DNA from: a virus
Lineage: Duplodnaviria; Heunggongvirae; Uroviricota; Caudoviricetes
Length of the DNA stretch: 64,000 bases
Direction: 5' to 3' (one strand)
Virus record (IMG/VR): IMGVR_UViG_3300028992_000036
Shown: positions 1 to 64,000 of the stretch, one piece after another
Position numbering within the stretch: position 1 is the stretch's first letter
How the letters are laid out: each line of letters begins with the position of its first letter
The notes under the pieces: model-generated
Database searches by the model: none
What the model saw: only the letters and a program-made list of their open reading frames with translations
Told to the model about the DNA's origin: nothing
Made by a program: the position numbers and the translations under genes

Positions 1-76
1 GTTACCACCAAACGAATCGGAAAATCGATACTGGAAAAAACTCTAACTCGGTGGCCAGTTTTTGTTGACCACTTCA
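1..76 (+). mobile_element. IS3-family (IS911-like) insertion sequence, right end only; element continues beyond window start
   Basis: nt 1-76 is ~93% identical, in inverted orientation, to 55777-55852 (terminal TGAAGTG... plus transposase OrfB C-terminus ...[10 protein letters not shown]). Family name is from memory of IS911/IS3-group transposase motifs, not a search. Confidence 0.6.
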
Positions 77-820
77 ATCTCCGATCTCGCCAAGCAGGAA
101 AATGTTGCCACGAAGGCCAGAGAACATACCTCCTTCGTTACTTTTACCGCTATGGCCAGAAGCGCCGCTACGCCGCCCGCTACCACCATCGCCACTTCCA
201 GATGTACGAACGCGTACCGGCTTGCTAATCAGTTGCTGACGTCCGATAACTTCGTCCATCTGCTCACGAACCTTTTTCAGTCCCTCGGCAGCCTGACTCG
301 TTGTGACACCCCAATTACTGAGTCGCTTCGTCGTGGTATTAAGGCGCGTATTCATGCCACTCACGGACGCAGAGGCTTCTTTGACCTCCGTACCAAAGCG
401 GCTTGCGCTTTTGCTTGCATAGGTCGCCCAATCAGAGAAATCATTTAGCTCTGATTGCACTTTACGTAATGACGCGGTGAGTTTATCTACTGAAGAAGTT
501 GTCGTATCGACGCGCTCAATCAGGGCTTTAAGACCAGAATTGAGGCCGGTGATGTTGCCACGCATTTTACGCGTAGCATCTGAAGCAAGCTCAAAACCGG
601 CAGCTACATCCTGTAGTTTATCTGCTGTAGAATCGAGCTTGCTTTCCAGAACGCCAATGATACGGGCGACCGAACCCAAAGAGCGTTCAAAGGTTTGGAT
701 TTTTTGAGCAGGCTTTGTTACCTGCTCACCAAATCGAGTAAGCAGTTTCCCCGCACGATCGATTGACGCTGTAAACTGTTTGTCTTCCAGCGACAGGATA
801 AACTCTACGTTTTGTGACAT
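74..820 (-). pseudogene. tail tape measure protein, N-terminal ~250 aa only, truncated by the IS end
   Basis: Coiled-coil, Gly/Ser-rich sequence typical of tape-measure N-termini; position after the chaperone pair; stop codon TGA (74-76) is the IS terminal TGA. ATG at 820 with upstream GAGGA; track start 841 is TTG. Confidence 0.55.
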
Positions 821-827
821 TCCCTTG

Positions 828-1214
828 TCATCCTCTGCCAAATATTTGCATCAGTTGCTCTTTGGCGTCAGGGTCTGCCTTATCCTGGCTTGGATCGTAG
901 ACTTTATCTGTTACGACTGGTCTTCCAATCCTGAGTTGCAAACCCTCCATGAACGCCTTCACAGCCTCGCCATCCGCCTGGGACGCACGAGCGACTTGTA
1001 AGTTGCGGACATCCTCTTCCGCACGCAGACGGTCTATATTGCGACTGAGCATCCAGAACATCGTGAGAGGAACGTTCAGTAGCTCTAATGGCGACACGGC
1101 GTAGTGAGCAACTACACGACTGAAATAGAATCCGAGATCTATTGAGACGGTCCTTGTCCCGGATTCATCGCGGGAAATTACTTTGCCCCTTCGCCAGCCG
1201 CTTTTTCGTTTTCT
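828..1214 (-). CDS. tail assembly chaperone -1 frame extension (T-like part of a G/GT pair), putative
   Basis: The -1 frame relative to 1178..1495 is open from 1214 to 828 and overlaps the last ~12 codons of the upstream chaperone; no canonical slippery heptamer seen. Confidence 0.3.
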   Translation of the reverse strand, partial: RKRKSGWRRGKVISRDESGTRTVSIDLGFYFSRVVAHYAVSPLELLNVPLTMFWMLSRNIDRLRAEEDVRNLQVARASQADGEAVKAFMEGLQLRIGRPVVTDKVYDPSQDKADPDAKEQLMQIFGRG

Positions 1215-1495
1215 TCATCAATCACTTCCATAGCGAAGGTGAAGATCTGCTGGAGTTGCGGAACAGTCAGTTTTTCAAGAACTTCATCAGGCACTGAAGG
1301 GATAACCTTACGAACCAGATCTGCATAAGCTGTCACTTGCTCAACAGGAGACATGTTCATGAGATCTTTGCCTTCCATCTGCTTGATGGAAACGAACAAA
1401 CCTACCGTCATTTCAACGATGGGATATTCCTGACCGCCAAATTTGATGCTTTTCTTCGGAGGCAGAATGGAATCGAGATCGAGTAATTTGGTCAT
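1178..1495 (-). CDS. tail assembly chaperone (G-like), acidic C-terminus
   Basis: 105 aa; lies between major tail protein and tape measure; AAGGA RBS 10 nt upstream of ATG 1495. Confidence 0.5.
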   Translation of the reverse strand: MTKLLDLDSILPPKKSIKFGGQEYPIVEMTVGLFVSIKQMEGKDLMNMSPVEQVTAYADLVRKVIPSVPDEVLEKLTVPQLQQIFTFAMEVIDEENEKAAGEGAK

Positions 1496-1550
1496 TGGTT
1501 TAAATCCTTTTAAAAGAGAGGCTCATCCTGAGCCTCTGCTTAGTTACTGA

Positions 1551-2297
1551 TTAATCTGCGGAGTTAATCGTTACTGACTTAGTAGCCTTCTTAGAACCGC
1601 TATTGCTGGTGAAGGAGATGTTTGCAGTACCCTGCGCCACACCGCGCACAAGACCCGTTTGATCTACCGTGGCCTTTTCCTGGTCTTCGGATTCCCAAAC
1701 ACCGGTTTTGTCTGCGGCATCAGCTGGAGTGATTTCGGCTGTCAGTTGCACAGTTTCTCCAGCTTTTACGGTTGGAGATTCCGGTTTGATCGACACGGTT
1801 TTTACCGGTTTAGGGCCGCTCATTCTTCCCAGAACGCCTTCGTCATCAGGGTACGCACTGAACTGAACAGAGAACACACGAACATCATCAGACTGGTAAG
1901 TCATGGTGAAGTTACCTGCGGTCGCAGCTTTCGGGATGGTCAGAACGTAGTCGGTAGTGTCCTGCGGAGTCAGAACCAGCTCTTTGGCTACGTCGATCAG
2001 GTTGACACCCTGTGCGGAAGTGATGGTCACAGCGTTGTCGTCTTCGTTCAGAGTAGACCCCGGCATCAGATCGACCATATTTTTCAACACAGACTCGGCC
2101 AGCGGCGCAGTAATGGTAATGTTACGACCCTGCACCAGCTCGGACATAATTGTCTGCCCGTGCTGGTCGACAGTGACTTTCAGCGTTTCAGTGGCTACTT
2201 CAACCTGAACACCACCTTTGGTGTAACCCAAATCCACACCACCAAACGACACCTTACAGGCACCAAGTTTGATGTTTTTTACATGGGTATTAGACAT
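1551..2297 (-). CDS. major tail protein with C-terminal Ig-like (Big_2-type) domain
   Basis: C-terminal ...VTATDQ..ATVDQTGLV..GTA.I-type Ig repeat; position upstream of chaperones; ATG 2297 with AAGGAG RBS (track start 2333 is further upstream). Confidence 0.6.
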   Translation of the reverse strand: MSNTHVKNIKLGACKVSFGGVDLGYTKGGVQVEVATETLKVTVDQHGQTIMSELVQGRNITITAPLAESVLKNMVDLMPGSTLNEDDNAVTITSAQGVNLIDVAKELVLTPQDTTDYVLTIPKAATAGNFTMTYQSDDVRVFSVQFSAYPDDEGVLGRMSGPKPVKTVSIKPESPTVKAGETVQLTAEITPADAADKTGVWESEDQEKATVDQTGLVRGVAQGTANISFTSNSGSKKATKSVTINSAD

Positions 2298-2371
2298 TGA
2301 TGGAAAACTCCTTTTTCCGTTAATTCTACGCATTCATTGCGCTAATAGTAAGTATATACTTACCGATTAAC

Positions 2372-2755
2372 TTAATTCAATAAATAGCCAGCAAATTCAA
2401 CAGGAATGCCTGCTTCTATTAATGCTCCATCATTTTTGGGATAAATGATTGGCATCGCAATCGGTCGTACCAGTCGAAAATAAACACCACCAGATTCCGT
2501 TTCCTCTACTGGAAACATCTCAATGATTTTATTGGCTTTCTCAACCGTCGTAGTAATTGACGAACCACGCACAATGATTGTGAATGATTCGTGATAAAAG
2601 CCCTGTAGCTCATGATCGATGCTGATACCGGTATTTGGGTTAATAAGCAGGACGCCAGATTTCACATTGGCAGGCAAGTAGTGACAGAAAATGTCAGTCC
2701 CGACCGTGCCAATCTTTGCCTTCTGCATCAAACTTGCAAACGCTTCAATAAACAC
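2372..2755 (-). CDS. neck/tail-completion protein, hypothetical
   Basis: ORF in head-tail joining block; GTG 2755 preceded by GAGAGG and adjacent to the upstream stop. Confidence 0.4.
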   Translation of the reverse strand: MFIEAFASLMQKAKIGTVGTDIFCHYLPANVKSGVLLINPNTGISIDHELQGFYHESFTIIVRGSSITTTVEKANKIIEMFPVEETESGGVYFRLVRPIAMPIIYPKNDGALIEAGIPVEFAGYLLN

Positions 2756-2756
2756 A

Positions 2757-3230
2757 TTAACCTCTCGTAAATCCGGCTTTTCTGGCAGCCTCAAGAATCG
2801 CTTCTGAGAACTGCTTCTCGCTAATTTCCACCGCTCTTTCCAGAAAGTGTGGCCCAACACGGGGTTTAACACCGGCAATTGGTGGGTTTGTCACGTTCTT
2901 CATTCGAGAAAGATAACCGAGTCGGTATTTACCCAGCTCCATGTACTTAGCATAGTCACCTACTTCTACGCCCGGATGCCCCTGACGTGGTTTTGCTCCA
3001 GACACAGAAAGCTCAATACGCAGCCCTGAATAACCTTCTTTAATCACCCTGGCAAAGATGGCTGTCTCCAGAGATCCGGTTTCCAGCGGGGCCATTGCAC
3101 GGCTGAGGCGCTCAACCAAACGCGCCAGCTTTTCCATGTCCCGAATAAGATATCGCTTAAATGCTTTCTGGCTGTTGTTGAGTCTATTCCCCGCACGTTT
3201 GAACTGATGCGCATCGTATTTCAGACCCAT
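2757..3230 (-). CDS. head-tail joining protein, hypothetical
   Basis: 157-aa ORF; ATG 3230 with AGGGG RBS; overlaps upstream stop by 10 nt. Confidence 0.45.
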   Translation of the reverse strand: MGLKYDAHQFKRAGNRLNNSQKAFKRYLIRDMEKLARLVERLSRAMAPLETGSLETAIFARVIKEGYSGLRIELSVSGAKPRQGHPGVEVGDYAKYMELGKYRLGYLSRMKNVTNPPIAGVKPRVGPHFLERAVEISEKQFSEAILEAARKAGFTRG

Positions 3231-3565
3231 ATATTCGCCCCTACTTCAAGATGCCCAGGTCTTCCTCGTAGCCCCCAGCGGCGATGAACACTGGACACCT
3301 TTAATTTTTGACCTTCAAGGATCAGTACATCATCAAGTTGTACAGCCGCTTCTAAAGGGACAACTAACACAGCATCAAACAGCTCCAGACTCGCCTTACC
3401 ACGACTACCAGAGCTATCAGCACGAACTGACGATTTCTCATTACTCTGTTCGAACTTAACCACGCCGACATTCGTCTTCCTGACGAATTGTAATTGCGCC
3501 TCACCGTAAACGTTCTTTGCGCCAAAGCGGTAGATCGCAATTTCTGTTTGCCATGAAATATTCAT
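3221..3565 (-). CDS. head-tail joining protein, hypothetical
   Basis: ATG 3565 preceded by GGGAGAG RBS; track start 3661 is over-extended. Confidence 0.4.
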   Translation of the reverse strand: MNISWQTEIAIYRFGAKNVYGEAQLQFVRKTNVGVVKFEQSNEKSSVRADSSGSRGKASLELFDAVLVVPLEAAVQLDDVLILEGQKLKVSSVHRRWGLRGRPGHLEVGANIWV

Positions 3566-3644
3566 GCTCTCTCCCTGTTGTTGTCGGTCGCTCTCATTAC
3601 TGGCCAAAAAACCTTTCGACCAAAAGTAAATAATGCGACTGGCG

Positions 3645-4478
3645 TTACGCACGGCGAACAATCATACGGTTGTTGATGTAACTGACCAGCAAGCGCCAGG
3701 TACTACGAGCCACATGCACGTTTGCAGCTTTACCGGTACGGTACATGTTGGTTGTTTCACCGATGGACTCTGACAAAATGCCATCCTCTCGTGCTGCGGC
3801 TACATCATTGCCATTTGCGATCTCACACGCTTCGTTGACAACGGCAAGCATCAACGCTTCTTTGAAGTAGTCAGGGAACTCTTCAAACTTCTCCTGCGTC
3901 ATCTTTTCCCAATCGACTAAATCATGCCGGTACGCTCCATCTGCTTCCCACGGAATGTCATACACATTCAGCATATTTTGAGGGCGATCGTATCGGTCAA
4001 AGTCGATACGTAGAATTTTGCGGATTGAGAACGGTAAAGTTTTAATTCGTCTGGTAGCCTCAATGAGACGCTTGCGCATTAAGCCTTCACCATCCGACAG
4101 CAAAGTGTCCCCATTCAGCATATCGATCGCCTGCATTTGAGCATCAGCGACAGTTGCAAACGACTGTTCTGGTATCGACAGTTCAAAACTATTCAGCAGA
4201 ACATACATTTGCCGCTCTTCATGCGTCAGACCCGATGCAACAGCCTTCACAATGACGTACCGCAGATCTCGCTCTTTCTCAGAGAGCTGGTTATATTCAG
4301 CCGACACGACAACCGGAATCGACATTTGACCGCTGGTAATTTCTAGCGGCTCGCCATCAACGAGAATAGCCCCGGTGCTGTCCTTTACTGTGTAGGTGGC
4401 AGATTCGATATCCAGCACGTTGAAGGCAAATGAAAGAGAAACAGCTTCACCGCTACGATACGAGTCGATCTGCGCCAT
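3645..4478 (-). CDS. head-tail connector/adaptor-region protein, hypothetical
   Basis: 277-aa ORF; start overlaps upstream stop (TAATG), indicating translational coupling. Confidence 0.45.
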   Translation of the reverse strand: MAQIDSYRSGEAVSLSFAFNVLDIESATYTVKDSTGAILVDGEPLEITSGQMSIPVVVSAEYNQLSEKERDLRYVIVKAVASGLTHEERQMYVLLNSFELSIPEQSFATVADAQMQAIDMLNGDTLLSDGEGLMRKRLIEATRRIKTLPFSIRKILRIDFDRYDRPQNMLNVYDIPWEADGAYRHDLVDWEKMTQEKFEEFPDYFKEALMLAVVNEACEIANGNDVAAAREDGILSESIGETTNMYRTGKAANVHVARSTWRLLVSYINNRMIVRRA

Positions 4479-4912
4479 TACTCACCGCCTTGTGCTTTCA
4501 GGATGCCGTCAATCATTTCGACAATTCCTTTCGCTTTGACACCAACCTGATTACCAATAACTCGTAGACCGGCAATACCTTCGTTGTCTGCAATTGACTC
4601 CAGCTCTTCTCGTGTGAAAGTCTGGATCTGTTTGGCCGGTTCATCTGGTGTCCCACGTTTCATTGGCACAATGTCAGGCGCTGCTGGCTCGGTAATCAGG
4701 TCTGCTGTCAATTCACCACGATCACTGTATGCGGCAGACGGAGAAACATTTTTGCCCTCTACTGTTGACGCTCGCATTGAAGCACAAATCCTCTGCTGAT
4801 CGATAAAAGGCAACTCCGCTACGGATACCCCGTTCTCGAACTGAACGCCACACAGCATTCCCGAATAACCGGAAAATTGCGGTTCTAATAAAACAATTTT
4901 TGCTGGTTTCAT
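4478..4912 (-). CDS. head-associated protein, hypothetical
   Basis: 144-aa ORF; GGAGAG RBS 10 nt upstream of ATG 4912. Confidence 0.45.
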   Translation of the reverse strand: MKPAKIVLLEPQFSGYSGMLCGVQFENGVSVAELPFIDQQRICASMRASTVEGKNVSPSAAYSDRGELTADLITEPAAPDIVPMKRGTPDEPAKQIQTFTREELESIADNEGIAGLRVIGNQVGVKAKGIVEMIDGILKAQGGE

Positions 4913-4956
4913 AACGCTTTCTCTCCACTTGGGCGGCGAAAGCCGCCCAATATCGG

Positions 4957-5877
4957 TTATTCCTGTGCGGCAGTAACTTCTACAGTTGCTGTCGCTTTGT
5001 GGCTACCATCTTGGGTAGTAACCTCGATTGTGGCAGTACCAGCCGCAACACCAGTTACAACACCGGTTTCGCTGTCAACCGTTGCAAACTCGGTATTTTT
5101 GGATTCCCAAGTAACGGTTTTATTTGTGGCTCCTGCCGGCTCGACATTTGCTGTCAGCTGAACAGTTTTGTTTGCCTCAACGGTTGTGCTATTTGGGTCG
5201 ATTTCGACGCCGGTAACAGCCACAACAGGCGCAGTTACTTCCACCGTTGCAGTTGCCTTTTTGCTGCCATCTTGGGAAACGATCTCAATCGTCGCAGTGC
5301 CAACTTCTACACCAGTAACGTTCCCGCTCTGGTCTACCGTTGCCTTATCTTCATTTTTGGAAGACCAGGTAACAGCCTTATTCGTCGCATTTGACGGCTG
5401 AACATTCGCTTTCAGACTGACTGATTTCCCTTTCTCAACAGACGTTGATTCTGGCGTTACCGTTACGGATTGAACGGCTACCGGATTTACGGTGACTTCC
5501 ACTGAAGCGGAAAGCTGGGTTTCCTGATCAGTTGCAGTAATTTTTACTTTGCCTGGTGCTACGCCAGTTACTAATCCAGTGCCGTTAACGGTTGCAATTT
5601 GGTCATTGGCTGACTTCCAGGTGAATGAACTGGCACTCTTACCCATACTAATACCTGCACTAAGTTGAACAGTTTTCCCAACCAAAACTGACGGTGAAGC
5701 CGGGGTTATGTTTACGGATTGGGAGAGGGGAACCGCCTGCAAACAAGCAGATAGCTGACTTTGTTGCCGCTCGGTTAAAGGTTCATCGGAGATAGAATTG
5801 GTAAATCCGGCACGGCACATATGCCCCGTAAAATCCGAAAATGCCTCTTCCGTAATCTTCATCTTTTGTTCTGGCAT
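4957..5877 (-). CDS. head decoration protein with three tandem Ig-like (Big_2-type) domains
   Basis: Three repeats of ...ATV(D/N)..G.VTGV..G.A.I... ; immediately downstream of major capsid gene; AGGAG RBS. Confidence 0.55.
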   Translation of the reverse strand: MPEQKMKITEEAFSDFTGHMCRAGFTNSISDEPLTERQQSQLSACLQAVPLSQSVNITPASPSVLVGKTVQLSAGISMGKSASSFTWKSANDQIATVNGTGLVTGVAPGKVKITATDQETQLSASVEVTVNPVAVQSVTVTPESTSVEKGKSVSLKANVQPSNATNKAVTWSSKNEDKATVDQSGNVTGVEVGTATIEIVSQDGSKKATATVEVTAPVVAVTGVEIDPNSTTVEANKTVQLTANVEPAGATNKTVTWESKNTEFATVDSETGVVTGVAAGTATIEVTTQDGSHKATATVEVTAAQE

Positions 5878-5889
5878 TTCTCGCTCCTA

Positions 5890-5917
5890 CAAAAAGGGTG
5901 GGCGTATAGCCCACCCT
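5890..5917 (-). terminator. intrinsic terminator/attenuator between capsid and decoration genes
   Basis: GGGTGGGC-gtata-GCCCACCC hairpin followed by a T-run on the minus strand. Confidence 0.5.
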
Positions 5918-5950
5918 TTAACATAGATAACTACTTATCTACTACACTGA

Positions 5951-6826
5951 TTAAATTTTTACATTGGTCAGTGCAGCGATAGCCTTATCGTGCTTATTCG
6001 CCAGAGAGCAGTACCACTTCACACGGGTACGTACTGCGTCTTTGTTCTGTACAGTACCAATGTTTTCAACAACGATACCTGCGTTATCGCCGCCATACAG
6101 ACCAGTAACGCCGTTCTCTTCTGACAGATGCAAGCAGTAGATGCTTGCTTTGCCAGAATCAGTCGGGATGAAGTCGTTGATGATGAACGGAACGCCGTTA
6201 TGACACAGCATCGGACGACCGAAGTTCTCCATCATGATTTCAGACGGACCTACGTTTACTGTACGCAGCAGCGCACGGTAAGCACGAAGGTGCTCTGAAC
6301 GCATCATGATGCAGTCAGCACCAAGATCTTTCACCGCATCGACCAGTTCGTCGAACATAGAGAAAGTCATAGATGCACCGGCGATATCGATCTTCTGATC
6401 TGCGTGCATCAGGCGTGGAATGCCGTCAAACGCTTTGTTGTTGGTGCTGGAGTCACCCAAAATCAGATTGCGACGGAACGCACGAGCCAGACCTTTAACT
6501 TTCTGACGAACCTGAATAGCCAACTGGTTATTGGTGTCGGCCATAGTGGTTGCCAGGAATTTATCAACGTCTACGTCACCAGCCAGAATACGCAGTTTCG
6601 CAACGCATTCTTCGAAGGTTGCTGCACCTTCCGGGATGGTGTCGTTAACGTCGATGAAGGTAGCCTCACTCAGCGTTTTTTCACGGTTGTACAGATATGC
6701 CTTTGAAGTAATTTTCATAAAAGGCAGGATGGCAAACAGGTCATCGCGATCGATGATGGTTTCAATCACGCCCTGTTCAAGTTCGTTGTTAGACAGCTTT
6801 TCAGCTTCTTCACGCAGTAATGGCAT
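5951..6826 (-). CDS. major capsid protein
   Basis: 291 aa, placed scaffold -> capsid -> decoration; followed by an attenuator; AAGGG RBS. Confidence 0.6.
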   Translation of the reverse strand: MPLLREEAEKLSNNELEQGVIETIIDRDDLFAILPFMKITSKAYLYNREKTLSEATFIDVNDTIPEGAATFEECVAKLRILAGDVDVDKFLATTMADTNNQLAIQVRQKVKGLARAFRRNLILGDSSTNNKAFDGIPRLMHADQKIDIAGASMTFSMFDELVDAVKDLGADCIMMRSEHLRAYRALLRTVNVGPSEIMMENFGRPMLCHNGVPFIINDFIPTDSGKASIYCLHLSEENGVTGLYGGDNAGIVVENIGTVQNKDAVRTRVKWYCSLANKHDKAIAALTNVKI

Positions 6827-6851
6827 CTATCAATTCCCTTTGATTTAGATG

Positions 6852-7739
6852 TTACTTAAGTCCAATTTTCCCCAGACCGGAGGCCAACTTATCCATAGTC
6901 GACTTGTTCTTCGGTTGGGATATTGTGTAGGTCGATTTGGAATGTGAGCCTACACCCTGCTTGGCTTCGCTACGCATCAATGCGTCAGCTTCCGGATCTG
7001 CCCGCACAATGCGTTCAATCGCGGATTCAAACGGCAACGGCTTACCTTCACCGTCAACCAGAACAGCTCGTTCTTTATGACCTGCCGGTTTGTCATAACC
7101 CACTACGCTACCGTCTTCACCCACTTCAAAATGAGAACCGTAGATCACGCGGGCTTTTGCCGGAGTCATCAGAACTTTGTCACGTAGGAAGAGAGAGTTA
7201 CTGAAGGAAGCGCCCACGGTCATCTCGACTAATTGAGATTTCAGTGATGCGTTTTCACTTTCCAGTGCTGCATAACGTTCGTCACGCTGTGCCAGCTCTG
7301 CCTGGTGTGCTTCGATCATCTGTTTTTTAACAGCATCGAACTCACCACGACGCTCCAGTTCAGCTTGCTCCGCCTCACGACGTGCGTTTTCTGCGGCCTG
7401 TTCAGCTTCTAAAAGCTGGCGAGCACGCGCCGGGTCGATTTCACCGTACTGAGCAAGCTGATCGGCCAATGTGCGCTCTTTCTCTTTGCGCTTCATGTTC
7501 TCTTTCAGCAGTTCAGCACCAGCTTTCTTGATTTTGCGAAGTTCGGCCAGTAACTCTTCATGAGTCATGCCAGCGTATTCGTCATCACCCTTCGGCTGCT
7601 CTTTTTGTTCACCCTGCTTGTCAGGATCTTGTGTACTCTGCTCATTATCAGCAGCTACACCGCCAGCGCCCCCACGCTCATGCGCTTCAGCAACATCCAT
7701 CAGACCACGACGGGCCAAAAGCATTTGCCACAGTTTCAT
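6852..7739 (-). CDS. scaffolding protein (charged coiled-coil)
   Basis: Highly charged E/K/A/Q-rich helical sequence between portal and capsid; same AAAGGGAATT RBS context as the capsid gene. Confidence 0.55.
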   Translation of the reverse strand: MKLWQMLLARRGLMDVAEAHERGGAGGVAADNEQSTQDPDKQGEQKEQPKGDDEYAGMTHEELLAELRKIKKAGAELLKENMKRKEKERTLADQLAQYGEIDPARARQLLEAEQAAENARREAEQAELERRGEFDAVKKQMIEAHQAELAQRDERYAALESENASLKSQLVEMTVGASFSNSLFLRDKVLMTPAKARVIYGSHFEVGEDGSVVGYDKPAGHKERAVLVDGEGKPLPFESAIERIVRADPEADALMRSEAKQGVGSHSKSTYTISQPKNKSTMDKLASGLGKIGLK

Positions 7740-7760
7740 AAAAATTCCCTTTGTTACTTA

Positions 7761-9335
7761 TCACTCGTTCTCTTGAGTAGATGAGTCCCCATTCCCTCGG
7801 GGTTGATCTTGCCCGCTTTCTTGGGCTGCACCACGATCATAAGTAAGTACTGACTTATTTTCAAGGGTATTTAGATCATTTTTTGGCGGAAAATTCAAGA
7901 GATCTTTATCAAATTCCTTTTTCATCGCCTCAGTAATGTTCGGGAAAATCTTCTCAATAAGCATTTCCATCTGGTGACGACGTACAGAGTCCGGTGCCTG
8001 AAGTAATGACAGTTTCTCGGCAACAGAAAATTCATCTGTAAGGCCACGAATATCGAAACTTTCTGGATACGCAATTAAAGAGTGGTCTTCGTCCAGATCT
8101 ACCCCCATCCATTTCGCAACCAGTAGCATGATTTGGCGTTCAGCCCTTTCCAGACGCTCTGCTTTTGTGACAAGCAAGCTATTTACACGCTGGAAGTCAT
8201 ACATTTTTGCGGCACCAGATGAGTTATCAATTCCCTGTGCGTTGTCCTGCTTCGTTCGCTCACCAGCGACACCAACTGAATGGTAGATTTCGTTAATCAC
8301 CGTCTTAATCGTAGTGATGATCATCTGAGCTTGTTTCGGGTCTGGTGACAAATAAAACGGCTGGTTTCCACCTTCAGAATCGTAGGTGAAGACTCGCTTT
8401 GTGCCCATTTCAAGCACTTTAGTGTGGTTTTCATCACCAGGTAAAAGCGACTGTACCGGTATAGCCAACTGGCTAAATGTCTGATCCTGAATAATGGCAT
8501 CAAGGTTTGACAGATAGTTTGCAACCGCACGATCAAGATAAGCGATATCATCGATCAACGATGGGCTGAAATACGGTGATTCACTTTCTCCAATACAATC
8601 AACAGGAAACACAGGAACTACGCTGAGATTATGCTCACCGCTATCCTCTAAAATAACTTTTGCCTGACGGCGACCTGCTCCACCAGCGCCCTTCTTCACT
8701 TCCTCACGGAACAGATACCACTCGTTTTGTGTCCACAGACGATAACGTTGGTATTCCTGACCTGTAGAAGTAAAAGGATCTGCGTCATCACGAGCGACTT
8801 CCACAATTAACGCCCACAACATATTCCCGTCGTCGTCCCATGCCACATCCAGCATTTGCTGAGGTGAAATCCAGTAGGCGTAGGCGCGAGCATCTTTCTT
8901 TTTCTCGTCAGCTACTGACTCAACATCACCACTCATCGTGCTATCGACAACAACCCATATGCGACCGTAAATAGACGACTGCAAATCAATAGCGGCCATA
9001 AATGAGTCAATAGAGGCATTCTGGCGAGTCGCACGTTTCCAGAAATTGCGGATCTGCTCTGGTGCCTCTTCGATATTTCTATGAATGTCTTCTTTAAAGA
9101 GATATTTGTTGATGAGGTTTACCACCTCACGAGTGTGGTTGAAGCGATAAGCACGCTCAACTCGCTCCTTAAACTCCTGATCTCCCTCTTTAAAGTAACG
9201 AAAGATATTGTCTGTAAACCAACCACGCCCGCCAGCGTAAGTGCTGGCGAGGAAGTCCCAATGTTCTTTTTTCTTTTCGTATTCCGGGTGGCGTCGCGCC
9301 ACCAGATCCTTAATTTGTTTGTCGTTCAATTCCAT
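7761..9335 (-). CDS. portal protein
   Basis: 524 aa, immediately downstream of terminase large subunit, upstream of scaffold. Confidence 0.6.
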   Translation of the reverse strand: MELNDKQIKDLVARRHPEYEKKKEHWDFLASTYAGGRGWFTDNIFRYFKEGDQEFKERVERAYRFNHTREVVNLINKYLFKEDIHRNIEEAPEQIRNFWKRATRQNASIDSFMAAIDLQSSIYGRIWVVVDSTMSGDVESVADEKKKDARAYAYWISPQQMLDVAWDDDGNMLWALIVEVARDDADPFTSTGQEYQRYRLWTQNEWYLFREEVKKGAGGAGRRQAKVILEDSGEHNLSVVPVFPVDCIGESESPYFSPSLIDDIAYLDRAVANYLSNLDAIIQDQTFSQLAIPVQSLLPGDENHTKVLEMGTKRVFTYDSEGGNQPFYLSPDPKQAQMIITTIKTVINEIYHSVGVAGERTKQDNAQGIDNSSGAAKMYDFQRVNSLLVTKAERLERAERQIMLLVAKWMGVDLDEDHSLIAYPESFDIRGLTDEFSVAEKLSLLQAPDSVRRHQMEMLIEKIFPNITEAMKKEFDKDLLNFPPKNDLNTLENKSVLTYDRGAAQESGQDQPRGNGDSSTQENE

Positions 9336-9361
9336 TTGAATAACCTTAGATAATTACCTAC

Positions 9362-10618
9362 CTATCGAGAACCACCAAGAATAACACGGTTTTTGACTGG
9401 ATACCTACGATGTACTGGATAGCCCAATGCGTCTGCACTATGCTCAATGCCACCTGTCTTATCCATATCTCGTGTTCCAGGCTTGTAGATGACTTTTTCC
9501 AGTGAATCAATCAAATGCTTGCACTTCGGATCGATATACAACCGGATATCTCCAGATGCGGTCATCAGCATTCGGTTAACAGCATTAACACGATCCGCAA
9601 TTGGCGGGTGCTTTTTCGAATAATCGACACGTAAGAATCCCTTCTCTTTGAATATGTCGACGTCAGACTCCCCGCGAGCATGTTGGCGATAAGCACCTGC
9701 CGGATCTGGAAATACCGTTATCTGTGATTTCCAGCGCCAGAAGCGTCTCTCAAGCTCATCACAAACCTCTGCCGTGTTAGAGGAAAAGAGCACCAATTCA
9801 TCAATTGCCCATAGCTCACCATTTGGCTGAGGTTGCAAAATTACTGAAGACATCGGGTCAATGTTGAAGTCCTGCCCTACCCATATAGGCAACCGAGGGT
9901 TGAACTGAAGCGGTTTTACATGCACGTTACGATCGAACGGGTAGTAAACGCGCCCGGACATGTTCTCAAAGCTCGCCAGGTACTCCTGAGCGAACGATTT
10001 CGGGTCCATATCGTTCTTAGCAGCTTCAATTTCCGCCGTAGGCACAAACGGAGAATCGGCAGTTACAAACTGCCAGCTCTTCCACTGTCCCTTTCTTTGC
10101 AGCTCTACGTTCTGGCCTATAGTCCACAGTTTGTGAAATTCCGAGAAACCTTTTGGCGTACCAATGATAAGTGCACCGCCGCGTGTCGATGAAAGAGTAG
10201 GTCGTAACACCTTGTACCAGGTGTCAGCCTTCATATCCTGAAATTCATCAAGCACTACAAAATGCAACGCTACGCCGCGCAGAGTGTCAGGCTTATCAGC
10301 ACCTTTGAGGGCGATCTCCGAACCGTTCTTCAACACGATTGTCATCGTGGTGTCGTTCTTTTTCCTAACCCACTTACGAGGCAGAACTTCCTGTAGATCG
10401 TCCCACAAAATCTGGCGAGCCATCTGGTAAGTAGGAGCGACATACCAGACCCTTTGCTTTTTTTCCTTTGCCGCCGCACGAATAATAGTGGAGATCGACA
10501 ACCGGGATTTTCCCCAGCGTCGACCAGCACAAACAACTTTAAATCGATGCGGAGACTGGAAGACTTTCATCTGTCCAGAATGCAGTTGCACAAGACTGAG
10601 CGAGGACGGGATTGCCAT
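9362..10618 (-). CDS. terminase large subunit
   Basis: Walker A VVCAGRRWGKS, Walker B HFVVLDEF, C-terminal nuclease-type region; start overlaps small-subunit stop (TAATG). Confidence 0.8.
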   Translation of the reverse strand: MAIPSSLSLVQLHSGQMKVFQSPHRFKVVCAGRRWGKSRLSISTIIRAAAKEKKQRVWYVAPTYQMARQILWDDLQEVLPRKWVRKKNDTTMTIVLKNGSEIALKGADKPDTLRGVALHFVVLDEFQDMKADTWYKVLRPTLSSTRGGALIIGTPKGFSEFHKLWTIGQNVELQRKGQWKSWQFVTADSPFVPTAEIEAAKNDMDPKSFAQEYLASFENMSGRVYYPFDRNVHVKPLQFNPRLPIWVGQDFNIDPMSSVILQPQPNGELWAIDELVLFSSNTAEVCDELERRFWRWKSQITVFPDPAGAYRQHARGESDVDIFKEKGFLRVDYSKKHPPIADRVNAVNRMLMTASGDIRLYIDPKCKHLIDSLEKVIYKPGTRDMDKTGGIEHSADALGYPVHRRYPVKNRVILGGSR

Positions 10619-11250
10619 TATTCGTCCTCCCCTTCACTTCCATCATCTGTCGCATCAAATTCGCTTAGAGCTTCTTCTTCCAACGTCTCAAGCAATTCGT
10701 CATCGATGATTTCAGGCTCGTCGTCTTCCTGACGTAATTTCGCCACCTGGGAAGGCGTAAGCTCACCAAATACCAGATTCGGAATTTCTTCCTCGTCATT
10801 TTCCGCATGATCCATGCCCAATGCTTTGGACGAAACTTCAAAGCATTTTGCAAGGGTATTACTGGCTCTCTGTAAGCTCTTGAGAGAATCCTCAATCGCC
10901 CCTAAAGGCTTACCCTCACGTTTGGCCGTAGTGACTTCGACCATCACCATCTGCCCCAACGCATACGCCCAGCCGTCATAACGTGTACGACGTTCTTCTA
11001 TCTTTTCCGCACGGGCTTTAGCGCGAAGCTCTGCGTCAGATTTAAGAGACTCACGAACCATCTTCCCAACAGAGTCCGCGCCTTTCTCTAATCCTCGCTT
11101 TTTGAAATGTCTGGAGAGTGTTTCACGACGAATGCCGTACTCTTCCTCCAGCTTTGAGAGTGTATATTCGCCTGACGTCCATTTGGCTTCAGCTTCGGCC
11201 CACTCCGCTGGTGTCAGGCGAGTTTTTACCTCGTCTTTTTCGACCGTCAT
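10618..11250 (-). CDS. terminase small subunit, putative
   Basis: 210 aa, N-terminal HTH-like region, acidic C-terminus, directly upstream of and coupled to the large subunit. Confidence 0.5.
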   Translation of the reverse strand: MTVEKDEVKTRLTPAEWAEAEAKWTSGEYTLSKLEEEYGIRRETLSRHFKKRGLEKGADSVGKMVRESLKSDAELRAKARAEKIEERRTRYDGWAYALGQMVMVEVTTAKREGKPLGAIEDSLKSLQRASNTLAKCFEVSSKALGMDHAENDEEEIPNLVFGELTPSQVAKLRQEDDEPEIIDDELLETLEEEALSEFDATDDGSEGEDE

Positions 11251-11366
11251 AGATCCCTCTAAAACACACAGAGCGCGTCCATGCGCTCTAAAACAACTTG
11301 TTTACTGCATTTTCTAACCAACTTGTTTTCTGGGTTGTTTAATTAGGTCTGGGCATGTCTTATTAA

Positions 11367-11422
11367 GCCTGCTTCCGTATATATTTAATAAGTTACTTAT
11401 TATTTATATATACAGAAGCAGG
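11367..11422. repeat. 56-bp palindromic element (17-18-bp arms, AT-rich loop), copy 1 of 2
   Basis: GCCTGCTTCCGTATATAT ... ATATATACAGAAGCAGG; near-identical copy at 36864-36922 with the same single arm mismatch. Confidence 0.55.
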
Positions 11423-11446
11423 TCTTTAAATAAGCTCCCAGACCGA

Positions 11447-11713
11447 TTACATCACCAGTAACTTCGCTTTGGCTCGACCTAAAGTGGTTAACCCAAGAGT
11501 TCGGCGGTGATAGCGATTGTCACTGCGTTGGCGCGTATGCCCTTTCTCCACAAGCCCCTTTTTTATCAGAGCGCGAATTGAGAACTGGATACTTTGCTTG
11601 GTTGTCTTGTACGGCAAAACTTCAAGCAATTCGTCCAGATCAAGTAGATAACCTCGCTCATAACCGAGATTGAGCGTTTTGATGATGTCCTTTTGTTTAT
11701 CGGTTAACGTCAT
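11447..11713 (-). CDS. small winged-helix DNA-binding protein, putative regulator
   Basis: 88 aa; AAGGA RBS 8 nt upstream; helix-turn-helix-like segment; basic C-terminus. Confidence 0.4.
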   Translation of the reverse strand: MTLTDKQKDIIKTLNLGYERGYLLDLDELLEVLPYKTTKQSIQFSIRALIKKGLVEKGHTRQRSDNRYHRRTLGLTTLGRAKAKLLVM

Positions 11714-11722
11714 GGCAAATCC

Positions 11723-12613
11723 TTATGCCGGTAAAGCAATTTCTAACGGTTTATCCAAAGGTTGTTTGTCGAATGCCAGCAGTGGCAGCGTGTCAGGCAG
11801 TCGACGACCAAAGTCAGGGTTTCGATACACCCCATACAACGGAGACGTAAAGCTCAGGTTGTGAATGTCCTTGAGCAACTTCACAATGCTGGCCTCGTCC
11901 ACCAGACTGTCGGCAATGTCCTGAATCGTCGTGCCACGATTCCGCCCAGCTTTTGCCAGGGAACTGTTCTTGTGGTAGTCCGCCACCAGATCACGCAGTG
12001 CACGGCGACGACGAGACTCGCTCATTGCGAACAACTCTTTGACGATCGCCTCGTTATCACCCGGGTCGGAACGGAAATGGCGCTGGAATACACGCAGTGC
12101 ACTTTCATAGCTCTTCGGTCGCTCAGGGCGGATGAACTTAAACCCTGCTTTCATGGCGAAGGGATTGTATTTGCTCATCGAGGACTGGATCTCAATGATT
12201 GGCCGGTCATGCATCCTGCTAACCAGGTTAATCATTCGATAAGAGACGCCTACGCCACGATACTGAGTATCCACAACTGAGCGACTGATCACCGCAAAGT
12301 TGTTATTCACGTACCGACCCCAGTACTGGTTAGCCACGGTGGTATTAGTGGTTGGTTTCAACTTAGGAAACATGCGGTGGCGAGGTGCCAACAGTAGTTT
12401 CGGGTAAGCCATAACCACGACGCCCACCAGACGGTCATCAAGTTCGCAGCGATAGTAAGTTGGCGCGAAAGGTTTGCCGTCTGTTTTGTAGTGAAGCGAC
12501 TTAAGAGCGTGCCAGTCCTCTACAGTTCCCTTTGTAACAGTCATTCGCTCCAGAAAGTCCAGATGACGCGGAAACTCTTCAGGGCGGTAGCGTTTAATGA
12601 TGATGTCCGTCAT
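11723..12613 (-). CDS. hypothetical protein, coupled to upstream ATPase
   Basis: 296-aa ORF; start overlaps upstream stop (ATGA). Confidence 0.4.
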   Translation of the reverse strand: MTDIIIKRYRPEEFPRHLDFLERMTVTKGTVEDWHALKSLHYKTDGKPFAPTYYRCELDDRLVGVVVMAYPKLLLAPRHRMFPKLKPTTNTTVANQYWGRYVNNNFAVISRSVVDTQYRGVGVSYRMINLVSRMHDRPIIEIQSSMSKYNPFAMKAGFKFIRPERPKSYESALRVFQRHFRSDPGDNEAIVKELFAMSESRRRRALRDLVADYHKNSSLAKAGRNRGTTIQDIADSLVDEASIVKLLKDIHNLSFTSPLYGVYRNPDFGRRLPDTLPLLAFDKQPLDKPLEIALPA

Positions 12614-13275
12614 GAATGGACCTCATCGTGACTACCATTGTGATATTCCACCTTCACGCGTTCTTTGTAGTGCTTGGTGATCTGCATATCCGGGCGCAGC
12701 GCGTTCTTCAGGTCTTCGTGAGTCGTCGCCACCATTACCGTCGCACCAACCTTTCGAGCGGCACGCTGGAGGTTAGACGCCACAACCTGAGCGGTTACAC
12801 GGTCGAGAACAGCGCCGAACTCGTCAGCAGCCCACACTTTAGCGCCTGACTCAATCAGTTTGGCAATCTTGAGACGATATTTCTGGCCGTCTGACATTTC
12901 AGAAGGCTTGCGAACAAACAGATATGCATCGTTCAGACCAGCCATAGATAACAACCCAAGCGCATCACTGGTCGTTTTGCCCAACTGATCGATGACGTTA
13001 ACCTCATTATCGAAGGTAAAATCATCGATGGAGGCTACAGACAGCCCTTCATCCTTCATCTGTCGTTGCAACTCGCGCAGCACAACGGATTTGCCGGAAC
13101 CGGATTGGCCGGTGATGTACACCACATCGCCCTGCTTCACTTCCAGCTCCAGATTGTCGTAAAGCGTCCACTCTTTTTCGTCCAGGCCAAGCCCGAACGA
13201 CTCAGCGATTTCCAACGTGCGCGTGGTTTTATTTACGCGTGTCTGAAACGATACGTTGATGATGTATTTGCTCAT
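12610..13275 (-). CDS. stand-alone ABC-type ATPase
   Basis: Walker A GQSGSGKS, signature-like SDGQKYRL, Walker B VWAADEFG, H-loop TTHED; no transmembrane domain. Confidence 0.6.
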   Translation of the reverse strand: MSKYIINVSFQTRVNKTTRTLEIAESFGLGLDEKEWTLYDNLELEVKQGDVVYITGQSGSGKSVVLRELQRQMKDEGLSVASIDDFTFDNEVNVIDQLGKTTSDALGLLSMAGLNDAYLFVRKPSEMSDGQKYRLKIAKLIESGAKVWAADEFGAVLDRVTAQVVASNLQRAARKVGATVMVATTHEDLKNALRPDMQITKHYKERVKVEYHNGSHDEVHS

Positions 13276-13940
13276 GCAGCCATCTCCCCGGAAGAGATCT
13301 TCTCCGCATATGCCACAAATGCGTCTACCCCGCTTTCTCCCGTCATTTCTTCCATGTGGGCAAGCAAATCACCAACAACAATGGCAGAGCCAGCAGGGAG
13401 CGTTTTAAAGCCCAATACGTCGACAACACGTACTTCTTCCGCTGCAACTTCACGACTGATCTCGGTGTGTTCATCCTTCTGTCGTTTAGTTTCTTCGCCA
13501 AGATCGATAACTAGCGAGTCGGTGTCCATTTCTTCTGTCATACTGCCAACGAGAACATTCAACTCACGCTCTTCAAAGCCGAAAACCTCGATATCGTCCA
13601 GAACAAGCGACTCAAGCTCTTTCTGTAGCTTAATTGCATCGTAATCAATGCTGGCAAGTCGGTTATCTTCAAGGCGCTTCGCACGAACCTCGTCATCACT
13701 GAGATCATCGCGAACAATAACCGGTACGCGCTCAAGTCCAGCAAAAATTGCAGCCTCACGGCGGCCGTGGCCAGTAATAATTACGTCGTTCTTATCGACC
13801 GTAATTGGCTGGTCAAATCCGCGCTTTTTAATGGCTGCGGCTAGATCTCGGATCTGCTGTTCATCATGCTTTTTGGCATTCATCTCATAGGGAATAAGAT
13901 CTGCCGGGTCGCGATATACGATTTCAAACTTTTTGGTCAT
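13272..13940 (-). CDS. ParB-like nuclease domain protein
   Basis: ParB/Srx N-terminal motif ITGHGRREAA; AAGGAG RBS before ATG 13940; coupled to neighbours. Confidence 0.6.
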   Translation of the reverse strand: MTKKFEIVYRDPADLIPYEMNAKKHDEQQIRDLAAAIKKRGFDQPITVDKNDVIITGHGRREAAIFAGLERVPVIVRDDLSDDEVRAKRLEDNRLASIDYDAIKLQKELESLVLDDIEVFGFEERELNVLVGSMTEEMDTDSLVIDLGEETKRQKDEHTEISREVAAEEVRVVDVLGFKTLPAGSAIVVGDLLAHMEEMTGESGVDAFVAYAEKISSGEMAA

Positions 13941-14620
13941 TACATACGCTCCTTGTAGTAGTCGACCAGCCACACCAGAGCCTCACCAGCGTTCTCCATT
14001 TCATTACCGGTGTTAATAGCCTGCTCTTTGATGATGTTTTTTATGGTTTCTGCAACACGATCTGACGCATCGAAAGTTACTTTGAAGCGCATGGTCTGAT
14101 GTTCCGCACCCACACGTTCGGTTTTCTCTCGTTTGTCGGTATCGACAGGCTCATCACTACCACGAGACAACGCCTCCAGTGCTTCAAGGTCGATTGCCGC
14201 CTCTTTTGCTAAAACCATCGAGATTTCGTCGTCATACGGGGCGATTTCAGACAGTTGATAGTCAAGTTCTGACTGAATTTCTTCAATGAAGCGTTGCAAT
14301 GCGATTTGGTCGTCTTCACCGTATCGCTCGTTGTCCACCAGTGACATCTGTTTAGCTACGACATCGCTAATTTTGCCCACAGAAAGCACCGGAACCGTTG
14401 AAATTCCTTGCTCAATAGCAGCACGCCAGCGATGTTCGCCGCCGAGGATTTCAAAAAATCCATCTTCAAGTTCACGAGCCAAAATTGGCTTAAAAAAGCC
14501 CAATTTTTCGATAGAACCTTTCAGTTTTTCAAAATTCTGCGCACCAACCGAATTGGTGTTCCAGGTATTCGGGCGAAGGTTGGCAACATCAACCTGCAAA
14601 ATCGTGATTTTTACATCCAT
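13940..14620 (-). CDS. ParB-like nuclease domain protein
   Basis: Motif LGGEHRWRAA; start ambiguous (ATG 14620 or GTG 14638). Confidence 0.6.
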   Translation of the reverse strand: MDVKITILQVDVANLRPNTWNTNSVGAQNFEKLKGSIEKLGFFKPILARELEDGFFEILGGEHRWRAAIEQGISTVPVLSVGKISDVVAKQMSLVDNERYGEDDQIALQRFIEEIQSELDYQLSEIAPYDDEISMVLAKEAAIDLEALEALSRGSDEPVDTDKREKTERVGAEHQTMRFKVTFDASDRVAETIKNIIKEQAINTGNEMENAGEALVWLVDYYKERM

Positions 14621-14702
14621 TTTATTGCTACAATCCACTAAGTAATCACTTACTTATTATAATAGCCAAATAACATACAAAAGGCACTAAGGAAAGAGGT
14701 TT

Positions 14703-16262
14703 ATGACTGTTCGGATTGTATCTAACGCAGTAAATGCGCTTATTTCTGGCGCAGATGACAAGGTAAAGCAACTGGTGCAGCAAATGTTGAGCTACGAAGT
14801 CGAGACTGGCGACTGGAAGGGCACAAGCACGATGTTCAACTGGAGTAAAAACTCGTTCCCTGCTGGCTTTGCCAAGCCTGTAGCGGCGAACTTGAACAAG
14901 GCGGGCATCAAATGTGTTCATATCCGCAAAGACAAAGCCCCGGCGCTTGGTAAACCAAATCCGGCGGTTAACCCATTCCCATACAATCCTGATTATGCGT
15001 ATCAGGATCAGACTGTGGAAACACTGGTTCGAGAGGGAATGATGATTGCGCAGATCGCTACTGGTGGCGGGAAATCTAACGTTGCCTGCAAAGCAGCTGC
15101 ACGTATCGGTCGAATGACATTATTTTTAACAACCCGCTCTGTTCTGATGTTTCAAATGGCCGAAAACTTCCAGAGATCCATCGACTACCGCGCCGAAAAT
15201 GGCGAACCGTGGTTAAAAGACCAAAAGGTTGGAGTCATTGGCTCGGGTGAGTTCCAGGTATCACGACATATCAACGTCGCTACAGTTCAAACTCTTGCAA
15301 GTTTCCTCGAAGAACCACCACGCGATGCAACACCAGATAAGAAAAGCTACCACCTCAAACGTCGGGAGTTGGTGAAACGCTTCCTTTCAAGTGTCTCTCT
15401 TCTTATTCTGGAAGAGGCGCATGAGTCTTCAGGCTCAAATTTCTATGACATCGCCAGATTATGTGTGAACGCAGACTATCGTCTGGCGCTTACAGCCACG
15501 CCGTTCATGAAGGATTCGACGGAAGCCAACATGCGCCTGATGGCGGTGGCCGGGCGAATTGAAATTAAAGTCACAGAAAAGTACCTGATTGATCGAGGCA
15601 TTCTGGCAAAGCCGTACTTCCTTTATCATAAAGTTGCCTACAAGCCAGACGAGGCCAGAATCAAGGCCGAACTTGCCAACAAACACCTCAATTTTAGAGT
15701 TGGTATGAGCACCGCCTACCAAAAGGCTTATCAGTTGGGGATCGTGTATAATTTGGGACGTAACGAGGCCATTGTTCGCGAAGCATTGCTCTATAAGCAA
15801 CATTCTCTCAATTGTATGACTCTGGTTCGTCTTAAACGCCACGGGCAAATCCTGATGGAAATGATGAAAGAGTCCGGCCTTAGAGTTGACTTCATCTATG
15901 GGGAATCTAACCAGGCGACAAGGCAAGCAAAGCTGAACAGTTTAGCGTCTGGAGAAATAGATGTTTTAATAGGCTCGACTATTCTGGATGTCGGTGTTGA
16001 TGTGCCAAGCGTTGGTGCGGTCATTCTTGCTGGTGGTGGGAAAGCAGAAGTTGAAATGAGGCAGCGTGTCGGTCGTGGCTTACGAGCCAAAAAAAATCAG
16101 GCAAACGTGTGTTTTATCACTGATTTCATTGACATTAGCAACAAATACCTGTTGTCTCACTCTTATGAGCGAAAACACATCATCGACACCACACCTGGCT
16201 TTGCAGAAGGTGTATTGCCTATTGATGGAGCATTCGATTTTGGAGTTCTGAAACGAGATTAG
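14703..16262 (+). CDS. SF2 DNA helicase (ResIII/DEAH-like)
   Basis: Motif I ATGGGKS, motif II LILEEAH, C-terminal helicase motifs; AAGGAAAGAGG RBS. Confidence 0.7.
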   Translation: MTVRIVSNAVNALISGADDKVKQLVQQMLSYEVETGDWKGTSTMFNWSKNSFPAGFAKPVAANLNKAGIKCVHIRKDKAPALGKPNPAVNPFPYNPDYAYQDQTVETLVREGMMIAQIATGGGKSNVACKAAARIGRMTLFLTTRSVLMFQMAENFQRSIDYRAENGEPWLKDQKVGVIGSGEFQVSRHINVATVQTLASFLEEPPRDATPDKKSYHLKRRELVKRFLSSVSLLILEEAHESSGSNFYDIARLCVNADYRLALTATPFMKDSTEANMRLMAVAGRIEIKVTEKYLIDRGILAKPYFLYHKVAYKPDEARIKAELANKHLNFRVGMSTAYQKAYQLGIVYNLGRNEAIVREALLYKQHSLNCMTLVRLKRHGQILMEMMKESGLRVDFIYGESNQATRQAKLNSLASGEIDVLIGSTILDVGVDVPSVGAVILAGGGKAEVEMRQRVGRGLRAKKNQANVCFITDFIDISNKYLLSHSYERKHIIDTTPGFAEGVLPIDGAFDFGVLKRD

Positions 16263-16264
16263 TT

Positions 16265-16543
16265 ATGAGCGAAAAGAAAACAACTTATTGTCAGGTAGCA
16301 TTGTCTGATAAGGCCAATGACAAACTTGGAAAGTTTCAAGTGAAACTAAAAGAAAAAAATATCAAAATGTCTAAGGCTGAAGTCATAAATACCATTCTGG
16401 AACAATTGACAATGGCCGACTTTGACAAGGTTATATCTTCTGTCGGGGCTTCCGCTAAGACTCGTGAGAAAATCATGCGTATCTATGAGAACTCTAATAT
16501 GACAAAGGAAGATCTCGAAACGCTATTAAGCAGATTAAAATAA
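16265..16543 (+). CDS. small putative DNA-binding/regulatory protein
   Basis: 92 aa; begins 3 nt after helicase stop. Confidence 0.35.
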   Translation: MSEKKTTYCQVALSDKANDKLGKFQVKLKEKNIKMSKAEVINTILEQLTMADFDKVISSVGASAKTREKIMRIYENSNMTKEDLETLLSRLK

Positions 16544-16569
16544 TCACGCTATCAATTAGGGAGACAAAG

Positions 16570-17034
16570 ATGAAGTCTCCCATACTGTTCACTTTCTGTT
16601 CTAAAACTATCATGAAATACTCGCTTCTCCCTCTACTAACGTTACCAGTGTTGATGCTTACCGCGTGCCAATCACGCCCAATATCAATCCATGACGCCAA
16701 ACCAGCACCGCAGGCCAAAGTGTTCAAGTATCAAAGCGCAGCGCCAGCTACGTTGGTGGTAATGAGAGACACAGGTTTTGTAGGAGCTGGATGTGATGCT
16801 TCCATTTTCATCAACGGCGAAACTGTCGCAAAACTGGCTACAGGCGAAAAAGCGACTTTCCATTTAAATGCCGGAGAATTAATTGTGGGTGCATCTCTTG
16901 AAGGTGCAGGTTTATGTGCTCTAAACCCCGCTCGTCAAGAGCGAGAAACGACTCTGAAGAATGGAGACACAAAAGCGTTCAGGGTGTTCACCAGCAATTC
17001 TGGTGACATCGACATTCTGCCAACAACTCTGTGA
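16570..17034 (+). CDS. lipoprotein, putative
   Basis: Signal with lipobox LTAC (..LPVLMLTACQ); GGGAGA RBS; alternative start at 16612. Confidence 0.5.
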   Translation: MKSPILFTFCSKTIMKYSLLPLLTLPVLMLTACQSRPISIHDAKPAPQAKVFKYQSAAPATLVVMRDTGFVGAGCDASIFINGETVAKLATGEKATFHLNAGELIVGASLEGAGLCALNPARQERETTLKNGDTKAFRVFTSNSGDIDILPTTL

Positions 17035-17038
17035 TGAC

Positions 17039-17563
17039 ATGACAACCAAAGATATTACCTACGGTATCCAAGCTGAACTCTGGCCGCGAGATTACACTAA
17101 CGTTGAAAAACTACTGATGTTCTGGCGCAGAGAACAAATTCCTGTAAGGGTCACTCTCGAAGATGGCCAGGCGTTTTGCATGTACGTTTATGGCCTCATG
17201 CCATCTCGTAACAAAGTTGACCTTTGCCCAGCCCCTTTTGACAAAGAAAATCGTATAAGGCTCCCACTTGAACGCATTAGTACAATTGAATCAGGTGTGG
17301 TTGACAGTATCGCTCACGATTTCAAAGGTCGACTAACAGTTCACCCTGATTATGTCGATAATCGGCCATCACGCCGCGATTTTTTTGCAATTTGCAACCA
17401 AGCCTACAAAGCAAACAAATCTATAAGGGTGTACATGGCGGATGGCCGTGAAATTGAGGGGGTGTCAGCAGGCGCAGATGCTTGTCAGGTTACACTACGT
17501 GTCGAGAACGGTAGAAAAATAGTTGTTTTGTTCGATTGGGTTGAACGAATTTTGCCTTTTTGA
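17039..17563 (+). CDS. hypothetical protein
   Basis: 174-aa ORF from ATG 17039, directly after the lipoprotein stop. Confidence 0.4.
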   Translation: MTTKDITYGIQAELWPRDYTNVEKLLMFWRREQIPVRVTLEDGQAFCMYVYGLMPSRNKVDLCPAPFDKENRIRLPLERISTIESGVVDSIAHDFKGRLTVHPDYVDNRPSRRDFFAICNQAYKANKSIRVYMADGREIEGVSAGADACQVTLRVENGRKIVVLFDWVERILPF

Positions 17564-17566
17564 GTT

Positions 17567-17875
17567 ATGAAATCGATATTGTTACCACCATTATTTTTAC
17601 TTTGCTCAGTTACGGCAAATGCAATGGACTATAAGCCTGTCATTCAGTCGCTGATGAATGACGTGTGCTCAACGTCTCAGAATGTATCAGTTTGCATGTA
17701 TCAATTTTCGGCAGCCGTAAAAGCAGGAAAAGCGATAGGTGAGAATGTGGAACTGTGTAAGAAAGTGGCAAATGAAGAAAGGGCAATGTTGGATTGCGAA
17801 TCTAGCGAGTCATCGGCACAGTTCGTTGATGCGCTATTTGACACCAATCGTAAGGCTGTAGAGTCTGTTCAATAA
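17567..17875 (+). CDS. small secreted protein, putative
   Basis: N-terminal signal peptide MKSILLPPLFLLCSVTANA; 102 aa. Confidence 0.4.
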   Translation: MKSILLPPLFLLCSVTANAMDYKPVIQSLMNDVCSTSQNVSVCMYQFSAAVKAGKAIGENVELCKKVANEERAMLDCESSESSAQFVDALFDTNRKAVESVQ

Positions 17876-18064
17876 ATCTATAAGGTTAATAACCGGCTAA
17901 GTCCGGCTATTATTTTTCACATCACTTCTTTATATCTACAAATCAAATAACCTAAATATATATAAGGTCTAAAGCCGCAATCGATTATTTATTTAGGGAA
18001 CACCTTCGACGATCTCGCTTTTATTTCTAGGACTTTCATCCCTGCAAAAAATTTTAAAAAAACA

Positions 18065-18092
18065 CTTGCAATCTATTTTCGCGTATCGATAA
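18065..18092 (+). promoter_or_regulatory. sigma70-type promoter candidate for the AT-rich moron
   Basis: TTGCAA - 16 nt - GATAAT, ~70 nt upstream of ATG 18159. Confidence 0.4.
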
Positions 18093-18158
18093 TTGAACTC
18101 GTCGAAAGCGAAGACGCTAACGACAATAAATTTTAAATTTACATAAGGAAAAATTATC

Positions 18159-18809
18159 ATGGCTAACATTATCATTTCTAAAAAATCCATCATTGAAGCT
18201 GCTTCCATTGTATCCGATGAACTGCGCGAAAAAGCAGATCTGGCAACTCAAACATATAACGAACATTATAAAAATGGTACGCACACTAAAGCAGACAAAG
18301 CAAATATGCAAGCTGCGACCACTAAACTTGCTTACTTCATCAACAACGTCGTAAACGCAGTAGAAGACGAAAAATTATGCTCTGTTTTCTACTATGCGAT
18401 TAAAGCAAGCAAACAAGCGCCAGAAGTATTTTTCCGTGATGCAATGACTAATAGTTATTCTCTGGAAAAACTGGTTTATCTGGTTAAATCAATTAAATCT
18501 GGTAAATGCGTTTATTCCATCGCTGATATGTCAGGATCTCGTGTATTCGCTTTAATCGATATGATTAACGACGAGATCGACACGTTCACCAATGGCGCTG
18601 TTTTCGATTTAATGAATGAAGCTAAAAAAGCGTGCGAAATTAAATTGGACGCTGGCTATACTCAAGCCAACCAGTTGATCAATCTTTGCGAACGTCTTGG
18701 ACTTGTTGAGAAAGTCAAAGGAATGGGAAGCGCAAAAGCTGGTACACAGCAATATCGCTTTATCAAGAATGATTTCTACAATTATTTAGCTGATGCTTTT
18801 AAAGCGTAA
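18159..18809 (+). CDS. hypothetical protein in AT-rich moron
   Basis: 216 aa; AAGGAAAAA RBS; markedly lower GC than flanks; followed by a hairpin at 18819-18839. Confidence 0.5.
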   Translation: MANIIISKKSIIEAASIVSDELREKADLATQTYNEHYKNGTHTKADKANMQAATTKLAYFINNVVNAVEDEKLCSVFYYAIKASKQAPEVFFRDAMTNSYSLEKLVYLVKSIKSGKCVYSIADMSGSRVFALIDMINDEIDTFTNGAVFDLMNEAKKACEIKLDAGYTQANQLINLCERLGLVEKVKGMGSAKAGTQQYRFIKNDFYNYLADAFKA

Positions 18810-18859
18810 TTAATGGAATCAAGCGCCCACTATGGGCGCTTTAAAGGAGCTTTAAAAAA

Positions 18860-19063
18860 ATGGTCAGCTATGACAAGATCCGCGCAAAGTATCGCGCAAA
18901 GTATCGCGCTTATAAACTGGAATTAATCGATGATTTGATCGCGCAACGCGACCAATTAAATTTTACGTTTTCTGATTTGCTTAACAGCAAGCGAGATTGC
19001 AAGCGCAAACGTGAATACTTACGTTTAAGCGCATTAATCGGAAAACTTCAAAATTCTATTTAA
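18860..19063 (+). CDS. small basic hypothetical protein
   Basis: 67 aa; AAAGGAG RBS; contains a tandem 12-nt repeat encoding AKYRAKYRA. Confidence 0.4.
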   Translation: MVSYDKIRAKYRAKYRAYKLELIDDLIAQRDQLNFTFSDLLNSKRDCKRKREYLRLSALIGKLQNSI

Positions 19064-19084
19064 TTTTTTTTAAGGAGCTTAATC

Positions 19085-19315
19085 ATGTTTGTTCTTATCG
19101 CTGGCGTTAACGTCCATAATGAATATTATGTTAATCGCATCGCTGGGATCGCTGGTTACGCTGGGCGCGCAGTCGAGCTTATAGATGAAACGACGCGCAA
19201 AATTGACTTATTGAGCGACCAGGAGCGAAAAAAAGCAGACGTGAACGACGCTGATATATTTTTAATGTTAAAAGCGTTTGTAGAAATGGGATTTAAAATC
19301 AGTTTACACAAATAA
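19085..19315 (+). CDS. small hypothetical protein
   Basis: 76 aa; AAGGAG RBS 7 nt upstream. Confidence 0.4.
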   Translation: MFVLIAGVNVHNEYYVNRIAGIAGYAGRAVELIDETTRKIDLLSDQERKKADVNDADIFLMLKAFVEMGFKISLHK

Positions 19316-19320
19316 AATCG

Positions 19321-19346
19321 AGCGCCCACTATGGGCGCTTTTTTTC
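19321..19346 (+). terminator. Rho-independent terminator
   Basis: AGCGCCCACTATGGGCGCT hairpin + TTTTTTT; same hairpin (no T-run) at 18819-18839. Confidence 0.6.
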
Positions 19347-19367
19347 GTTTCCAATACACCTACCATA

Positions 19368-19392
19368 ACGCGCCATCATTGGCGCGTTTTTA
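19368..19392 (+). terminator. second hairpin terminator
   Basis: AACGCGCCA-tcat-TGGCGCGTT followed by TTTTT. Confidence 0.45.
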
Positions 19393-19804
19393 TTGTCTTT
19401 AACTCACTCCAACAACATAAAAATAAGCGCCAAAATAACGCCATAGACGCGCTTTTATATCCTTACCAGTACATGCCCATTACTTAACACATTAACGCGC
19501 TTAAAACGCATTATATTGCGCTATAGAGTATGGTTAATCATTGGCTTTTAGTCTTGCTATGTGATCCGCGTTTATTTGTCGGTGCGGATCGGCATTTTGT
19601 TTTGTTCTGTATCCGCTCGCGTATTATGTGCGCGTGATTTTTCACATAATCACACCACTTAATCACGTATGTGATTATGCTACGAAAGAAATCTGGATGT
19701 CTCAGGCGACGAAAGTCATCATAATTTCCCCCGCTCACCTGTCCGACAACCGCTGGTTGGATTCCACCAGCTTCCCGATGTTTTTTCTACACAAAGGCGA
19801 ATGC

Positions 19805-19921
19805 AGCCGTTTCCCGAAAAAATCCTGGCCGTTCCCCGTCGGCTCATGAATACGTTCCTCGCCGTTTCTGAAAATTTCCCTGCGGCAGCTGGTGGCTATA
19901 GAGAAAGGGCCGTTTCTGGCC
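19805..19921. repeat. iteron-like direct repeats (GCCGTT(T)CCC(C)GAA family), cluster 1
   Basis: 4-5 copies at ~20-22 bp spacing in a convergent intergenic region. Confidence 0.45.
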
Positions 19922-19931
19922 CTCTTCTCAG

Positions 19932-20414
19932 TTACACGCCATCAAGGATGTGGATGCGGTTGCTTGCGTATACATTCAGCATAAAGTTAGCGCAAAACAG
20001 TTTCCATGTATCAACGCCAGCGGTATACGTAATGTTTTTGCATTTAATTGCATTGTTGGCGATCCGCATCCCCTGCGATACTGCTTCATCGTCGGAAAAT
20101 TTGAACGACGATTGAGTTTTAATCCAGACAGAAATCTGCGTAGCGAACTCAATCAGCTTGGACTGGCAGAATCGCCCGGAGCGCACCGGAAAGACGAACG
20201 TTCCGAATCCAGAATTTACCACATATGCTTTCTCAAATACCCGCGAGTAACGACGATTGCCAATGATGTCGCGTGCAATAATGCATTTTTCTTGTGCTGA
20301 CAGTTCTACCGTCTCATTGTCGCGCCATGCACCAAGTACTCGTTTTTCAATGTCAGAGAACGTTACAGCGATATTGCCATGTGCGGGTGCGTTTACAGTA
20401 GCGATAAAATTCAT
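19932..20414 (-). CDS. hypothetical early protein
   Basis: 160 aa; AAGGA RBS; motif A upstream at 20435-20467. Confidence 0.5.
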   Translation of the reverse strand: MNFIATVNAPAHGNIAVTFSDIEKRVLGAWRDNETVELSAQEKCIIARDIIGNRRYSRVFEKAYVVNSGFGTFVFPVRSGRFCQSKLIEFATQISVWIKTQSSFKFSDDEAVSQGMRIANNAIKCKNITYTAGVDTWKLFCANFMLNVYASNRIHILDGV

Positions 20415-20764
20415 GATTAATTCCTTATCGTAAATAACAAATTGTTTTCTTGTTGGTGTTAATTATCGTTGTACGAATAAGGCGTCAAAGTGGAAAGTTG
20501 CGGTAGCCGGACGGGAACAGGTGGGTTTGTCGGTTGCCTGGAGGTAAGAGGTTGGTGTTATTAGCCTGAGGGAAACAGGATGGTCATTTAAGACCACCAA
20601 TGCTGGTGGCCTTAATAATTATCGCCCGATTACGCTAAGGATCTTTTCCTCAACTGATTTGTTGTTGCGACTAAACTGCCTTGCGTATCTGATGACAGAA
20701 GAGGCGTTTTGCTTTCTGACCATCTCGGCTCTTTCCTTCAGGCGTTTCTTGAAATCGCCCATAT

Positions 20765-21139
20765 TTACCACCAGGCGCAGAAGGTCAGTCTGTTATTGTG
20801 AAAGTCGTGGTTCTTAATCAGATCTTCCACAAGCTCTTTCAACTGCCCCACATCATGCCAGTAACCTTCGTCGTACTCCTGACTGCCGAAGAAAAAACCT
20901 TCCCGAGTAGGCAAGTACTCTTCGCAATTGCTTTCGTTTATGTGCATCAAATGAGCTTTCAGAAGACAAATGTCATTCATCGTTAATTCTAAAAGCTCAC
21001 AATTTTCGACTTCACCTACGTTGCGCTCCATCCACCCAACGAGCGCATTGAACTTACGGAAGTAAGCAACCTGCTTTCTGGATGCCTCGTTATTCAGATC
21101 GTTTTTAGGCTGTGTCTCGATATAGATATCAAGTCCCAT
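20765..21139 (-). CDS. small acidic hypothetical early protein
   Basis: ATG 21139 with AAGGAAA RBS; motif A core at 21196-21210. Confidence 0.5.
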   Translation of the reverse strand: MGLDIYIETQPKNDLNNEASRKQVAYFRKFNALVGWMERNVGEVENCELLELTMNDICLLKAHLMHINESNCEEYLPTREGFFFGSQEYDEGYWHDVGQLKELVEDLIKNHDFHNNRLTFCAWW

Positions 21140-21256
21140 GATGGTTTCCTTATTAACTTGCTTCAGTAAAATCATTTTCACAAATCAGATAAGGCAGAAA
21201 ACAAATTGTTATCGGGCTTAATAAAATGGCGCGGTTTACGCGCCATTTAAAGAGGA

Positions 21257-21652
21257 TTAAGCGAATACGCTTTCAGGGATTAAGGTGTCGGCAGGAATGC
21301 CAGAGGTAATGCGCAGGCCGTACTGACCAATCCAGGTAGTGTTGGTATTCAGGCTGGAGGCGAATACGGTGTTAACCATATTCATCATGGTTTCAAACAC
21401 CTCTTCATCAACCTGGCGGAAGTAGTTCTCGATTTTCAGCAGCAGCGGGTCAGTTGCATCGAGAATGGACTGGTATTGAGTCGCGTACTCGCCGCCGGAG
21501 GCATCACCTTTACGCACGATCGTACTGGCCTGGACTTCGGCACCAGTTTCGGTGTTGTACGTAACAACGGTAATTTTTGCCACATTCTTACCTTCGGCGG
21601 TTTCAGAGGCATAGTAAACATCAACTGTCAGTTTTTCGCGTTTAACGGTCAT
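21257..21652 (-). CDS. hypothetical protein
   Basis: 131 aa; GGAGAG RBS; preceded by motif B (21695-21716) and a terminator. Confidence 0.5.
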   Translation of the reverse strand: MTVKREKLTVDVYYASETAEGKNVAKITVVTYNTETGAEVQASTIVRKGDASGGEYATQYQSILDATDPLLLKIENYFRQVDEEVFETMMNMVNTVFASSLNTNTTWIGQYGLRITSGIPADTLIPESVFA

Positions 21653-21716
21653 TTCACTCTCCGTAGTGTCTTGATTATTTTTCTATTTTATAATCGTAGG
21701 TATGTACTTACAATAC

Positions 21717-21744
21717 AAAAAAGCCCCGTAAGGATGGCGGGGCT
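21717..21744 (-). terminator. Rho-independent terminator
   Basis: GCCCCG-taaggatgg-CGGGGC hairpin followed by TTTTTT on the minus strand. Confidence 0.5.
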
Positions 21745-21778
21745 GTCGTACGGTCGACTAATTACCACTTGCACATTA

Positions 21779-22090
21779 TCAGGCTATTGCCATCACTGAT
21801 GCTCTCTGAATTTCTTGCTGGGCCACGCGGTTAACTTCCATCAAAGCCAGTTCGAGCTGATGTTCCGGCCACATTCTTTGAAATGCCATCCAGCCTTTTC
21901 CACGCTGGCGACGAACATTCATTACATAACGAGTAAAGGTGTTTTTATCGAAAGACACCGCTGTTTCACGGAACAGACGAATAGAGGTTCCATTGGCAAC
22001 GATGTCCAGCAAAGTTAATTGAGCAACCAGCGCAGGCTTCTCTTTTCTCTTCTGGTCTTTGTCCAGACCAAGAACCAATGATTTTTTCAT
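21779..22090 (-). CDS. small basic hypothetical early protein
   Basis: ATG 22090 with GGAG RBS; motif A at 22102-22135. Confidence 0.45.
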   Translation of the reverse strand: MKKSLVLGLDKDQKRKEKPALVAQLTLLDIVANGTSIRLFRETAVSFDKNTFTRYVMNVRRQRGKGWMAFQRMWPEHQLELALMEVNRVAQQEIQRASVMAIA

Positions 22091-22244
22091 CACAACTCCG
22101 TAAACAACTTGTTTTCTCAATGGCGTAAATAATACCAGTAAGAAAACGGCTACAAAGCATATTGATCAGGTGTATGAGCGATATGCAGGTTCTTCCCTGC
22201 GGCTACAGATGAAGTTAAGCCAGCATTGCTGGCTTTGGTTGGGT

Positions 22245-22574
22245 TTACTCGAATACTTCAAGAAACTCCTGAACGTCCCAATGCTGGACGAGGTGAAGAT
22301 AGACCTTAGAAATCACGTCATTTTCGCTATCGCATGTGAAGTAGTACTTCTGGCTGCGGTTGTATGTGTCCACACAAAATTCGCTCATATCCATAAAGTC
22401 AGCATCTTCACCCATGTCGCAAATCATCAAAGCAGGTGCATCATCACGAGTCATCAGCTCCAGCACCCATCTTGAATTAATCAGAGTGGAAGACCAACCT
22501 TCCAGCTCATAGAACTGGTCAAACTCTTTTTGAGTTAATTTCTTGATTTGGTTGATGTCGATATTTGCAAACAT
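22245..22574 (-). CDS. small highly acidic hypothetical early protein
   Basis: ATG 22574 with AAGGA RBS; motif A directly upstream (22586-22620); D/E-rich composition. Confidence 0.5.
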   Translation of the reverse strand: MFANIDINQIKKLTQKEFDQFYELEGWSSTLINSRWVLELMTRDDAPALMICDMGEDADFMDMSEFCVDTYNRSQKYYFTCDSENDVISKVYLHLVQHWDVQEFLEVFE

Positions 22575-22929
22575 AAAGCAATCCTTAAACAACATGTTTT
22601 CTTGATGGTGTTATTATCGCAATAACGCACAGGCGAAAAAGGATTTTATTCCGGTGAATATGGTTTTGGCAGTGAGTTTTCAGGTTCAGTACCGAGTATA
22701 CTTTTTACATTATTCTGATTTAGTGGCCGAAGGTGGCTGGTGGGCAGAATAATCCTCTCCCCGAAAACCTACTGAAATCGATTGTGACCCGTTGGCTGTC
22801 TGGCACAATTACGCTGTAGCTGGGCATTCAGAGGGAATCCAGCGGTAAGCAAGTCCGCCTACGTGAGCGCCTCTCTTCTTCCCGCACATTACAGGTGGGT
22901 AGCCGCAACTCTCCCTCTCGCTATACCGG

Positions 22930-23075
22930 TACGCCGCCGTTCCTGAACCGGCATCGAGCCTTTTCCCGAAATCCACACAGGCAACTCGACCGTTTCCCTG
23001 AAAACCTCCAGCCGTTCCCCGAAGGCAACCCAGCCGTTTCTGTAGCGGGATGCAACCTTTTCCCTGTATGGACCG
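22930..23075. repeat. iteron-like direct repeats (CCGTT(T)CCC(T)GAA family), cluster 2
   Basis: About six copies at ~21-bp phase; same family as 19805-19921. Confidence 0.45.
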
Positions 23076-24136
23076 AAGGCTGACCGTAGGGGTGTTACGG
23101 GGGATAAAATCAGGAGTTGAATAAATACGAAAAAGGAGGCGACACCCCTCCTTCCCTCCCCACTTATACATACCTGGCTTCTTCGCTATACATGTTGTGT
23201 TTTATCTGTCTCAACCTCTCTATAGGCGTTAATGCTCACTCCTTCCAGAATGTTCTATACGGCAACTATTTCTGTTGGTGAATTGGGTGTGTTGTTCTCT
23301 CTGTCGGTGTATGTGGTTTCGTTCGTTTTGCGGTGGTTCTTCTATGGGGTGTTCTCGTCGTTTTGGTGATTGTTCTTCTCCGTGTATGGAGTAATGGCAG
23401 GTGGGCGATTCCTTTCGTTGTTGTGTTTGAGTTGTTTGTCTGGAGTGTGTGAAAGGCTTTTGCAGTTATTCGTGTATTGGGTAATGGCATTTCCCGTGAT
23501 TGTTGTGTTTCGTGTCTTTTGGGATTGAGAGAAACCTTGCGGTTACAGGCTTCGTTGGGGTTTCAGTGATTCTGGTGTTCTTCGCTGTTTGGGGAATGGC
23601 GTGTCGTGGGTATCGCGCGTATGAATGTTTTCGGATTGCCTGTGAAAGTTAGGTTGGTTGTCCGGTAGCCTGGGGAGAAGAGGTGGGTCTTTTCGGTAGC
23701 CTGCCATAAAGAGGTTGGTTGTTTTTGGAAATGGCATTTGTGTTATTTAGTTGTTTTGTTATGCCTGAAAATAAGTTGTTTATATGGTTGTGTAACGCAA
23801 CGGGAGCGATTTTGAGCGTGTGTTTTTGTTGGTAGTATGTTGGGTCGTCTGTGGTGAAAATTGGACGCTGTGGCGCTGTCTGCTGCGTAGAGTTACGGGT
23901 ATAAGCAGTGATGTGTGAAAACGTCAATTTTTTAGACCAAATCGGGTGAAAGCGTTGATGTTTCGTTGATCTGTTATTCAGTTGTTTTCTTGATTGTATA
24001 AACAACTATAACTTATTGATATTTAAGGATGTGATTGCGGGTATGGAAGAAGAGTAGTGGCGATCAACGGATTCTTATAGAAAAGAATCAAATTGTGACC
24101 GCCATTATCAACTGATTGATTTGTTTACTTGTGTAG

Positions 24137-24535
24137 TCAGTTCTCGAAATGAATAGGGTCAACGTAATGCCGCTCACCGCTTTTACCATTACACAGCACT
24201 GTAACTTTCGCCTTTTCACTCCAGGCTGAGTATAGAAAGTTCCCATCAGGTTGAACATGGTAACGAGAGAAGTAAACATCGCCGACTGAGGCGTCGAACA
24301 TGTTCCTATCTTTTTCACTTTGGGCAAGCGAGATGGATATCACCGAATTCCCATTTGGGGAAACGATTTTAAATTTATTCCCTATATCCATAACAATATT
24401 GTAACCAGGTAATTGCTTGTGTGTTTCCGGATCTATTTTCATGCATCGTGGGTACACGATAGTGTTAGGCTCTTCAACTGGCGTGGCATTAGCAGAAAGC
24501 ACAAAAAATATTAGTGCCAATGGTGCATATTTCAT
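24137..24535 (-). CDS. small secreted protein, putative
   Basis: Signal peptide MKYAPLALIFFVLSANA; GAGGGA RBS; 132 aa; low GC. Confidence 0.5.
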   Translation of the reverse strand: MKYAPLALIFFVLSANATPVEEPNTIVYPRCMKIDPETHKQLPGYNIVMDIGNKFKIVSPNGNSVISISLAQSEKDRNMFDASVGDVYFSRYHVQPDGNFLYSAWSEKAKVTVLCNGKSGERHYVDPIHFEN

Positions 24536-24735
24536 TTATCCCTCACAATTTCCAATTTTCCAGACCATCGTCTATTTCAGCGTCAGGGTGGAATTGTACC
24601 GCATCAAATCCTACATCGAGCACCTTTCGAATGTTCTTGATGGTTAGACTGGCCCCCTGAATCTCCAGACAACCAGTATCACTTAAATAAGTGATAGTCT
24701 TAATACTAGTTTTTAGACTAGTCATTGGAGAACAG

Positions 24736-25101
24736 ATGATTGATGTCTTAGGGCCGGAGAAACGCAGACGGCGTACCACACAGGAAAAGATCGCAATTGT
24801 TCAGCAGAGCTTTGAACCGGGGATGACGGTCTCCCTCGTTGCCCGGCAACATGGTGTAGCAGCCAGCCAGTTATTTCTCTGGCGTAAGCAATACCAGGAA
24901 GGAAGTCTTACTGCTGTCGCCGCCGGAGAACAGGTTGTTCCTGCCTCTGAACTTGCTGCCGCCATGAAGCAGATTAAAGAACTCCAGCGCCTGCTCGGCA
25001 AGAAAACGATGGAAAATGAACTCCTCAAAGAAGCCGTTGAATATGGACGGGCAAAAAAGTGGATAGCGCACGCGCCCTTATTGCCCGGGGATGGGGAGTA
25101 A
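24736..25101 (+). CDS. insC: IS2 transposase OrfA (InsC)
   Basis: [32 protein letters not shown]... recognised as IS2 InsC. Confidence 0.85.
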
Positions 25102-25964
25102 GCTTAGTCAGCCGTTGTCTCCGGGTGTCGCGTGCGCAGTTGCACGTCATTCTCAGACGAACCGATGACTGGATGGATGGCCGCCGCAGTCGTCACACTG
25201 ATGATACGGATGTGCTTCTCCGTATACACCATGTTATCGGAGAGCTGCCCACGTATGGTTATCGTCGGGTATGGGCGCTGCTTCGCAGACAGGCAGAACT
25301 TGATGGTATGCCTGCGATCAATGCCAAACGTGTTTACCGGATCATGCGCCAGAATGCGCTGTTGCTTGAGCGAAAACCTGCTGTACCGCCATCGAAACGG
25401 GCACATACAGGCAGAGTGGCCGTGAAAGAAAGCAATCAGCGATGGTGCTCTGACGGGTTCGAGTTCTGCTGTGATAACGGAGAGAGACTGCGTGTCACGT
25501 TCGCGCTGGACTGCTGTGATCGTGAGGCACTGCACTGGGCGGTGACTACCGGCGGCTTCAACAGTGAAACAGTACAGGACGTCATGCTGGGAGCGGTGGA
25601 ACGCCGCTTCGGCAACGATCTTCCGTCGTCTCCAGTGGAATGGCTGACGGATAATGGTTCATGCTACCGGGCTAATGAAACACGCCAGTTCGCCCGGATG
25701 TTGGGACTTGAACCGAAGAACACGGCGGTGCGGAGTCCGGAGAGTAACGGAATAGCAGAGAGCTTCGTGAAAACGATAAAGCGTGACTACATCAGTATCA
25801 TGCCCAAACCAGACGGGTTAACGGCAGCAAAGAACCTTACAGAGGCGTTCGAGCATTATAACGAATGGCATCCGCATAGTGCGCTGGGTTATCGCTCGCC
25901 ACGGGAATATCTGCGGCAGCGGGCTTGTAATGGGTTAAGTGATAACAGATGTCTGGAAATATAG
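25059..25964 (+). CDS. insD: IS2 transposase OrfB (InsD), DDE catalytic domain
   Basis: GTG start; [23 protein letters not shown]... recognised as IS2 InsD; overlaps insC in the -1 frame. Confidence 0.85.
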
Positions 25965-26165
25965 GGGCAAATCCAATGGTTTGCTATGTGACACCGTAAT
26001 CACGCAGCTTTTCTTCCCTCCCCTGACTCCCCCATACTCCGTTTCTGTACCCAATTGAGTCCGAGATTGTATGGTGCTCGAAACAGATATTTGGTAGACA
26101 CTCAGAGTCATGCTGTGTAACGAGGGTAGGGCTACTAACTGTCGTCTTATACAATTTGGTGAGTT

Positions 26166-26414
26166 TCAGCATTTTACCACCCCGTTCGGAAACAACTCAT
26201 TCGCCGTAGTTGATATAACCTCCCAATTAACGCCGACATCAGCGTTATGGCATTGTCTGATTTTTTGCATCACCTGTACGCATTGTTCATCAGTGAGATC
26301 TGTCCTTACTTCAGCAATATCTTCTTTGTGCCACATAACCATGAGTAAGGGTTCGTCTTCTGGATAGTTTTTCAGTTTCTCGATGATTTCTTTTGCTGTT
26401 CCAAACATCTTCAT
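26166..26414 (-). CDS. small acidic hypothetical protein with two upstream motif-A copies
   Basis: 82 aa; GGAG RBS; motif A at 26419-26453 and 26467-26486 links it to the phage-like early genes. Confidence 0.45.
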   Translation of the reverse strand: MKMFGTAKEIIEKLKNYPEDEPLLMVMWHKEDIAEVRTDLTDEQCVQVMQKIRQCHNADVGVNWEVISTTANELFPNGVVKC

Positions 26415-26520
26415 CTCCTAAACAATTTGTTTTCTTATATGACTTATTATCTCAATCAACAAAAGGTAGAAAACAAATTGTTTTAGAGTTTGTTAAAGTC
26501 AGAAGGGGTTGTGTCTATAT

Positions 26521-26546
26521 GAAAATGCCCGGCGTGTTGCCGGGCA
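26521..26546 (-). terminator. metG intrinsic terminator
   Basis: GCCCGGC-aacac-GCCGGGC hairpin followed by ATTTT on the minus strand, ~25 nt after the metG stop. Confidence 0.5.
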
Positions 26547-26567
26547 TTGCGAAGAGAGGTTGTTTAA

Positions 26568-28601
26568 TTACTTAACCTGGTGGCCAGGTTTAGCACCAGC
26601 ATCCGGGCTTAACAGGAAGATATCTTTCCCGCCGGGGCCAGCAGCCATCACCATGCCTTCAGAGATACCGAAGCGCATTTTACGTGGTGCCAGGTTAGCC
26701 ACCATAATGGTGTGACGACCAATCAGTGCCTGTGGATCTGGATAAGCGGAACGGATGCCTGAGAAGACATTACGCTTTTCACCACCGAGATCCAGCGTCA
26801 GGCGAAGCAGTTTGTCAGAACCTTCTACAAACTCTGCGTTTTCAATCAGCGCCACGCGCAGGTCAACTTTGGCGAAGTCGTCAAAGGTGATAGTTTCCTG
26901 AATCGGGTCGTCAGCCAGTGGGCCAGTTACCGGTGCGGCTGTGGCTTTCACTTCTTCTTTGGATGCTTCCACCAGTGCTTCAACCTGCTTCATATCGATG
27001 CGGTTATACAGTGCCTTGAACGGATTCACTTTATGGCCCAGCAGCGGTTGCTGGATACCATCCCAGGTCAGTTCTGTATTCAGGAATGCTTCTGCACGTT
27101 CAGTCAGTTTCGGCAGTACCGGTTTCAGGTACGTCATCAGCACGCGGAACAGGTTAATGCCCATAGAGCAAATCGCCTGCAGATCGGCATCGCGTCCTTC
27201 CTGCTTTGCCACCACCCACGGAGCCTGTTCATCAACATAGCGGTTAGCCAGGTCAGCCAGTGCCATGATTTCACGGATAGCTTTGCCAAATTCGCGGCTT
27301 TCCCATGCTTCGCCAATCACTTCAGCGGCATCAGTAAAGGTTTTGTACAGTTGCGGGTCAGCCAGTTCGCTTGCCAGCACGCCGTCAAAACGCTTGTTGA
27401 TAAAGCCTGCATTACGGGAGGCCAGGTTAACCACTTTGTTAACGATATCGGCATTCACACGCTGAACGAAATCTTCCAGGTTGAGATCGATATCATCAAT
27501 GCGCGAAGAGAGTTTCGCAGTGTAGTAGTAACGCAGGCTGTCGGCGTCAAAATGATTCAGCCAGGTGCTGGCTTTAATAAAGGTGCCGCGAGACTTGGAC
27601 ATCTTCGCGCCGTTCACCGTCACATAGCCGTGAACAAACAGGTTGGTCGGCTTGCGGAAGTTGCTGCCTTCCAGCATGGCAGGCCAGAACAGGCTGTGGA
27701 AGTAAACGATATCTTTGCCGATGAAGTGGTACAGCTCGGCGGTGGAGTCTTTCTTCCAGTATTCGTCGAAGCTGGTAGTGTCGCCGCGTTTGTCGCACAG
27801 ATTCTTGAAGGAACCCATGTAGCCAATCGGCGCGTCCAGCCAGACGTAGAAGTATTTGCCCGGTGCGTTCGGAATTTCAAAACCGAAGTAAGGTGCGTCA
27901 CGGGAGATATCCCACTGTTGCAGGCCAGATTCAAACCACTCCTGCATTTTGTTTGCCACCTGCTCCTGCAACGCACCGCTGCGGGTCCATGCCTGCAACA
28001 TTTCGCTGAAAGAAGGCAGATCAAAGAAGAAGTGTTCGGAATCACGCATTACCGGTGTAGCGCCAGAAACCACTGATTTCGGCTCGATCAGTTCCGTCGG
28101 GCTGTATGTCGCGCCGCAGACTTCACAGTTATCGCCGTATTGATCCGGCGCTTTACATTTCGGGCATGTGCCTTTTACAAAACGGTCCGGCAGGAACATG
28201 CCTTTTTCCGGGTCGTACAGCTGAGAGATGGTGCGGTTTTTAATAAAACCGTTCTCTTTCAGGCGAGTATAGATAAGCTCGGACAACTGACGGTTCTCTT
28301 CGCTGTGCGTCGAGTGATAGTTGTCATAGCTGATGTTAAAGCCTGCGAAATCAGTCTGATGTTCCTGACTCATTTCGCCAATCATCTGTTCCGGTGTGAT
28401 ACCAAGCTGCTGTGCTTTCAGCATGATTGGCGTACCGTGGGCATCGTCGGCACAGATGAAATTAACCTCGTGGCCGCGCATTCGCTGGTAACGAACCCAG
28501 ACATCAGCCTGGATGTGCTCCAGCATATGGCCGAGGTGGATTGAGCCGTTAGCGTACGGCAGCGCGCACGTCACCAGAATTTTCTTCGCGACTTGGGTCA
28601 T
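26568..28601 (-). CDS. metG: methionyl-tRNA synthetase
   Basis: Protein from [29 protein letters not shown]... with class I HIGH motif (HLGH) and KMSKS; 677 aa; track ORF over-extended by 43 codons. Confidence 0.95.
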
Positions 28602-28758
28602 AGTAGGCATTACTTCTTTGTAGTGAAAAGGGGCTTGATAGTAACAAAATGGCCTTATGTCTGCCATGTGATAACAGCATTTCTCATAAATGATTAAATG
28701 TCGTAGCTGGAGTACACTACAAGGCGACAATTGCGCAAATTAAAATAAAGGAGACGGG

Positions 28759-29859
28759 ATGAGCGAGTCCAAATCGCCGGATGCCCTGAGAGCAATGGTA
28801 GCCGGTACGCTGGCTAATTTTCAGCACCCAACCCTGAAACACAACCTGACTACGCTTAAAGCGTTACACCATGTTGCGTTGATGGATGACACACTGCATG
28901 TCGAACTAATCATGCCTTTCGTGTGGAATAAGCCTTTTGAAGACCTGAAAGAGCAATGTAGTGGTGATCTGCTCCGTATCACTGGCGCAAAGGCTATTGA
29001 CTGGAAGCTGTCGTACAACATTGCCACGCTTAAGCGCGTCAAAAACCAACCAGGCATTAATGGCGTTAAGAACATTATCGCCGTCAGCTCAGGCAAGGGC
29101 GGCGTGGGTAAATCCTCCACGGCGGTAAACCTGGCACTGGCGTTGGCTGCTGAAGGTGCGAAAGTTGGTATTTTGGATGCCGATATCTATGGTCCATCAA
29201 TTCCAACCATGCTGGGCGCGGAAAACCAACGTCCAACCTCACCGGACGGTACTCACATGGCACCTATCATGTCTCATGGCCTGGCAACCAACTCTATTGG
29301 TTATCTGGTCACCGACGACAATGCAATGGTGTGGCGTGGACCGATGGCCAGCAAGGCGCTGATGCAGATGTTGCAGGAAACACTGTGGCCTGATCTGGAC
29401 TATCTCGTTCTCGATATGCCACCGGGCACTGGTGATATTCAATTGACGCTGGCGCAGAACATTCCTGTAACTGGTGCGGTTGTGGTAACTACGCCGCAAG
29501 ACATCGCGCTGATCGATGCGAAGAAAGGCATTGTGATGTTCGAAAAAGTCGAAGTGCCGGTACTGGGTATCGTTGAAAACATGAGTGTGCATATTTGCAG
29601 TAACTGCGGTCATCACGAGCCAATTTTTGGCACCGGTGGCGCACAGAAACTGGCCGAGAAATACAACACGCAGTTGTTAGGCCAAATGCCACTTCATATC
29701 TCTCTTCGTGAAGATCTGGATAACGGAACACCAACCGTTATTAGTCGTCCAGATAGTGAATTTACGGCTATTTATCGTGACCTCGCAGATCGCGTTGCTG
29801 CCCAAATGTATTGGCAAGGTGAAGTAATACCTGGCGAAATCGCATTCCGCGCAGTGTGA
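28759..29859 (+). CDS. apbC: Fe-S cluster carrier ATPase ApbC/Mrp
   Basis: P-loop [12 protein letters not shown], CxxC region ICSNCGHHE; divergent from metG as in E. coli; GGAG RBS. Confidence 0.9.
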
Positions 29860-29866
29860 TAAAAAG

Positions 29867-29995
29867 GTGGTGCTTTTGCCGTTACGCACCACCCCGTCAG
29901 TAGCTGAACAGGAGGGACAGCTGATAGAAACAGAAGCCACTGGAGCACCTCAAAAACACCATCATACACTAAATCAGTAAGTTGGCAGCATCACC
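29867..29995 (-). mobile_element. IS1 remnant (left terminal ~127 bp incl. IRL and first 22 codons of insA)
   Basis: Reverse complement reads GGTGATGCTGCCAACTTACTGATTTAGTGTATGATGG...; InsA N-terminus [24 protein letters not shown]; ends 8 nt after the apbC stop. Confidence 0.8.
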
Positions 29996-30104
29996 GAGCG
30001 CCAGCGGCGAACATATGAGCTTCGGAAATACTAGACATTCTTAACTCCGTTGTTTTCTAGTTGTGGTTATTTTCACAAATAAGAAAAGATAGAAAACAAT
30101 TTAT

Positions 30105-30135
30105 TTAAGGCCACAACTTATGGCCTTTATTTATT
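30105..30135. terminator. bidirectional hairpin terminator candidate
   Basis: GGCCA-caactta-TGGCC hairpin flanked by T-rich runs on both strands. Confidence 0.4.
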
Positions 30136-30157
30136 CATGCCGAAGGATTTGTAGCGT

Positions 30158-30538
30158 CTAATTGCCGGATAAAATGGGGTGAGGTGCTTGCCAGTAGGCT
30201 CCACCGTTCCATGTGAACCCCATGCGAATAAGAGTGTTTATTGCGGCTTTGGTAGACTCCGATTCGACACTGGCTTTACGAAACTCTTGAACCTCTTTCG
30301 CCAACTTGTATGTAATTGTGCAGGGGACGATTGCAGCCCAGCCTTTCTCATGACTGTTAATGACCATCTGGATGTGACCATCCAGAATAGGTTGATTAGG
30401 CATGTTATTGAAAATGTCTGCCTGTTTTTGAATGTGAAGAAAAAGCCTTGCCAGCGCCATTTGCTCACTACGAGACAAGGGATTATCAAGAGGGCTTTTT
30501 GCAAAAGCTGCTATACGCTGTGCATCAATGCCAAACAT
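30158..30538 (-). CDS. hypothetical protein
   Basis: 126 aa; start overlaps upstream stop (TGATG). Confidence 0.45.
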   Translation of the reverse strand: MFGIDAQRIAAFAKSPLDNPLSRSEQMALARLFLHIQKQADIFNNMPNQPILDGHIQMVINSHEKGWAAIVPCTITYKLAKEVQEFRKASVESESTKAAINTLIRMGFTWNGGAYWQAPHPILSGN

Positions 30539-31242
30539 CAGCGCACCTCACCATCTTTATGGCTGGAGTTAACTTCCGTCATTAAATGTCTGACGTAATC
30601 GACAAGAGAGCCGCCTGGTGGAATCTGGCATTCCTCAACTAACTGGAAGTAGATATCCGCTGCATTACGTGTATTGCTACCCGCGCATATTCTTTCTTCC
30701 CGAAGTGCATGAAGCTCGTTGATCAAACGGTCACACTCTCCGTTACGCTGATCCACAACGGCCTCAAGCTCTGCGACGCGTTCACCTGGCGTCTTACCTT
30801 CTTTGCGTTGGATGGTAACGACGAAATCGCCAATTGCAGGGACGTTGTAATCCAGCTCAAGGTAGTTTTTGGCACCGCTGCGGACGAACTCACCCGCGAA
30901 CATGGTGGCGAACATCGCAGAGGCCACTTCTCCGTTGAAAAGTGACTCCAGATCTAACGGAGTCCCGGCAGCAAGAGCCTCTTTTGCTGTATCCATTGCA
31001 TCCATGAACCGATCAAACTCACTAGCGCGCTTTTCCAGGTCTTTCCATTGCTCGCTCCAACGTTTGGCAACGAAGTCTATGAATGTTTTCGCGGATTCAT
31101 CAAAATTCCCCTCAAACTTAACGATGCCTTTATCAATAATGATCTGGCCTACCGCATCCTCTGCATAACCTTTCAATGTAAACTTGAAAGGAAAATCGGA
31201 ATGGCCTGTGACGTTAAAATGCTCTAACTGGAGGTTGCTCAT
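30538..31242 (-). CDS. hypothetical protein
   Basis: 234 aa; AAGAGA RBS. Confidence 0.45.
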   Translation of the reverse strand: MSNLQLEHFNVTGHSDFPFKFTLKGYAEDAVGQIIIDKGIVKFEGNFDESAKTFIDFVAKRWSEQWKDLEKRASEFDRFMDAMDTAKEALAAGTPLDLESLFNGEVASAMFATMFAGEFVRSGAKNYLELDYNVPAIGDFVVTIQRKEGKTPGERVAELEAVVDQRNGECDRLINELHALREERICAGSNTRNAADIYFQLVEECQIPPGGSLVDYVRHLMTEVNSSHKDGEVR

Positions 31243-31303
31243 GTGTTTTTCTCTTATCGTTTAGTAACTACATTCTTACATAAATTAAGTAAGCATTTAC
31301 CTA

Positions 31304-32989
31304 TCATTTAACGCGTTTGAAAACGTATACGCTGACTGTGATCCCTGTGTCTTCAAACTCGTTGGTAAACGACTTCCCTCTGGCATAAACGTAATTATCC
31401 ATCGTCATCCAGTCCAGTATTGGCGCAGTGCCCGGCAATACTGCTACAAGACGCCCGCCGACTTTCAGATGCCCCAGCGCAGCCAGCGTGTGCTCTCTAT
31501 GACGACCAAGCGAGTACGGCGGGTTCATAACGATTTTGTCGAACTGATAACCTGCGTTGTCCTCAGACCACTTTATGAAGTCGCAGCAAATCGTGTTCGT
31601 ATACCCTTTTCCACGCAGGATATCAGCGAAGAGAGGTGCGATTTCTATGCAGGTAACATCTTCCAGATCGGCGTCAATATAGGCCAGAAGATCCCCACGT
31701 CCGGCTTGAGGCTCCAACAGCTTCTCACCAGGCTTCAATTCAGTGGCTCTTGCAACGTACTCAGCAATCAAGCGTGGGGTAGGGTAGAACTGGTGTGATT
31801 TTGTATCCGGTATTAAACCGGTAGCCACAATCGTATTTAGCGTATGGCCGATGTCATACGGGAACTGCCAGTGCTTTTTCTCCTGCACGCCGCCAATGAA
31901 GCTCAGTGTGCGCTCAAGCTCTTCCACCTGCGACTTCTGGAGAGCTGAATCAGAGAAGTACCATACACCTTTGTCTTTGCTCAATCGCCCGTCACGAAGC
32001 GCAGTGCGAACCGGCACGGAGATCGTCTTCTGGATTAAACCGAACTGCTTTGGTGCCCGTGTTTTTGGCGCAGTTCGGCATGGCGCGGGGATTGCAGCAG
32101 GCATACTGTAAGCCAGCACCTCATTCAACTTCCAGGCCACGTCAGGATGTATTTCAAAGTGAACGTTGCCGTTCTTGAACATCTTCACGCGCATCAGATT
32201 TCCATCGACGTTCATCCAGTCACCGGTCTGGCAGTCGTTTGCCCGATACGCAGCTGATAGCACCTCAGCAGTGCGGTTGATGGTAATAAATTCTTTGTGC
32301 GCGAAGAAATGAAGCAAGACACGCAGATCGTCGATGTAGTCCTCTTTGCGATAGTTCACGCTAACGCTGTCCCGCCAGAAATCAGAAATGCAGTCAGCGA
32401 TTATCAGCCGCTCGCTGAAACCATTTGTCTTATTTGTCTTGTGCACAGGACTCAGCGCCTTAAACAAGCCATACACGCGCTCAGAGAGATATTTGTGCCT
32501 GTCATTCAGCAAATTAAGCATCGTGGGTATGACCGTTTCTGCTTTGAACTCCGGTACACCAACGAACTCTTTAACCTTCATCTGGTAGCCGGTTCTGTCA
32601 GTTTTGATGACTTCCTGTTTGCCCTCTATAAACTGCTCGCGCCACTCATCTCGACGGGAAGCTGGCATGATCAGCAAAACGTTAGTCATGTCCGTGACCT
32701 TCCTCCAGTACTCGGCCCAAATATTCTGTTTCACCCATTCCAGATCGACTTTATCCAACCAACCTCGATTTAAACGCGAGCGATCTTCATCTGGTCGATG
32801 GTTTAGTTTCAGCAGGCGATTAATCATGTTGTGGCGTTCGTCGCCATAAACGAAGTTGTGAACCTGATACATGAAGGCGATCTCTTTCTCGCACTCGGCC
32901 ACAATTTCGTGGATAACGTTCATTTCCTGACGATAATCGATAGCAGTGTTTGAGCTGGCATCGTCGATGATGGAAAGGGCTGTATTCAT
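31304..32989 (-). CDS. orphan N6-adenine DNA methyltransferase with large N-terminal domain of unknown function
   Basis: C-terminal FYPTP, motif I EPQAGRGDL, motif IV NPPY; ~400-aa N-terminal extension; motif A at 33001-33035. Confidence 0.65.
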   Translation of the reverse strand: MNTALSIIDDASSNTAIDYRQEMNVIHEIVAECEKEIAFMYQVHNFVYGDERHNMINRLLKLNHRPDEDRSRLNRGWLDKVDLEWVKQNIWAEYWRKVTDMTNVLLIMPASRRDEWREQFIEGKQEVIKTDRTGYQMKVKEFVGVPEFKAETVIPTMLNLLNDRHKYLSERVYGLFKALSPVHKTNKTNGFSERLIIADCISDFWRDSVSVNYRKEDYIDDLRVLLHFFAHKEFITINRTAEVLSAAYRANDCQTGDWMNVDGNLMRVKMFKNGNVHFEIHPDVAWKLNEVLAYSMPAAIPAPCRTAPKTRAPKQFGLIQKTISVPVRTALRDGRLSKDKGVWYFSDSALQKSQVEELERTLSFIGGVQEKKHWQFPYDIGHTLNTIVATGLIPDTKSHQFYPTPRLIAEYVARATELKPGEKLLEPQAGRGDLLAYIDADLEDVTCIEIAPLFADILRGKGYTNTICCDFIKWSEDNAGYQFDKIVMNPPYSLGRHREHTLAALGHLKVGGRLVAVLPGTAPILDWMTMDNYVYARGKSFTNEFEDTGITVSVYVFKRVK

Positions 32990-33130
32990 AATTACACCAT
33001 TAAATAATTTGTTTTCTGATTGGTGTAATTATCGCAAACTTGAAAAGGCATAAAAGCTGCATTCATAGGCGTTACAGCAGATTTAAGGCGTAAAAATGGG
33101 GGCTGTCGCCCCCTGTCGACTGGTGCTGTA

Positions 33131-33697
33131 TTAGAGTGCGTATTGCGTTTTGTGCGGCTGCTTATTCAAGTCATGGCGATGCGTGAGCTCCCGCATCATG
33201 TCTTCAAGGCGACTCTTTGTGTCGTCGAGCTGGTCGGCCATTGCACCTAAAAGCTGGCGAACGGCCATCGGATCGTCGCTGTTTAGTGATGGCATTTTAG
33301 AACCTGCTTTAGAAGACATAAGGTTGATTGCAGACATCAACATCGTTAGAGAGGATTTAAGCCCGGCAATTTCACGATCTTTGCTGGCAATAATCGTCTC
33401 ACTTTTGTTACCGTCATCAGTTTCTTGAGTCTCGCTCACCATATCCAAAGTCGCTTGCAACTTATCAGCTCTCTCTTTTTCAGCAAGGTAATGAACACCG
33501 AAATGGTGTGCCAAAGCTACAATCTGAGTTGGCTCTTCAAAGGTGGAATTAAAATTAAGTATTGTAAACAGTCTCTCAAATATGGAAACGTCTTCTATTC
33601 CTCGAAGAATGGCTAACATTTTGACCAGTTCATTAGCATCCATTTCTTCGAATAAGGCGTTTTGTTCATCAGCTATCGCTTTGCATTTCTTGCACAT
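33131..33697 (-). CDS. hypothetical protein
   Basis: 188 aa; motif A at 33714-33750. Confidence 0.4.
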   Translation of the reverse strand: MCKKCKAIADEQNALFEEMDANELVKMLAILRGIEDVSIFERLFTILNFNSTFEEPTQIVALAHHFGVHYLAEKERADKLQATLDMVSETQETDDGNKSETIIASKDREIAGLKSSLTMLMSAINLMSSKAGSKMPSLNSDDPMAVRQLLGAMADQLDDTKSRLEDMMRELTHRHDLNKQPHKTQYAL

Positions 33698-33994
33698 GTG
33701 TTTTTCCTAATGCTTAAACAAGTTGTTTTCTTATTGTCTTTATTGTGATGTGGCATAAAAGGGGAGCAAGCTAAACGTAAAGGTGCAAACTCTCTATTTC
33801 GGTCAACGAAACACAAGGGCCATTTGGCCCTTGTCATTAACACTTTGCTTTACGAACTAACGGATAAGCGAAGTAGATCGCCAAACCAATGAGGACGCCA
33901 TCAGAAATGACAGACATCATCTTTCCCGTAAAATCCACCAACACCGCCATCACCAGAAGAGCAATGACGATCACAAGCCGGAATCTCTCAAGCA

Positions 33995-34420
33995 TTAGAG
34001 ATAAGCATCCAGTGACAACTGAAGCGCCTGGGCGATCTTTTTCAGTGCCTGCTCTTCTTGTTCACCAATGCCGTCCTGATCGGCAATATCAAGGCACAGA
34101 CACAGAACATCGACCGCCTCTGGAGTACCCGCAATATCAGACAGCTCACGAATAGCCTGTGCATTAGCAGAACGAGGGGACGCTTCGTAACGAGCACGGA
34201 TATTGGCGCTCATTTGGGCAATTTCACCAGCAAACGGAGAAAACGCAGGCAGAGCTGCAATTGTCTTCTCAAGAATGGCAATTTCTTTTGCGTCACATGT
34301 GCCGTCGGCATAGGAGATCATGTACGCGCCCCACACGGTGGCCTCAACCGCATCACGGTTCTCCATTTTTTTGACTTCGATAACAGCTTTACGAGTTTTC
34401 TTTTTGAAGAAACCTAACAT
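33995..34420 (-). CDS. TerB-like domain protein, putative
   Basis: 141 aa helical protein resembling TerB-like modules; motif A at 34443-34475. Weak assignment. Confidence 0.35.
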   Translation of the reverse strand: MLGFFKKKTRKAVIEVKKMENRDAVEATVWGAYMISYADGTCDAKEIAILEKTIAALPAFSPFAGEIAQMSANIRARYEASPRSANAQAIRELSDIAGTPEAVDVLCLCLDIADQDGIGEQEEQALKKIAQALQLSLDAYL

Positions 34421-34513
34421 GTGCTTTCCTTTTATTATTTGTCAAAACAAGTTGTTTTCTAATTACATAAATTGCTTACGCAGAGATGGTCAATGCATAT
34501 GCACTAACAGCCG

Positions 34514-34702
34514 TCAGAAATAACCAAGTACCGAACCAACTGGAAAAACAAAAATCCCAACTACACGAGCCAAGGTCATGCCAGCCTGAAACTGGAGATC
34601 GCCAGAGCAAACAAGTTTTATAATGTTCGATACCCAACCGGCGGCCATAAGGGCAAGAATTGCCAGCCAAATTTTTCCAAAGTGATTTGAAAACCAGTTC
34701 AT
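34514..34702 (-). CDS. small membrane protein (two predicted TM helices)
   Basis: 62 aa hydrophobic; AAGGCGG RBS; start overlaps upstream stop. Confidence 0.4.
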   Translation of the reverse strand: MNWFSNHFGKIWLAILALMAAGWVSNIIKLVCSGDLQFQAGMTLARVVGIFVFPVGSVLGYF

Positions 34703-34950
34703 ACAACCGCCTTAGTCACAGCATGATCCTGAGTAACTGGATGAACTTGAGGTATCGCATCCACCGCCATCCCATCCAGAGTGACAGGACGCTCCACTGG
34801 AGTGGTGGTAATTGTCGTCGACGAAGGTGTGGTGATGGATGAATCCGGCATCAAAAGGCTCTGACCGGCTGGAACGGCTACCGTCGCCAGTGAAACTATA
34901 ATGAGAACGTAGGCCATTGGTTTCAGCCTCTTTCTTTGAAAATTTTCCAT
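34699..34950 (-). CDS. small membrane-anchored Ser/Thr/Pro-rich protein
   Basis: 83 aa; hydrophobic segment AYVLIIVSLATVAVPAG then STP-rich tail; AAGGA RBS. Confidence 0.4.
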   Translation of the reverse strand: MENFQRKRLKPMAYVLIIVSLATVAVPAGQSLLMPDSSITTPSSTTITTTPVERPVTLDGMAVDAIPQVHPVTQDHAVTKAVV

Positions 34951-35206
34951 TCGAACTGTCCTTGTTGTTTTTCTCCTTCACTAAAGGCCGTGCATTTTTC
35001 GCTTCGCGTGAAGAACCAGAGGCAACAATCGCCCCCACGTTCGCAACAACTGACGCTTGATTATCTAAACGTTCATTCAGCAACCGAACGGTAGTCTCTA
35101 GTTCATCAAGGCGTGACATAACACGACCGCTAAATAATTCGGCCAAAATTTGACGTAAAGAACGAGGACGTTTAGTTACAGAAGTGAAATAGGTTTGACG
35201 TGCCAT
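34712..35206 (-). CDS. hypothetical protein; C-terminal half overlaps 34699..34950 out of frame (possible frameshift or sequencing indel)
   Basis: N-terminal ~85 aa look protein-like; remainder is low-complexity typical of out-of-frame translation. Confidence 0.3.
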   Translation of the reverse strand: MARQTYFTSVTKRPRSLRQILAELFSGRVMSRLDELETTVRLLNERLDNQASVVANVGAIVASGSSREAKNARPLVKEKNNKDSSNGKFSKKEAETNGLRSHYSFTGDGSRSSRSEPFDAGFIHHHTFVDDNYHHSSGASCHSGWDGGGCDTSSSSSYSGSCCD

Positions 35207-35354
35207 GTGGACTCCATCCAGTGTCAGAAAGAGTTGCGGCTGGCGATTGCCAGCCGCCTTTCTCGTTCCATCCTGGAACTGTGTCTTACCGACACATTGT
35301 CATCCTGACGCCGATAAGATACATGATTTAAAATGATAGGTAAACACTTACTTA

Positions 35355-35945
35355 CTATTTATTATAAACAAAACCAATATCTTTCTTGTGAGGCATATCT
35401 GCTGCTGAAAAAGCTGCGATCTTCGCGAGTCGATCACATATTTCATTTTCACGATGCCCGGCGTGACCTTTAACCCACTTCCAGCGAACATTATGTCGAC
35501 TTGCGGCCTCATCCAGACGCTTCCACAGATCAACATTCTTTACCGGTTTTTTGTCAGAAGTCATCCATCCATTGCGTTTCCACCATTTCATCCACTGTGT
35601 CATGCCGTTTTTCAGATACTGGCTATCAGAGTGCAAAATAACGTTGCATGGATATTTCAAACGCTCCAGCCCGATAAGTGCCCCCATCATCTCCATGCGG
35701 TTATTGGTGGTGCTATGAAAACCATCTGAGAACTCGCGTTCCTCACCACGATACTGGAGAACGATACCGTAACCGCCCGGGCCACCCGGATTTTTAAGGC
35801 AAGAGCCATCACTAAAGATTTTCACGGTTTTAAGCTGGGGATTGAACTCTACGACAGGCGTTGTGGGATTGGTGCGGGGGGAATTTTTGTTTTTGGCTTT
35901 TTTGCGAGTTTTTGCTTGCGATCGGGCTGGTGTCTTCGTCGTCAT
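35355..35945 (-). CDS. ribonuclease HI homologue with basic N-terminal extension
   Basis: FSDGSC...[11 protein letters not shown]...HSDSQY...VKGHAGH motifs closely resemble E. coli RnhA; CAGGAG RBS before ATG 35945. Confidence 0.75.
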
Positions 35946-36527
35946 ATAAACTCCTGAATCAAGCGCCGCGCCGATTTTTCCTCGCGCGTGCGCACACGCG
36001 TGCGTGTTAATAATTATTAAAATAAACAAATTACTTCCCAGAACAGGTTTTTATAAACCTGAACTGAACGAACGAAGTGAGTGAAGTTCACCTCGAACGA
36101 AGTGAGAGGTTGTCTTTTCAGGTAATACTCTCCCAGGGAGGTGAGTATAAAAATCTCTCACCAACCTGGTCGTTTCATAACCTGAAAAGTTATGGTCTAA
36201 GTCTACTGCCAGCTTAGACTTGGGAAGTTATGGATGACAGCACCCCAGAACCGAGATCTTCCCACACTTTATGAAGGGGAGTACTGGATTCAACCTCTCG
36301 AAACACCCCAGACTCGACAATCATAAAGTGACCCTTGTCTCTGCTCACTTTGGTTCCCCCTTCCCCGACACCTAAACGGCACCAGTTCTACGCTGGTAGT
36401 GAGCTTTTTTAAACCTGACGCCAGTGACGCTTACCCCCACCCATCAGGTCGAGTCTCCAGTCTACGACTGGAAACTATCAGATCTTAGCACTTACAATTC
36501 ACTTTATGAATAGTTTGTACTTATCTA

Positions 36528-36758
36528 TCATTGTGATTGATTATTTTCTCTACCATGTAGTTGAACATTCAAGGCAAACACCTCATTGATCAACTCACCT
36601 AAAAGCTGTTCAACAAGTTCGCGATGCTCGCCAAGATGCAAGCACTTAATTGCCCATTCGTACAAGTTGAAAGCCTGCTCACGATCTTTCATCATTTCAC
36701 GAGCCTGGGCCAGAAAATCGCTCTCTACGAGCGCAACGACATTAGTCGGGTATGACAT
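36528..36758 (-). CDS. small hypothetical protein
   Basis: 76 aa from ATG 36758 with AAGGA RBS. Confidence 0.4.
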   Translation of the reverse strand: MSYPTNVVALVESDFLAQAREMMKDREQAFNLYEWAIKCLHLGEHRELVEQLLGELINEVFALNVQLHGRENNQSQ

Positions 36759-36863
36759 GTTGGTTTCCTTAAAGTGGTTCATAAAATCGATTTTAAAGCG
36801 TCTGGGAAGGGGTTCTAGTGGATTCTGTTGTGATGTTCAGGTCTGGAGTCTCTGATACAAAAC

Positions 36864-36922
36864 AGCCTGCTTCCGTATATTAATAATTAATATGTAGTTA
36901 TTTATATATACAGAAGCAGGCT
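36864..36922. repeat. palindromic element, copy 2 of 2
   Basis: AGCCTGCTTCCGTATAT ... ATATATACAGAAGCAGGCT; same arms and same mismatch as copy 1. Confidence 0.55.
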
Positions 36923-36943
36923 AATTACAGACGCCAGAACAAA

Positions 36944-37537
36944 CTAAGCAGCCTTCTTTGATGGTCTTTTTTTCCTGATCACATTCGCAGGATCATACCC
37001 TCCCAGACTTTTCATGACGTCCAAAGGGATCTTGCTTATAGAGTGCCCAGCGTCCTGACAGAATCCTCGAAAAACAACGAGCATACTGCCACCTGGGTTG
37101 ATGTTTACTTCTACCTGACCCAGATTTACGTCAGGCTCGACAAACGCTACGCGGCCACCAGACAGAATAATCGTCTCATTCGCACACTCTGTTGCACGCT
37201 CATACCACTTTGTATCTAGGGATTGAGGAATTAGCATCACTGTTGTAACTCCGCGAGCCTGCTCACGTATAGCCGCATCAATCCAGGGGTAGATTTTGGA
37301 GTAGGGTGGATTGAGGAAGGCAATTGTACCTGGCTGTCCCCATTCAGATTTCAAAGCATCACGCTCAACGCCTATGAAATTAGGCAGCTTTGCATTGTCC
37401 TTGTTGCAGGCAACGTCAACATCAAATGTCACTCCAAGATAACGTTGAATGGCAGAAAACAGCCAGTCAGGTGTTCTCCAGAGGTCACGAAGAGAGTTGT
37501 CACGCTTTCGCTGTTTGATTTTTTCGGCTGCAATCAT
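36944..37537 (-). CDS. phage-type Dam-family N6-adenine DNA methyltransferase
   Basis: NPPYS motif in a short ~197-aa protein typical of small phage Dam-like methylases; motif B immediately upstream. Confidence 0.7.
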   Translation of the reverse strand: MIAAEKIKQRKRDNSLRDLWRTPDWLFSAIQRYLGVTFDVDVACNKDNAKLPNFIGVERDALKSEWGQPGTIAFLNPPYSKIYPWIDAAIREQARGVTTVMLIPQSLDTKWYERATECANETIILSGGRVAFVEPDVNLGQVEVNINPGGSMLVVFRGFCQDAGHSISKIPLDVMKSLGGYDPANVIRKKRPSKKAA

Positions 37538-37596
37538 CTTCTTTCTCGATAGGTAAGTAAATACCTATTTTTGCATTTGATTTTATGTCTGGCAAT

Positions 37597-37646
37597 CAAA
37601 TAAAACGCGCCAGAAATGCAAACGAGAAGCTCTCTGGCGCGTTTTT
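37597..37646. terminator. bidirectional intrinsic terminator
   Basis: CGCGCCAGA ... TCTGGCGCG stem with T-runs on both strands. Confidence 0.5.
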
Positions 37647-37720
37647 GTGGTGCTGGGTATGTGATTGGCTTACCCAGTACTATAAAGCTCTCTATGGGCT
37701 TTATTTTAAGTAGGGGAACG

Positions 37721-38530
37721 TCATCCAATAGTGTACTCCGCGACAAACTTCTTAACGATCGGTGATTCTTCGTTCAATGTTAGATTTCCACCGTCTCTAA
37801 CGGCAATTCCTGTCGCTGGAAATACAGCCATCATTTGCCCAGCCTGAGTTGACGCAGTGTTAAGCGGATACGGTTTTTCTGGATTGCTCATTAAAGCAAT
37901 CTTAATACTATTACTTGTAGCCTTCTTTTCTGTGAGAAGGTGTCTCATGGAAATTACCGTGTAAACACTAATATCTGGACCTCCGCTAAACCAATTAAGA
38001 AGGTTTAATATCTTATCCTTTGCTTTGACAGGCGCGTTATCGTAAGCGTCTAAGAAAATATCTTTTTCTAAGCCCGCTTTATTGAAAAACGAATCATCTT
38101 TATCACTTAAAGTAAAACGAGGACCTCTTGCAGTACGAGCTTTTTTATTTGTATTGCTATCATTTGACTGTTGAACTTTTAATTCATCATTAACCTCAAC
38201 ACACTCTTCAACCTCAATAAATCCCAATTGTTCTGGCTCGTTTTCGGCAGCTTCAACACTTTCAGCGTTAATTACGTTTATAGGCTCATGCGCTAACTCC
38301 AACTCATTTAAAGCAGAGCTGAAATCACCTGCTTTTTCTTCATTGAAAAGTTCTTCGGCAACATCATCAGAACTCATGGCTACGCCAGCATCTAGGCCGA
38401 GCAGCAGATCGTCAATATCATCAGTATTTTCAACCTGTGCAGCTTTTTTTACTGGTTCATCAAGTGATTGCAACATGGCTGTCAGCTCGTCCAGATCATC
38501 ATTTGTCATTACATTTTCAACCGAACTCAT
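37721..38530 (-). CDS. acidic hypothetical protein
   Basis: 269 aa, N-terminal half D/E-rich; GAAGGAG RBS. Confidence 0.45.
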   Translation of the reverse strand: MSSVENVMTNDDLDELTAMLQSLDEPVKKAAQVENTDDIDDLLLGLDAGVAMSSDDVAEELFNEEKAGDFSSALNELELAHEPINVINAESVEAAENEPEQLGFIEVEECVEVNDELKVQQSNDSNTNKKARTARGPRFTLSDKDDSFFNKAGLEKDIFLDAYDNAPVKAKDKILNLLNWFSGGPDISVYTVISMRHLLTEKKATSNSIKIALMSNPEKPYPLNTASTQAGQMMAVFPATGIAVRDGGNLTLNEESPIVKKFVAEYTIG

Positions 38531-38688
38531 GTAAGTCTCCTTCTGTTTGGTTACATTTGCGTTTCGATGGCTGCATTTTGACTAAACCTATCAGGCGGAA
38601 AAGTATTAAATACAGGCAGAAAATGATTGAAAGGCGACTGTTCTTTAAAAAAAAGCCTACTTTAAACTTTTTAAAGTAGGCTTTTGTT

Positions 38689-39246
38689 TTACACAATTTC
38701 AGAGGGTAATTTAAAAAATCCGTACTTATTACGTGCCTTAAAGAAGCATTGCATCATTAAGTTTGTGTCATATAAGGCACTATGTGCTTTGGCATGATCG
38801 TATATAAAGCCAAGAGAGAAGGCCAACTCTTCAAGGCGGGGACGTTTACCGTCTTCTGTGGCCCACAATCCCGATAACATAGTATCTATAACAGGAACTT
38901 CTGGCAGTCTTACTCCATACCCTGAAAACTCGTGTCGAATAAATGGTATATCAAATGCTTCGCCGTTATGAGCAACCCACACACTACATGCCCCCATATA
39001 AGCGCCAATTTCGCTGGCATGATTTGACAACAAAGGTTCAGCTGCGAGCTGTTCCAATGAAATGCCATGAACGGCTTGAGCTTTCGGATCTATGTTTCTG
39101 CGAGGGTTAAAACGCATCTCCAGACTATCAATATGTCTCTGTGTCTCCAGTTCATAGCGGGTAATTGCGATTTCAATAATTTTATGACCAGCAAGGAAAT
39201 CCAGTCCCGTAGACTCGATATCGATGCCTGCAACAATCGTTGTCAT
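38689..39246 (-). CDS. DnaQ-like 3'-5' exonuclease (DEDDh)
   Basis: Exo I GIDIESTG, Exo III HSALYD; AAGGAG RBS. Confidence 0.7.
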   Translation of the reverse strand: MTTIVAGIDIESTGLDFLAGHKIIEIAITRYELETQRHIDSLEMRFNPRRNIDPKAQAVHGISLEQLAAEPLLSNHASEIGAYMGACSVWVAHNGEAFDIPFIRHEFSGYGVRLPEVPVIDTMLSGLWATEDGKRPRLEELAFSLGFIYDHAKAHSALYDTNLMMQCFFKARNKYGFFKLPSEIV

Positions 39247-39255
39247 CAGAACTCC

Positions 39256-39675
39256 TTACAACTTCTTAGCGCCCTTAAGTAGTGCGCTACGTACAAATTG
39301 AGCCGCTTTTTTCAAAGTTTCTTCACTGGTTTCACAGACAATCGGATCTTTCCACTTACCTGACACAGTGTTGAGAATATTGATTTGGTTGCTATCCAGA
39401 CAAACAGAGATATAAAGCACTGTGCCACCAGCCAGCATCAAATGCATAGGAAACAGAGGCTTTTTACTGCCTTCACTGAACTGAGACATGGCGATGTTAA
39501 TGGCTTCACCCACTTGTGTACCAACAAGCCCCTGCGCAGTTTCGAATATGGCACGAATAGCCAGACGAGCCTCTCGATCGCTCATAAGCGACCGGGAATG
39601 TTCGTCCGCTACACGAATCAAAGCCTCTGTTGTTTTCCGATCCAGTTCATCTTCAAGCAACATTTCACTAAACAT
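39256..39675 (-). CDS. hypothetical protein
   Basis: 139 aa; AAGGA RBS. Confidence 0.45.
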   Translation of the reverse strand: MFSEMLLEDELDRKTTEALIRVADEHSRSLMSDREARLAIRAIFETAQGLVGTQVGEAINIAMSQFSEGSKKPLFPMHLMLAGGTVLYISVCLDSNQINILNTVSGKWKDPIVCETSEETLKKAAQFVRSALLKGAKKL

Positions 39676-39736
39676 TTTTTATCCTTAACCCATTTTGAGA
39701 GTTTTATTGTCGCAATGTCGAAGAGGCGAACAATTT

Positions 39737-40381
39737 CTAATGAACGGTCACTCGGCCACAGAACCGGTTTTCTATCTTTTCTACAGCGTTATCTAGCATT
39801 CTCATCACTGATCTGGCTCTTGCTTCAACCGTGCGATATCGGTTGGAAACGACGAAGGTTTGCAGATCTCCCCTTTGCGGATGCAGGTGAATTTTTGTCA
39901 GTTCCCCGCACATCAACGCATCAATACGAGCGACATACAGACGGTCTAATGATGCTCGTTGTGATCGCAAGTAATCTCGCTCTGAGAGAGCGACTCCCGG
40001 GCGTAAGCCAGCAATGGCGTTAAAGTTTGAAATAGCAGTTTTGTGGCAAAACTTTTCGATATCGAGGGCTAACTCAATACACCGATCTTCATTTGTATGG
40101 CCGACCAAATCCAACGTGTAGGCCATAACATCAGCAGGTGTGCGATCGATAACAAAGCCTTCAACACCACGCGTAAGTAGCTCTATATGCTTTGCTATTT
40201 CCATTTGAATCTGAAGCCGCTCATATAGAGGCATAGAATCACCTACTCGAACACCGAGGCGGCTCATCAAACTTCCGACACCAGCATCCACGTAAGGGAT
40301 TCCGTAATGTTTGTCGATATATTTAGCCAGGGTTGTTTTCCCACTGCCCTGAGCACCAGTGATCCCAATCCGGTAATCCAT
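39737..40381 (-). CDS. P-loop NTPase, putative (deoxy)nucleotide kinase
   Basis: Walker A GITGAQGSGKTT near the N-terminus; coupled to DHFR (TAATG). Confidence 0.5.
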   Translation of the reverse strand: MDYRIGITGAQGSGKTTLAKYIDKHYGIPYVDAGVGSLMSRLGVRVGDSMPLYERLQIQMEIAKHIELLTRGVEGFVIDRTPADVMAYTLDLVGHTNEDRCIELALDIEKFCHKTAISNFNAIAGLRPGVALSERDYLRSQRASLDRLYVARIDALMCGELTKIHLHPQRGDLQTFVVSNRYRTVEARARSVMRMLDNAVEKIENRFCGRVTVH

Positions 40382-40857
40382 TACGACCTTCTGTATACGA
40401 TCTGCGAAAAGCCAGGCTCTTCCTCGCTGGCTCGTTGGGTATAAGCTGTTTCAACAGGCACAAAGCCTAAGTTACGCATCATGCTTGCCGGGAAGAATGC
40501 ATCGGCGTTTGGTACATCAATGCCGATGTGGGAGAGCCAAATCTCTTCAACATGCGGCATGAATAGCGAGTAAATTTGTTCCCCGCCAATCACCCACACA
40601 GGCTCTGGTAATCGCAACACATCATCCACACCAGCAGGGTAGAATCCATTTGGTACAAAGCCATGAGAGCGCGTCAAAACGAGGTTATGACGCTCTGGAA
40701 GAGGGCGTTTGAGACTTTCCATCGTTTTACGCCCCATAACGACAGTGGCGTTTTTGGTGAGTCTCTTAAATAGCTTCAGATCGGTAGAACAACGCCAGGG
40801 GAGTTCATTCGCTATGCCGATCTCATAGTTACGGCCAACAGCAGCGATCATCTTCAT
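40381..40857 (-). CDS. dihydrofolate reductase
   Basis: DHFR pattern ..IAAV..IG....LPW....DL..FK..T....VVMGRKT.ES...PLP.R.N.VLTR ... VIGGEQIY; 158 aa. Confidence 0.8.
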   Translation of the reverse strand: MKMIAAVGRNYEIGIANELPWRCSTDLKLFKRLTKNATVVMGRKTMESLKRPLPERHNLVLTRSHGFVPNGFYPAGVDDVLRLPEPVWVIGGEQIYSLFMPHVEEIWLSHIGIDVPNADAFFPASMMRNLGFVPVETAYTQRASEEEPGFSQIVYRRS

Positions 40858-41267
40858 TTGCTCACCTCATAGATGACCGGTCGATGGTGAGAGTCGGCTA
40901 AAGCGGCACGGAGTCGAGGATCGTGCACCAGCGCAGCGATAAGCAGATCGCCTTTATGCTCCGCTAATGTGCGCTTAATATGCTTCTCATAACTGGTGCC
41001 ATTCGGTACGAGATGAAGCCAGTCATAATCAACGCCAAAATCTTTCAGCCATCGTTTAGTTGGCGCTTCAAGAGTTTCAGAGCGGCTACTGATAAGCACC
41101 ACTTCAGCCCCTGAGCGAGCAAAACCACGCAACATACGGCTGGTGGGGAAAATGAGTTCATCACCGGCAATGAATTGGCCTGCATCCGAGTCAGATACAG
41201 ATTTACGATGGCTGGTATTTGCCAGCACACCTTCAATTTCGCATAAGACATACATACCTCTTGCCAT
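40854..41267 (-). CDS. hypothetical protein
   Basis: ATG 41267 two nt after the thyA stop; track start over-extended. Confidence 0.4.
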   Translation of the reverse strand: MARGMYVLCEIEGVLANTSHRKSVSDSDAGQFIAGDELIFPTSRMLRGFARSGAEVVLISSRSETLEAPTKRWLKDFGVDYDWLHLVPNGTSYEKHIKRTLAEHKGDLLIAALVHDPRLRAALADSHHRPVIYEVSK

Positions 41268-41268
41268 A

Positions 41269-42372
41269 TCACACCGCCACTGGAACCTTGATCCACGGTA
41301 GAGGGGCATAGCCAAGAATAAGAATCTCGTCCCATTTGAAATCATCCAGCTCAGACCATTCATTAGGGAATATAACGACCGGATCTGAATGCTCTGGAGC
41401 CTGTCGTTGCATTAGCTCACACACACCTTCCATGTGGTTGTTGTACAAATGCACGTCAAAGCCAAAATGCACAAATGCACCGGCCATGTGACCCGTAATC
41501 TTCGCGAGAAAATGAGTGAGAATGCCATAGCCAGCAATATTGAATGGCATACCAACAAAAGTGTCTACGCTACGCTGTACGAGGCAGGAGTTGAGGATGC
41601 GTTTGGGGATTCCAAGTTCATCCAGTTCAGTTTCAGTAACACTGCCGTCCATCTCCAGATCGTATAGCATCTTGGTGTAGATAGACTCATAACCGAGGCG
41701 ACTGTGTTGAAGACCAATGTCAGTTGCCATCGTTAAACGGGTTTCAAAATCCAGTTCACGACTCCACAAAGAGAAGACAAAGTGGCAAGGTGGCAGTTTC
41801 ATATCCTCAAGCTCGCCTACGTTCCATGCGTTAAGCATGATGCGACGATCGGTAGGGTTCGTGCGCAGTGTATCGACAATACGCTGTAGCTGATCGATTT
41901 CACGGGACAGCACTACGCGATCTTCACTGATACCCAGGTATCCCTCGACTTTGTACCCGCGTTCACGGAAAGTAGCGATCTTGCTCAGATATTCACTATG
42001 GCTCACGATGCGGGTATCTTCCCATCGACGCCACTGCTTACCGTAAACCGGCCCCAAATCGCCATTCTCATCGGCCCATGCATCCCAAATCTTAACGCCG
42101 TTATCCTTGAGAAATTGGATGTTGCCCGTGCCTTTCAGATACCACTCAAGTTCGACAAGCAGTGGCTTAAGATTTACCGCCTTTCCAGAAATAAGCGGCA
42201 CAGTCCCACCAGTAAGCATGTAGTAAGAGGGAACGTAGCAGGTGCTTAAAGTACCAGTGCCTGTGCGATCATCAGCCTGCACGCCGCTTTTAAGCACCGT
42301 CTCAATAACTTTTGCATACGATGCGTTTGTTACCTGACCGTTCGTATGCTCACGATTCAAAAGGAGTGACAC
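41269..42372 (-). CDS. thyA: thymidylate synthase with two insertions relative to canonical ThyA
   Basis: DRTGTGT, WADENGDLGPVYGKQWR, AWNVGEL, catalytic PPCH, PFNIAGY (Asn suggests dUMP specificity), C-terminal PLPWIKVPVAV; ~367 aa vs ~264 in E. coli; GTG 42372 with GAGG RBS. Confidence 0.8.
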   Translation of the reverse strand: MSLLLNREHTNGQVTNASYAKVIETVLKSGVQADDRTGTGTLSTCYVPSYYMLTGGTVPLISGKAVNLKPLLVELEWYLKGTGNIQFLKDNGVKIWDAWADENGDLGPVYGKQWRRWEDTRIVSHSEYLSKIATFRERGYKVEGYLGISEDRVVLSREIDQLQRIVDTLRTNPTDRRIMLNAWNVGELEDMKLPPCHFVFSLWSRELDFETRLTMATDIGLQHSRLGYESIYTKMLYDLEMDGSVTETELDELGIPKRILNSCLVQRSVDTFVGMPFNIAGYGILTHFLAKITGHMAGAFVHFGFDVHLYNNHMEGVCELMQRQAPEHSDPVVIFPNEWSELDDFKWDEILILGYAPLPWIKVPVAV

Positions 42373-42543
42373 AAAAACCTCACAAAGATAAGTGACCACT
42401 TATTCATTAAGTGAGTTTACATTTATTGAGGGAACAAGGCCAGATAGATAAAAAAATGGTGGCCATAGGCCACCAAAAACGAATAGTTGTTTCAGAAATT
42501 TAACGCGCCAGCGCAATATACACAGATAGATAACTACCTACAA

Positions 42544-43413
42544 TTATTTTTTGATCATTCCGTACATTGCTGAGGCTTTAGCTTGCTCAACAAAGGAGGA
42601 TAAATCGACATCACTATAGGTTGGAGACTTCAGAATCTTTCCATCGGAAATTCGAAAACCGATCATCTTATCGGTGCCATCAGCATGGCGAAATCCCAGG
42701 TCAGAAGAGTCGTATTTGCAGTTGGCCACAGCATGGCGACGCTCTTCGGCATCTGCAGGCCATAATTTTGTCATGTTGGACCGATGAATTTCGCCAACCA
42801 GCTCGACGACATTGATACCGAGAAAATCAGCCAGTCGATAAGTCATCATGCACGCCACATAGATTTTGTTCATTACACGGCGCAGTTCCTGAATCAGCTC
42901 AGAATCCTTAACAGTCTTCTTCTCAAGTTTATCTGCCAGCTCTTCGAGCATACATGACGCCTCACGAGCTTCCTGAAATGGCATTGCCATATCATCGAAA
43001 ACAGTGTTACCAGGCACAAAAATTGTCTGCATAAAGCGATCAATGCTCTGTTCCTGCGTGTAATAAGTCATGCCGGTAGAAATACCACCTTTGATGGCGA
43101 CCATCGTACCAACACCAACGTATAAAAAGTCGGCCATTGCATCCAGCAGTTGCTCAATATCCCCATTCATTGCGGCTGGAATACCTTCCACTACAGCTTC
43201 TTCATGAATCAGGCTTGCACGGAGACGAAGCAGCTCTGGTGTCGGCATAACGCGTCTCGGATGCTGGAAGAGTTCATGAAACTGATCGACCATCTTGTAA
43301 ATACTTTCAGTGGCTACACCATGGCCTTCATGCAATTCATATGGTTCTGGCTTAAATCCAATGAGTCGATCGGTGGCAAGTTTCAGGTGGTCAGTCAGTT
43401 TGGTAAAGTTCAT
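42544..43413 (-). CDS. MazG-like nucleotide pyrophosphohydrolase, putative (tandem repeat)
   Basis: Two EExxE...D-type helical segments; weak assignment; GAAGGA RBS. Confidence 0.35.
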   Translation of the reverse strand: MNFTKLTDHLKLATDRLIGFKPEPYELHEGHGVATESIYKMVDQFHELFQHPRRVMPTPELLRLRASLIHEEAVVEGIPAAMNGDIEQLLDAMADFLYVGVGTMVAIKGGISTGMTYYTQEQSIDRFMQTIFVPGNTVFDDMAMPFQEAREASCMLEELADKLEKKTVKDSELIQELRRVMNKIYVACMMTYRLADFLGINVVELVGEIHRSNMTKLWPADAEERRHAVANCKYDSSDLGFRHADGTDKMIGFRISDGKILKSPTYSDVDLSSFVEQAKASAMYGMIKK

Positions 43414-43490
43414 GCTAGTTTTGTTCCTTCTTAATTCTTGTGATCCATTGTGGCCCAGCGTTGCCAGGCCACATAATGCTTTGTATCGGT

Positions 43491-44633
43491 TTACAGGTCT
43501 GCAAACTGGCTTAGAGAAGCCTTATCCACGGTAGAATCGATCTGACCTACCAGATATGTGCTTTGCTCTGCCTCTTGTGGTGCAATTTGCAGTGTGTCGG
43601 TTAACAACCACTTGTTCATCCAGACCAGCGGGTCAGTGGTAACTTCTGGAAATAAAGCCTTCAGGCCAAGACGATTCATAGCCAGATTGGTGCGGTATTT
43701 TACATAGGTTTTGAGAATATCCGCGTTTAAACCAATCATCGAACCGTCTTTGAAGAGATAGTCTGCCCAGTTCATTTCTTGTTCGGCGACTGATTTCATG
43801 GTGTCGTAAATGACGTTTTCTTCATCAGCAGCAATCTCTTTCCACAATAAACCTTCGCGACCGGTACGCATGAAGCGGATCATGCGTTCAGTTCCTTCGC
43901 AATGCAGAGCTTCATCACGGGCAATAAAGCGCATAATTTTGGTGTTACCCTCAAGCAACTTCCGTTCACCAAAGGCAAACGTACATGCAAAACTTACGTA
44001 GAAACGGATCGCCTCAAGCGCATTAATGGACACCAACGTGCGGAAAAGCTGACGATGCAAAGGGTATGGCTCCCAGCCATATTCATTTACGTACAGACGC
44101 TCAAATTCCTTCTCACCTAACGACTGGCGCTCGCAGGTCATCCCATAAAGCCTGTCATATTCAGCAGAGATACTGATCGCTCGGTTGATGATTTCTTCAT
44201 CCGTAACAATACCGTCAAAAACAATGCTCGGATCGTCCACCATGCCACGAATAATGTGGGTGTAGCTGCGGCTATGGATAGTCTCAGAGAAAGACCACGT
44301 TTCAACCCACGTTTCCAGTTCAGGAATAGAGATAAGCGGCAGCAGCGTTGCATTTGGGCTACGTCCCTGAACTGAATCGAGTAACGTTTGATAACGGAGA
44401 TTGCTCAGAAAAATGTGACGTTCGTGGTCCCGCAGCTTCGTGTTGAAGTCGATACGATCGCTCGAAATATCAACTTCTTCCGGCCGCCAGAAGAAAGACA
44501 ATTGACGTTCAATCAACTTTTCAAAATCACGGTATTTTTGCTGATCGTAACGTGCCACGTTGACAGATTGTCCGAGGAACATAGGCTCTTTGGTTGCATC
44601 ATTAGCACCCAAACGGAACGTTGAATATGACAT
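43491..44633 (-). CDS. nrdB: ribonucleotide reductase class Ia beta subunit
   Basis: Strong similarity to E. coli NrdB pattern ([40 protein letters not shown]-terminal ...QIDS.VD); ATG 44633 with AAGGA RBS. Confidence 0.85.
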
Positions 44634-44738
44634 GTGTTTTTCCTTTTTCTTTTTTATGTGTTTAAACAAGTTGTTATCTTATTTGTTTAAACAAGGCTTA
44701 CAAATCAAAGAGAAGGTGGGGATACACCCCACCATATG

Positions 44739-47054
44739 TCAGATTTTGCAGGCTCCGTCGCACTCATCTTCTGGCTCGACGGCTACAGCTTGCGTCAGTG
44801 GATTCTGCGGTTCGTCGTCATCACGCTTTCCTGCCCCATCTCTGGTGTTGTGGTAGTAAAGCGTTTTAACTCCCATCTTGTAGGCGAGAAGCACATCTGA
44901 CAGTAGCGTCATCATTGGGACTTTATCGCCTTCAAAGCGAGAAGGGTCATAGTTGGTATTGGCTGAAATAGCCTGGTCAAAGAACTTCTGGATGATCGCC
45001 ACCTTTGTCAGATAGCCGCGGTTGTCCGGCATATCCCACAGGTATTCATACTGTTCCTTCAGTTTTTCAAACTCAGGCACGACCATCTTGACGATGCCGT
45101 CCTTAGAAGATTTCACTGACACCGGGCCACGAGGCGGTTCGATGCCGTTGGTGGAATTAGTGATCTGGCTGGAAGTCTCGCATGGCATTTGTGCCGTCAG
45201 TGTGGAGTTGCGAAGGCCGTATTTTGCAATACGTTCACGCAGTTCTTCCCACGGCATCTTTAACTCAAAGTTGGTTTCGCCACTTTCGTCTAATGAAGAA
45301 CGGTAATGGTCGATCGGCAACTGACCAATTGCGTACTTGGTCTGCTCAAACCAGTCACACTCACCTTTTGCTTCAGCAAGTCGGCAGCTGGCATCAAGAA
45401 GGTAATACTGGATAGCTTCGAACGTTTCATGCACCAGTTTATTGCCAGCGGTATCAGAATAACGAACGCCATTTTTTGCCAGGTAATAAGCAAAGTTGGT
45501 TACACCAATTCCCAAGCTACGACGAGCTTTGGCAGGCACTTCGGCTGCCTCCATCGGATAGTCTTGATAATCCAGTAACGAATCCAGTGCAGCAACGGCA
45601 TAGAACGCCACCTCTTTAAGAGACTCCAGTGAACGGATGGCTCCGAGGTTAAAAGCGGATAAAGTGCATAGCGCGATCTCACCGTTCGGGTCGTCGGTAA
45701 ATGCCAGTGGACGGGTGGGTAGGGTGATCTCCATACACAGGTTTGACTGGCGGACAGGTGCAAGAGCAGGAATGAAAGCGCCATGCTCATTAATATGATC
45801 GACGTTCGCAATATAAATTCGGCCCGTGGACGCTCGTTCCTGCATCAGAGATGAGAACAGCTCAATGGCAGGTACTGACTTCTTGCGAATTGAATCATCG
45901 GCTTCGTATTTATGGTACAGCTTTTCAAACAGATCCTGGTCTGTGAAGAAGGCTTCGTACATATCAGGCACATCATGCGGGCTGAACAGAGTGATGTTCT
46001 CGCTTCTGACGAGTCGACGGTACATCAGACGGTTACTCATGACACCGTAATCAAGATGGCGAACGCGGTTTTCATCGATACCACGGTTATTTTTCACCAC
46101 CAGCAGACTTTCAACTTCAAGATGCCAAATCGGGTAAAACGCTGTTGCTGCGCCACCACGGACACCACCTTGCGAGCAAGATTTAACAGCAGTCTGGAAA
46201 TGCTTCAGGAATGGAATAACTCCGGTATGGGTGGCTTCACCATTGCGGATCTCGCTGCCCAGCGCACGGATACGGCCAAAACCAATACCAATTCCAGCAC
46301 GACGTGAAACGTAGTCGATAATTGCGGCTGAAGCTGCACTAATCCCTTTCAGACTATCGCCAGACTCAATCAGCACACAACTGGAGAACTGACGGGTTGG
46401 AGTACGGACGCCGGCCATGATTGGTGTGGGCAGAGACAGTTTGAACGTACTTGTAACGTCATAGAAACCTTTGACCATCTCCATACGTGTTTTGCCAGCG
46501 CAGTCGTCTTCCCAATTCTGGAACAGACACATGCCCACCAGCATATAGATATGTTGCGGCCCCTCATGAATCTCACCAGTAACACGGTTTTGAACGAGGT
46601 ATTTGCTTTGCAATTGCACCGTAGCCGCATAGCCAAAAAGATCGTCACGTTTAGGCTTAATGTAATTGCCGAGTTCTTCGATCTCTTCAAATGAATAATG
46701 TGTCAGCAAATCCTTGTCATAAACGCCCTTGCTAACGTTCTTGATAATGTGTTGGTAGAAGTTCGGATAGTCGTAACGACCGAAGGCATCTTTGCGGATT
46801 TTAAAAATGTTCAGGCGGGCAGCCACCTGCGAGTAATTTGGTGCATCTGGTGAGATCAAATCAGCGGCAGATTTAACCAAAGCCTCATGCAACTGGCTGG
46901 TGGTAATCCCATCAAAAATGCTGGCCGCAGCTCCCATTGCTACAGCGGATGCGCTTACACCACGAATGCCTTCTACGCCATACATTACGACGCGGTTGTA
47001 TTTTTCTTCGGATAACGGCTCTGTTTGGCCGTTACGTTTTACGATGCTTATCAT
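44739..47054 (-). CDS. nrdA: ribonucleotide reductase class Ia alpha subunit
   Basis: Near-collinear with E. coli NrdA (LVQNRVTGEI, PTPIMSGVRTPTRQFSSCVLIE, SQGGVRGGAAT, NLC.EI.LPT, C-terminal CxGACKI). Confidence 0.9.
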   Translation of the reverse strand: MISIVKRNGQTEPLSEEKYNRVVMYGVEGIRGVSASAVAMGAAASIFDGITTSQLHEALVKSAADLISPDAPNYSQVAARLNIFKIRKDAFGRYDYPNFYQHIIKNVSKGVYDKDLLTHYSFEEIEELGNYIKPKRDDLFGYAATVQLQSKYLVQNRVTGEIHEGPQHIYMLVGMCLFQNWEDDCAGKTRMEMVKGFYDVTSTFKLSLPTPIMAGVRTPTRQFSSCVLIESGDSLKGISAASAAIIDYVSRRAGIGIGFGRIRALGSEIRNGEATHTGVIPFLKHFQTAVKSCSQGGVRGGAATAFYPIWHLEVESLLVVKNNRGIDENRVRHLDYGVMSNRLMYRRLVRSENITLFSPHDVPDMYEAFFTDQDLFEKLYHKYEADDSIRKKSVPAIELFSSLMQERASTGRIYIANVDHINEHGAFIPALAPVRQSNLCMEITLPTRPLAFTDDPNGEIALCTLSAFNLGAIRSLESLKEVAFYAVAALDSLLDYQDYPMEAAEVPAKARRSLGIGVTNFAYYLAKNGVRYSDTAGNKLVHETFEAIQYYLLDASCRLAEAKGECDWFEQTKYAIGQLPIDHYRSSLDESGETNFELKMPWEELRERIAKYGLRNSTLTAQMPCETSSQITNSTNGIEPPRGPVSVKSSKDGIVKMVVPEFEKLKEQYEYLWDMPDNRGYLTKVAIIQKFFDQAISANTNYDPSRFEGDKVPMMTLLSDVLLAYKMGVKTLYYHNTRDGAGKRDDDEPQNPLTQAVAVEPEDECDGACKI

Positions 47055-47061
47055 GTATCAC

Positions 47062-47092
47062 CAAATAAAGAGGGCCACTATATTTAGTGGCC
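47062..47092 (-). terminator. hairpin terminator/attenuator in nrdA leader
   Basis: GGGCCACTA-aata-TAGTGGCCC followed by TCTTTATTT on the minus strand, 15 nt upstream of the nrdA ATG. Confidence 0.45.
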
Positions 47093-47127
47093 CATGTTAA
47101 TAGATAAGCACTTACCTATCAATGAGA

Positions 47128-47697
47128 TCAAATGAGAGACTTGAGAACATCGCGCACCTGGCGAAACTGATCTGTTTGCATACCGGTATGGATGGCAGCC
47201 ACCGCATCAGCCAAATGTTCGTTTTTGTTCACGAGAACATCCTGTCCAGATTGCTTACGACGCAGCCACGGTGCTTTAGGGTGTTTTTTCGTAGCCCACT
47301 GGATAATCTCTTCTTTCGATGTAGTAAGTTTATTGCCAACAAAATGCTTGATTTCGTTTGGAGTGACCTGGATCAATGGCTTATCCACACACGCAAGTAC
47401 ACCGATACAAATACCGTAAGACGTCTGCGAACGAGAGTTTTGGCTCCCAACCGGTAGTTCACAAAAAACCATATTCGCCTTATCAATGATTGGCTTCGCA
47501 ACACGCCATATTTCACTGGCACGGCGCAGATCGTCACTGTTCACACGAACGGTCTTTTTGTTACTCCCCGCTTTAGTCTCAACAAGAGTAAGGCCGTGAA
47601 TCTCAAGTTCGTCCGTTTCAAGGTCTAAAGTGCCCACAGCAAGCCCAAAGTTGCTCATAGAGGGATCAACACCAACTACGCTGATTTTTTTACTCAT
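47128..47697 (-). CDS. RuvC-like Holliday junction resolvase
   Basis: N-terminal VVGVDPSMSNFGLAV and C-terminal HLADAVAAIHTG resemble RuvC catalytic motifs; AAGGAG RBS. Confidence 0.65.
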   Translation of the reverse strand: MSKKISVVGVDPSMSNFGLAVGTLDLETDELEIHGLTLVETKAGSNKKTVRVNSDDLRRASEIWRVAKPIIDKANMVFCELPVGSQNSRSQTSYGICIGVLACVDKPLIQVTPNEIKHFVGNKLTTSKEEIIQWATKKHPKAPWLRRKQSGQDVLVNKNEHLADAVAAIHTGMQTDQFRQVRDVLKSLI

Positions 47698-47706
47698 ATA
47701 GTCTCC

Positions 47707-48450
47707 TTACCATGTTCCCCATAGAGGGTTTTCCAATAATCTCGCCTCCAACGAATTGGCTACTATTGCCGTTTGCAACGTTGGTTGGGGATAGTTTGCA
47801 AAGTCTGAATACTCATTTTCCTGCGTGACACGTTTATCTACGGCATGTTTAACGCCACTTGCTATGAAATGACGCATGATGCCCAACAGCCTCCGACTGT
47901 CTGCACTATCGTTTGCTAAAACATGAGGGAGCTGAAGTTCGATTTCTACCATTTCTCCATACTTACCAACAAACTGTAGTTTGTCCGCACTGTACTTTTT
48001 ATCCCTCCTTTGGATAAGGAAACCAGTAAAAGCATCACCTGGCGATGCCAAACTATCCACCCGCTTATTGGCAAGTCGAATAAGGTTCGTGAAAGCCATA
48101 CAGTGATGCGCACCCATTCCCCCAAAGAACCCTTCGCTATTAATGTTAAGATCTTCAGTTTCATGGGATGCAATAAACCCAGGCCCGACGTTGGGAAGAT
48201 ATCCCCCCTCAACAAAAGGATTAATCAGGATCGGCGCAATACATCCAGGTGGTAGTGATTTCAAACTTTGCATCAATGGTGTCTCGGATATTAGACCAAG
48301 CAACGCGGCGAATTGTACTCCGTCAATATTGTTGCTGCCCCATAGAATACGTGGAGCCGCACCATTGGAAGTATGCCCATTGATCAGTTTTATCGACTGC
48401 ATCACTGCAAATACCTGCAAAAACTGCGAGCGGCTTAATTTAAACGACAT
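47707..48450 (-). CDS. hypothetical protein
   Basis: 247 aa; AGAGGGG RBS; overlaps upstream gene end by 10 nt. Confidence 0.45.
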   Translation of the reverse strand: MSFKLSRSQFLQVFAVMQSIKLINGHTSNGAAPRILWGSNNIDGVQFAALLGLISETPLMQSLKSLPPGCIAPILINPFVEGGYLPNVGPGFIASHETEDLNINSEGFFGGMGAHHCMAFTNLIRLANKRVDSLASPGDAFTGFLIQRRDKKYSADKLQFVGKYGEMVEIELQLPHVLANDSADSRRLLGIMRHFIASGVKHAVDKRVTQENEYSDFANYPQPTLQTAIVANSLEARLLENPLWGTW

Positions 48451-50356
48451 AGCTGCGCCCCTCTTTAACTTCCAGCGTAATAGTTTCCCGGAACCATGAC
48501 TTCATCTCTTTATGGGAGATAATCAGCACAGTACCTCGCTCGCGAGCTTTGGACTCCAGAATACCCATGAGGCGTTCAAGACCGGCTGTATCGAGTGCAT
48601 CGTCAATTTCGTCGCCGATAAACAAATCGATGTTTTTACTCGCCCGGTTACTAACCAGATCCTGCAATGCCAAAGAACACGCAATGCGAACCTTCCGCTT
48701 CTCACCACCAGAGAGGGTTTGGAACGACTTACTTGAACCTTTCTTCTGCACACTAATGTTGAATTTGTCGCGATACTCACCTTTTTTAGTGACATCCATC
48801 GTCGACCACTCAGCAGTAATATTCCCGTCAGACAACGTATTGAGATACTCGGCAGTGCGTGTATTCAGGAAAGGCGTAACAGACGTCAAAATATGAGAAC
48901 GCACCCCGGCAGGAGAGTAGACCTGACGAGCTTTTTCCAATAGCAACGTTTGTTCCTGAATAGCCTTCAACTCATCTTTTAAGGACTTGAAGGTAGACTT
49001 ACTGGATACCAGGTTATCTTCGTGTCTGGCGATAAGAGCAATAAACGGATTAATCTCTTTTGATATACGATCGACCTCAGTACGAGCACGAGTCACAAGA
49101 GACTCAATAGCAACAACCTCCTTCTCACGATGACGCAAAGATGAGAGTTGTTTCGTAAGCTCTTCAATCCGGGCAATGATAGCCGTTACATCAGGTGTCG
49201 TTTTAACAAGGGCAGACTCAATGCTTAACGCTTTCTCAAGATTCGTTTTGTGTTTAGCCATTGCCTCTGCAAGTGTCTTCGCCTGACCAATTTCCTGACG
49301 TGCTTGTTCAATGAAATTCTCCTTCACCGTTGATAGATCTTCTTCGCAGTAGGCTTTGCCACAAGTAGGGCATGGTGATCCCACTTTAGTACCAACCTCT
49401 TCTGCTTTGGTCTTAAAATTACGCGCGCGGCTCATTGCATCAGCCTGACTATTTTCTGTAGCTTTGATGCTTGCCCGAATATCAGTTATCGCACCACGAA
49501 CTTTGAGCAACTTGGCGTCATGTTCTTCTTTTGAGGCTAACTTTTTGCGCTCACTTTCGATTGCCTTCTCGGTATCACGGATCTGTTCGGGAAGAGTGCG
49601 GATCTCAAGTTCAACTTCCGTTAACTCAACTTCGGCACTGGCCAGCCCAGCCAGGGCATCGTCATAACGTTTAGAACGCTCTTGCTCCCATGATTCAGAG
49701 GAGGCTTTCGCTGACTCAATTTCTGACTGTGTTGCCTCAATGGTCGAGATTGTCGACTCCAATTTGGTTTTAACCACATCCATACGTGCGGCAGCTGCAT
49801 TAGCTCGCTCACGAGCAATAGCGTAGGCGCGTGTCAGTCTGTCAACGCCAGCGGCTTCTTCTACGATGGTTTTGAGGTTTTTGTCGGACATTCCAGGTAA
49901 ATCTGGCATAGCTTCTTGGCTCGCATAGATGGAAGCCATGAAAACCTCTTTAGATGCACCGATCAGACGCTCGACGAACTCTTGCGTCAGCGCATCTTTG
50001 CCTTTCGTCATATCGCCGTCTTCACCACGAACGATAAGCCGATTTTTGAACTCTTTGTGTTTACGGTGACGAATGATCGCATATCTCTTGCCTTCATCCT
50101 CGATGGTTACTGCAACACGACAGTTCTTTTCATGGTCGGTAGACAACACATCGTCCCCCTTCACACCATGAGCTGTTTCGCCATAAAGACACCACATCAG
50201 GCTATTCATTAGCGTTGACTTTCCAGAGCCATTACTTGATGCGGAACTATCATCACTATTAACACCCTGAATGAGCACTAAACCACGCTGATCTAACTCG
50301 ACCTCCGCGCTGGCGATAGCCATAAAATTCTCAACCTGGAGCTTTAAAAACTTCAT
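48440..50356 (-). CDS. SbcC/Rad50-like recombination ATPase
   Basis: Walker A NGSGKST, long coiled-coil with central CPTCG hook-like motif, C-terminal LSGGEKRK and Walker B DEIDDALD. Confidence 0.8.
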   Translation of the reverse strand: MKFLKLQVENFMAIASAEVELDQRGLVLIQGVNSDDSSASSNGSGKSTLMNSLMWCLYGETAHGVKGDDVLSTDHEKNCRVAVTIEDEGKRYAIIRHRKHKEFKNRLIVRGEDGDMTKGKDALTQEFVERLIGASKEVFMASIYASQEAMPDLPGMSDKNLKTIVEEAAGVDRLTRAYAIARERANAAAARMDVVKTKLESTISTIEATQSEIESAKASSESWEQERSKRYDDALAGLASAEVELTEVELEIRTLPEQIRDTEKAIESERKKLASKEEHDAKLLKVRGAITDIRASIKATENSQADAMSRARNFKTKAEEVGTKVGSPCPTCGKAYCEEDLSTVKENFIEQARQEIGQAKTLAEAMAKHKTNLEKALSIESALVKTTPDVTAIIARIEELTKQLSSLRHREKEVVAIESLVTRARTEVDRISKEINPFIALIARHEDNLVSSKSTFKSLKDELKAIQEQTLLLEKARQVYSPAGVRSHILTSVTPFLNTRTAEYLNTLSDGNITAEWSTMDVTKKGEYRDKFNISVQKKGSSKSFQTLSGGEKRKVRIACSLALQDLVSNRASKNIDLFIGDEIDDALDTAGLERLMGILESKARERGTVLIISHKEMKSWFRETITLEVKEGRSYVV

Positions 50357-50585
50357 ATAACACCTTTGATACCGTGTGTTAGCTTTTGACCTTCTTTCAA
50401 TCTGAACTCCGTATGCGCCGGGAAGGATCTGCGCCTCAATACGCCTTTTCTGGTTAACCTTCCAAGATAAAACGCTACGGGATTTCCTTGTGGCGGGTAG
50501 GGCTTGTGAAACATCACCGTCTGGCCTCGTTCAAGTCTTTTCATCGTGATGGCAAAGTCTCGAAAGCTCCCATAACGACTTTGCC

Positions 50586-51671
50586 TCACACAGCCTCCGA
50601 ACTCTCCGCTTCGGTGAGGATTTCCTGACACAAAATATCCAACTTGCTCAGATCAAATCCGCCGTCAGTATCGTGGACAATCTTGCAATAAGCAGATACC
50701 GACTCTCCCAGGCTATCGATTTTGCTGGTTTCCGTTGTGCTTGCTGTCCCTTCCATCATTGATGACTTACGGATGAAGTTGCACACGACACCTTTTGCAC
50801 CCATTGTTTTGAGGATGTTCTGGTACTTAATGCCTTCTTCATCGTTCTCAATTACGGCGCGGAAACGCACGTAGTTGCCGCGAATTTGGTCATCGGCAAC
50901 ATAATCTTCCAGGTTAATGAATTTAGGCGCACTGGTTTCGTAGTGACTGAAACTGCCGTCCGGGTTTACGATCATGTAACCAGCCAGAGATCCAACATCT
51001 CCCCAATTTTGATGGGTCAGCGCACCGACACTGATAACTCCAGGAATGACCTCTTTGTGGTTGTGGTAATGCCCACTAAGCACGAGACGAAAGCCGATAT
51101 CCTTTAACTCCTGCGCATCGATACCGACGTCAGGCATTGTTGGAATGGCTTTGTTAATGGATGTATGGATAACAACGTCATGGTTATCACCTTCTACGCT
51201 CTTACGTAATGCTTTCAGATCGCTGATAAGCTCCGCATGATTGTTACGCCAGCTAATCAGGTGGACAGTCACATCACCAATTTTTATTGAGTGTGGGCGC
51301 TTGCCACATACGATTACCACGCCGATAGAACTCAGCGATGCTGCTGCGTTGGCGCTATATACTGAATCGTTGGTTTCAAGATCGTGATTACCGGCCAGCA
51401 TTACTACTGTCAGATCAAGCTCGTTGATAATCCACTTGTACGTTTCAGTTACGTAATGCAAAACAGAAGGGGACACAGTTCCTCGGACGTGAAATGTATC
51501 ACCGGCAACCAACATGTACTTACAACCGGCCTTCTTCATGGCGATGGCTGCTTCTTTCGTTGCTTCCAACTGTATTTCAAGTCTGGAGTTAAGCCCCTCT
51601 GCGTTCGTCGTGGAGAACGCATCCCATTTGTGGTAGTGGCAGTCAGAAATGACGCCGTATGGCAAAGTCAT
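50586..51671 (-). CDS. SbcD/Mre11-like nuclease
   Basis: Calcineurin-like phosphoesterase motifs DCHYH, GDTFH, GNHD, GHYH; AAAGGAAA RBS. Confidence 0.8.
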   Translation of the reverse strand: MTLPYGVISDCHYHKWDAFSTTNAEGLNSRLEIQLEATKEAAIAMKKAGCKYMLVAGDTFHVRGTVSPSVLHYVTETYKWIINELDLTVVMLAGNHDLETNDSVYSANAAASLSSIGVVIVCGKRPHSIKIGDVTVHLISWRNNHAELISDLKALRKSVEGDNHDVVIHTSINKAIPTMPDVGIDAQELKDIGFRLVLSGHYHNHKEVIPGVISVGALTHQNWGDVGSLAGYMIVNPDGSFSHYETSAPKFINLEDYVADDQIRGNYVRFRAVIENDEEGIKYQNILKTMGAKGVVCNFIRKSSMMEGTASTTETSKIDSLGESVSAYCKIVHDTDGGFDLSKLDILCQEILTEAESSEAV

Positions 51672-51925
51672 GTGTTTTTCCTTTGTGGTTATTTTGATAC
51701 AAATTTTAAGAGCAATGAGAAGGTAAACAACTATGCATAACGGTATGTTAGGAATGAAACGAGCGTCTTAATATACAAAACTTATAAGTAAGTATATACC
51801 TATTTATTGTGGCGCAACTTTGCTTGTCTGTATGACTAAAAATAAGACAGGATCACTGTAGAACGCTATGAGAGCTATTTTGAGGAGGCGTAGATTCTAT
51901 CTACGCCAATATACGATCTGGAGGG

Positions 51926-52570
51926 TTACAGCGCGTCAGTGGGCTTTTTACGCGCTGCGTTTATGCTTATGACGCCAGCTTTTGGACGTGGGTCAACAAG
52001 GTTAAGCTCTTCTTCGCTGTGGTATTCGAGGTCGAACTCACGTTTTACATGTCTGATGTAGATTGCGGTGAGCAGGCTATCTTTGGTCAGAAAGTGTCCG
52101 TAGGATTTGCGGATCACTTCTTCTACCTTCTCGATTTTCTCACCACCCATACAGAGATGATTAAACCGGCTGTGTTTCCGCAACATTTCGTCTACTGGGC
52201 CTGAGTAAACCTTGTCTACTTTCCCAAAACGGATGATTTTCCCTGTGTCTGCGGATACGAGGCAAATCAGCTTGTCTGGTGATAAACGATCTCGCCACGT
52301 CACACCTGAACGGAGTGTGTTGAAGTAGGGAGCATCCAATCCGATGATCGGTTTACGAAATGCGAGTAATGGAACGTACCTGATGCAACTGTTTAAATGA
52401 AAATTCACACCAGCCTTATCAAGTTTAATTCTGGTTTCGTAGATCGGGCACTTCGCCGCTATACCGCAGATGTCACAAAGCAACTTCTGCTTATTCAGGT
52501 TGGAATTTGATTCGATAGTGTAGGAGCCGTCTTCAAGACGACGAACCCAGCGCGTGCGTTTTAGATCCAT
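51926..52570 (-). CDS. hypothetical protein divergent from repA
   Basis: 214-aa ORF; no clear RBS. Confidence 0.35.
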   Translation of the reverse strand: MDLKRTRWVRRLEDGSYTIESNSNLNKQKLLCDICGIAAKCPIYETRIKLDKAGVNFHLNSCIRYVPLLAFRKPIIGLDAPYFNTLRSGVTWRDRLSPDKLICLVSADTGKIIRFGKVDKVYSGPVDEMLRKHSRFNHLCMGGEKIEKVEEVIRKSYGHFLTKDSLLTAIYIRHVKREFDLEYHSEEELNLVDPRPKAGVISINAARKKPTDAL

Positions 52571-52769
52571 ATGTCATTTTTCTGTGATTGTTAGCCGAGG
52601 CAACGATAACCCACCAGGTGCGCCGAAGGTAGTAAATGCCTGTTTTAATTATTCACATATCCACAGGATAGATCCTAATAAAGAGATCCATAGATAGATC
52701 CTTATATAGATCAAATAAGATCCCCGATCGCTGTAAGCCGCGCCACGACTGGTCTGAAGTCATGTTCAT

Positions 52770-52871
52770 GTATGCTGTCAGCGGTAATTGATAGTCTGTC
52801 AGCGGTTCACCGTATGCTGCCAACTGTTTTTGGTATTCTGTCAGCGGCAAATCAAGTATGCTGTCAGCGGT
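52770..52871. repeat. replication iterons, upstream set (5 copies, ~21-22 bp phase)
   Basis: (G)TATGCTGTCAGCGGT-type direct repeats at 52770, 52791, 52811, 52832, 52856. Confidence 0.7.
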
Positions 52872-52891
52872 TGAATGACAAAGGTGTCCAC

Positions 52892-53986
52892 ATGTCCACA
52901 AAAAATAAAAAAGGTAAAAATAACAAAGAAGTAGAAGATAACATCGACAACTTTGAAGAAGGTTCCCTTGAATTGTACACAGGGGAACTTGTCCCTAATA
53001 GCAACAATACAGTCCAACCAATTGCGTTGATGCGACTGGGGTTGTTCGTCCCCACGCTTAAGGGAACAAAATACAGTAAACGTAACAAGCCAAATGAGAT
53101 CGATGCTTCAAAGGAGCTTGTCCAGCTCGAAGTAGCCCGTTCTGAAGGCTATTCCGATATCAAGATAACCGGTCCTCGTCTCGACATGGATCATGATTTC
53201 AAAACGTGGGTGGGCGTTGTGCGTTCGCTGGCAGAATACGGCGAACCTAACGGTCGTGTCGAGTTAAGCATCACGAAATTTGCGAAGTTTTGTGGCTATC
53301 CATCGTCACAGATCCGCAAAACACTCCGCGACCGGCTTACAAACAGTCTTTTGAAGATCATGCGTACAACTCTGTCTTTCCAGAGAACGTATGAAGAAAA
53401 GAACGTCGACGGCTCTAACAAGATCTCGCTTCTGATGGTGCACCTCATCAATAGCGTGGACTACAACGAGCAGAAAGATACGGTGGTGTTCTATGCAGAA
53501 CCGAAGCTGGCCGAACTATATCGCTTTGACCATAAGGTTCTTTTGCAGTTAAAGGTTATCAATAAGCTACCACGCAAAGAAACAGCACAGGCTCTGTACA
53601 CCTTCATCGAAAGTCTTCCAACCAAGCCTGCGCCGGTATCGCTTGCTCGATTGCGTGCGCGACTCAATTTGAGTAGCAGGAATGTCAGCTCGCAGAATCA
53701 GACTATACGTAACGGCTTAAAAGCTCTCCAAGATTTGGGCTATCTCGAATACAGCGAGATTAAGCGTGGGCGGTCGATCTATATCCAGATTCACAGCCGC
53801 AATCCAAAACTCAAAGTCGCACCGCCAAAACCTGAAGACATCGAACCCAAAAAACCAGATGAGAAAGCCGGGGAAATTGATGCCAAACAGAACATTATCA
53901 ATAAGATAACCGAACTTTCGCAGAATTTGACGCCTGAAAATATCAAGATGATTGAGATCCTTTCCAATAGTCTCAAACTGCTTTGA
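52892..53986 (+). CDS. repA: plasmid-type replication initiator RepA
   Basis: 364 aa from ATG 52892 (AAAGGTG RBS), flanked by iteron arrays; iteron-binding initiator layout. Confidence 0.7.
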   Translation: MSTKNKKGKNNKEVEDNIDNFEEGSLELYTGELVPNSNNTVQPIALMRLGLFVPTLKGTKYSKRNKPNEIDASKELVQLEVARSEGYSDIKITGPRLDMDHDFKTWVGVVRSLAEYGEPNGRVELSITKFAKFCGYPSSQIRKTLRDRLTNSLLKIMRTTLSFQRTYEEKNVDGSNKISLLMVHLINSVDYNEQKDTVVFYAEPKLAELYRFDHKVLLQLKVINKLPRKETAQALYTFIESLPTKPAPVSLARLRARLNLSSRNVSSQNQTIRNGLKALQDLGYLEYSEIKRGRSIYIQIHSRNPKLKVAPPKPEDIEPKKPDEKAGEIDAKQNIINKITELSQNLTPENIKMIEILSNSLKLL

Positions 53987-54518
53987 TATGCTGTCAGCGG
54001 TGAAATGTATGCTATCAGCGGCTATTTTTCTGAAAAGTATGCTGTGAACGGTTAAAGATATGCTACCAGCGGTATAGTGAGATGAACGTATGCTGTGAGC
54101 GGTAAATCATCTATCACCACTCAATGCTCTGCCATACCTCCCCAGTGGTTACTAACCTCGAAGAGTGCATTCCATATAGGTTTGCGCTCACTAACATTCT
54201 ATTGCTATTGCGCTGATTGCTTGTAGTGAAAGGCATTTGTTGCCTGCTACTCCCTGATAGAATGTATGCTGTCAGCGGTGTTTTATTGAGGAATTTTTGT
54301 TTGGATATGCTATCAGCGGTAATTAATGGTATATGTCAGACCTTCGTATGCTGCCAGCGGTAATTTTGTTCTGGTTATACCCATACCGGGACACATTATT
54401 CATGCAATGTCTTAAGTATGCTGTCAGCGGTAAAAAATCGAGTAAAGTATGCTGTGAGCGGTGAGATAGACTCTCGATATGCTATCAGCGGTAGTTGATT
54501 GTGTATGCTGTCAGCGGT
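53986..54518. repeat. replication/incompatibility iterons, downstream set (~12 copies in two groups)
   Basis: TATGCT(G/A)T(C/G)AGCGGT-type direct repeats from the repA stop to 54518. Confidence 0.7.
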
Positions 54519-54565
54519 GACGACTATGAAATATGACTGCGGAACGTGCCGCAGTCAGTTTGCAT

Positions 54566-54778
54566 TTAGTGTATTTTCTTTAACAGACCCCAAAGTGTTC
54601 CGGCTTTTGTAGTCAGTTTTCCTGTTTCTGGATCGTACATACGCCATTCACGCCGCTGGTGGACGATATACCCATCTTCACGTTCCAGACGCTCAAGAAT
54701 GCCAGGCTGCTTGAAACCCTTAGCACGCCAGTAGCCGCTTGTTTTCTCGATTTCCAGACCTGCCAGTGTTAATGCCAT
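54566..54778 (-). CDS. small hypothetical protein
   Basis: 70 aa; start overlaps upstream stop (TAATG). Confidence 0.4.
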   Translation of the reverse strand: MALTLAGLEIEKTSGYWRAKGFKQPGILERLEREDGYIVHQRREWRMYDPETGKLTTKAGTLWGLLKKIH

Positions 54779-55113
54779 TACCCAACCTCCTTGCAGTCAT
54801 CGAAAAGGTAGCTGTCGTTCTTCGCGTGAACGCCGTATACATCACCCGATTTGTTGTAAACGAACCTATCTTTACCTACGCCAGATAGTTCGCCGTTACG
54901 TTTAGTGAGAAACGGGGAAGACAGGACGCGATCATCGCGTACCACATAAAACTGTTCGCCACGGTCCACAACCATCGCGCCGTAATTAGCTTTAACGGCG
55001 TTGCGGATCAGGCCGTTTTTCGCTTCGACCACAAACATTTCGCACTCATAGACATGTGTGTCCGCAAAGACGGGGAGAGTGAGCAGCGCCAGTACCAGGG
55101 CTGTTTTCTTCAT
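54778..55113 (-). CDS. small secreted protein, putative
   Basis: Signal peptide MKKTALVLALLTLPVFA; AAGGAG RBS. Confidence 0.5.
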   Translation of the reverse strand: MKKTALVLALLTLPVFADTHVYECEMFVVEAKNGLIRNAVKANYGAMVVDRGEQFYVVRDDRVLSSPFLTKRNGELSGVGKDRFVYNKSGDVYGVHAKNDSYLFDDCKEVG

Positions 55114-55289
55114 GCCACGACTCCTTTGAAAACGCCTAATGCTGAGTCGAAGACCAGTACTACGGCCAGCGCATTGATCATCACATCATTAACAGGCGCC
55201 AGCGCTTTACGGATTGCCCCTGTGAAGATGCAGTCGAGCACAAAGGCTATCGAGATAATAAGTAACGTGATATCTAATAAAATTTTCAC
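55110..55289 (-). CDS. 59-aa hydrophobic small membrane protein (below ORF-track cutoff), putative
   Basis: GTG start; MKILLDITLLIISIAFVLDCIFTGAIRK...; stop overlaps downstream ATG (ATGA); motif B-like sequence directly upstream. Confidence 0.3.
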   Translation of the reverse strand: MKILLDITLLIISIAFVLDCIFTGAIRKALAPVNDVMINALAVVLVFDSALGVFKGVVA

Positions 55290-55328
55290 GATAGGTAAAT
55301 GCTAACTTATATATTTTTGCTGTAAATA

Positions 55329-55604
55329 TCACTCAAAAGTGCTGATACCCAAAATGCGCTCAAGATGGGCCGCGTCTTCATCGCTTACCAGCATTGTGTC
55401 GTCTACGTACCAGCAGCTACCGTTGTGCCAACAAACACCGTCATCATCGATATAAATAGAATCCGCATCCATTCCTGTGTATTCAACTAGATTGCGTTCA
55501 ATTGCCGCTTGAATTTCTTCATCGTTCAGCCCGTCGCACTTGATCATGAACAACGGGTAAACGTCATAGTCGGTACTAGATGAAATGCGAACCAAAGTCT
55601 TCAT
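55329..55604 (-). CDS. small acidic hypothetical protein
   Basis: ATG 55604 with AAGGAG RBS; motif B at 55621-55638. Confidence 0.4.
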   Translation of the reverse strand: MKTLVRISSSTDYDVYPLFMIKCDGLNDEEIQAAIERNLVEYTGMDADSIYIDDDGVCWHNGSCWYVDDTMLVSDEDAAHLERILGISTFE

Positions 55605-55783
55605 GTGTTTTCTCCTTGTTGGTAAGTACTTATCTATCTTAATGGGCGCTATAAGGCGCACAATCATTGTGTTCAGGCTGGTGGAAAGAACTTCTCCAGC
55701 GTGTGGTTGATAGCCTTATCAATGTGCATCAGGTGCCAGACGACCATATCTTTGCTTCCAATGCCGCGAGTGTAGATGAAGTG

Positions 55784-56289
<506 letters not shown>

Positions 56290-56480
56290 TGGCTCGGTCA
56301 CGGCGAACTGCCGTTCAAGGTAGTTAGGGATAGCAACATGTTCATGACCACCACGTTTATACCGGTGAGTCGGCTGCTGACAGCTGACCAGCCCCAGCTC
56401 CTTGGCAATTTGACGTCCTTTCAGGCCTGGTGACCCACCTAATAACTCTGAGACTGCCTTCAGCAAACCATCACTCCTTT

Positions 56481-59400
56481 CTACCTACCCACCATTCGTT
56501 GCATACTTTGCGTCCACGAGGCTTTAAATGCTGAATCTCCTGCGAACAACTTGTAGAGCTCAAGTTCATCTTTACGGCGTTGCAGCATGATTTCCTTGAG
56601 CATTTTTTCGAAGGCCAAATTTCGATTATGGGGATCTGGGTTGTTTTTGTATTTCGATTCGAAGTCAGGGTGATTGCGGATACTTTCAGCGATGTTCACG
56701 AACTTAACCTTTTGCTCTTCAGGTGTGGCACTCCAGCCCTGGAACCATCGCTCATTAAATGTGCGAATGATTTCATCCAGCGGGTCAGTTTCTTTTTCAC
56801 CGCCATGCACCCCACGTGGGTTCGGATTTTGAGGATCAAGCTCCGCTTCTTGGTCACTAAGTTTAATGCTGTGGTTAAGCTTCACACGTTGCAAACCGTA
56901 TGAACTCAGATCGACAGAATCGAGAAGCTCATCAATAGCATCAGCATCGGGATCTTCCACTTTCAATTTCGGTATTAAAAACTTCAGGAACCAAAACAGT
57001 TTTTCCCAGCTGACCATTTCATAAGGCATGATAGAAGCCATCTGCCCATAGATTTTAACGAACTGTTTGGCTTTAATCTTAAAGTCCACTTTAGCTTCAG
57101 CTTCAAGATCTAGTTCATGGTCAAACCGCGCTGCGGCAATATCAATGATTGGACTGAGTGTTTGGGCGTCTTCATTCTTGAAATAACGCGTCACAAAGTC
57201 TTCAACTTCATACCACTCGTACACACCGACATCGTCCATTTCATCTTTCAACTCGTGCAGTACGTTTATATCTGTAGCTTGGGACAATGACGTTGCTGTA
57301 TAGAAAGGATCGAATGCTGATTGAATATCTTCAACCGAGTTGAAAAAATCCAGGATAAACAAGTCTTCTGTTTTCTTCCCTAGCTTAGGTGCACTGCGAT
57401 TGAGCCTAGATAGCGCCTGAACACACAAGACACTGGCGAGCTTCTTATCTACATACATGGCGCAAAGCTTAGGCTGGTCAAACCCAGTCAGATACTTGTT
57501 AGCAACCACTAAAAGTCGATACTCATCGGTATCAAACATATCTTTGGTATCTGACTCGGCAAAACCATTAATATCTGCTTCGGTATATTCAATACCATCA
57601 ACTTCTTTGGTTCCTGAGAAAGCAATGGCAACTTTAAACGGGTTTCCTTGCTCCTCAAGTATTCGCCTTATCGCTTTGTAGTATCGAATGGCCGCCTCAA
57701 TATTTTGAGTGACCACCATTCCTTTACCTTTACCTTTGAGCTTTTTCGTATTCACGACATGCGGAACAAAATGCTCCAGCATAATCTCTGCCTTGATATC
57801 AATTGTTTGCTGGCTTCGTTCTACATAAGCTCTGAGTTTTTTCTGCGCCTTTTTGGTATCAAACTCAGGGTTATCAGCAATTGATTTCTCAATCTCATAA
57901 TAACTTTTGTACGTCGTATAATTTGCCAGCACATCCAAGATGAAGCCTTCTTCAATGGCTTGTTTCATCGAATACAAGTGAAACGGCTTGTAAGAGCCAT
58001 CTTCTTGGCGTTGACCAAATTTCTCCAAAGTGCTGTTTTTTGGTGTCGCTGTAAATGCCAGGTACGACGCATTCCCGCGCATCTTACGCGATCTCATCGC
58101 CTGAAGGATTTTATCCTGAGCATCTTCTGCCTCTTCGACTTCAGACTTGCCCATCGCTCGGTTCATATTGTCATGCGCCGAACCAGACTGTGAGCTGTGT
58201 GCTTCATCGATGATCACTGCAAAGCGCTTGTCACTAAGATCGGCGATACCATCAATAATGAACGGGAATTTCTGAATCGTCGTTATAATAATCTTTTTGC
58301 CATTCTCCAGCGCCTGCTTAAGCTCAGAAGACTTATTCGCTGGGGCAATAATGTTCTTTACTTCAGAAAACTCTTTAATGTTATCCCGCAGCTGCTTGTC
58401 CAATAGGCGTCTATCGGTGACCACAATCACAGAGTCAAACAACGGCTGCTCCAAGCTTTTTCCGCCTGCCACATCAGACGAAGCAGGATAGGTTTCAATT
58501 AGCTGATAAGCTGCCCAGGTAATCGAGTTAGACTTACCTGAACCGGCTGAGTGTTGAATTAAGTAAGTCTGACCGACACCGTGCTGGGCGGCATGGTCTA
58601 CTAATTTTCTCACCACATCCAATTGATGGTATCGAGGAAAGAACAGGGTTCGCTTGGGTAATGGATCTTTGCTTGACCCATCCAGACGCACAAAATGCTG
58701 AATAATATTCGCCAAGCTGTCTTTAGTGAATACTTCTTGCCATAGGTATGCCGTTTTATGGCCAGATGGATTCGGCGGGTTGCCTTGTCCAAGATTGTGA
58801 CCTTTATTGAACGGCAAGAAGAATGTACTGCTACCTGATAACTTGGTGGTCATATACACTTCGTCGGTATCGACCGCCATATGCACTAGGCAGCGGCCAA
58901 AGGTCAGCAATGGCTGAGTTGCATCCCGATCATCTCGATACTGCTTTTGGCCGTGATAACGTGCTGTTTGCCCGGTCCATGCGTTCTTCAACTCCAGCGT
59001 TATCAAGGGTATTCCGTTGATAAACAATACCATGTCGATTTCTTGTAGGGGATTTACCATGGAATAGCGCACTTGGCGAGTACAACTAAACACGTTATCT
59101 GCAAAGTTTTGCTTTACCTTCTCACTACTACTTGCCAAAGGGGCTGGATAGAGCAAATTGAAATGAGCATCGTCTACGCTTAGCCCTTTCTTAAGTAAAT
59201 GAAGAATGCCATGCTTCTTAATCAGTCGGTCAAATCGTTCGAGTAACTTACGTTGCCAATCTGAGGGGTTGTTCTTTTGCAGTTTGGCCAACTCTACTTC
59301 TTGTGTCTTTTGCAGAAATTGCCAGAAAAAACGTTCATCAATGGCATATTGCATATTAAAGTCACTAGCAGCACCAATGAAGTATCCAGCACCCAGTGAC

Positions 59401-59498
59401 TGCTGACTCAGCCCCTCTTTGAGCTCTTCAGTACTGATCCCAGCCAGACATTTCTCAATGGCCGACTCTAATGCTTGTTCATTGGTTTGACTGACCAT
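56481..59498 (-). CDS. hsdR: type I restriction enzyme R subunit
   Basis: N-terminal nuclease motif D..(13)..ELK, helicase motif [13 protein letters not shown] box VIIDEAHSS; 1005 aa; AAGGGA RBS. Confidence 0.85.
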
Positions 59499-59512
59499 AA
59501 TTGTAAGTTCCC

Positions 59513-60676
59513 TTAATCAAAATTCTTCTGTTTCATTGCCTCAGCCGCTTTTTGCAGCGGTCCTTTTAAGGCTTTTTCTAACTTTGTCATCTGCTCTAAG
59601 TGCCACGCAACCGCTTGGGGCCAAGTCTCTTTGTTAAACCCGTCAGCTTTGGTCGAAAACTGGATACGGCAAGATTTCTTCTCATCCAGCCTCATCCACT
59701 CAAGTTCTGCACCAAAAGTATGCTCAATGTCTTGTTTGGACTGACTCAACAAATCAAAAAGGTATTTATTCTCTTCGGTAACCCCACGGCTGATCCAAAG
59801 CTCTACTCGAAGCTCTTTTTGCAGAAATATCAGGTTATACGGACATCCACTTAGCCCTGAGCCTGCTGATAACCAATGATCTTTGCTTGGGCTAATGTTG
59901 TTATAGAGTTGGCAAGAGCTTTTCTGAAACGCCTCTAAGGCACGCTCCCAGTACTCGCGACGCACGGTATGGCGGTTTTTTAGTACCACTTCGGTGGTTT
60001 TTTCTTCCGCTTCCTTGGCATTAATGCCGATCATCAACTCTTTCGCTTCTGGCGTTGGAATGATCTGGTCAATATTAATCAGTAGCTGTTCACCCAGTGA
60101 ATAAGGCGTGATTTTGAAGCAGGCAATGCTAATGCCTTGACCCAATAACCACAGCGCGGTGCTGGTCACTTCTTTGCGAAAGTTTGCCGCAACTAACATA
60201 ATGCGCTGGCTGTTACCCAGGTTGAGCTTTAACTCATCGAGATCGGGCGCATCCAAAAACTCACATATTCTAGCAGAGGCACTTGCAGGGGTATTAAACA
60301 AGTCAACCTCTCCTGTTACAGGCTCATAGCGGTCTAAGTACTGCTGGTAAATTTCAACGATTTGCGCTTTGGTTAAACTTGCGCAGTAGGAGGCATATTT
60401 AAGCGCCTGCCACACCACATCGCGGCCACTGTCGTCCAGCTTGTTTTCAATAATGACCAAGTTGCCATCTTTATCCAGTGCCAGTAAATCTAAGCGTTCA
60501 CGGGTGTCATCAAAGCCATCGAACTCTTTTTGAATAATCAGCAGCTCTTCACCCAGTGCGGAAGGCTCGTGTGCCAACCATTCCTGAAGATTTTTGCGCT
60601 CAGTAAAGCCCAACTCACTGAATCTCTTCGTCTTAACCGGACTAATCCTGTTGGTCTGATGATTTACCGTGAACAT
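59513..60676 (-). CDS. PD-(D/E)xK-like domain protein embedded between hsdS and hsdR
   Basis: N-terminal DLLALDKDGNLVIIENK (D..E.K) nuclease-like motif; no P-loop; 9-14 nt gaps to hsdS and hsdR. Confidence 0.5.
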   Translation of the reverse strand: MFTVNHQTNRISPVKTKRFSELGFTERKNLQEWLAHEPSALGEELLIIQKEFDGFDDTRERLDLLALDKDGNLVIIENKLDDSGRDVVWQALKYASYCASLTKAQIVEIYQQYLDRYEPVTGEVDLFNTPASASARICEFLDAPDLDELKLNLGNSQRIMLVAANFRKEVTSTALWLLGQGISIACFKITPYSLGEQLLINIDQIIPTPEAKELMIGINAKEAEEKTTEVVLKNRHTVRREYWERALEAFQKSSCQLYNNISPSKDHWLSAGSGLSGCPYNLIFLQKELRVELWISRGVTEENKYLFDLLSQSKQDIEHTFGAELEWMRLDEKKSCRIQFSTKADGFNKETWPQAVAWHLEQMTKLEKALKGPLQKAAEAMKQKNFD

Positions 60677-60685
60677 ATTCGCTTC

Positions 60686-62014
60686 CTATTGCTCAACCAT
60701 TTCTGGGGTGATCTTGATTTTTCCTGTCACGGCGCTGTTGATCAGGGTGGTTTTATATTCTTTAAGCTTTTCGATTTGTATTTTTTGATACTCTATAGCT
60801 CGCTCAACATCACCATTTAATCTGTTAATGTACGTAATAATTCCATCTCGTTCATTTTTAGAAGGGGGGAAAGGCACAAAAATGCTATTAAGATTCCCCA
60901 CTGTAAGCTGATTAATTGTTGATGTAAGAAATGTCCCTGATAACATTTTGAAAACATCACTATTTAGAATGCAAAATAAATACTCATTGTGTTTAGATCT
61001 GAATACCGTAGTAAAGGCCCCGAAGCTGTTTCCCTCATCAGCGTCAGATACAAATGCACACTTGCCAATTAGGTCTCGACTTCCATTCCTGGAGCATATC
61101 AAAATATCACCTTTTTTAAGCTTTAAGTGCTCAGGAATAAAGCAATTGACATAAACATTTTCCTTTTCACCATACTTAAACTTCCCTTCGTATAAGTTTG
61201 ATGATCGCGCAACTAGAGTTCCGCCTTTTTCATCACTTAAATCATTTGGCGAATAAGTTAACCCAATGATCGATTTACCAAGATATTTTAACCTCTTAAC
61301 GTCCCAATGCGCTGGAATCTTACCAATCCAATCCACACCGGAGTCTTTCATTGGCACATTGGGATCAAGCCCTTGGGTCACCGCCTGTTGGATGATGATC
61401 TGCTTACGCTCTTTCAGCAGGCTAATTTGCTGCTCTTTGATCGAAATCGCTTCGTCGATTAGAGCGGTTTTCTTGTCGAGGAAGCAGGCAATTAGAAGTT
61501 GTTCCTCGGTTGGTGGCAAAAATACCAAGGCTCGTTTTAATTGAGGCCAATATAGGTTTCTCTGAATTGTTCCTACACCTTTTGAGCTAACTAAGTAATT
61601 AGCCACCATTGCCCCATCTCTGAACAGATAGTTACCAAAGCGGGGAACTATATCTTCCGATAAAGAAAGAACTAAGTAAGCTGGGCTGACTATTCCTCGG
61701 TAATCAGAAACACCGACTGAACCACGCCAAGCTTGCTGATTATTTAAAACAAAGTCACCTGGATCTACCAACTGATACTTAGTCAGATCCGAACTGGTTG
61801 TATTTGTACGTTTTGCATCAACGTCATCGAATTTTATTACTCCTTTGTCCAAATAGACTGATAGAAGCTCTTCATTTTCATTATTAGAAATAGATTTTAA
61901 TTTTGATTTTGCGCACAAAGGAAATGAATTCCAGTGAACTGGTATGGCCCCTATCCATTCAACACCTGAATCTTTATAAGCCTCATATTTCGGCATTTCA
62001 GAAATCTTCATCAT
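60686..62014 (-). CDS. hsdS: type I restriction-modification specificity subunit
   Basis: Two target-recognition domains each beginning KDSGV(E/D)WIG.IP.HW, separated by conserved helical spacer. Confidence 0.8.
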   Translation of the reverse strand: MMKISEMPKYEAYKDSGVEWIGAIPVHWNSFPLCAKSKLKSISNNENEELLSVYLDKGVIKFDDVDAKRTNTTSSDLTKYQLVDPGDFVLNNQQAWRGSVGVSDYRGIVSPAYLVLSLSEDIVPRFGNYLFRDGAMVANYLVSSKGVGTIQRNLYWPQLKRALVFLPPTEEQLLIACFLDKKTALIDEAISIKEQQISLLKERKQIIIQQAVTQGLDPNVPMKDSGVDWIGKIPAHWDVKRLKYLGKSIIGLTYSPNDLSDEKGGTLVARSSNLYEGKFKYGEKENVYVNCFIPEHLKLKKGDILICSRNGSRDLIGKCAFVSDADEGNSFGAFTTVFRSKHNEYLFCILNSDVFKMLSGTFLTSTINQLTVGNLNSIFVPFPPSKNERDGIITYINRLNGDVERAIEYQKIQIEKLKEYKTTLINSAVTGKIKITPEMVEQ

Positions 62015-62020
62015 AACGAC

Positions 62021-64000
62021 TTACCCCTGAACCTTTTTTACTTCCGCACCAAGAATCTGCGCAATCAAACCTTCGGCTTTTTGTTCTAGGTTGATGATGT
62101 CGGTTGCGACCTCTTCTAAACTACGCAGCGGTTTATGACGGTAGAAATACTTATTGAAGCTGATTTCATAGCCAATTTTTACCGTATCTAGGTTTATCCA
62201 TGCTTCATCGACATGAGGCTTCACTTCATCTAGGAAGTACTGGTAAATGCTTTGCTTTAATGGAACAGATTCTGTATCTCGCAGGTCTGAATTGGTCTCG
62301 TAAGTGATATACTCGCCTTTTTTACCGCCTTCTGCTGAAGGAACGGGGTAATAACCAAAATCTGGCAAGTCAGCGACTTCACACTCATAGCGCTCCAGCA
62401 GGTCGTTTAATTTATCACCCGTTAATTTAACTACCTTTTTAACCACTTTCTTGGCGGTTTCGTCATACCAGCTCACCGCGTGAAGAATGGCATTTTTCTC
62501 AGGTGCTGAAAGCTTAATAGCATGGGCTTTTAGCGATTTATCAACTTGGGTTTTAAAGCTATTGAAGTCATCAAATTCAATGCTACCGATGTCAGCCATC
62601 AGCGTTTGTGCAGTTTCAAGCAATGCTTTTAGCGCCAGCCAGTGTTTCACATCAAGCAGTTTGGCCTTAGCCTTAGCATTGAGACTGATGTCGTTATCTT
62701 CACACCAAGAAAGAATGTCTTTCTCGATGGATTTTAAGAAGCTCTTTTTCTGATCTGACCCGTAGCCAGTTTTTTCGTAAACACGTTCGCCGTGCTCTGC
62801 GTACACGTACTCCATCACTTCACTAAGTTGCTTATCAAAACGCAGTGGGGCTATGGCATCTTGAGTAAACTTGGCTTTGCGGCGATCTGGGCGCTCGATA
62901 GTGACTTTGTAGTAGCCAAAATCGTCATTGCTGAATACCTTACTGGCGATGCCAACAGGATCATTGTTTGCATCCAGTGCTCTTTCAACATCCTTACACG
63001 CGAGGTAAGTATCGGTAATTTCCGTGATGTGCTCAGGCGCAAATTCGCAGTTTTTGTTACCTAAGTTCTTGCGCAACTTACGGTAGAGCAAGCTGGCATC
63101 AATTAATTGCACCTTACCTTTACGCGCCTCAGGTTTATTGTTGTTCAACACCCAAATGTAAGTGGTAATGCCAGTGTTATAGAACAGGTTATTAGGTAAC
63201 TGAACGATGGCATCTAGCATGTCGTTTTCAATGATGAAGCGACGAATATTACTTTCGCCACCGCCCGCATCACCGGTAAAGAGCGATGAGCCGTTATGAA
63301 CAGAGGCAATCCGGCTGCCTAATGGACTTACGCTCGGATCTTTCATCTTGTTGACCATCTCCATTAAGAAAAGCAGCTGGCCATCACTCGAACGTGGCGT
63401 GGCATCCACCACTTCGAGATTTCCCCAATAGTCTTTCAGGCTAACCTTAAAACGCGGGTCAATCACATCGCTGCCGTCTTTAATGTACTTCTGTTCAGAC
63501 GCCCAACTCTTACCGTATGGCGGGTTAGACAACATAAAGTCAAAGCGAGAAGCCGCAAACTCGTCGGTAGACAAGGTTGAGCCTACCTTGATGTTCTCAG
63601 GGTTGTTACCTTTGATCATCATGTCCGATTTACAAATCGCGTAGGTCTCGTCATTGATCTCTTTGCCGTAAAGGTAAATATCTCGGCTGTCGTTCGGGTA
63701 TTTCTCTTCAATGAAGTTTTGAGATTCAGTGAGCATACCACCGCTACCACACGCAGGGTCGTAAACGGTCATGGTCAATGGTAGCTGCTCTTTCACTGGG
63801 TCAAAAACCAAGTGTGTCATCAGCTCAATCACTTCCCTAGGTGTAAAGTGCTCACCGGCTTCTTCGTTATTCTCCTCGTTGAACTTACGGATCAACTCTT
63901 CGAACACGTACCCCATACCCAGGTTAGTAAGGGCTGGCATCTTGTTGCCATCTGGGTCTTCGATCGTTTCATGAGTTAAGTTGATGTAAGGGGAAACAAA
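62021..64000 (-). CDS. hsdM: type I restriction-modification methyltransferase subunit, N-terminus beyond window end
   Basis: Motif I DPACGSGGML, motif IV NPPYG; reading frame stays open upstream of the first Met to nt 64000. Confidence 0.85.
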   Translation of the reverse strand, partial: FVSPYINLTHETIEDPDGNKMPALTNLGMGYVFEELIRKFNEENNEEAGEHFTPREVIELMTHLVFDPVKEQLPLTMTVYDPACGSGGMLTESQNFIEEKYPNDSRDIYLYGKEINDETYAICKSDMMIKGNNPENIKVGSTLSTDEFAASRFDFMLSNPPYGKSWASEQKYIKDGSDVIDPRFKVSLKDYWGNLEVVDATPRSSDGQLLFLMEMVNKMKDPSVSPLGSRIASVHNGSSLFTGDAGGGESNIRRFIIENDMLDAIVQLPNNLFYNTGITTYIWVLNNNKPEARKGKVQLIDASLLYRKLRKNLGNKNCEFAPEHITEITDTYLACKDVERALDANNDPVGIASKVFSNDDFGYYKVTIERPDRRKAKFTQDAIAPLRFDKQLSEVMEYVYAEHGERVYEKTGYGSDQKKSFLKSIEKDILSWCEDNDISLNAKAKAKLLDVKHWLALKALLETAQTLMADIGSIEFDDFNSFKTQVDKSLKAHAIKLSAPEKNAILHAVSWYDETAKKVVKKVVKLTGDKLNDLLERYECEVADLPDFGYYPVPSAEGGKKGEYITYETNSDLRDTESVPLKQSIYQYFLDEVKPHVDEAWINLDTVKIGYEISFNKYFYRHKPLRSLEEVATDIINLEQKAEGLIAQILGAEVKKVQG

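What the first reader, a model, noticed from the sequence alone, without database searches (positions are those of the whole stretch)
33131..35206. Block of small genes including a TerB-like protein and two tiny membrane proteins
Five short genes sit between the methylase and RNase H: a 188-aa unknown and a possible TerB-like protein, both with motif-A promoters, then a 62-aa two-helix membrane protein, an 83-aa membrane-anchored STP-rich protein and an upstream ORF in another frame. TerB-like modules and small membrane effectors occur in stress and phage-defence contexts.
Basis: inference. Interest (0 to 1): 0.45.

Follow-up and report, generated by a model that had tools for sequence, protein, structure and literature searches.

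The report
Phage early genes with TerB cassette

Summary
The window is an SSU5/pHCM2-like phage-plasmid, 100% identical to E. coli plasmid pSLy3 over the block. The ORFs are real, and all lie on the minus strand.

- **TerB call:** it holds. Pfam TerB scores 31.5 bits against a cut-off of 24.4. The protein is 78.7% identical to P1 TciA. Its AlphaFold model matches TerB-like folds 2H5N and 2OU3.
- **Missed gene:** Its start overlaps the tciA stop by one base.
- **Cassette:** tciA-tciB has its own upstream motif and terminator. It is present or cleanly deleted among relatives, and recurs in temperate and virulent phages.
- **Expression:** in a 96%-identical lysogen the whole block is transcriptionally silent. 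The lysogen-protecting defence reading is therefore not supported.
- **Small membrane ORFs:** the 62-aa and 83-aa ORFs belong to a different, family-conserved unit that is independent of TerB.
- **Overlap:** the 83-aa ORF lies in the +1 frame inside the annotated 164-aa gene. Substitution patterns, a conserved ribosome-binding site and start codon, an ATGA overlap with the 62-aa gene, and stop avoidance suggest both frames are translated.

No function has been shown for any protein here.

The parts
35236..35257 (-). GC-rich hairpin (9 bp, 8 GC) between RNase H and ORF164, with only a weak T-run after it. ORF164 starts 29 nt downstream and has a GGAG ribosome-binding site.
   Evidence: Terminator-like scan; sequence read. 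Its function is not tested.
34712..35206 (-). ORF164, a soluble protein. Residues 1-85 form a conserved basic and coiled-coil-like N-terminal part. Residues from about 86 to 164 form a Ser/Gly/His/Asp/Cys-rich tail encoded by the same DNA as ORF83.
   Evidence: Annotated in RefSeq and in Cyrano; phrog_10411, E 7e-79. The N-terminal part has dN/dS 0.16-0.63 (mostly 0.2-0.4) with dS 1.3-3 between major lineages. The tail frame stays open in 53 of 55 unique homologues. Given the ORF83 protein and local codon usage, the probability of that is only 0.02-0.09 per lineage. The family is restricted to SSU5-like phage-plasmids.
34699..34950 (-). ORF83, embedded in the +1 frame of ORF164. It has a basic N-terminus (MENFQRKRLKP) and one hydrophobic segment at residues 12-34, ending in V-P-A, so it is either a signal peptide or a signal anchor. 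The rest is a Thr/Ser/Pro-rich tail with a conserved LDGM..D.IP motif. Its TGA stop overlaps the ORF62 ATG (ATGA).
   Evidence: phrog_15659, E 8.3e-47. In the overlap, frame-0 third positions are the least variable: 45, 41 and 33 variable columns by phase. dN/dS in this frame is lower than in frame 0 in 24 of 28 lineage pairs. The ATG and a GGA(G) ribosome-binding site 7-8 nt upstream are conserved in 8 lineages, although the frame-0 amino acids there change. The ATGA or GTGA overlap is conserved in all lineages. Hydropathy. An exhaustive search finds homologues only in this family.
34514..34702 (-). ORF62, a small inner-membrane protein with two predicted helices (about 8-32 and 40-62) and a conserved core GGW..N..KL...GDL....GMT.ARVVG.
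   Evidence: Hydropathy; phrog_6006, E 2.1e-25; dN/dS 0.07-0.31. It is found in 51 of 55 unique related sequences, with or without tciAB.
34445..34460 (-). Palindromic 16-mer AGAAAACAACTTGTTT, 24 nt upstream of the tciA ATG and followed by an AGGAAA ribosome-binding site. It is a promoter-proximal, operator-like element.
   Evidence: The transcription start is not mapped.
33995..34420 (-). tciA: a 141-aa soluble TerB-family protein, orthologue of P1 TciA.
33837..33995 (-). tciB: a 52-aa DUF3927 protein forming a two-helix membrane hairpin with basic ends. Its ATG shares one base with the tciA TAA (TAATG).
   Evidence: Pfam DUF3927, E 3.4e-12; phrog_1470 'TciB-like', E 1.4e-21; hydropathy; dN/dS 0.10-0.25. 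It lies directly downstream of the TerB gene in P1, P7, JLK-2012, Fostie, FSL SP-076, phiK7B1 and E. coli prophages.
33813..33834 (-). Intrinsic-terminator-like hairpin (9 bp) plus T-rich tail, starting 3 nt after the tciB stop. It marks the end of the cassette.
   Evidence: A remnant of it (aacaagggcc) survives in relatives that have lost tciAB.
33716..33731 (-). Second exact copy of the 16-mer, 18 nt upstream of the ORF188 ATG. The block CACAATAA-N8-motif-N-AAGGAAAAACAC-ATG is conserved in all lineages.
33131..33697 (-). ORF188: a soluble, acidic, all-helical protein specific to SSU5-like phage-plasmids, with an N-terminal CxxC. Function unknown.
   Evidence: phrog_5508, E 2.2e-108. There are 35 database clusters, with named sources all Enterobacterales and most long contigs about 100-113 kb. 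AlphaFold2 model pLDDT 65.6, six helices. No structural match, best E 1.5. dN/dS 0.11-0.22.
33098..33113 (-). Intrinsic-terminator-like hairpin (6 GC pairs) followed by ATTTTT, after ORF188.
33002..33017 (-). Third motif copy (AGAAAACAAATTATTT), 12 nt upstream of the DUF4942-methyltransferase ATG and preceded by GATAAT 9-10 nt upstream. Included as context for the cassette-like organisation.

Best explanation
The block is not one system. It is a piece of the co-directional early (DNA-metabolism) arm of an SSU5/pHCM2-like phage-plasmid and contains three separate expression units.

(1) ORF164 > ORF83 > ORF62 is a trio conserved across the family.
- ORF83, a secreted or membrane-anchored Thr/Ser/Pro-rich peptide, is encoded in the +1 frame inside the 3' half of ORF164, a cytoplasmic protein.
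- ORF83's stop overlaps the start of ORF62, a two-helix membrane protein.
- The three are therefore probably made together from one mRNA by translational coupling.

(2) tciA-tciB is an accessory two-gene cassette orthologous to P1 tciA-tciB.
- It encodes a soluble TerB-fold protein and a translationally coupled 52-aa two-helix membrane protein.
- It is bounded by a palindromic promoter-proximal motif and a terminator.
- Related phage-plasmids have gained, kept or cleanly deleted it.

(3) ORF188 is a family-specific helical protein with its own copy of the motif and its own terminator.

Shown here:
- Gene content, family membership and the TerB fold.
- The TerB-DUF3927 pairing.
- Presence or absence of the cassette among relatives.
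- Purifying selection on all genes, and the signatures of two-frame coding.

Taken from the literature: the block is transcriptionally silent in a near-identical lysogen.

Inferred:
- The palindrome is an operator of the phage repressor system, analogous to the dispersed C1 operators of P1. The units would then switch on only in lytic growth.
- TciB tethers TciA to the cytoplasmic face of the inner membrane, as TerC is reported to do for TerB. The pair would then stabilise or guard the membrane of the infected cell until programmed lysis, against superinfecting phage, pore formers or premature depolarisation.
- This last step is a guess by analogy. No function has been shown for TciA or TciB in any phage.
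For: Identity of the element:
- 100% identical to pSLy3 and 96-97% to phages CMS-2020a and Cyrano.
- Neighbouring genes are nrdAB, thyX, DHFR, an exonuclease, Dam and RNase H.

TerB/TciA.

TciB and its coupling to TciA:
- (TAATG overlap).
- The pairing recurs in P1, P7, lambdoid phages, a virulent N4-like phage and a virulent Pseudomonas phage, and in E. coli prophages between Q and the holins.
- One natural TciA-TciB fusion exists, P0136.

Cassette behaviour:
- The architectures found are ORF62 > [tciAB | Rha | tciAB+Rha | nothing | other] > ORF188.
- pHCM2-type elements keep the upstream motif and the remnant after the tciB stop, but lack the two coding sequences.

Lytic-phase expression:
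- Cyrano genes CYRAN_83 to CYRAN_87 read log2 2.3-3.3 in overnight LB, against 6.4-6.8 for the repressor. They are not among the 13 genes expressed in lysogeny.
- P1 tciABC lie downstream of the C1-controlled ban operators and are non-essential.

Two-frame coding.

Reported TerB-TerC interaction: PMC11003894, citing Turkovicova 2016.
Against: - No experiment addresses the function of any of the six proteins. The mechanism for TciAB rests on analogy with an operon (ter) whose own mechanism is unresolved.
- The transcription starts are not mapped. The sigma-70-like elements upstream of the motif are weak for tciA and ORF188, so 'operator' against 'phage-specific promoter' is undecided.
- The lysogen RNA-seq shows a small rise of tciA after 1 h in the B1 condition (log2 about 5.7-6.0). 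Low conditional expression in lysogens is therefore not excluded.
- The evidence that the ORF164 tail is kept open by selection is moderate. The probability is about 0.02-0.09 per lineage and the lineages are not independent. About 3% of ORF83-synonymous mutations would create a stop.
- Amino-acid-level constraint on that tail is not detectable: dN/dS is about 0.65-1.75 between major lineages, like the non-coding third frame.
- About 1% of database sequences carry frameshifts in the overlap.
Confidence: 0.65

Rival explanations
1. One reading: TerB and the small membrane proteins form a stress or defence module. It would be expressed in the lysogen and protect it from other phages, colicins or tellurite, by superinfection exclusion or abortive infection through small membrane effectors.
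For: - TerB domains occur in validated defence systems: Shango, Bunzi and Dionysus (bioRxiv 10.1101/2025.09.30.679545).
- The ter operon is linked to phage inhibition and colicin resistance (Whelan 1995, cited).
- Iyer et al. propose that phage-borne Ter genes act against superinfecting phages (PMC7824862).
- The cassette sits in a variable slot.
Against: - No PADLOC hit for any of the six proteins.
- No helicase, ATPase or pore-forming partner gene is present.
- ORF62 and ORF83 are inherited independently of TerB.
- The block is silent in the Cyrano lysogen.
- The cassette occurs in virulent phages and in lytic-only operons: after Q and before the holins, and in the P1 ban operon.
- Exclusion of superinfecting phages during the lytic cycle remains compatible with these data and is folded into the best explanation.
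Confidence: 0.15
2. Only one of the two overlapping frames is a gene. Either the RefSeq 164-aa call is right and ORF83 is a by-product of its composition, or ORF83 is the gene and the 3' half of ORF164 is translated junk.
For: - Given the ORF164 tail sequence, frame 1 would be open by chance with probability 0.13-0.74.
- The ORF164 tail has dN/dS near 1.
- Both proteins are low-complexity mirror images of each other: ACC repeats read as Thr in one frame and His in the other.
Against: Against 'ORF164 only':
- Its third codon positions are the least variable in the overlap.
- Its dS falls from 1.3-3 to 0.2-0.6 in the overlap.
- ORF83 has a conserved ATG and ribosome-binding site, a conserved hydrophobic segment, and a conserved ATGA junction in which the second codon of ORF62 always starts with A despite coding five different amino acids.

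Against 'ORF83 only':
- Frame 0 stays open in every lineage, with probability 0.02-0.09 each.
- It always ends 9 nt before the ORF62 start.
Confidence: 0.2
3. Programmed +1 frameshifting or transcriptional slippage joins the ORF164 N-terminal part to the ORF83 C-terminal part, making a fusion protein in addition to, or instead of, the separate products.
For: Several database entries are exactly such fusions. They arise from loss of one T in CCTTTTGAT (P0166, P0168, P0169, P0173), from a change in an A-run (P0179), or at other points (L062, L084).
Against: - The fusions are DNA-level indels at different positions.
- They make up about 1% of member sequences.
- Shifts into the third frame also occur (P0165).
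- No conserved slippery site with a stimulator was seen.
- ORF83 has its own conserved start signals.
- Homopolymer sequencing errors are a sufficient explanation.
Confidence: 0.04
4. ORF164, ORF83 and ORF62 are lysis proteins: an embedded Rz/Rz1-like spanin pair plus a small holin.
For: - The embedded +1-frame arrangement is the same as in lambda Rz/Rz1.
- ORF62 has two helices, like class II holins and pinholins.
Against: - ORF164 has no transmembrane segment, and ORF83 has no cysteine and so no lipobox.
- No Pfam or PHROG lysis family matches.
- The near-identical Cyrano has a complete holin-endolysin-Rz-Rz1 cassette about 52 kb away.
Confidence: 0.04

Closest known systems
[quoted passage not shown]
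   Same: - TciA is 78.7% identical.
- A DUF3927 TciB follows with the same one-base stop/start overlap.
- Both hosts are phage-plasmids.
- Both loci lie among early or replication genes behind a repressor-type operator.
- The P1 genes are non-essential.
   Different: - There is no tciC here; a terminator follows tciB directly.
- Here the pair is a free-standing cassette with its own upstream motif. In P1 it is part of the long ban operon.
- No tRNA genes are adjacent, and none occur anywhere in the window.
TerB of the plasmid or chromosomal ter operon (terZABCDEF)
   Same: Same Pfam family and same helical fold. TerB is reported to work at the membrane with a membrane partner, TerC.
   Different: - No terC, terD, terE, terZ, terA or terF is present.
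- The partner is a 52-aa hairpin protein, not the multi-pass TerC.
- Sequence similarity to solved TerB-like proteins is too low for a sequence search to find them.
- Tellurite resistance is unlikely from TerB alone, as PMC8421299 also argues for a phage terB.
TerB-containing anti-phage systems: Shango (SngA), Bunzi (BnzA), Dionysus (DinB)
   Same: They contain a TerB domain and are proposed to act at, or to monitor, the membrane.
   Different: - No PADLOC model is hit.
- No helicase/ATPase, MAEBL-type or four-helix pore-forming partner is present.
- The genes are carried by phages, including virulent ones, and are silent in the lysogen.
Embedded out-of-frame gene pairs in phages, such as lambda Rz/Rz1
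   Same: A small envelope-targeted protein is encoded in the +1 frame entirely within the 3' part of a larger gene.
   Different: - The outer protein has no membrane anchor and the inner one is not a lipoprotein.
- The pair is not in the lysis cassette.
- The embedded gene runs 13 nt past the outer gene's stop and couples to a third gene.
Dispersed repressor operators of P1 (C1 sites) and the repeated promoter cassettes that flank shuffled early genes in T4-type phages (the latter from memory)
   Same: A short repeated element sits in front of many separate early genes (23 hits in the window). It marks the borders at which cassettes are present or absent.
   Different: The sequence is unrelated. 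Binding by a repressor, and any role in recombination, are not tested.

Membership tests
TerB family (Pfam PF05099) | Profile HMM match above the curated gathering score | tested here: met
   31.5 bits against a cut-off of 24.4, E 2.4e-7, covering residues 33-136. Close homologues carry precomputed PF05099.
TerB family (Pfam PF05099) | TerB-like all-helical fold | tested here: met
TerB family (Pfam PF05099) | Two repeated acidic D-G...E motifs thought to bind a metal (the motif definition is from memory) | tested here: inconclusive
   YADGTCDAKEIAILE and IADQDGIGEQEEQAL are present. D39, E46, D114 and G117 are invariant, and D116 and E122 nearly so, in 20 homologues. The geometry in the model was not inspected.
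Ter operon (terZABCDEF) tellurite, phage and colicin resistance system | Co-occurrence with terC, terD and terE, which are needed for the phenotypes | tested here: not met
   No such genes are in the block or in the 46 kb of annotated context.
Ter operon (terZABCDEF) tellurite, phage and colicin resistance system | Confers tellurite resistance, phage inhibition or colicin resistance | not testable with these tools
   Needs MIC, plaque and colicin assays.
P1-type tciA-tciB cassette | TciA orthologue followed directly by a DUF3927 protein with overlapping stop and start | tested here: met
   78.7% identity to P1 TciA. DUF3927, E 3.4e-12. TAATG overlap at position 33995, the same arrangement as in P1.
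P1-type tciA-tciB cassette | Third small gene, tciC | tested here: not met
   A terminator hairpin begins 3 nt after the tciB stop. The only ORF of 30 aa or more in the 139-nt gap before ORF188 (33673-33843, 56 aa) overlaps the terminator, the motif and both flanking genes, and is not annotated.
P1-type tciA-tciB cassette | Expression under the lysogeny repressor, that is, lytic-phase only | tested here: inconclusive
   Only indirect evidence is available. The orthologous Cyrano genes are at floor level in the lysogen, and an operator-like palindrome lies upstream. No induction time course is held.
Known TerB-containing defence systems (Shango, Bunzi, Dionysus) | Match to the system's protein models and presence of its partner genes | tested here: not met
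   No PADLOC family at E <= 0.1 for any of the six proteins. The neighbours are ORF62 and ORF188, both with no matches. Dionysus post-dates PADLOC 2.0.0, so its models were not searched, but no MAEBL-type or four-helix pore-forming neighbour is present.
Embedded spanin pair (Rz/Rz1 type) | Outer gene encodes an N-terminal membrane anchor, the inner gene encodes a lipoprotein with a lipobox cysteine, and the pair lies in the lysis cassette | tested here: not met
   ORF164 has no transmembrane-like window and ORF83 has no cysteine. The lysis cassette lies elsewhere in Cyrano. Only the embedded +1-frame geometry is shared.
Overlapping (dual-coding) gene pair | Both frames open and under selection across diverged relatives, each with its own start signals | tested here: met
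   - Both frames are open in 53 of 55 unique sequences.
- The ORF83 frame has the lowest dN/dS in 24 of 28 pairs.
- dS in the ORF164 frame drops in the overlap.
- Stop avoidance in frame 0 has probability 0.02-0.09 per lineage.
- The ribosome-binding site and ATG of ORF83 are conserved.
- Translation itself is not shown.

The most novel reading that the evidence does not exclude
Two linked possibilities remain open.

First, ORF164, ORF83 and ORF62 may be a previously undescribed, dual-coded envelope module of SSU5-like phage-plasmids. It would comprise a cytoplasmic coiled-coil protein, a secreted Thr/Ser/Pro-rich peptide read from the same DNA in another frame, and a two-helix membrane protein. 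The three would be translationally coupled, with a dedicated role in the infected cell's envelope, for example exclusion of superinfecting phage or control of lysis timing.

Second, TciA-TciB may be a widespread lytic-phase 'membrane guard' used by temperate and virulent phages alike, rather than a resistance determinant for the host.
Probability: 0.25. Interest if true: 0.5.

Novelty: new member of a known kind. Interest (0 to 1): 0.3.

Why it matters
- It corrects a tempting mis-reading. 'TerB plus tiny membrane proteins' looks like a defence island. Here it is a phage-borne, lytic-phase cassette (TerB plus DUF3927) sitting next to unrelated family-specific genes.
- It identifies DUF3927 as the constant partner of phage TerB proteins across P1-like, SSU5-like, lambdoid, N4-like and Pseudomonas phages. 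This gives a concrete two-protein unit to test for a 20-year-old 'by homology' annotation.
- It flags a probable mis-annotation, or missing annotation, in hundreds of RefSeq plasmids: an 83-aa gene embedded in a 164-aa gene.
- These phage-plasmids are common in clinical Enterobacteriaceae (hundreds of PLSDB plasmid records in Klebsiella, Escherichia, Salmonella and Enterobacter match), so their accessory slots are of practical interest.

Tried and rejected
- **PADLOC and NCBIfam scans** of all block proteins gave nothing relevant.
- **Sequence searches of the PDB** with TciA alone and with a 20-sequence profile found no TerB entry. Only fold comparison worked.
- **ORF188:** the homologue search stayed inside the family, the AlphaFold2 model was mediocre (pLDDT 65.6, pTM 0.30) and Foldseek gave no match (best E 1.5). 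Its function is left open.
- **ORF83:** an exhaustive HMMER search of 1.84 billion representatives gave 10 hits, nearly all from the same family or its frame-fusion variants, with no stand-alone homologue elsewhere.
- **ORF164:** the word-index search gave 28 clusters, all in the family. A scan of genome contigs added only 3 loci.
- **Rfam and ARAGORN** on the whole window found no RNA genes.
- **Spanin, holin and programmed-frameshift readings** of the overlapping pair were considered and rejected (see rival explanations).
- **A strict sigma-70 reading of 'motif A'** was rejected. The consensus scan found no more promoter-like sites than in shuffles (5 against 4.7). The 16-mer lies between a -10-like box and the ribosome-binding site, so it is not itself a -35/-10 pair.
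- **tRNA adjacency:** tRNA genes flank tciAB in P1, P7, JLK-2012, ChrisDB and phiK7B1. This does not apply here.
Full report
**What the element is**

The window is an SSU5/pHCM2-like phage-plasmid of E. coli. The 2.6 kb around the finding is 100% identical to plasmid pSLy3 (NZ_CP015915) and 96-97% identical to Escherichia phages CMS-2020a and Cyrano. Weaker matches occur in hundreds of non-mobilizable plasmids, mostly about 110 kb, of Klebsiella, Escherichia, Salmonella and Enterobacter. All genes of the block lie on the minus strand. They sit inside a long co-directional run of DNA-metabolism genes: nrdAB, thyX, DHFR, a 3'-5' exonuclease, Dam methylase and RNase H.

**Check of the observation**

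The TerB guess is right.
- Pfam PF05099 scores 31.5 bits against a gathering score of 24.4.
- PHROG 'tellurite resistance' gives E 4.8e-63.
- The protein is 78.7% identical to P1 TciA.

- It is a DUF3927 protein (Pfam E 3.4e-12; PHROG 'TciB-like', E 1.4e-21).
- It has two hydrophobic helices and basic ends.
- Its ATG shares one base with the tciA stop (TAATG).

All the small genes are under purifying selection between lineages whose synonymous sites are near saturation. dN/dS is 0.02-0.13 for TciA, 0.10-0.25 for TciB, 0.07-0.31 for ORF62 and 0.11-0.22 for ORF188.

**The tciA-tciB cassette**

I collected 80 related loci (55 unique sequences) from plasmids, IMG/VR and genomes. The gene order is constant except for one slot:

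ORF164/83 > ORF62 > [tciA-tciB | Rha regulator | tciA-tciB-Rha | nothing | other genes] > ORF188 > (two optional genes) > DUF4942-methyltransferase.

- tciA is always followed by tciB.
- In pHCM2-type elements the upstream motif, the start of the tciA leader and a remnant of the sequence just after the tciB stop are still present, but the two coding sequences are gone. This is a clean deletion.
- The TerB-DUF3927 pair also occurs in P1 and P7 (in the ban operon, behind C1 operators). It occurs in lambdoid phages and E. coli prophages between the Q antiterminator and the holins. It occurs in the virulent N4-like Salmonella phage FSL SP-076 and a virulent Pseudomonas phage.
- The match to the downstream small ORF is only sub-threshold in an Erwinia jumbo phage. 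In a Vibrio phage it is absent, and that phage carries terC instead.
- One assembled contig encodes the two proteins as a fusion (P0136).

**When the block is expressed**

The 16-mer AGAAAACAACTTGTTT is an interrupted palindrome, AAACAA-n-TTGTTT. It precedes tciA, ORF188 and, with two mismatches to the exact 16-mer, the methyltransferase gene. It lies 12-24 nt before each ATG and just upstream of the ribosome-binding site. With up to three mismatches it occurs 23 times in the window, against 1.2 expected. At several genes a GATAAT-like box lies 9-10 nt upstream of it. This places the motif around the transcription start, as expected for an operator.

Published RNA-seq of the LF82 lysogen of Cyrano shows ORF164, ORF62, TciA, TciB and ORF188 (CYRAN_83 to CYRAN_87) at floor level in overnight LB. 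Their log2 values are 2.3-3.3, against 6.4-6.8 for the repressor. They are absent from the list of 13 genes expressed in lysogeny (PMC9928086). In P1 the genes are dispensable for lytic growth (PMC10695390).

Together with the cassette's position in lytic operons of other phages and its presence in virulent phages, this argues against a product made in the lysogen to protect it. It argues for a role during lytic development.

**How tciAB may work (inference)**

TerB of the ter operon is reported to interact with the membrane protein TerC (Turkovicova 2016, cited in PMC11003894). TerB domains in defence systems are proposed to be amphitropic membrane sensors. By analogy, the translationally coupled TciB hairpin would hold TciA at the inner face of the membrane. 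There the pair would protect or monitor the membrane of the infected cell until holin-triggered lysis. Iyer et al. suggested competition with superinfecting phages for phage-borne Ter genes (PMC7824862).

None of this has been tested in any phage. No PADLOC defence model matches, and no ter-operon partner is present.

**The overlapping pair**

RefSeq annotates the 164-aa ORF. Other annotators have called the 83-aa ORF, and each has its own PHROG family. Both frames are open in 53 of 55 unique homologues. The two exceptions are frameshifts, not stops.

- In the non-overlapping 5' half of ORF164 the coding signature is normal. Variable columns by codon position are 53, 40 and 68 of about 80. dN/dS is mostly 0.2-0.4 and dS is 1.3-3 between major lineages.
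- In the overlap the third positions of ORF164 become the least variable (45, 41, 33). Its dS falls to 0.2-0.6. The ORF83 frame has the lowest dN/dS in 24 of 28 lineage pairs, about 0.16-0.78 between diverged lineages. Frame 0 gives 0.65-1.75 and the non-coding third frame 0.55-1.8.
- ORF83 keeps its ATG and a GGA(G) box 7-8 nt upstream in eight lineages, although the ORF164 amino acids encoded there change.
- ORF83 keeps a hydrophobic segment ending in (V/I)-P-(A/S), which is either a signal peptide or an anchor (inference from the sequences).
- Its stop always overlaps the ORF62 start as ATGA or GTGA. The second ORF62 codon always begins with A although it encodes five different amino acids.
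- Conversely, given the ORF83 protein and local codon usage, the ORF164 frame would stay open with probability only 0.02-0.09 per lineage. The reverse probability is 0.13-0.74. About 3% of ORF83-synonymous mutations would create a stop. The ORF164 stop always lies 9 nt before the ORF62 start.

My reading is that both frames are translated. ORF83 carries the amino-acid-level constraint. The ORF164 tail is kept open, possibly only so that ribosomes reach ORF62, with little constraint on its sequence.

Frameshift variants that fuse the two proteins exist but make up about 1% of sequences and occur at different sites. I do not favour programmed frameshifting.

The trio is not the lysis cassette, which lies about 52 kb away in Cyrano. 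It also lacks the defining features of spanins. The family is confined to SSU5-like phage-plasmids.

**ORF188**

This is a family-restricted acidic helical protein with its own motif copy and its own terminator. No domain, fold or remote homologue was found.

**Verdict**

The TerB assignment is confirmed. The 'defence or stress block' interpretation is not supported.

The TerB part is already annotated in public records as a P1 TciA/TciB-like pair of unknown function. New here:
- the constant TerB-DUF3927 pairing across phage types;
- the evidence that the cassette has been gained and lost in this family;
- the evidence for lytic-phase expression;
- the case for an unannotated embedded gene.

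Interest is modest.

Noticed in passing
window 36040-36460, minus strand (between the 76-aa gene at 36528-36782 and RNase H at 35355-36029): About 400 nt of 'intergenic' DNA is roughly 95% identical across lineages whose flanking protein genes are only about 67% identical. Only a 44-aa ORF is annotated there (Cyrano CYRAN_81, window 36214-36348). That locus is one of the few regions strongly transcribed in the lysogen, 12-fold above background. There is no Rfam, tRNA or tmRNA match. The predicted fold is -146.9 kcal/mol, z -2.9. It is a candidate large structured RNA, or an RNA-primed origin next to the phage RNase H.
   Followed up: partly
window, 23 matches including 11288-11331, 20432-20450, 22099-22117, 22587-22602, 26420-26486, 33002-33017, 33716-33731, 34442-34460 and 44664-44679: The palindromic motif AGAAAACAAnTTGTTT is scattered in front of many early genes on both strands, with 23 matches against 1.2 expected. 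At several genes it lies 9-10 nt downstream of a GATAAT box and just upstream of the ribosome-binding site. It looks like a dispersed operator or early-promoter element, comparable in logic to the C1 operators of P1. Its binding protein is unknown.
   Followed up: partly
L007 (pHCM2) 108 nt between ORF62 and Rha; L043 and L068: pHCM2-type elements retain the tciA upstream motif and a remnant of the sequence after the tciB stop. This suggests an ancestral tciA-tciB-Rha arrangement (still present in L043 and L068) with differential loss: the window lineage lost Rha, pHCM2 lost tciAB, and L062 lost both.
   Followed up: yes
window 34867-34875 (CCTTTTGAT) and the A-run at about 34976-34980, within the ORF164/ORF83 overlap or just upstream of the ORF83 start: Recurrent one-base deletions in different sub-lineages produce 168-aa fusions of the ORF164 N-terminal part to the ORF83 C-terminal part (P0166, P0168, P0169, P0173, P0179). 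Other fusion points occur in L062 and L084. They are probably sequencing errors or sporadic mutations, about 1% of sequences.
   Followed up: partly
L003 (P1), L090 (P7), L087 (JLK-2012), L086 (ChrisDB), L088 (phiK7B1): In five unrelated phages the TerB-DUF3927 pair sits directly beside tRNA genes. The window has no tRNA gene at all. The reason for this association is unknown.
   Followed up: no
window about 26568-28601 (minus strand) and 28759-29859 (plus strand), coordinates mapped from the pSLy3 annotation: Full-length host-type genes metG (methionine-tRNA ligase) and apbC (iron-sulfur cluster carrier) are carried by this phage-plasmid a few kb from the block. In Cyrano the same position holds Ea22-like, Eae-like and Eaa-like genes instead.
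   Followed up: no
L093-L096 (E. coli chromosomal prophages): In lambdoid prophages tciA-tciB lie immediately upstream of the two holin genes and downstream of Q. They would therefore be co-transcribed with the lysis genes. This hints at a link with membrane events at lysis.
   Followed up: partly
L008 and L012 (Klebsiella and Enterobacter relatives), the slot between ORF164 and DUF4942: In these relatives ORF62, tciAB and ORF188 are all replaced by a single 689-aa gene on the opposite strand, annotated 'HypX' in one record. It was not characterised.
   Followed up: no

What the first reader, a model, noticed from the sequence alone, without database searches (positions are those of the whole stretch)
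52770..54518. Iteron-flanked RepA replicon inside a phage-gene context (phage-plasmid signature)
RepA is flanked by 5 upstream and about 12 downstream TATGCTGTCAGCGGT-type iterons at 21-22-bp phase, the layout of iteron-controlled low-copy plasmids. It sits beside SbcCD-like, NrdAB, ThyA and DHFR genes and a virion operon. No integrase is present in the window, suggesting an extrachromosomal or formerly extrachromosomal phage-plasmid.
Basis: partly seen in the sequence, partly recalled or inferred. Interest (0 to 1): 0.6.

Follow-up and report, generated by a model that had tools for sequence, protein, structure and literature searches.

The report
P1-type iteron replicon of phage-plasmid
This is the plasmid-maintenance replication module (origin, RepA initiator and copy-control repeats) of a well-known family of E. 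coli viruses that live as free plasmids; it is built like the textbook phage P1 replicon and is ordinary, apart from one small conserved DNA element inside it whose role is unknown.

Summary
There are 17 copies of RTATGCTGTCAGCGGT, all on the + strand: 5 upstream and 12 downstream of repA, against about 1.45 chance matches per window. The window is a 64-kb arc of a ~112-kb circular SSU5-supergroup (pSLy3-group) phage-plasmid, 99.97-100% identical to E. coli plasmid pRHB17-C18_2. This replicon occurs in 120 of 5,426 complete E. coli genomes, at 185 places on plasmids and none on chromosomes.

The anatomy matches the P1 plasmid replicon part for part: tandem DnaA boxes, a GATC-heptamer AT-rich stretch and a GC block (78% identical to the P1 oriR core), five origin iterons 21-23 bp apart, repA (43.5% identical to P1 RepA, predicted double winged-helix fold), then a control array that begins at the stop codon.

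Corrections:
- repA starts at ATG 52892 (364 aa), not inside the iterons.
- The origin extends left to about 52645, outside the given coordinates.
- Downstream spacing is irregular (21-176 bp).
- The complete element does encode a tyrosine recombinase, outside the window.

This is already known. The only possibly new item is a conserved bipartite palindrome (54141-54195) inside the control array. It is found next to repA across the whole supergroup, including a Y. pestis pMT1-size contig, and is absent from P1.

The parts
52649..52665 (+). Tandem DnaA boxes (TTATTCACA, then ATATCCACA) at the left edge of the plasmid origin
   Evidence: one perfect TTATNCACA match and an adjacent 1-mismatch box. 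They align with the annotated DnaA-binding site of P1 oriR. 82% of columns are invariant across 5 relatives, against 9% just to the left. Homology with the IncF-borne copy begins at 52642.
52666..52730 (+). AT-rich stretch with six GATC sites, five in (A/G)AGATC heptamer-like repeats; presumed unwinding element and Dam/SeqA target
   Evidence: this is the densest GATC cluster in the window (6 in 59 bp; window mean 4.5 per kb); 64.6% A+T, with TAGATCC-type heptamers as at the five annotated Dam sites of P1 oriR. 68% invariant columns. Function is inferred from P1.
52731..52765 (+). GC-rich spacer (GCCGCGCCACG.CTGG) between the GATC region and the iterons
   Evidence: Nearly identical to the corresponding block of P1 oriR. 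GCCGCGCC is invariant in relatives.
52770..52871 (+). Five origin iterons (incC-like), spacing 21, 21, 21, 23; contains the probable repA promoter (-35 TTGGTA 52830-52835, -10 AAGTAT 52854-52859)
   Evidence: Same number and spacing as the P1 incC iterons (21, 21, 21, 22). Iteron cores are 76% invariant against 45% for the spacers between them. The promoter is only a positional analogue of P1 PrepA and was not called by the consensus scan.
52892..53986 (+). repA: 364-aa iteron-binding replication initiator (Rep_3 / WH1-WH2 type)
   Evidence: Pfam Rep3_N 3.9e-9. 43.5% identity to P1/P7 RepA (2e-64) and 47.9% to SSU5 RepA. AlphaFold model mean pLDDT 71.8; Foldseek finds RctB domains 2-3 at 5.6e-8, RepE at 3e-5, pi at 1e-2 and TrfA at 2e-2. 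dN/dS 0.03-0.06. The SD AAAGG (52880-52884) and the ATG at 52892 are conserved in 5 relatives, and many database plasmids are rotated to start at this ATG.
53987..54103 (+). Control iterons, block 1 (5 copies, incA-like), starting one base after the repA stop codon
   Evidence: P1 incA likewise starts at the repA stop. Conserved in the Salmonella, Cronobacter and Klebsiella relatives.
54141..54195 (+). Conserved bipartite palindromic block (arm 1 CCCAGTGGTTACTAAC, arm 2 GTTTGCGCTCACTAAC, fixed 39-bp spacing, variable centre); function unknown
   Evidence: Present downstream of repA in 90 of 93 loci across the SSU5 supergroup. Direct orientation in the clade with RepA >=80% identical, inverted in the SSU5/pMT1-type clade. 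Unique on the plasmid, absent from P1, and deleted in one complete plasmid.
54265..54518 (+). Control iterons, block 2 (7 copies), irregular spacing 41, 41, 70, 31, 30, 26
   Evidence: Copy number varies among relatives through iteron-to-iteron deletions: PhiR41_1 lacks 54432-54502 and p204A1-109K lacks 54022-54260.
54534..54557 (.). Terminator-like hairpin closing the replicon, between repA and its arrays and the convergent minus-strand genes
   Evidence: 9-bp stem with 6 GC pairs, called on both strands. The stem is conserved and the loop differs in Salmonella.

Best explanation
The locus is the plasmid-prophage replicon of an SSU5-supergroup (pSLy3-group) phage-plasmid, and it is a homologue of the phage P1 oriR-repA-incA replicon.

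Proposed mechanism, shown for P1 and inferred here:
1. RepA monomers bind the five origin iterons.
2. With host DnaA bound at the tandem boxes, they open the adjacent GATC-rich A+T stretch and load the host replisome for theta replication.
3. Dam methylation of the GATC heptamers, followed by SeqA sequestration of the hemimethylated origin, limits immediate re-initiation.
4. The repA promoter lies within iterons 3-5, so RepA represses its own synthesis.
5. The twelve downstream iterons titrate RepA and pair with origin iterons ('handcuffing') to hold copy number low.

Shown here: the sequence anatomy, homology of both the protein and the origin DNA to P1, purifying selection, phylogenetic footprints, and exclusively plasmid location. 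Inferred: every biochemical step.
For: Iterons: 17 copies against 1.45 expected by chance, all direct.

RepA: 43.5% identical to P1/P7 RepA (2e-64), Pfam Rep3_N, and a predicted fold that matches the iteron initiators RctB, RepE, pi and TrfA.

Origin: the leader at about 52638-52752 is 78% identical to the curated P1 oriR core (E 2e-18; global alignment score 54 against a shuffle mean of -16). The order of parts is the same as in the P1 record: DnaA site, Dam sites, GC block, 5 iterons at 21, 21, 21, 22, repA, then incA starting at the stop codon.

Selection: repA has dN/dS 0.03-0.06 with dS above 1.4. Despite that divergence the iteron cores, DnaA boxes and GATC region stay 68-82% invariant, while flanking DNA is 9% invariant. 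The same iteron is used in the E. coli, Klebsiella, Salmonella and Cronobacter relatives.

Location: 120 of 5,426 complete E. coli genomes carry it, at 185 places on plasmids and 0 on chromosomes. The window is collinear with circular plasmid CP057685.1 across that record's start point.

Natural deletion variants that remove distal or internal control iterons exist in complete plasmids and in a record deposited as a phage genome, as expected for a dispensable incA-like array. A 1.39-kb module running from the DnaA boxes to the third downstream iteron (52642-54030) has been captured between IS21 copies on an IncF plasmid.

Literature: pSLy3 names a group of the SSU5 phage-plasmid supergroup (PMC7969092; bioRxiv 10.1101/2025.09.12.675607). 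These phage-plasmid types were found only extrachromosomally in thousands of genomes (PMC9600943). The related Cyrano/pLF82 is maintained at about 5.5 copies (PMC9928086).
Against: No replication experiment exists for this particular replicon in the literature I could search.

The repA promoter assignment is weak: 4/6 and 3/6 hexamer matches, not called by the scan.

There are three architectural differences from P1. All 12 control iterons are direct, whereas P1 has 3 direct and 6 inverted. No parAB operon follows the array. A conserved non-iteron block interrupts the array.

Downstream spacings of 26, 70 and 176 bp are not multiples of the helical repeat.

RepA has no sequence-level match to any solved structure, and the model is only moderately confident (mean pLDDT 71.8).

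The physical state of the molecule in the sample that gave this window cannot be checked.
Confidence: 0.9

Rival explanations
1. The replicon works, but the element is no longer a functional phage: it is a defective phage-plasmid, or simply a plasmid carrying prophage genes, so 'phage-plasmid' describes ancestry and not lifestyle.
For: The window carries an IS2 insertion (24646-25975) that the otherwise near-identical plasmid lacks, an IS3-family remnant at about 55784-56466, and a type I restriction-modification cargo island. One E. coli SSU5-like phage-plasmid was not inducible by mitomycin C (PMC9600943).
Against: The full structural module is intact in the collinear plasmid. Escherichia phage PhiR41_1, 94-99% identical across the matching stretches, is deposited as a phage genome with MG1655 named as host. 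Other SSU5-like elements produce virions (PMC9600943, PMC9928086). This rival does not touch the replicon interpretation.
Confidence: 0.15
2. The locus is a chromosomally integrated or decaying remnant with an inactive RepA, and the repeats are relics.
For: The window alone cannot show the physical state of the molecule. The literature mentions chromosomally integrated plasmids with an SSU5-like repB/parA region in Salmonella Agona (bioRxiv 10.1101/2025.09.12.675607).
Against: None of the 185 places in complete E. coli genomes is chromosomal. The window has no chromosomal flank and runs straight across the start point of a circular plasmid record. repA is intact and under strong purifying selection, and the iterons are conserved far above the neighbouring DNA.
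Confidence: 0.03
3. The downstream repeat array is mainly a partition (centromere-like) or other cis site and not a copy-number control array.
For: No par operon lies next to the replicon, so the centromere's location is unknown. The array contains a conserved palindromic block that is not an iteron.
Against: The downstream repeats have the same 16-bp sequence as the origin iterons, so they should bind the same protein, RepA. Their position, starting at the stop codon, copies P1 incA. Their number varies from 3 to 12 in relatives that are complete plasmids, which suits a titrating array better than a centromere.
Confidence: 0.05

Closest known systems
Phage P1 (and P7) plasmid-prophage replicon: oriR / incC - repA - incA (IncY)
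   Same: RepA is 43.5% identical. The origin core DNA is 78% identical: tandem DnaA boxes, TAGATCC-type GATC heptamers, and the GCCGCGCCACG block. Both have five origin iterons at 21, 21, 21, 22/23 bp, a promoter position inside the iterons, and a control array that starts at the repA stop codon. Both serve a plasmid prophage.
   Different: The iteron sequence differs (RTATGCTGTCAGCGGT against GATGTGTGCTGGAGGGAAA). There are 12 control iterons, all direct, in two blocks, against 9 in P1 (3 direct, 6 inverted). No parAB-parS follows the array. A conserved bipartite palindrome sits inside the array. There are six GATC sites, not five. The leader is short (20 bp), with no right-hand DnaA box cluster. 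RepA is 364 aa against 286 aa, with N- and C-terminal extensions.
pSLy3 / pRHB17-C18_2 / p2009EL-2050-type E. coli phage-plasmids (pSLy3 group of the SSU5 supergroup; MOB-suite rep_cluster_488)
   Same: The replicon is 99-100% identical. The window is collinear with CP057685.1 at 99.97-100%. The neighbouring genes are the same.
   Different: Only an IS2 insertion at 24646-25975 and the first 76 bases differ. pSLy3 itself has an IS91-family insertion about 100 bp left of the origin and a group II intron.
Salmonella phage SSU5, pHCM2 and Y. pestis pMT1 replicons
   Same: Same gene neighbourhood: SbcCD-like genes, the 214-aa gene, repA, then small minus-strand genes. RepA is about 48% identical. 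Iterons lie on both sides of repA. The same bipartite palindromic block lies downstream of repA.
   Different: The iteron is different (AACCACTGTAGAGAG / ATCCACTGTAGAGAG), so a different incompatibility specificity is expected. The downstream iterons are in mixed orientation, and the block is inverted relative to repA.
RepFIB replicons of IncF plasmids and p0111-type P1-like phages; IncpKPHS1 Klebsiella plasmids
   Same: RepA is about 41% identical to proteins annotated 'RepFIB replication protein A'. The Klebsiella pKPHS1-type RepA is about 85% identical and uses the same iteron. The literature treats the SSU5 rep genes as IncFIB-type in typing databases (bioRxiv 10.1101/2025.09.12.675607).
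   Different: The published IncpKPHS1 description reports only 4 iterons downstream of repA and no recognised RepA domain (PMC6735626). Here the Klebsiella relative has 5 + 8 iterons, and RepA matches Pfam Rep3_N.

Membership tests
P1-type (P1 RepA / RepFIB lineage) iteron-controlled theta replicon | Initiator homologous to P1 RepA, Rep_3 family, with a double winged-helix fold | tested here: met
   tblastn gives 43.5% identity at 2e-64 to P1/P7 RepA. Pfam PF01051 at 3.9e-9, above the cut-off. Foldseek hits to RctB domains 2-3, RepE, pi and TrfA.
P1-type (P1 RepA / RepFIB lineage) iteron-controlled theta replicon | Origin made of DnaA boxes, a GATC-heptamer A+T-rich stretch, a GC block and five direct iterons about 21 bp apart, immediately upstream of repA | tested here: met
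   78% nucleotide identity to the annotated P1 oriR core (E 2e-18), with the same order and spacing of parts.
P1-type (P1 RepA / RepFIB lineage) iteron-controlled theta replicon | repA promoter embedded in the origin iterons (autorepression) | tested here: inconclusive
   A weak -35 TTGGTA / -10 AAGTAT pair with an 18-bp spacer lies at the position homologous to P1 PrepA. It falls below the threshold of the consensus scan. No transcript data are available.
P1-type (P1 RepA / RepFIB lineage) iteron-controlled theta replicon | Second iteron array downstream of repA acting as a copy-control (incA) locus | tested here: met
   The anatomy is met: 12 iterons start one base after the stop codon, and their number varies through deletions in viable relatives. 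The control function itself cannot be tested with these tools.
P1-type (P1 RepA / RepFIB lineage) iteron-controlled theta replicon | P1-type parA-parB-parS operon adjacent to incA | tested here: not met
   Downstream of the array are a hairpin and small minus-strand ORFs with no Pfam hit. The window's ParB_N proteins (13272-14638) lie beside the terminase gene. The 'ParA' Pfam hit at 28759-29859 is to PF10609, the NUBPL iron-transfer P-loop NTPase model, which I read as a Mrp/ApbC-type ATPase and not a partition protein. This is a linkage feature of P1, not of the replicon family.
P1-type (P1 RepA / RepFIB lineage) iteron-controlled theta replicon | Autonomous replication dependent on RepA, DnaA and Dam; incompatibility exerted by the iterons | not testable with these tools
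   This needs cloning and host-mutant assays. The indirect support is the exclusively plasmid location.
SSU5-supergroup phage-plasmid, pSLy3 group | Gene content and order shared with reference members | tested here: met
   Collinear at 99.97-100% with CP057685.1. The replicon is 100% identical to pSLy3. Virion genes are 82-98% identical to SSU5 and Cyrano.
SSU5-supergroup phage-plasmid, pSLy3 group | Both a plasmid replication module and a complete tailed-phage structural module on one replicon | tested here: met
   The replicon is as described above. Terminase, portal, major capsid, tape measure and tail genes are annotated on the collinear plasmid.
SSU5-supergroup phage-plasmid, pSLy3 group | Extrachromosomal maintenance | tested here: met
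   Met for relatives: 185 of 185 places are on plasmids in complete E. coli genomes. The window has no chromosomal flank. The state in the source sample itself is not testable.
SSU5-supergroup phage-plasmid, pSLy3 group | Production of infectious virions | not testable with these tools
   PhiR41_1 is deposited as a phage genome with MG1655 named as host, and related elements are inducible (PMC9600943, PMC9928086). Nothing is known for this copy.

The most novel reading that the evidence does not exclude
The 55-bp bipartite palindrome at 54141-54195 is an undescribed cis-regulatory site of SSU5-supergroup plasmid replicons. It has two ~16-bp palindromic arms resembling GTTAGTGATCACTAAC at a fixed 39-bp spacing and is embedded in the copy-control iteron array. 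The proposal is that it binds a dimeric host-encoded or element-encoded protein that modulates RepA-iteron handcuffing or couples plasmid replication to the lysis-lysogeny state, loosely comparable to the non-iteron 39-mer sites of Vibrio cholerae ori2.

Supporting facts: it is conserved across RepA clades that use different iterons, it flips orientation between clades, it is absent from P1, and it can be deleted without loss of the plasmid.
Probability: 0.3. Interest if true: 0.45.

Novelty: already known. Interest (0 to 1): 0.2.

Why it matters
This replicon defines which plasmids and phage-plasmids can coexist, and it is a typing target for a family that is common in clinical E. coli and Shigella and sometimes carries resistance genes. 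The base-level map given here covers the true repA start, the origin boundaries, the 5+12 iterons and the homology to P1 oriR. It corrects database annotations, namely the over-extended RepA and the iterons labelled attL/attR. It also gives ready-made constructs for copy-number and incompatibility experiments. It does not change what is understood about these elements. The conserved palindromic block is the only lead that might.

Tried and rejected
1. Solved structures by sequence. A single-sequence search and a 40-sequence profile search found no meaningful match. The fold search was needed to place RepA.

2. NCBIfam gave no hit for RepA or for its two flanking small genes.

3. Rfam search of 52400-54800 with permissive filters found nothing, so no known antisense or control RNA is present. 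This replicon is therefore not a CopA/IncFII-type replicon like the one in the 2026 heteroresistance preprint, which concerns a different phage-plasmid family.

4. RNA or hairpin reading of the conserved block. RNAalifold gives -7.8 kcal/mol with one compensatory pair among 13, and several pairs are broken in SSU5. I rejected this in favour of two palindromic protein-binding arms.

5. The block as a dispersed operator of the prophage repressor. The palindrome and its half-site are not enriched elsewhere on the 112-kb plasmid (6 hits against 5.5 expected at 2 mismatches). Rejected.

6. The block as a partial inverted iteron (a RepE-type dimer operator). Only 7-mer resemblances exist, which are expected by chance, and the block is unchanged in the SSU5 clade, which uses a different iteron. 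Not supported.

7. The consensus promoter scan did not call a repA promoter. The assignment rests only on positional homology to P1.

8. The ATG at 52772 (the 404-aa RefSeq model) as the repA start. Rejected because it lies inside iteron 1, upstream of the presumed promoter, and because the SD and ATG at 52892 are what is conserved.
Full report
**1. The observation**

The pattern TATGCTGTCAGCGGT, allowing three mismatches, matches 20 times in the 64-kb window. Seventeen matches fall in this locus and all are on the + strand. Dinucleotide-preserving shuffles give 1.45 matches on average and never more than 5.

Five copies lie upstream of the long ORF, starting at 52771, 52792, 52813, 52834 and 52857, with spacing 21, 21, 21, 23. 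Twelve lie downstream, from 53987 to 54504, with spacing 21, 30, 21, 30, 176, 41, 41, 70, 31, 30, 26. The counts are right. The '21-22-bp phase' holds only for the upstream set and two downstream pairs. A position-by-position count shows a 16-bp informative core, RTATGCTGTCAGCGGT.

The downstream copies form two blocks, five at 53987-54103 and seven at 54265-54518, separated by 161 bp.

**2. The protein**

The ORF matches Pfam Rep3_N (PF01051, 3.9e-9). Translated searches of phage genomes find P1 and P7 RepA at 43.5% identity (2e-64), SSU5 RepA at 47.9%, and proteins annotated 'RepFIB replication protein A' at 41%.

No solved structure is detectable by sequence, even with a 40-sequence profile. 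An AlphaFold model built on that alignment has mean pLDDT 71.8, with 78-92 over most of residues 70-300. Foldseek matches it to RctB domains 2-3 (5.6e-8), RepE of F (3e-5), pi of R6K (1e-2) and TrfA (2e-2), all of them replication initiators that bind repeated origin sites.

Compared with relatives from Salmonella and from an IncF plasmid, dN/dS is 0.03-0.06 with dS above 1.4. The gene is therefore under strong purifying selection.

The RefSeq model of 404 aa starts at the ATG inside the first iteron (52772). An AAAGG Shine-Dalgarno sequence (52880-52884) and the ATG at 52892 are conserved in five diverged relatives. The phage record annotates the 364-aa form, and dozens of deposited plasmids are rotated to begin at this ATG. 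I take 52892-53986 as repA.

**3.

Left of the iterons, in order, are:
- tandem DnaA boxes, TTATTCACA at 52649 and ATATCCACA at 52657;
- a 65-bp stretch, 64.6% A+T, holding six GATC sites, which is the densest GATC cluster in the window;
- a GC-rich block, GCCGCGCCACGACTGG.

The curated GenBank record of P1 lists the same order for oriR: a DnaA site, five Dam sites, the incC iterons at 21, 21, 21, 22 bp with PrepA inside them, repA, and nine incA iterons beginning at the repA stop codon.

The two origin cores align at 78% identity over 118 bp (E 2e-18). A global alignment scores 54, against -16 ± 5 for shuffles. The GATC sites sit in the same TAGATCC-type heptamers. The iterons themselves differ (P1: GATGTGTGCTGGAGGGAAA), as expected for different incompatibility specificities.

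The position homologous to P1 PrepA carries only a weak promoter, TTGGTA-18-AAGTAT at 52830-52859. The consensus scan does not call it, so autorepression is inferred and not shown.

**4. Phylogenetic footprint**

I compared relatives from Salmonella Newport, Cronobacter and Klebsiella, plus a copy on an IncF plasmid, all 75-82% identical in repA DNA. The fraction of invariant alignment columns by segment is:

| Segment | Invariant columns |
|---|---|
| 65 bp left of the origin | 9% |
| DnaA boxes | 82% |
| GATC stretch | 68% |
| Iteron cores | 76% |
| Spacers between iterons | 45% |

. All these relatives use the same iteron. SSU5 and a Y. pestis pMT1-size contig use a different one, A(A/T)CCACTGTAGAGAG.

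The upstream frame of five iterons does not change. The downstream number does: 12 here, 12 in Cronobacter, 11 in Salmonella, 9 in PhiR41_1, 8 in Klebsiella pJN2-26 and in E. coli p204A1-109K, and 3 in the IncF copy. The E. coli variants are clean iteron-to-iteron deletions, 54432-54502 and 54022-54260. This is the behaviour expected of a dispensable, titrating control array like P1 incA.

**5. What the window is**

The window is collinear with the complete circular plasmid pRHB17-C18_2 (CP057685.1, 112,153 bp). Window 77-24645 corresponds to record 27652-3084. Window 25976-29064 corresponds to record 3089-1. Window 29065-56252 corresponds to record 112153-84966. Window 56290-64000 corresponds to record 84924-77214. 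Identity is 99.97-100% throughout.

The only differences are an IS2 insertion at 24646-25975 and a masked run of 37 N. There is no chromosomal flank.

The plasmid carries terminase, portal, major capsid, tape-measure and tail genes. The first 11 kb of the window are 82% identical to the SSU5 virion genes and 98% identical to those of phage Cyrano. Pfam confirms the SbcC-like, SbcD-like, NrdA, NrdB, ThyA and DHFR neighbours.

**6. Extrachromosomal state**

Among 5,426 complete E. coli genomes, 120 carry this replicon. All 185 matching places are on plasmids and none is on a chromosome. In PLSDB, 143 plasmids match, mostly non-mobilizable and about 110 kb, typed rep_cluster_488.

The literature already places pSLy3, which is 100% identical over the replicon, as the name-giving member of a group in the SSU5 phage-plasmid supergroup (PMC7969092; bioRxiv 10.1101/2025.09.12.675607). 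It also reports that these phage-plasmid types have been found only extrachromosomally (PMC9600943). The relative Cyrano/pLF82 is kept at about 5.5 copies and is induced by ciprofloxacin (PMC9928086).

I found no recombinase in the window, only DDE transposases among the ORFs scanned. The full plasmid, however, has a site-specific integrase gene next to an HTH regulator at record 62021-63124. I infer, by analogy with Cre in P1, that it resolves plasmid multimers; this was not tested.

**7. Differences from P1**

- All twelve control iterons are direct, whereas P1 has three direct and six inverted.
- No parAB-parS follows the array. The window's two ParB_N proteins lie beside the terminase gene. 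The Pfam 'ParA' hit at 28759-29859 is to the NUBPL iron-transfer P-loop NTPase model (PF10609), which I read as a Mrp/ApbC-type ATPase next to metG, not a partition protein.
- RepA is longer. It has a disordered lysine-rich N-terminus and, after a disordered linker, a confidently modelled two-helix C-terminal tail at residues 327-363.
- The array is interrupted by a conserved block that is not an iteron.

**8. The conserved block (54141-54195)**

The 161-bp gap between the two iteron blocks is mostly unconserved, except for 55 bp: CCCAGTGGTTACTAACC-N21-GGTTTGCGCTCACTAAC.

Comparing 23 sequence variants shows that each arm is a copy of a ~16-bp palindrome. One variant carries the perfect form, GTTAGTGATCACTAAC. 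The distance between the arms is fixed at 39 bp, and the centre is variable.

A pattern scan found the block in 89 IMG/VR contigs and in contigs of Kluyvera, Buttiauxella and Y. pestis, the last 108 kb long and so of pMT1 size. In 90 of the 93 loci a RepA homologue lies in the same locus, and the block always lies downstream of it. Its orientation is direct in all 64 loci where RepA is at least 80% identical to ours. It is inverted in all 26 loci with SSU5/pMT1-type RepA.

Further properties:
- It occurs once per plasmid and its motif is not enriched elsewhere on the plasmid.
- It has no Rfam match.
- It shows little support for an RNA or DNA hairpin.
- It is absent from P1.
- It is deleted in the complete plasmid p204A1-109K.

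My reading, which is inference only, is that it is an accessory binding site for a dimeric protein conserved across the supergroup or its hosts. I found no description of it in the searchable literature. That is weak evidence of novelty, because the older P1, RepFIB and pMT1 papers are not in the library.

**9. Natural module boundaries**

A 208-kb conjugative IncF plasmid (CP099079.1) carries an 80%-identical copy that spans only window 52642-54030. That is from 7 bp left of the DnaA boxes to the third downstream iteron, and the copy is bracketed by IS21. pSLy3 tolerates an IS91-family insertion at about 52545. Both fit a left origin boundary at the DnaA boxes and a minimal unit of origin plus repA, as in P1.

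**10. Verdict**

The locus is the P1-type, iteron-controlled plasmid replicon of a pSLy3-group SSU5-like phage-plasmid. That family is already catalogued, and the sequence is already in databases at 100% identity.

This analysis adds a precise map, the demonstration that the origin DNA itself is homologous to P1 oriR, several annotation corrections, and one unexplained conserved element.

Interest is low (0.2). The most novel reading still open concerns the palindromic block (probability about 0.3, interest if true about 0.45).

Noticed in passing
window 54141-54195: A conserved bipartite palindrome sits inside the downstream iteron array: two ~16-bp arms resembling GTTAGTGATCACTAAC, 39 bp apart. 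It lies next to repA throughout the SSU5 supergroup (89 viral contigs, plus Kluyvera, Buttiauxella and a Y. pestis pMT1-size contig). It is inverted in the SSU5/pMT1-type clade, absent from P1, and deleted in one complete plasmid. Its function is unknown.
   Followed up: partly
window 26568-29859: A full-length methionyl-tRNA synthetase gene (metG, 720 aa, minus strand) lies divergent from a Mrp/ApbC-type P-loop ATPase gene (366 aa). From my own knowledge this resembles the chromosomal metG-apbC gene pair, carried here on the phage-plasmid. The ATPase gene is unannotated in CP057685.1 because it crosses the record's start point.
   Followed up: partly
window 36944-37537 (minus strand): The element encodes a phage-type Dam DNA N6-adenine methyltransferase (Pfam PF05869, 2.9e-38). 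Its own plasmid origin has six clustered GATC sites, so the element could methylate its own origin independently of host Dam.
   Followed up: no
window 24646-25975 and about 55784-56466 (N run at 56253-56289): A complete IS2 (InsC/InsD-type ORFs) is inserted relative to the otherwise near-identical plasmid CP057685.1. An IS3-family transposase remnant, interrupted by a masked run of 37 N, lies between the replicon-side genes and the restriction-modification island.
   Followed up: partly
window 56481-63940 (minus strand): A type I restriction-modification cluster (HsdR 1005 aa, a DUF4268 protein, HsdS, HsdM) lies about 2 kb from the replicon. It looks like variable cargo: only 4 plasmids cover at least 80% of window 39001-64000, while most relatives stop matching near window 55630.
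   Followed up: partly
L005 (Klebsiella phage pJN2-26) 1378-1397 and 2648-2667; window 52772: Two database misannotations. Two iterons flanking repA in pJN2-26 are labelled phage attR/attL. RefSeq models of RepA (404 aa) start at the ATG inside iteron 1, not at the conserved ATG at 52892.
   Followed up: yes
L008 (E. coli plasmid CP099079.1, 208 kb, IncFIA/FIB/FIC, conjugative) 3001-4407: An 80%-identical copy of just the origin plus repA plus three downstream iterons (window 52642-54030), bracketed by IS21 elements, sits on a conjugative multi-replicon IncF plasmid. The replicon module therefore moves outside phage-plasmids.
   Followed up: partly
window 12610-14638 (minus strand): Two consecutive ParB N-terminal-domain proteins and an ABC-type ATPase lie immediately beside the DNA-packaging genes, not beside the replicon. 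It is unclear whether they serve partition, packaging or something else.
   Followed up: no
window 53870-53986 (RepA residues 327-363): RepA has a confidently modelled two-helix C-terminal tail after a disordered linker. P1 RepA (286 aa) lacks it, but most of the 40 aligned homologues have it. Its role is unknown.
   Followed up: no
L013 (CP057685.1 record 62021-63505), outside the window: The complete element encodes a site-specific (tyrosine) integrase next to an HTH regulator although it is never found integrated. It is possibly a multimer-resolution or lysogeny-module recombinase, like Cre of P1.
   Followed up: no

What the first reader, a model, noticed from the sequence alone, without database searches (positions are those of the whole stretch)
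56481..64000. Type I R-M operon with an extra PD-(D/E)xK-like gene between hsdS and hsdR
hsdM, hsdS, a 387-aa ORF and hsdR are co-directional with 6-14 nt gaps, so the ORF is almost certainly co-transcribed. Its N-terminus carries a D..(E)NK nuclease-like motif and it has no P-loop, so it is not a PrrC-type anticodon nuclease, the classical gene found at this position. It may be a restriction-linked abortive-infection or back-up effector.
Basis: partly seen in the sequence, partly recalled or inferred. Interest (0 to 1): 0.75.

Follow-up and report, generated by a model that had tools for sequence, protein, structure and literature searches.

The report
Modified-DNA nuclease inside Type I R-M operon
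The extra gene between hsdS and hsdR encodes a NucS-like nuclease fused to a DUF4268 domain, belongs to the catalogued defence family PDC-S11/MdgA, and most likely cuts chemically modified phage DNA that the surrounding Type I restriction enzyme cannot attack; it is real but already known in kind.

Summary
On the minus strand, hsdM (cut by the window end), hsdS, a 387-aa ORF (X, 59513-60676) and hsdR are co-directional with gaps of 6, 9 and 14 nt. No promoter- or terminator-like site lies at the junctions.

X is not an orphan. It matches PADLOC family PDC-S11 over its full length (E 1.8e-182). PDC-S11 is one of the candidates Payne et al. defined because they sit inside BREX, DISARM or Type I R-M operons. 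Its N-terminal half is a NucS-like PD-(D/E)xK nuclease (D63, E77, K79, Q90, Y94). Its C-terminal half is DUF4268.

A family member, MdgA, was characterised in 2025. [quoted passage not shown] It defends E. coli against T4 and Mu and degrades T4 DNA far better than T4-GT7 DNA.

In 80 genomes of different species, 46 homologues lie between hsdM and/or hsdR, in two different Type I families. Others sit beside Zorya, Type III R-M or Hhe.

X is therefore most likely a modification-dependent nuclease that complements the Type I system, not a PrrC-like suicide effector. Novelty is low: a new member of a known kind.

The parts
62021..64000 (-). hsdM, Type I R-M methyltransferase subunit. Its 5' end (about 444 nt) lies beyond the window end.
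   Evidence: Pfam N6_Mtase E 1.3e-60; PADLOC MTase_I PDLC03029 E 3e-212. The full gene is 2424 nt / 807 aa in the 100%-identical plasmid NZ_CP022167.1.
60686..62014 (-). hsdS, Type I specificity subunit (442 aa), 6 nt after hsdM
   Evidence: Pfam Methylase_S; PADLOC Specificity_I PDLC03191 E 1.8e-128. Its central recognition regions are the only part of the module that diverges from the ICE copies.
59513..60676 (-). X: 387-aa PDC-S11/MdgA-family protein (NucS-like nuclease + DUF4268), 9 nt after hsdS and 14 nt before hsdR
   Evidence: PADLOC PDC-S11 PDLC04913 E 1.8e-182 over residues 1-383. AF2 model pLDDT 95. Equals RefSeq WP_032328845.1.
60047..60676 (-). X residues about 1-210: PD-(D/E)xK nuclease domain of the NucS/RecB type
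60395..60490 (-). Catalytic motif D63 ... E77-x-K79 ... Q90-xxx-Y94
   Evidence: E26, D63, K79, Q90 and Y94 are invariant and E77 is >=90% conserved in 77 homologues. The profile aligns these residues to NucS D160/E174/K176/Q187/Y191. The MdgA E77A primer encodes V-I-V-[E>A]-N-K-L-D-D, the same register as X residues 74-82.
59561..59965 (-). X residues 238-372: DUF4268 domain, the presumed substrate/modification-recognition module
56481..59498 (-). hsdR, Type I restriction/translocase subunit (1005 aa)
   Evidence: Pfam HSDR_N, SWI2_SNF2, ResIII, T1R_D3-like; TIGR00348 hsdR E 2e-62.
56388..56480 (-). 3' edge of the transferable hsdM-hsdS-X-hsdR module. Homology to the SXT-type ICE copies stops here.
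   Evidence: blastn of the plasmid locus against ICE loci: the shared block is L001 3500-11717, i.e. window 56388 to beyond the end, at 93-96% identity.

Best explanation
X is a stand-alone, modification-dependent (Type IV-like) restriction endonuclease of the PDC-S11/MdgA family. It is transcribed from the same operon as a Type I R-M system.

Proposed mechanism:
- The N-terminal NucS/RecB-type PD-(D/E)xK domain (D63, E77, K79, Q90, Y94) cleaves DNA.
- The more variable C-terminal DUF4268 domain recognises the substrate, most likely hypermodified phage DNA. In the characterised homologue the sensitive phages are T4 (glucosyl-hydroxymethylcytosine DNA) and Mu.
- The Type I enzyme destroys unmodified foreign DNA, and X destroys DNA that escapes it by base modification. 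One mobile 8-kb cassette thus covers both kinds of phage.

Shown here: gene anatomy, family membership, catalytic motif, fold, and conserved embedding in hsd operons.
Taken from the literature on a homologue: single-gene sufficiency, dependence on E77, and preference for modified T4 DNA.
Inferred: that this particular protein has the same kind of substrate, and that DUF4268 is the sensor.
For: - Family: full-length match to PADLOC PDC-S11 (E 1.8e-182); DUF4268 E 1e-39; NucS-like N-terminus.
[quoted passage not shown] It comes from insert T4-29 = F01A_T4_pc4_2, which the authors list as a PDC-S11 hit. Its E77A primer encodes VIV[E>A]NKLDD, and X has VIIENKLDD at residues 74-82.
- Purified MdgA degrades T4 DNA far better than T4-GT7 DNA, E77A abolishes this, and MdgA defends against T4 and Mu in vivo (PMC12366544).
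- DUF4268 is otherwise found fused to GmrSD Type IV enzymes (PMC4619093, PMC5714182).
- Context: 46 of 80 species-level loci have X between hsdM and/or hsdR; 16 use the same Type I family as the window and 30 use a different one. The immediate upstream neighbour is HsdS in 34 of 78 loci, and the immediate downstream neighbour is HsdR in 22-24 of 78.
- Other copies lie next to Zorya, Type III R-M, Hhe or a NERD-UvrD protein, so the protein does not need hsd.
- Precedent: TgvAB, a Type IV system embedded in the VPI-2 Type I operon, acts independently of HsdR nuclease activity (PMC11411939).
- The nuclease half is more conserved (50%) than the DUF4268 half (30%), as expected if the latter sets specificity.
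Against: - No experiment exists on this protein.
- The MdgA sequence could not be retrieved. Identity to X is therefore unknown beyond a 9-residue stretch and the shared HMM family. If MdgA belongs to the cluster of P0171, the representative whose N-terminus most resembles the primer-derived one, identity would be about 41%; this placement is a guess.
- Substrate specificity may differ within a family this diverse.
- DUF4268 has no demonstrated binding to modified bases. Its fold (YbjN / T3SS-chaperone-like) is not that of any known modified-base reader.
- The recurring hsdS-to-hsdR position (HsdS immediately upstream in 34 of 78 loci) is not required by an independently acting enzyme and remains unexplained.
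Confidence: 0.65

Rival explanations
1. PrrC-style back-up or abortive-infection effector. X would be held inactive by the Type I complex and released when a phage anti-restriction protein disables that complex. It would then degrade host and phage DNA and kill the cell.
For: It occupies the same hsdS-to-hsdR slot as prrC. HsdS is the immediate upstream neighbour in 34 of 78 loci, in two Type I families. A nuclease could serve as a suicide effector. The MdgA liquid-infection data seen here (Fig. S6 legend, T4 at MOI 0.01) do not by themselves exclude Abi.
Against: MdgA alone, without any hsd gene, is sufficient and is not reported as toxic. The purified protein discriminates T4 from T4-GT7 DNA directly. 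About 40% of the sampled homologues have no hsd neighbour. X has no P-loop or regulatory NTPase domain.
Confidence: 0.1
2. A defence nuclease with another trigger, not base modification. Examples would be free DNA ends or particular DNA structures, as in Shedu SduA or NucS-like flap/mismatch recognition, or modification-independent sequence cleavage.
Against: The only characterised member is modification-dependent. DUF4268 is recurrently fused to GmrSD-type Type IV enzymes. PDC-S11 inserts were recovered in T4 and T2 selections.
Confidence: 0.15
3. An accessory or regulatory subunit of the Type I enzyme, for example one that alters HsdR activity or restriction alleviation, with no defence activity of its own.
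For: Tight gaps (9 and 14 nt) with no promoter- or terminator-like site at the junctions in this window. X and hsdM/hsdR stay conserved at 93-96% nt identity while the hsdS recognition domains are swapped.
Against: The catalytic nuclease residues are invariant. The family occurs without hsd and with two unrelated hsd families. One or two other defence-type genes (Fic, RhuM, GmrSD_N, Schlafen/AlbA_2) often lie between X and hsdR. MdgA works alone.
Confidence: 0.04
4. A NucS/EndoMS-type mismatch-repair endonuclease.
For: Best structural and sequence similarity is to the NucS catalytic domain. One UniRef entry names a close homologue 'Endonuclease NucS'.
Against: The NCBIfam NucS score of 23.9 is far below the 216 cut-off and covers only about 85 residues. 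No Pfam family other than DUF4268 was found. The gene sits on mobile elements inside defence loci and is present in only 59 of 5426 complete E. coli genomes.
Confidence: 0.01

Closest known systems
MdgA (modification defense gene A; Cell Host Microbe 2025, PMC12366544 / bioRxiv 10.1101/2025.02.28.640651)
   Same: Single ORF with a NucS-like nuclease plus DUF4268. Both fall in PADLOC family PDC-S11. The catalytic glutamate is at position 77 in the same ...V-I-[VI]-E-N-K-L-D-D... motif.
   Different: MdgA came from a human faecal metagenomic insert assigned to Comamonas and was tested as an isolated gene. X sits inside a Type I R-M operon on an E. coli phage-plasmid. Whole-sequence identity is unknown because the MdgA sequence was not retrievable. 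X itself is untested.
PADLOC PDC-S11 (Payne, Hughes, Fineran & Jackson 2024, 'guilt-by-embedding' phage defence candidates)
   Same: X matches model PDLC04913 end to end (E 1.8e-182) and seven other PDC-S11 models. The family was defined from genes embedded in BREX, DISARM or Type I R-M operons, which includes the situation seen here.
   Different: PDC-S11 is a computational candidate class with no function assigned in that work.
TgvAB of Vibrio cholerae VPI-2 (PMC11411939) and RloF of Campylobacter jejuni
   Same: Modification-dependent restriction genes lying between hsdS and hsdR of a Type I operon. They are proposed to complement Type I by targeting hypermodified T-even-like phages, and their action is independent of HsdR nuclease activity.
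   Different: These are GmrSD-type proteins (DUF262 NTPase + DUF1524 HNH), and TgvAB needs two proteins. X is a single PD-(D/E)xK protein with no NTPase domain and no sequence relationship to them. DUF4268 does occur as an add-on in some GmrSD proteins.
PrrC anticodon nuclease in the EcoprrI locus
   Same: Same genomic slot, between hsdS and hsdR of a Type I operon (background knowledge; Payne et al. also note PrrC is almost exclusively Type I-embedded).
   Different: PrrC is an ABC-ATPase-like tRNA(Lys) anticodon nuclease that acts as a suicide effector. X has no P-loop and has a DNA-nuclease fold.
NucS/EndoMS
   Same: Catalytic-domain fold and the D...ExK...QxxxY motif align residue for residue.
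   Different: X shows no full-length NucS match (NCBIfam 23.9 bits vs cut-off 216, about 85 residues aligned), has a DUF4268 C-terminus instead, and lies in a mobile defence context.

Membership tests
PDC-S11 / MdgA family | Full-length match to the PADLOC PDC-S11 profile | tested here: met
   PDLC04913 E 1.8e-182, residues 1-383 on profile positions 1-373 of 375; seven further PDC-S11 models at E 1e-66 to 2e-30.
PDC-S11 / MdgA family | N-terminal NucS-like PD-(D/E)xK nuclease with catalytic Glu77 | tested here: met
PDC-S11 / MdgA family | C-terminal DUF4268 domain | tested here: met
   PF14088 E 1.1e-39, residues 238-372, above the gathering score (136 vs 27 bits).
PDC-S11 / MdgA family | Whole-sequence homology to the characterised MdgA protein | not testable with these tools
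   The MdgA sequence is not in the held supplements. Two metagenome scans with primer-derived patterns found no true match.
Type IV (modification-dependent) restriction enzymes | Cleaves modified but not unmodified DNA; protects against phages with modified genomes | not testable with these tools
   Shown only for the homologue MdgA (T4 vs T4-GT7 DNA; T4 and Mu in vivo).
Type I R-M system (the host operon) | HsdM (N6_Mtase), HsdS (Methylase_S, two recognition domains) and HsdR (HSDR_N nuclease + SF2 motor) encoded together | tested here: met
   hsdM is complete (807 aa) in the identical plasmid.
PrrC-type anticodon nuclease | N-terminal ABC-ATPase-like domain with P-loop | tested here: not met
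   No Walker A motif. No ATPase family in Pfam, NCBIfam or PADLOC.
NucS/EndoMS mismatch endonuclease | Full-length NucS match (equivalog score), not only the catalytic domain | tested here: not met
   NCBIfam NF003270 scores 23.9 bits against a cut-off of 216, with only residues 16-101 aligned to profile positions 118-201. No NucS domain model reported by Pfam at E<=0.01.
GmrSD family (TgvAB, BrxU, RloF) | DUF262 (ParB-like NTPase) and/or DUF1524 (His-Me finger) domains | tested here: not met
   Only DUF4268 was found by Pfam. The fold search gave PD-(D/E)xK nucleases, not His-Me finger proteins.

The most novel reading that the evidence does not exclude
The recurring placement of X directly after hsdS and before hsdR, in two unrelated Type I families, may reflect functional coupling and not just shared transcription. 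The placement was seen in the window with 9- and 14-nt gaps, and HsdS is the immediate upstream neighbour in 34 of 78 loci. For example, X might be recruited to or activated by a Type I complex that has bound but cannot cut modified DNA, or it might monitor inhibition of the complex by anti-restriction proteins. That would make the four genes one integrated sensor-effector system instead of two independent enzymes.
Probability: 0.1. Interest if true: 0.6.

Novelty: new member of a known kind. Interest (0 to 1): 0.25.

Why it matters
The finding gives a DUF-labelled gene a concrete, testable function. The gene is present in 59 of 5426 complete E. coli genomes and at >=97% identity in Vibrio, Proteus, Providencia, Alteromonas and other Gammaproteobacteria.

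It also shows the same 8-kb 'Type I + modification-dependent nuclease' cassette in three settings: SXT/R391-type conjugative elements, chromosomal islands and an SSU5-like phage-plasmid. Such cassettes matter for phage-therapy host range, particularly for T-even-like phages, and for understanding how defence modules are packaged for horizontal transfer.

It does not open a new category. Both the family and the principle of a Type IV enzyme embedded in a Type I operon are published.

Tried and rejected
1. A single-sequence AlphaFold run gave an unusable model (pLDDT 42). It was replaced by a run with a 77-sequence alignment (pLDDT 95).
2. phmmer of X against PDB sequences found nothing. The family profile was needed to reach NucS.
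4. I tried to recover the MdgA gene from metagenomes with primer-derived patterns. The E77 region gave 0 hits. The start-codon primer gave 8 hits, none of which encodes an X homologue.
5. No supplements were held for the PMC versions of the MdgA paper. The bioRxiv supplements supplied the primer and the PDC-S11 table.
6. The hsd-X module has no match in the phage collection, so it is cargo and not phage-plasmid backbone.
7. The scan found no promoter- or terminator-like site at the gene junctions that would argue for separate transcription.
8. PrrC, GmrSD and genuine NucS membership were considered and rejected on domain tests (see Membership tests).
9. I asked whether ICEVchInd6, which restricts T2/T4/T6 in E. 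coli, carries X. The V. cholerae ICE copies I fetched carry CBASS, not the BstXI-like enzyme described for Ind6. The link is unverified and is not claimed.
Full report
**1. What is in the sequence**

The region 56481-64000 carries four co-directional ORFs on the minus strand:

| Gene | Window coordinates | Size |
|---|---|---|
| hsdM | 62021 to the window end | 807 aa in full (see below) |
| hsdS | 60686-62014 | 442 aa |
| X | 59513-60676 | 387 aa |
| hsdR | 56481-59498 | 1005 aa |

Purine-rich ribosome-binding stretches lie in the gaps before X and hsdR.
- Pfam, NCBIfam and PADLOC confirm the three hsd genes.
- The window cuts hsdM. In the 100%-identical E. coli plasmid pM160133_p3 (NZ_CP022167.1) it is 2424 nt / 807 aa.
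- A consensus scan found no promoter-like or terminator-like site at the gene junctions, and fewer promoter-like sites than in shuffled sequence. One transcript is the simplest reading.

**2. What X is**

- Pfam finds one domain, DUF4268 (residues 238-372, E 1e-39).
- NCBIfam gives a weak match of residues 16-101 to the catalytic part of endonuclease NucS.
- PADLOC gives a full-length match to PDC-S11 (PDLC04913, E 1.8e-182) and to seven other PDC-S11 models.
- X has no Walker A motif.
- In an alignment of 77 representatives at 30-60% identity, E26, D63, K79, Q90 and Y94 are invariant and E77 is nearly so.
- A profile of that alignment aligns D63/E77/K79/Q90/Y94 with D160/E174/K176/Q187/Y191 of Pyrococcus abyssi NucS. 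This is the RecB/NucS-type PD-(D/E)xK signature.
- An AlphaFold2 model built with the alignment is confident (pLDDT 95).
- The nuclease half is much better conserved than the DUF4268 half (50% vs 30% mean identity).
- Some relatives carry three to five tandem DUF4268 domains. Both observations fit a variable binding or specificity module attached to a constant catalytic core.

**3. What is already known about this family**

PDC-S11 is one of 145 'phage defence candidates' that Payne et al. derived from genes embedded in BREX, DISARM and Type I R-M operons (bioRxiv 10.1101/2024.01.29.577857).

A functional metagenomic screen (Cell Host Microbe 2025; PMC12366544, bioRxiv 10.1101/2025.02.28.640651) characterised MdgA:
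[quoted passage not shown] S5 legend).
- It comes from insert T4-29 = F01A_T4_pc4_2, which the authors' table lists among four inserts hitting PDC-S11.
- The E77A mutagenic primer (GTT ATT GTT GCA AAC AAG CTA GAT GAT) encodes V-I-V-[A]-N-K-L-D-D. X reads V74-I-I-E77-N-K-L-D-D82, the same motif in the same register.
- MdgA protects E. coli against T4 and Mu but not T4-GT7.
- The purified protein degrades T4 DNA far better than T4-GT7 DNA, and E77A is inactive.

Earlier bioinformatic work noted DUF4268 as a C-terminal add-on of GmrSD Type IV enzymes, and a server prediction suggested it binds DNA (PMC4619093, PMC5714182). I could not retrieve the MdgA sequence itself. Whole-length identity to X is therefore unknown.

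**4. Is the linkage to hsd conserved?**

- A scan of one genome per species returned 470 confirmed relatives. The best 80 (53-98% identity) were fetched with flanks.
- I searched their ORFs with the window's HsdM, HsdS and HsdR. In 46 of 80 loci X has hsdM upstream and/or hsdR downstream on the same strand, and 40 have both.
- Of these 46, 16 belong to the window's Type I family and 30 to a clearly different one (E about 1e-20 to 1e-30).
- By Pfam, the immediate upstream neighbour is HsdS in 34 of 78 loci. The immediate downstream neighbour is HsdR in 22-24 of 78.
- In 17 loci one or two further genes lie between X and hsdR. Across all 78 loci the immediate downstream neighbour was Fic in 7, RhuM in 6, GmrSD_N in 3 and Schlafen/AlbA_2 in 3.
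- Copies without hsd lie next to Zorya I, Type III R-M, Hhe, a NERD-UvrD protein, or large uncharacterised helicase systems in ICE hotspots.

X is therefore a defence-island gene with a strong but not obligatory preference for the hsdS-to-hsdR slot. One caveat: the 80 loci are the closest relatives, so the fraction may differ for the whole family.

**5. Mobility and host element**

- The window is an SSU5-like phage-plasmid: 96% of the first 25 kb matches Escherichia phage CMS-2020a at 98% identity.
- The hsd-X module has no match in any phage record, so it is accessory cargo.
- Proteins at least 97% identical to X occur in Vibrio, Proteus, Providencia, Morganella, Alteromonas, Marinomonas and others.
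- In Alteromonas and V. cholerae the cassette lies in SXT/R391-type ICEs, in the order rumAB ... BrxR(WYL)-hsdM-hsdS-X-hsdR ... CBASS-traI.
- The block shared between plasmid and ICE runs from about 93 nt past hsdR to about 160 nt before hsdM, at 93-96% identity. Only the hsdS recognition regions are replaced.
- In the plasmid the cassette has lost brxR and ends next to an IS3-family remnant.
- X occurs in 59 of 5426 complete E. coli genomes, 39 on chromosomes and 20 on plasmids. One chromosomal copy I inspected is again hsdM-S-X-R, flanked by IS debris.

**6. Mechanism**

The best-supported reading is that X is a stand-alone modification-dependent nuclease that complements the Type I enzyme. 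Type I attacks unmodified foreign DNA. X attacks DNA that evades Type I through hypermodification.

The published precedent is TgvAB, which sits in the same slot of the V. cholerae VPI-2 Type I operon. Its anti-T-even activity does not need HsdR's nuclease (PMC11411939).

Steps shown here: family, motif, fold and context. Steps taken from a homologue: sufficiency, E77 dependence and preference for modified DNA. Steps inferred: X's own substrate, and DUF4268 as the sensor.

The rivals are less likely, for the reasons given in their entries. They are a PrrC-like abortive effector, a nuclease with a different trigger, a Type I accessory subunit, and a NucS-type repair enzyme.

**7. Verdict**

However, it belongs to a catalogued family that has recently been functionally characterised, and the principle of a Type IV enzyme embedded in a Type I operon is published. 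I rate it a new member of a known kind, with interest about 0.25.

The one point left unexplained is why this family so often sits exactly between hsdS and hsdR in unrelated Type I lineages. Functional coupling with the Type I complex is not excluded (probability about 0.1).

Noticed in passing
window 55784-56466 (minus strand); N run at 56253-56289: An IS3-family transposase remnant (integrase-core-like ORF fragments) abuts the 3' end of the hsd cassette. It is interrupted by a 37-base run of N, which is an assembly gap or masking.
   Followed up: partly
window 1-25000 (backbone) and 56388-64000 (cargo): The window is an SSU5-like phage-plasmid (98% identity to Escherichia phage CMS-2020a; also PhiR41_1, Cyrano and Klebsiella phage-plasmids). 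The hsd-X cassette matches none of 50,697 phage records, so only some members of this phage-plasmid group carry it.
   Followed up: partly
L001 11670-11717 (just beyond the window end) vs L002 5212-6180: In SXT/R391-type ICEs a BrxR-type WYL regulator gene directly precedes hsdM. In the plasmid, homology stops about 48 nt inside the 3' end of brxR. The cassette here has therefore lost its presumed repressor but keeps the brxR-hsdM intergenic region.
   Followed up: partly
window about 60780-61940 (hsdS interior); L001 7890-9051: The hsdS target-recognition regions are the only part of the 8-kb cassette not conserved between plasmid and ICE copies. The rest is 93-96% identical. Specificity has been swapped while X, hsdM and hsdR were kept.
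   Followed up: no
L002 14102-16434; also L009, L015, L017, L022, L023 downstream of hsdR: In ICE and several chromosomal copies of the same hsd family, a conserved trio follows hsdR: about 361 aa (no Pfam or PADLOC hit), about 183 aa (faint MarR_2) and about 122 aa (YdjM). The trio is absent from the window, where the IS remnant takes its place. These may be further unrecognised cassette genes.
   Followed up: partly
proteins P0173, P0205, P0228 (relatives of X): These relatives carry 3, 4 or 5 tandem DUF4268 domains in proteins of 536-739 aa. P0183 keeps the NucS_C-like nuclease with a different C-terminus. DUF4268 therefore behaves as a shuffled, repeatable module.
   Followed up: no
L018, L019, L035, L041, L042, L056-L058, L060, L062, L064, L073, L075: In these loci one or two extra genes lie between X and hsdR. 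Across the survey, immediate downstream neighbours include Fic/DOC (7), RhuM (6), GmrSD_N (3) and Schlafen/AlbA_2 (3). The hsdS-to-hsdR slot accumulates several defence-type genes in series.
   Followed up: partly
literature: bioRxiv 10.1101/2020.12.16.423150: ICEVchInd6 (hotspot 5: WYL regulator, Type I hsdR, BstXI-like enzyme and hypothetical genes) restricted T2, T4 and T6 when moved into E. coli. Classical R-M would not be expected to do this against glucosyl-HMC DNA. An X homologue in that hotspot could explain it, but I did not verify that Ind6 carries one.
   Followed up: partly
L100 7000-9122 (context of P0171, the representative whose N-terminus most resembles the primer-derived MdgA N-terminus): Here the X homologue follows an Nmad3 (nucleotide-modification-associated) gene and lies near Asn_synthase-like and HFX_2341_N genes. 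This may be a DNA-modification context and not an hsd one.
   Followed up: no
window 52772-53986 (+): A 404-aa ORF with a lysine- and glutamate-rich N-terminus lies about 2.5 kb from the cassette. It may be the plasmid replication initiator. It was not examined.
   Followed up: no
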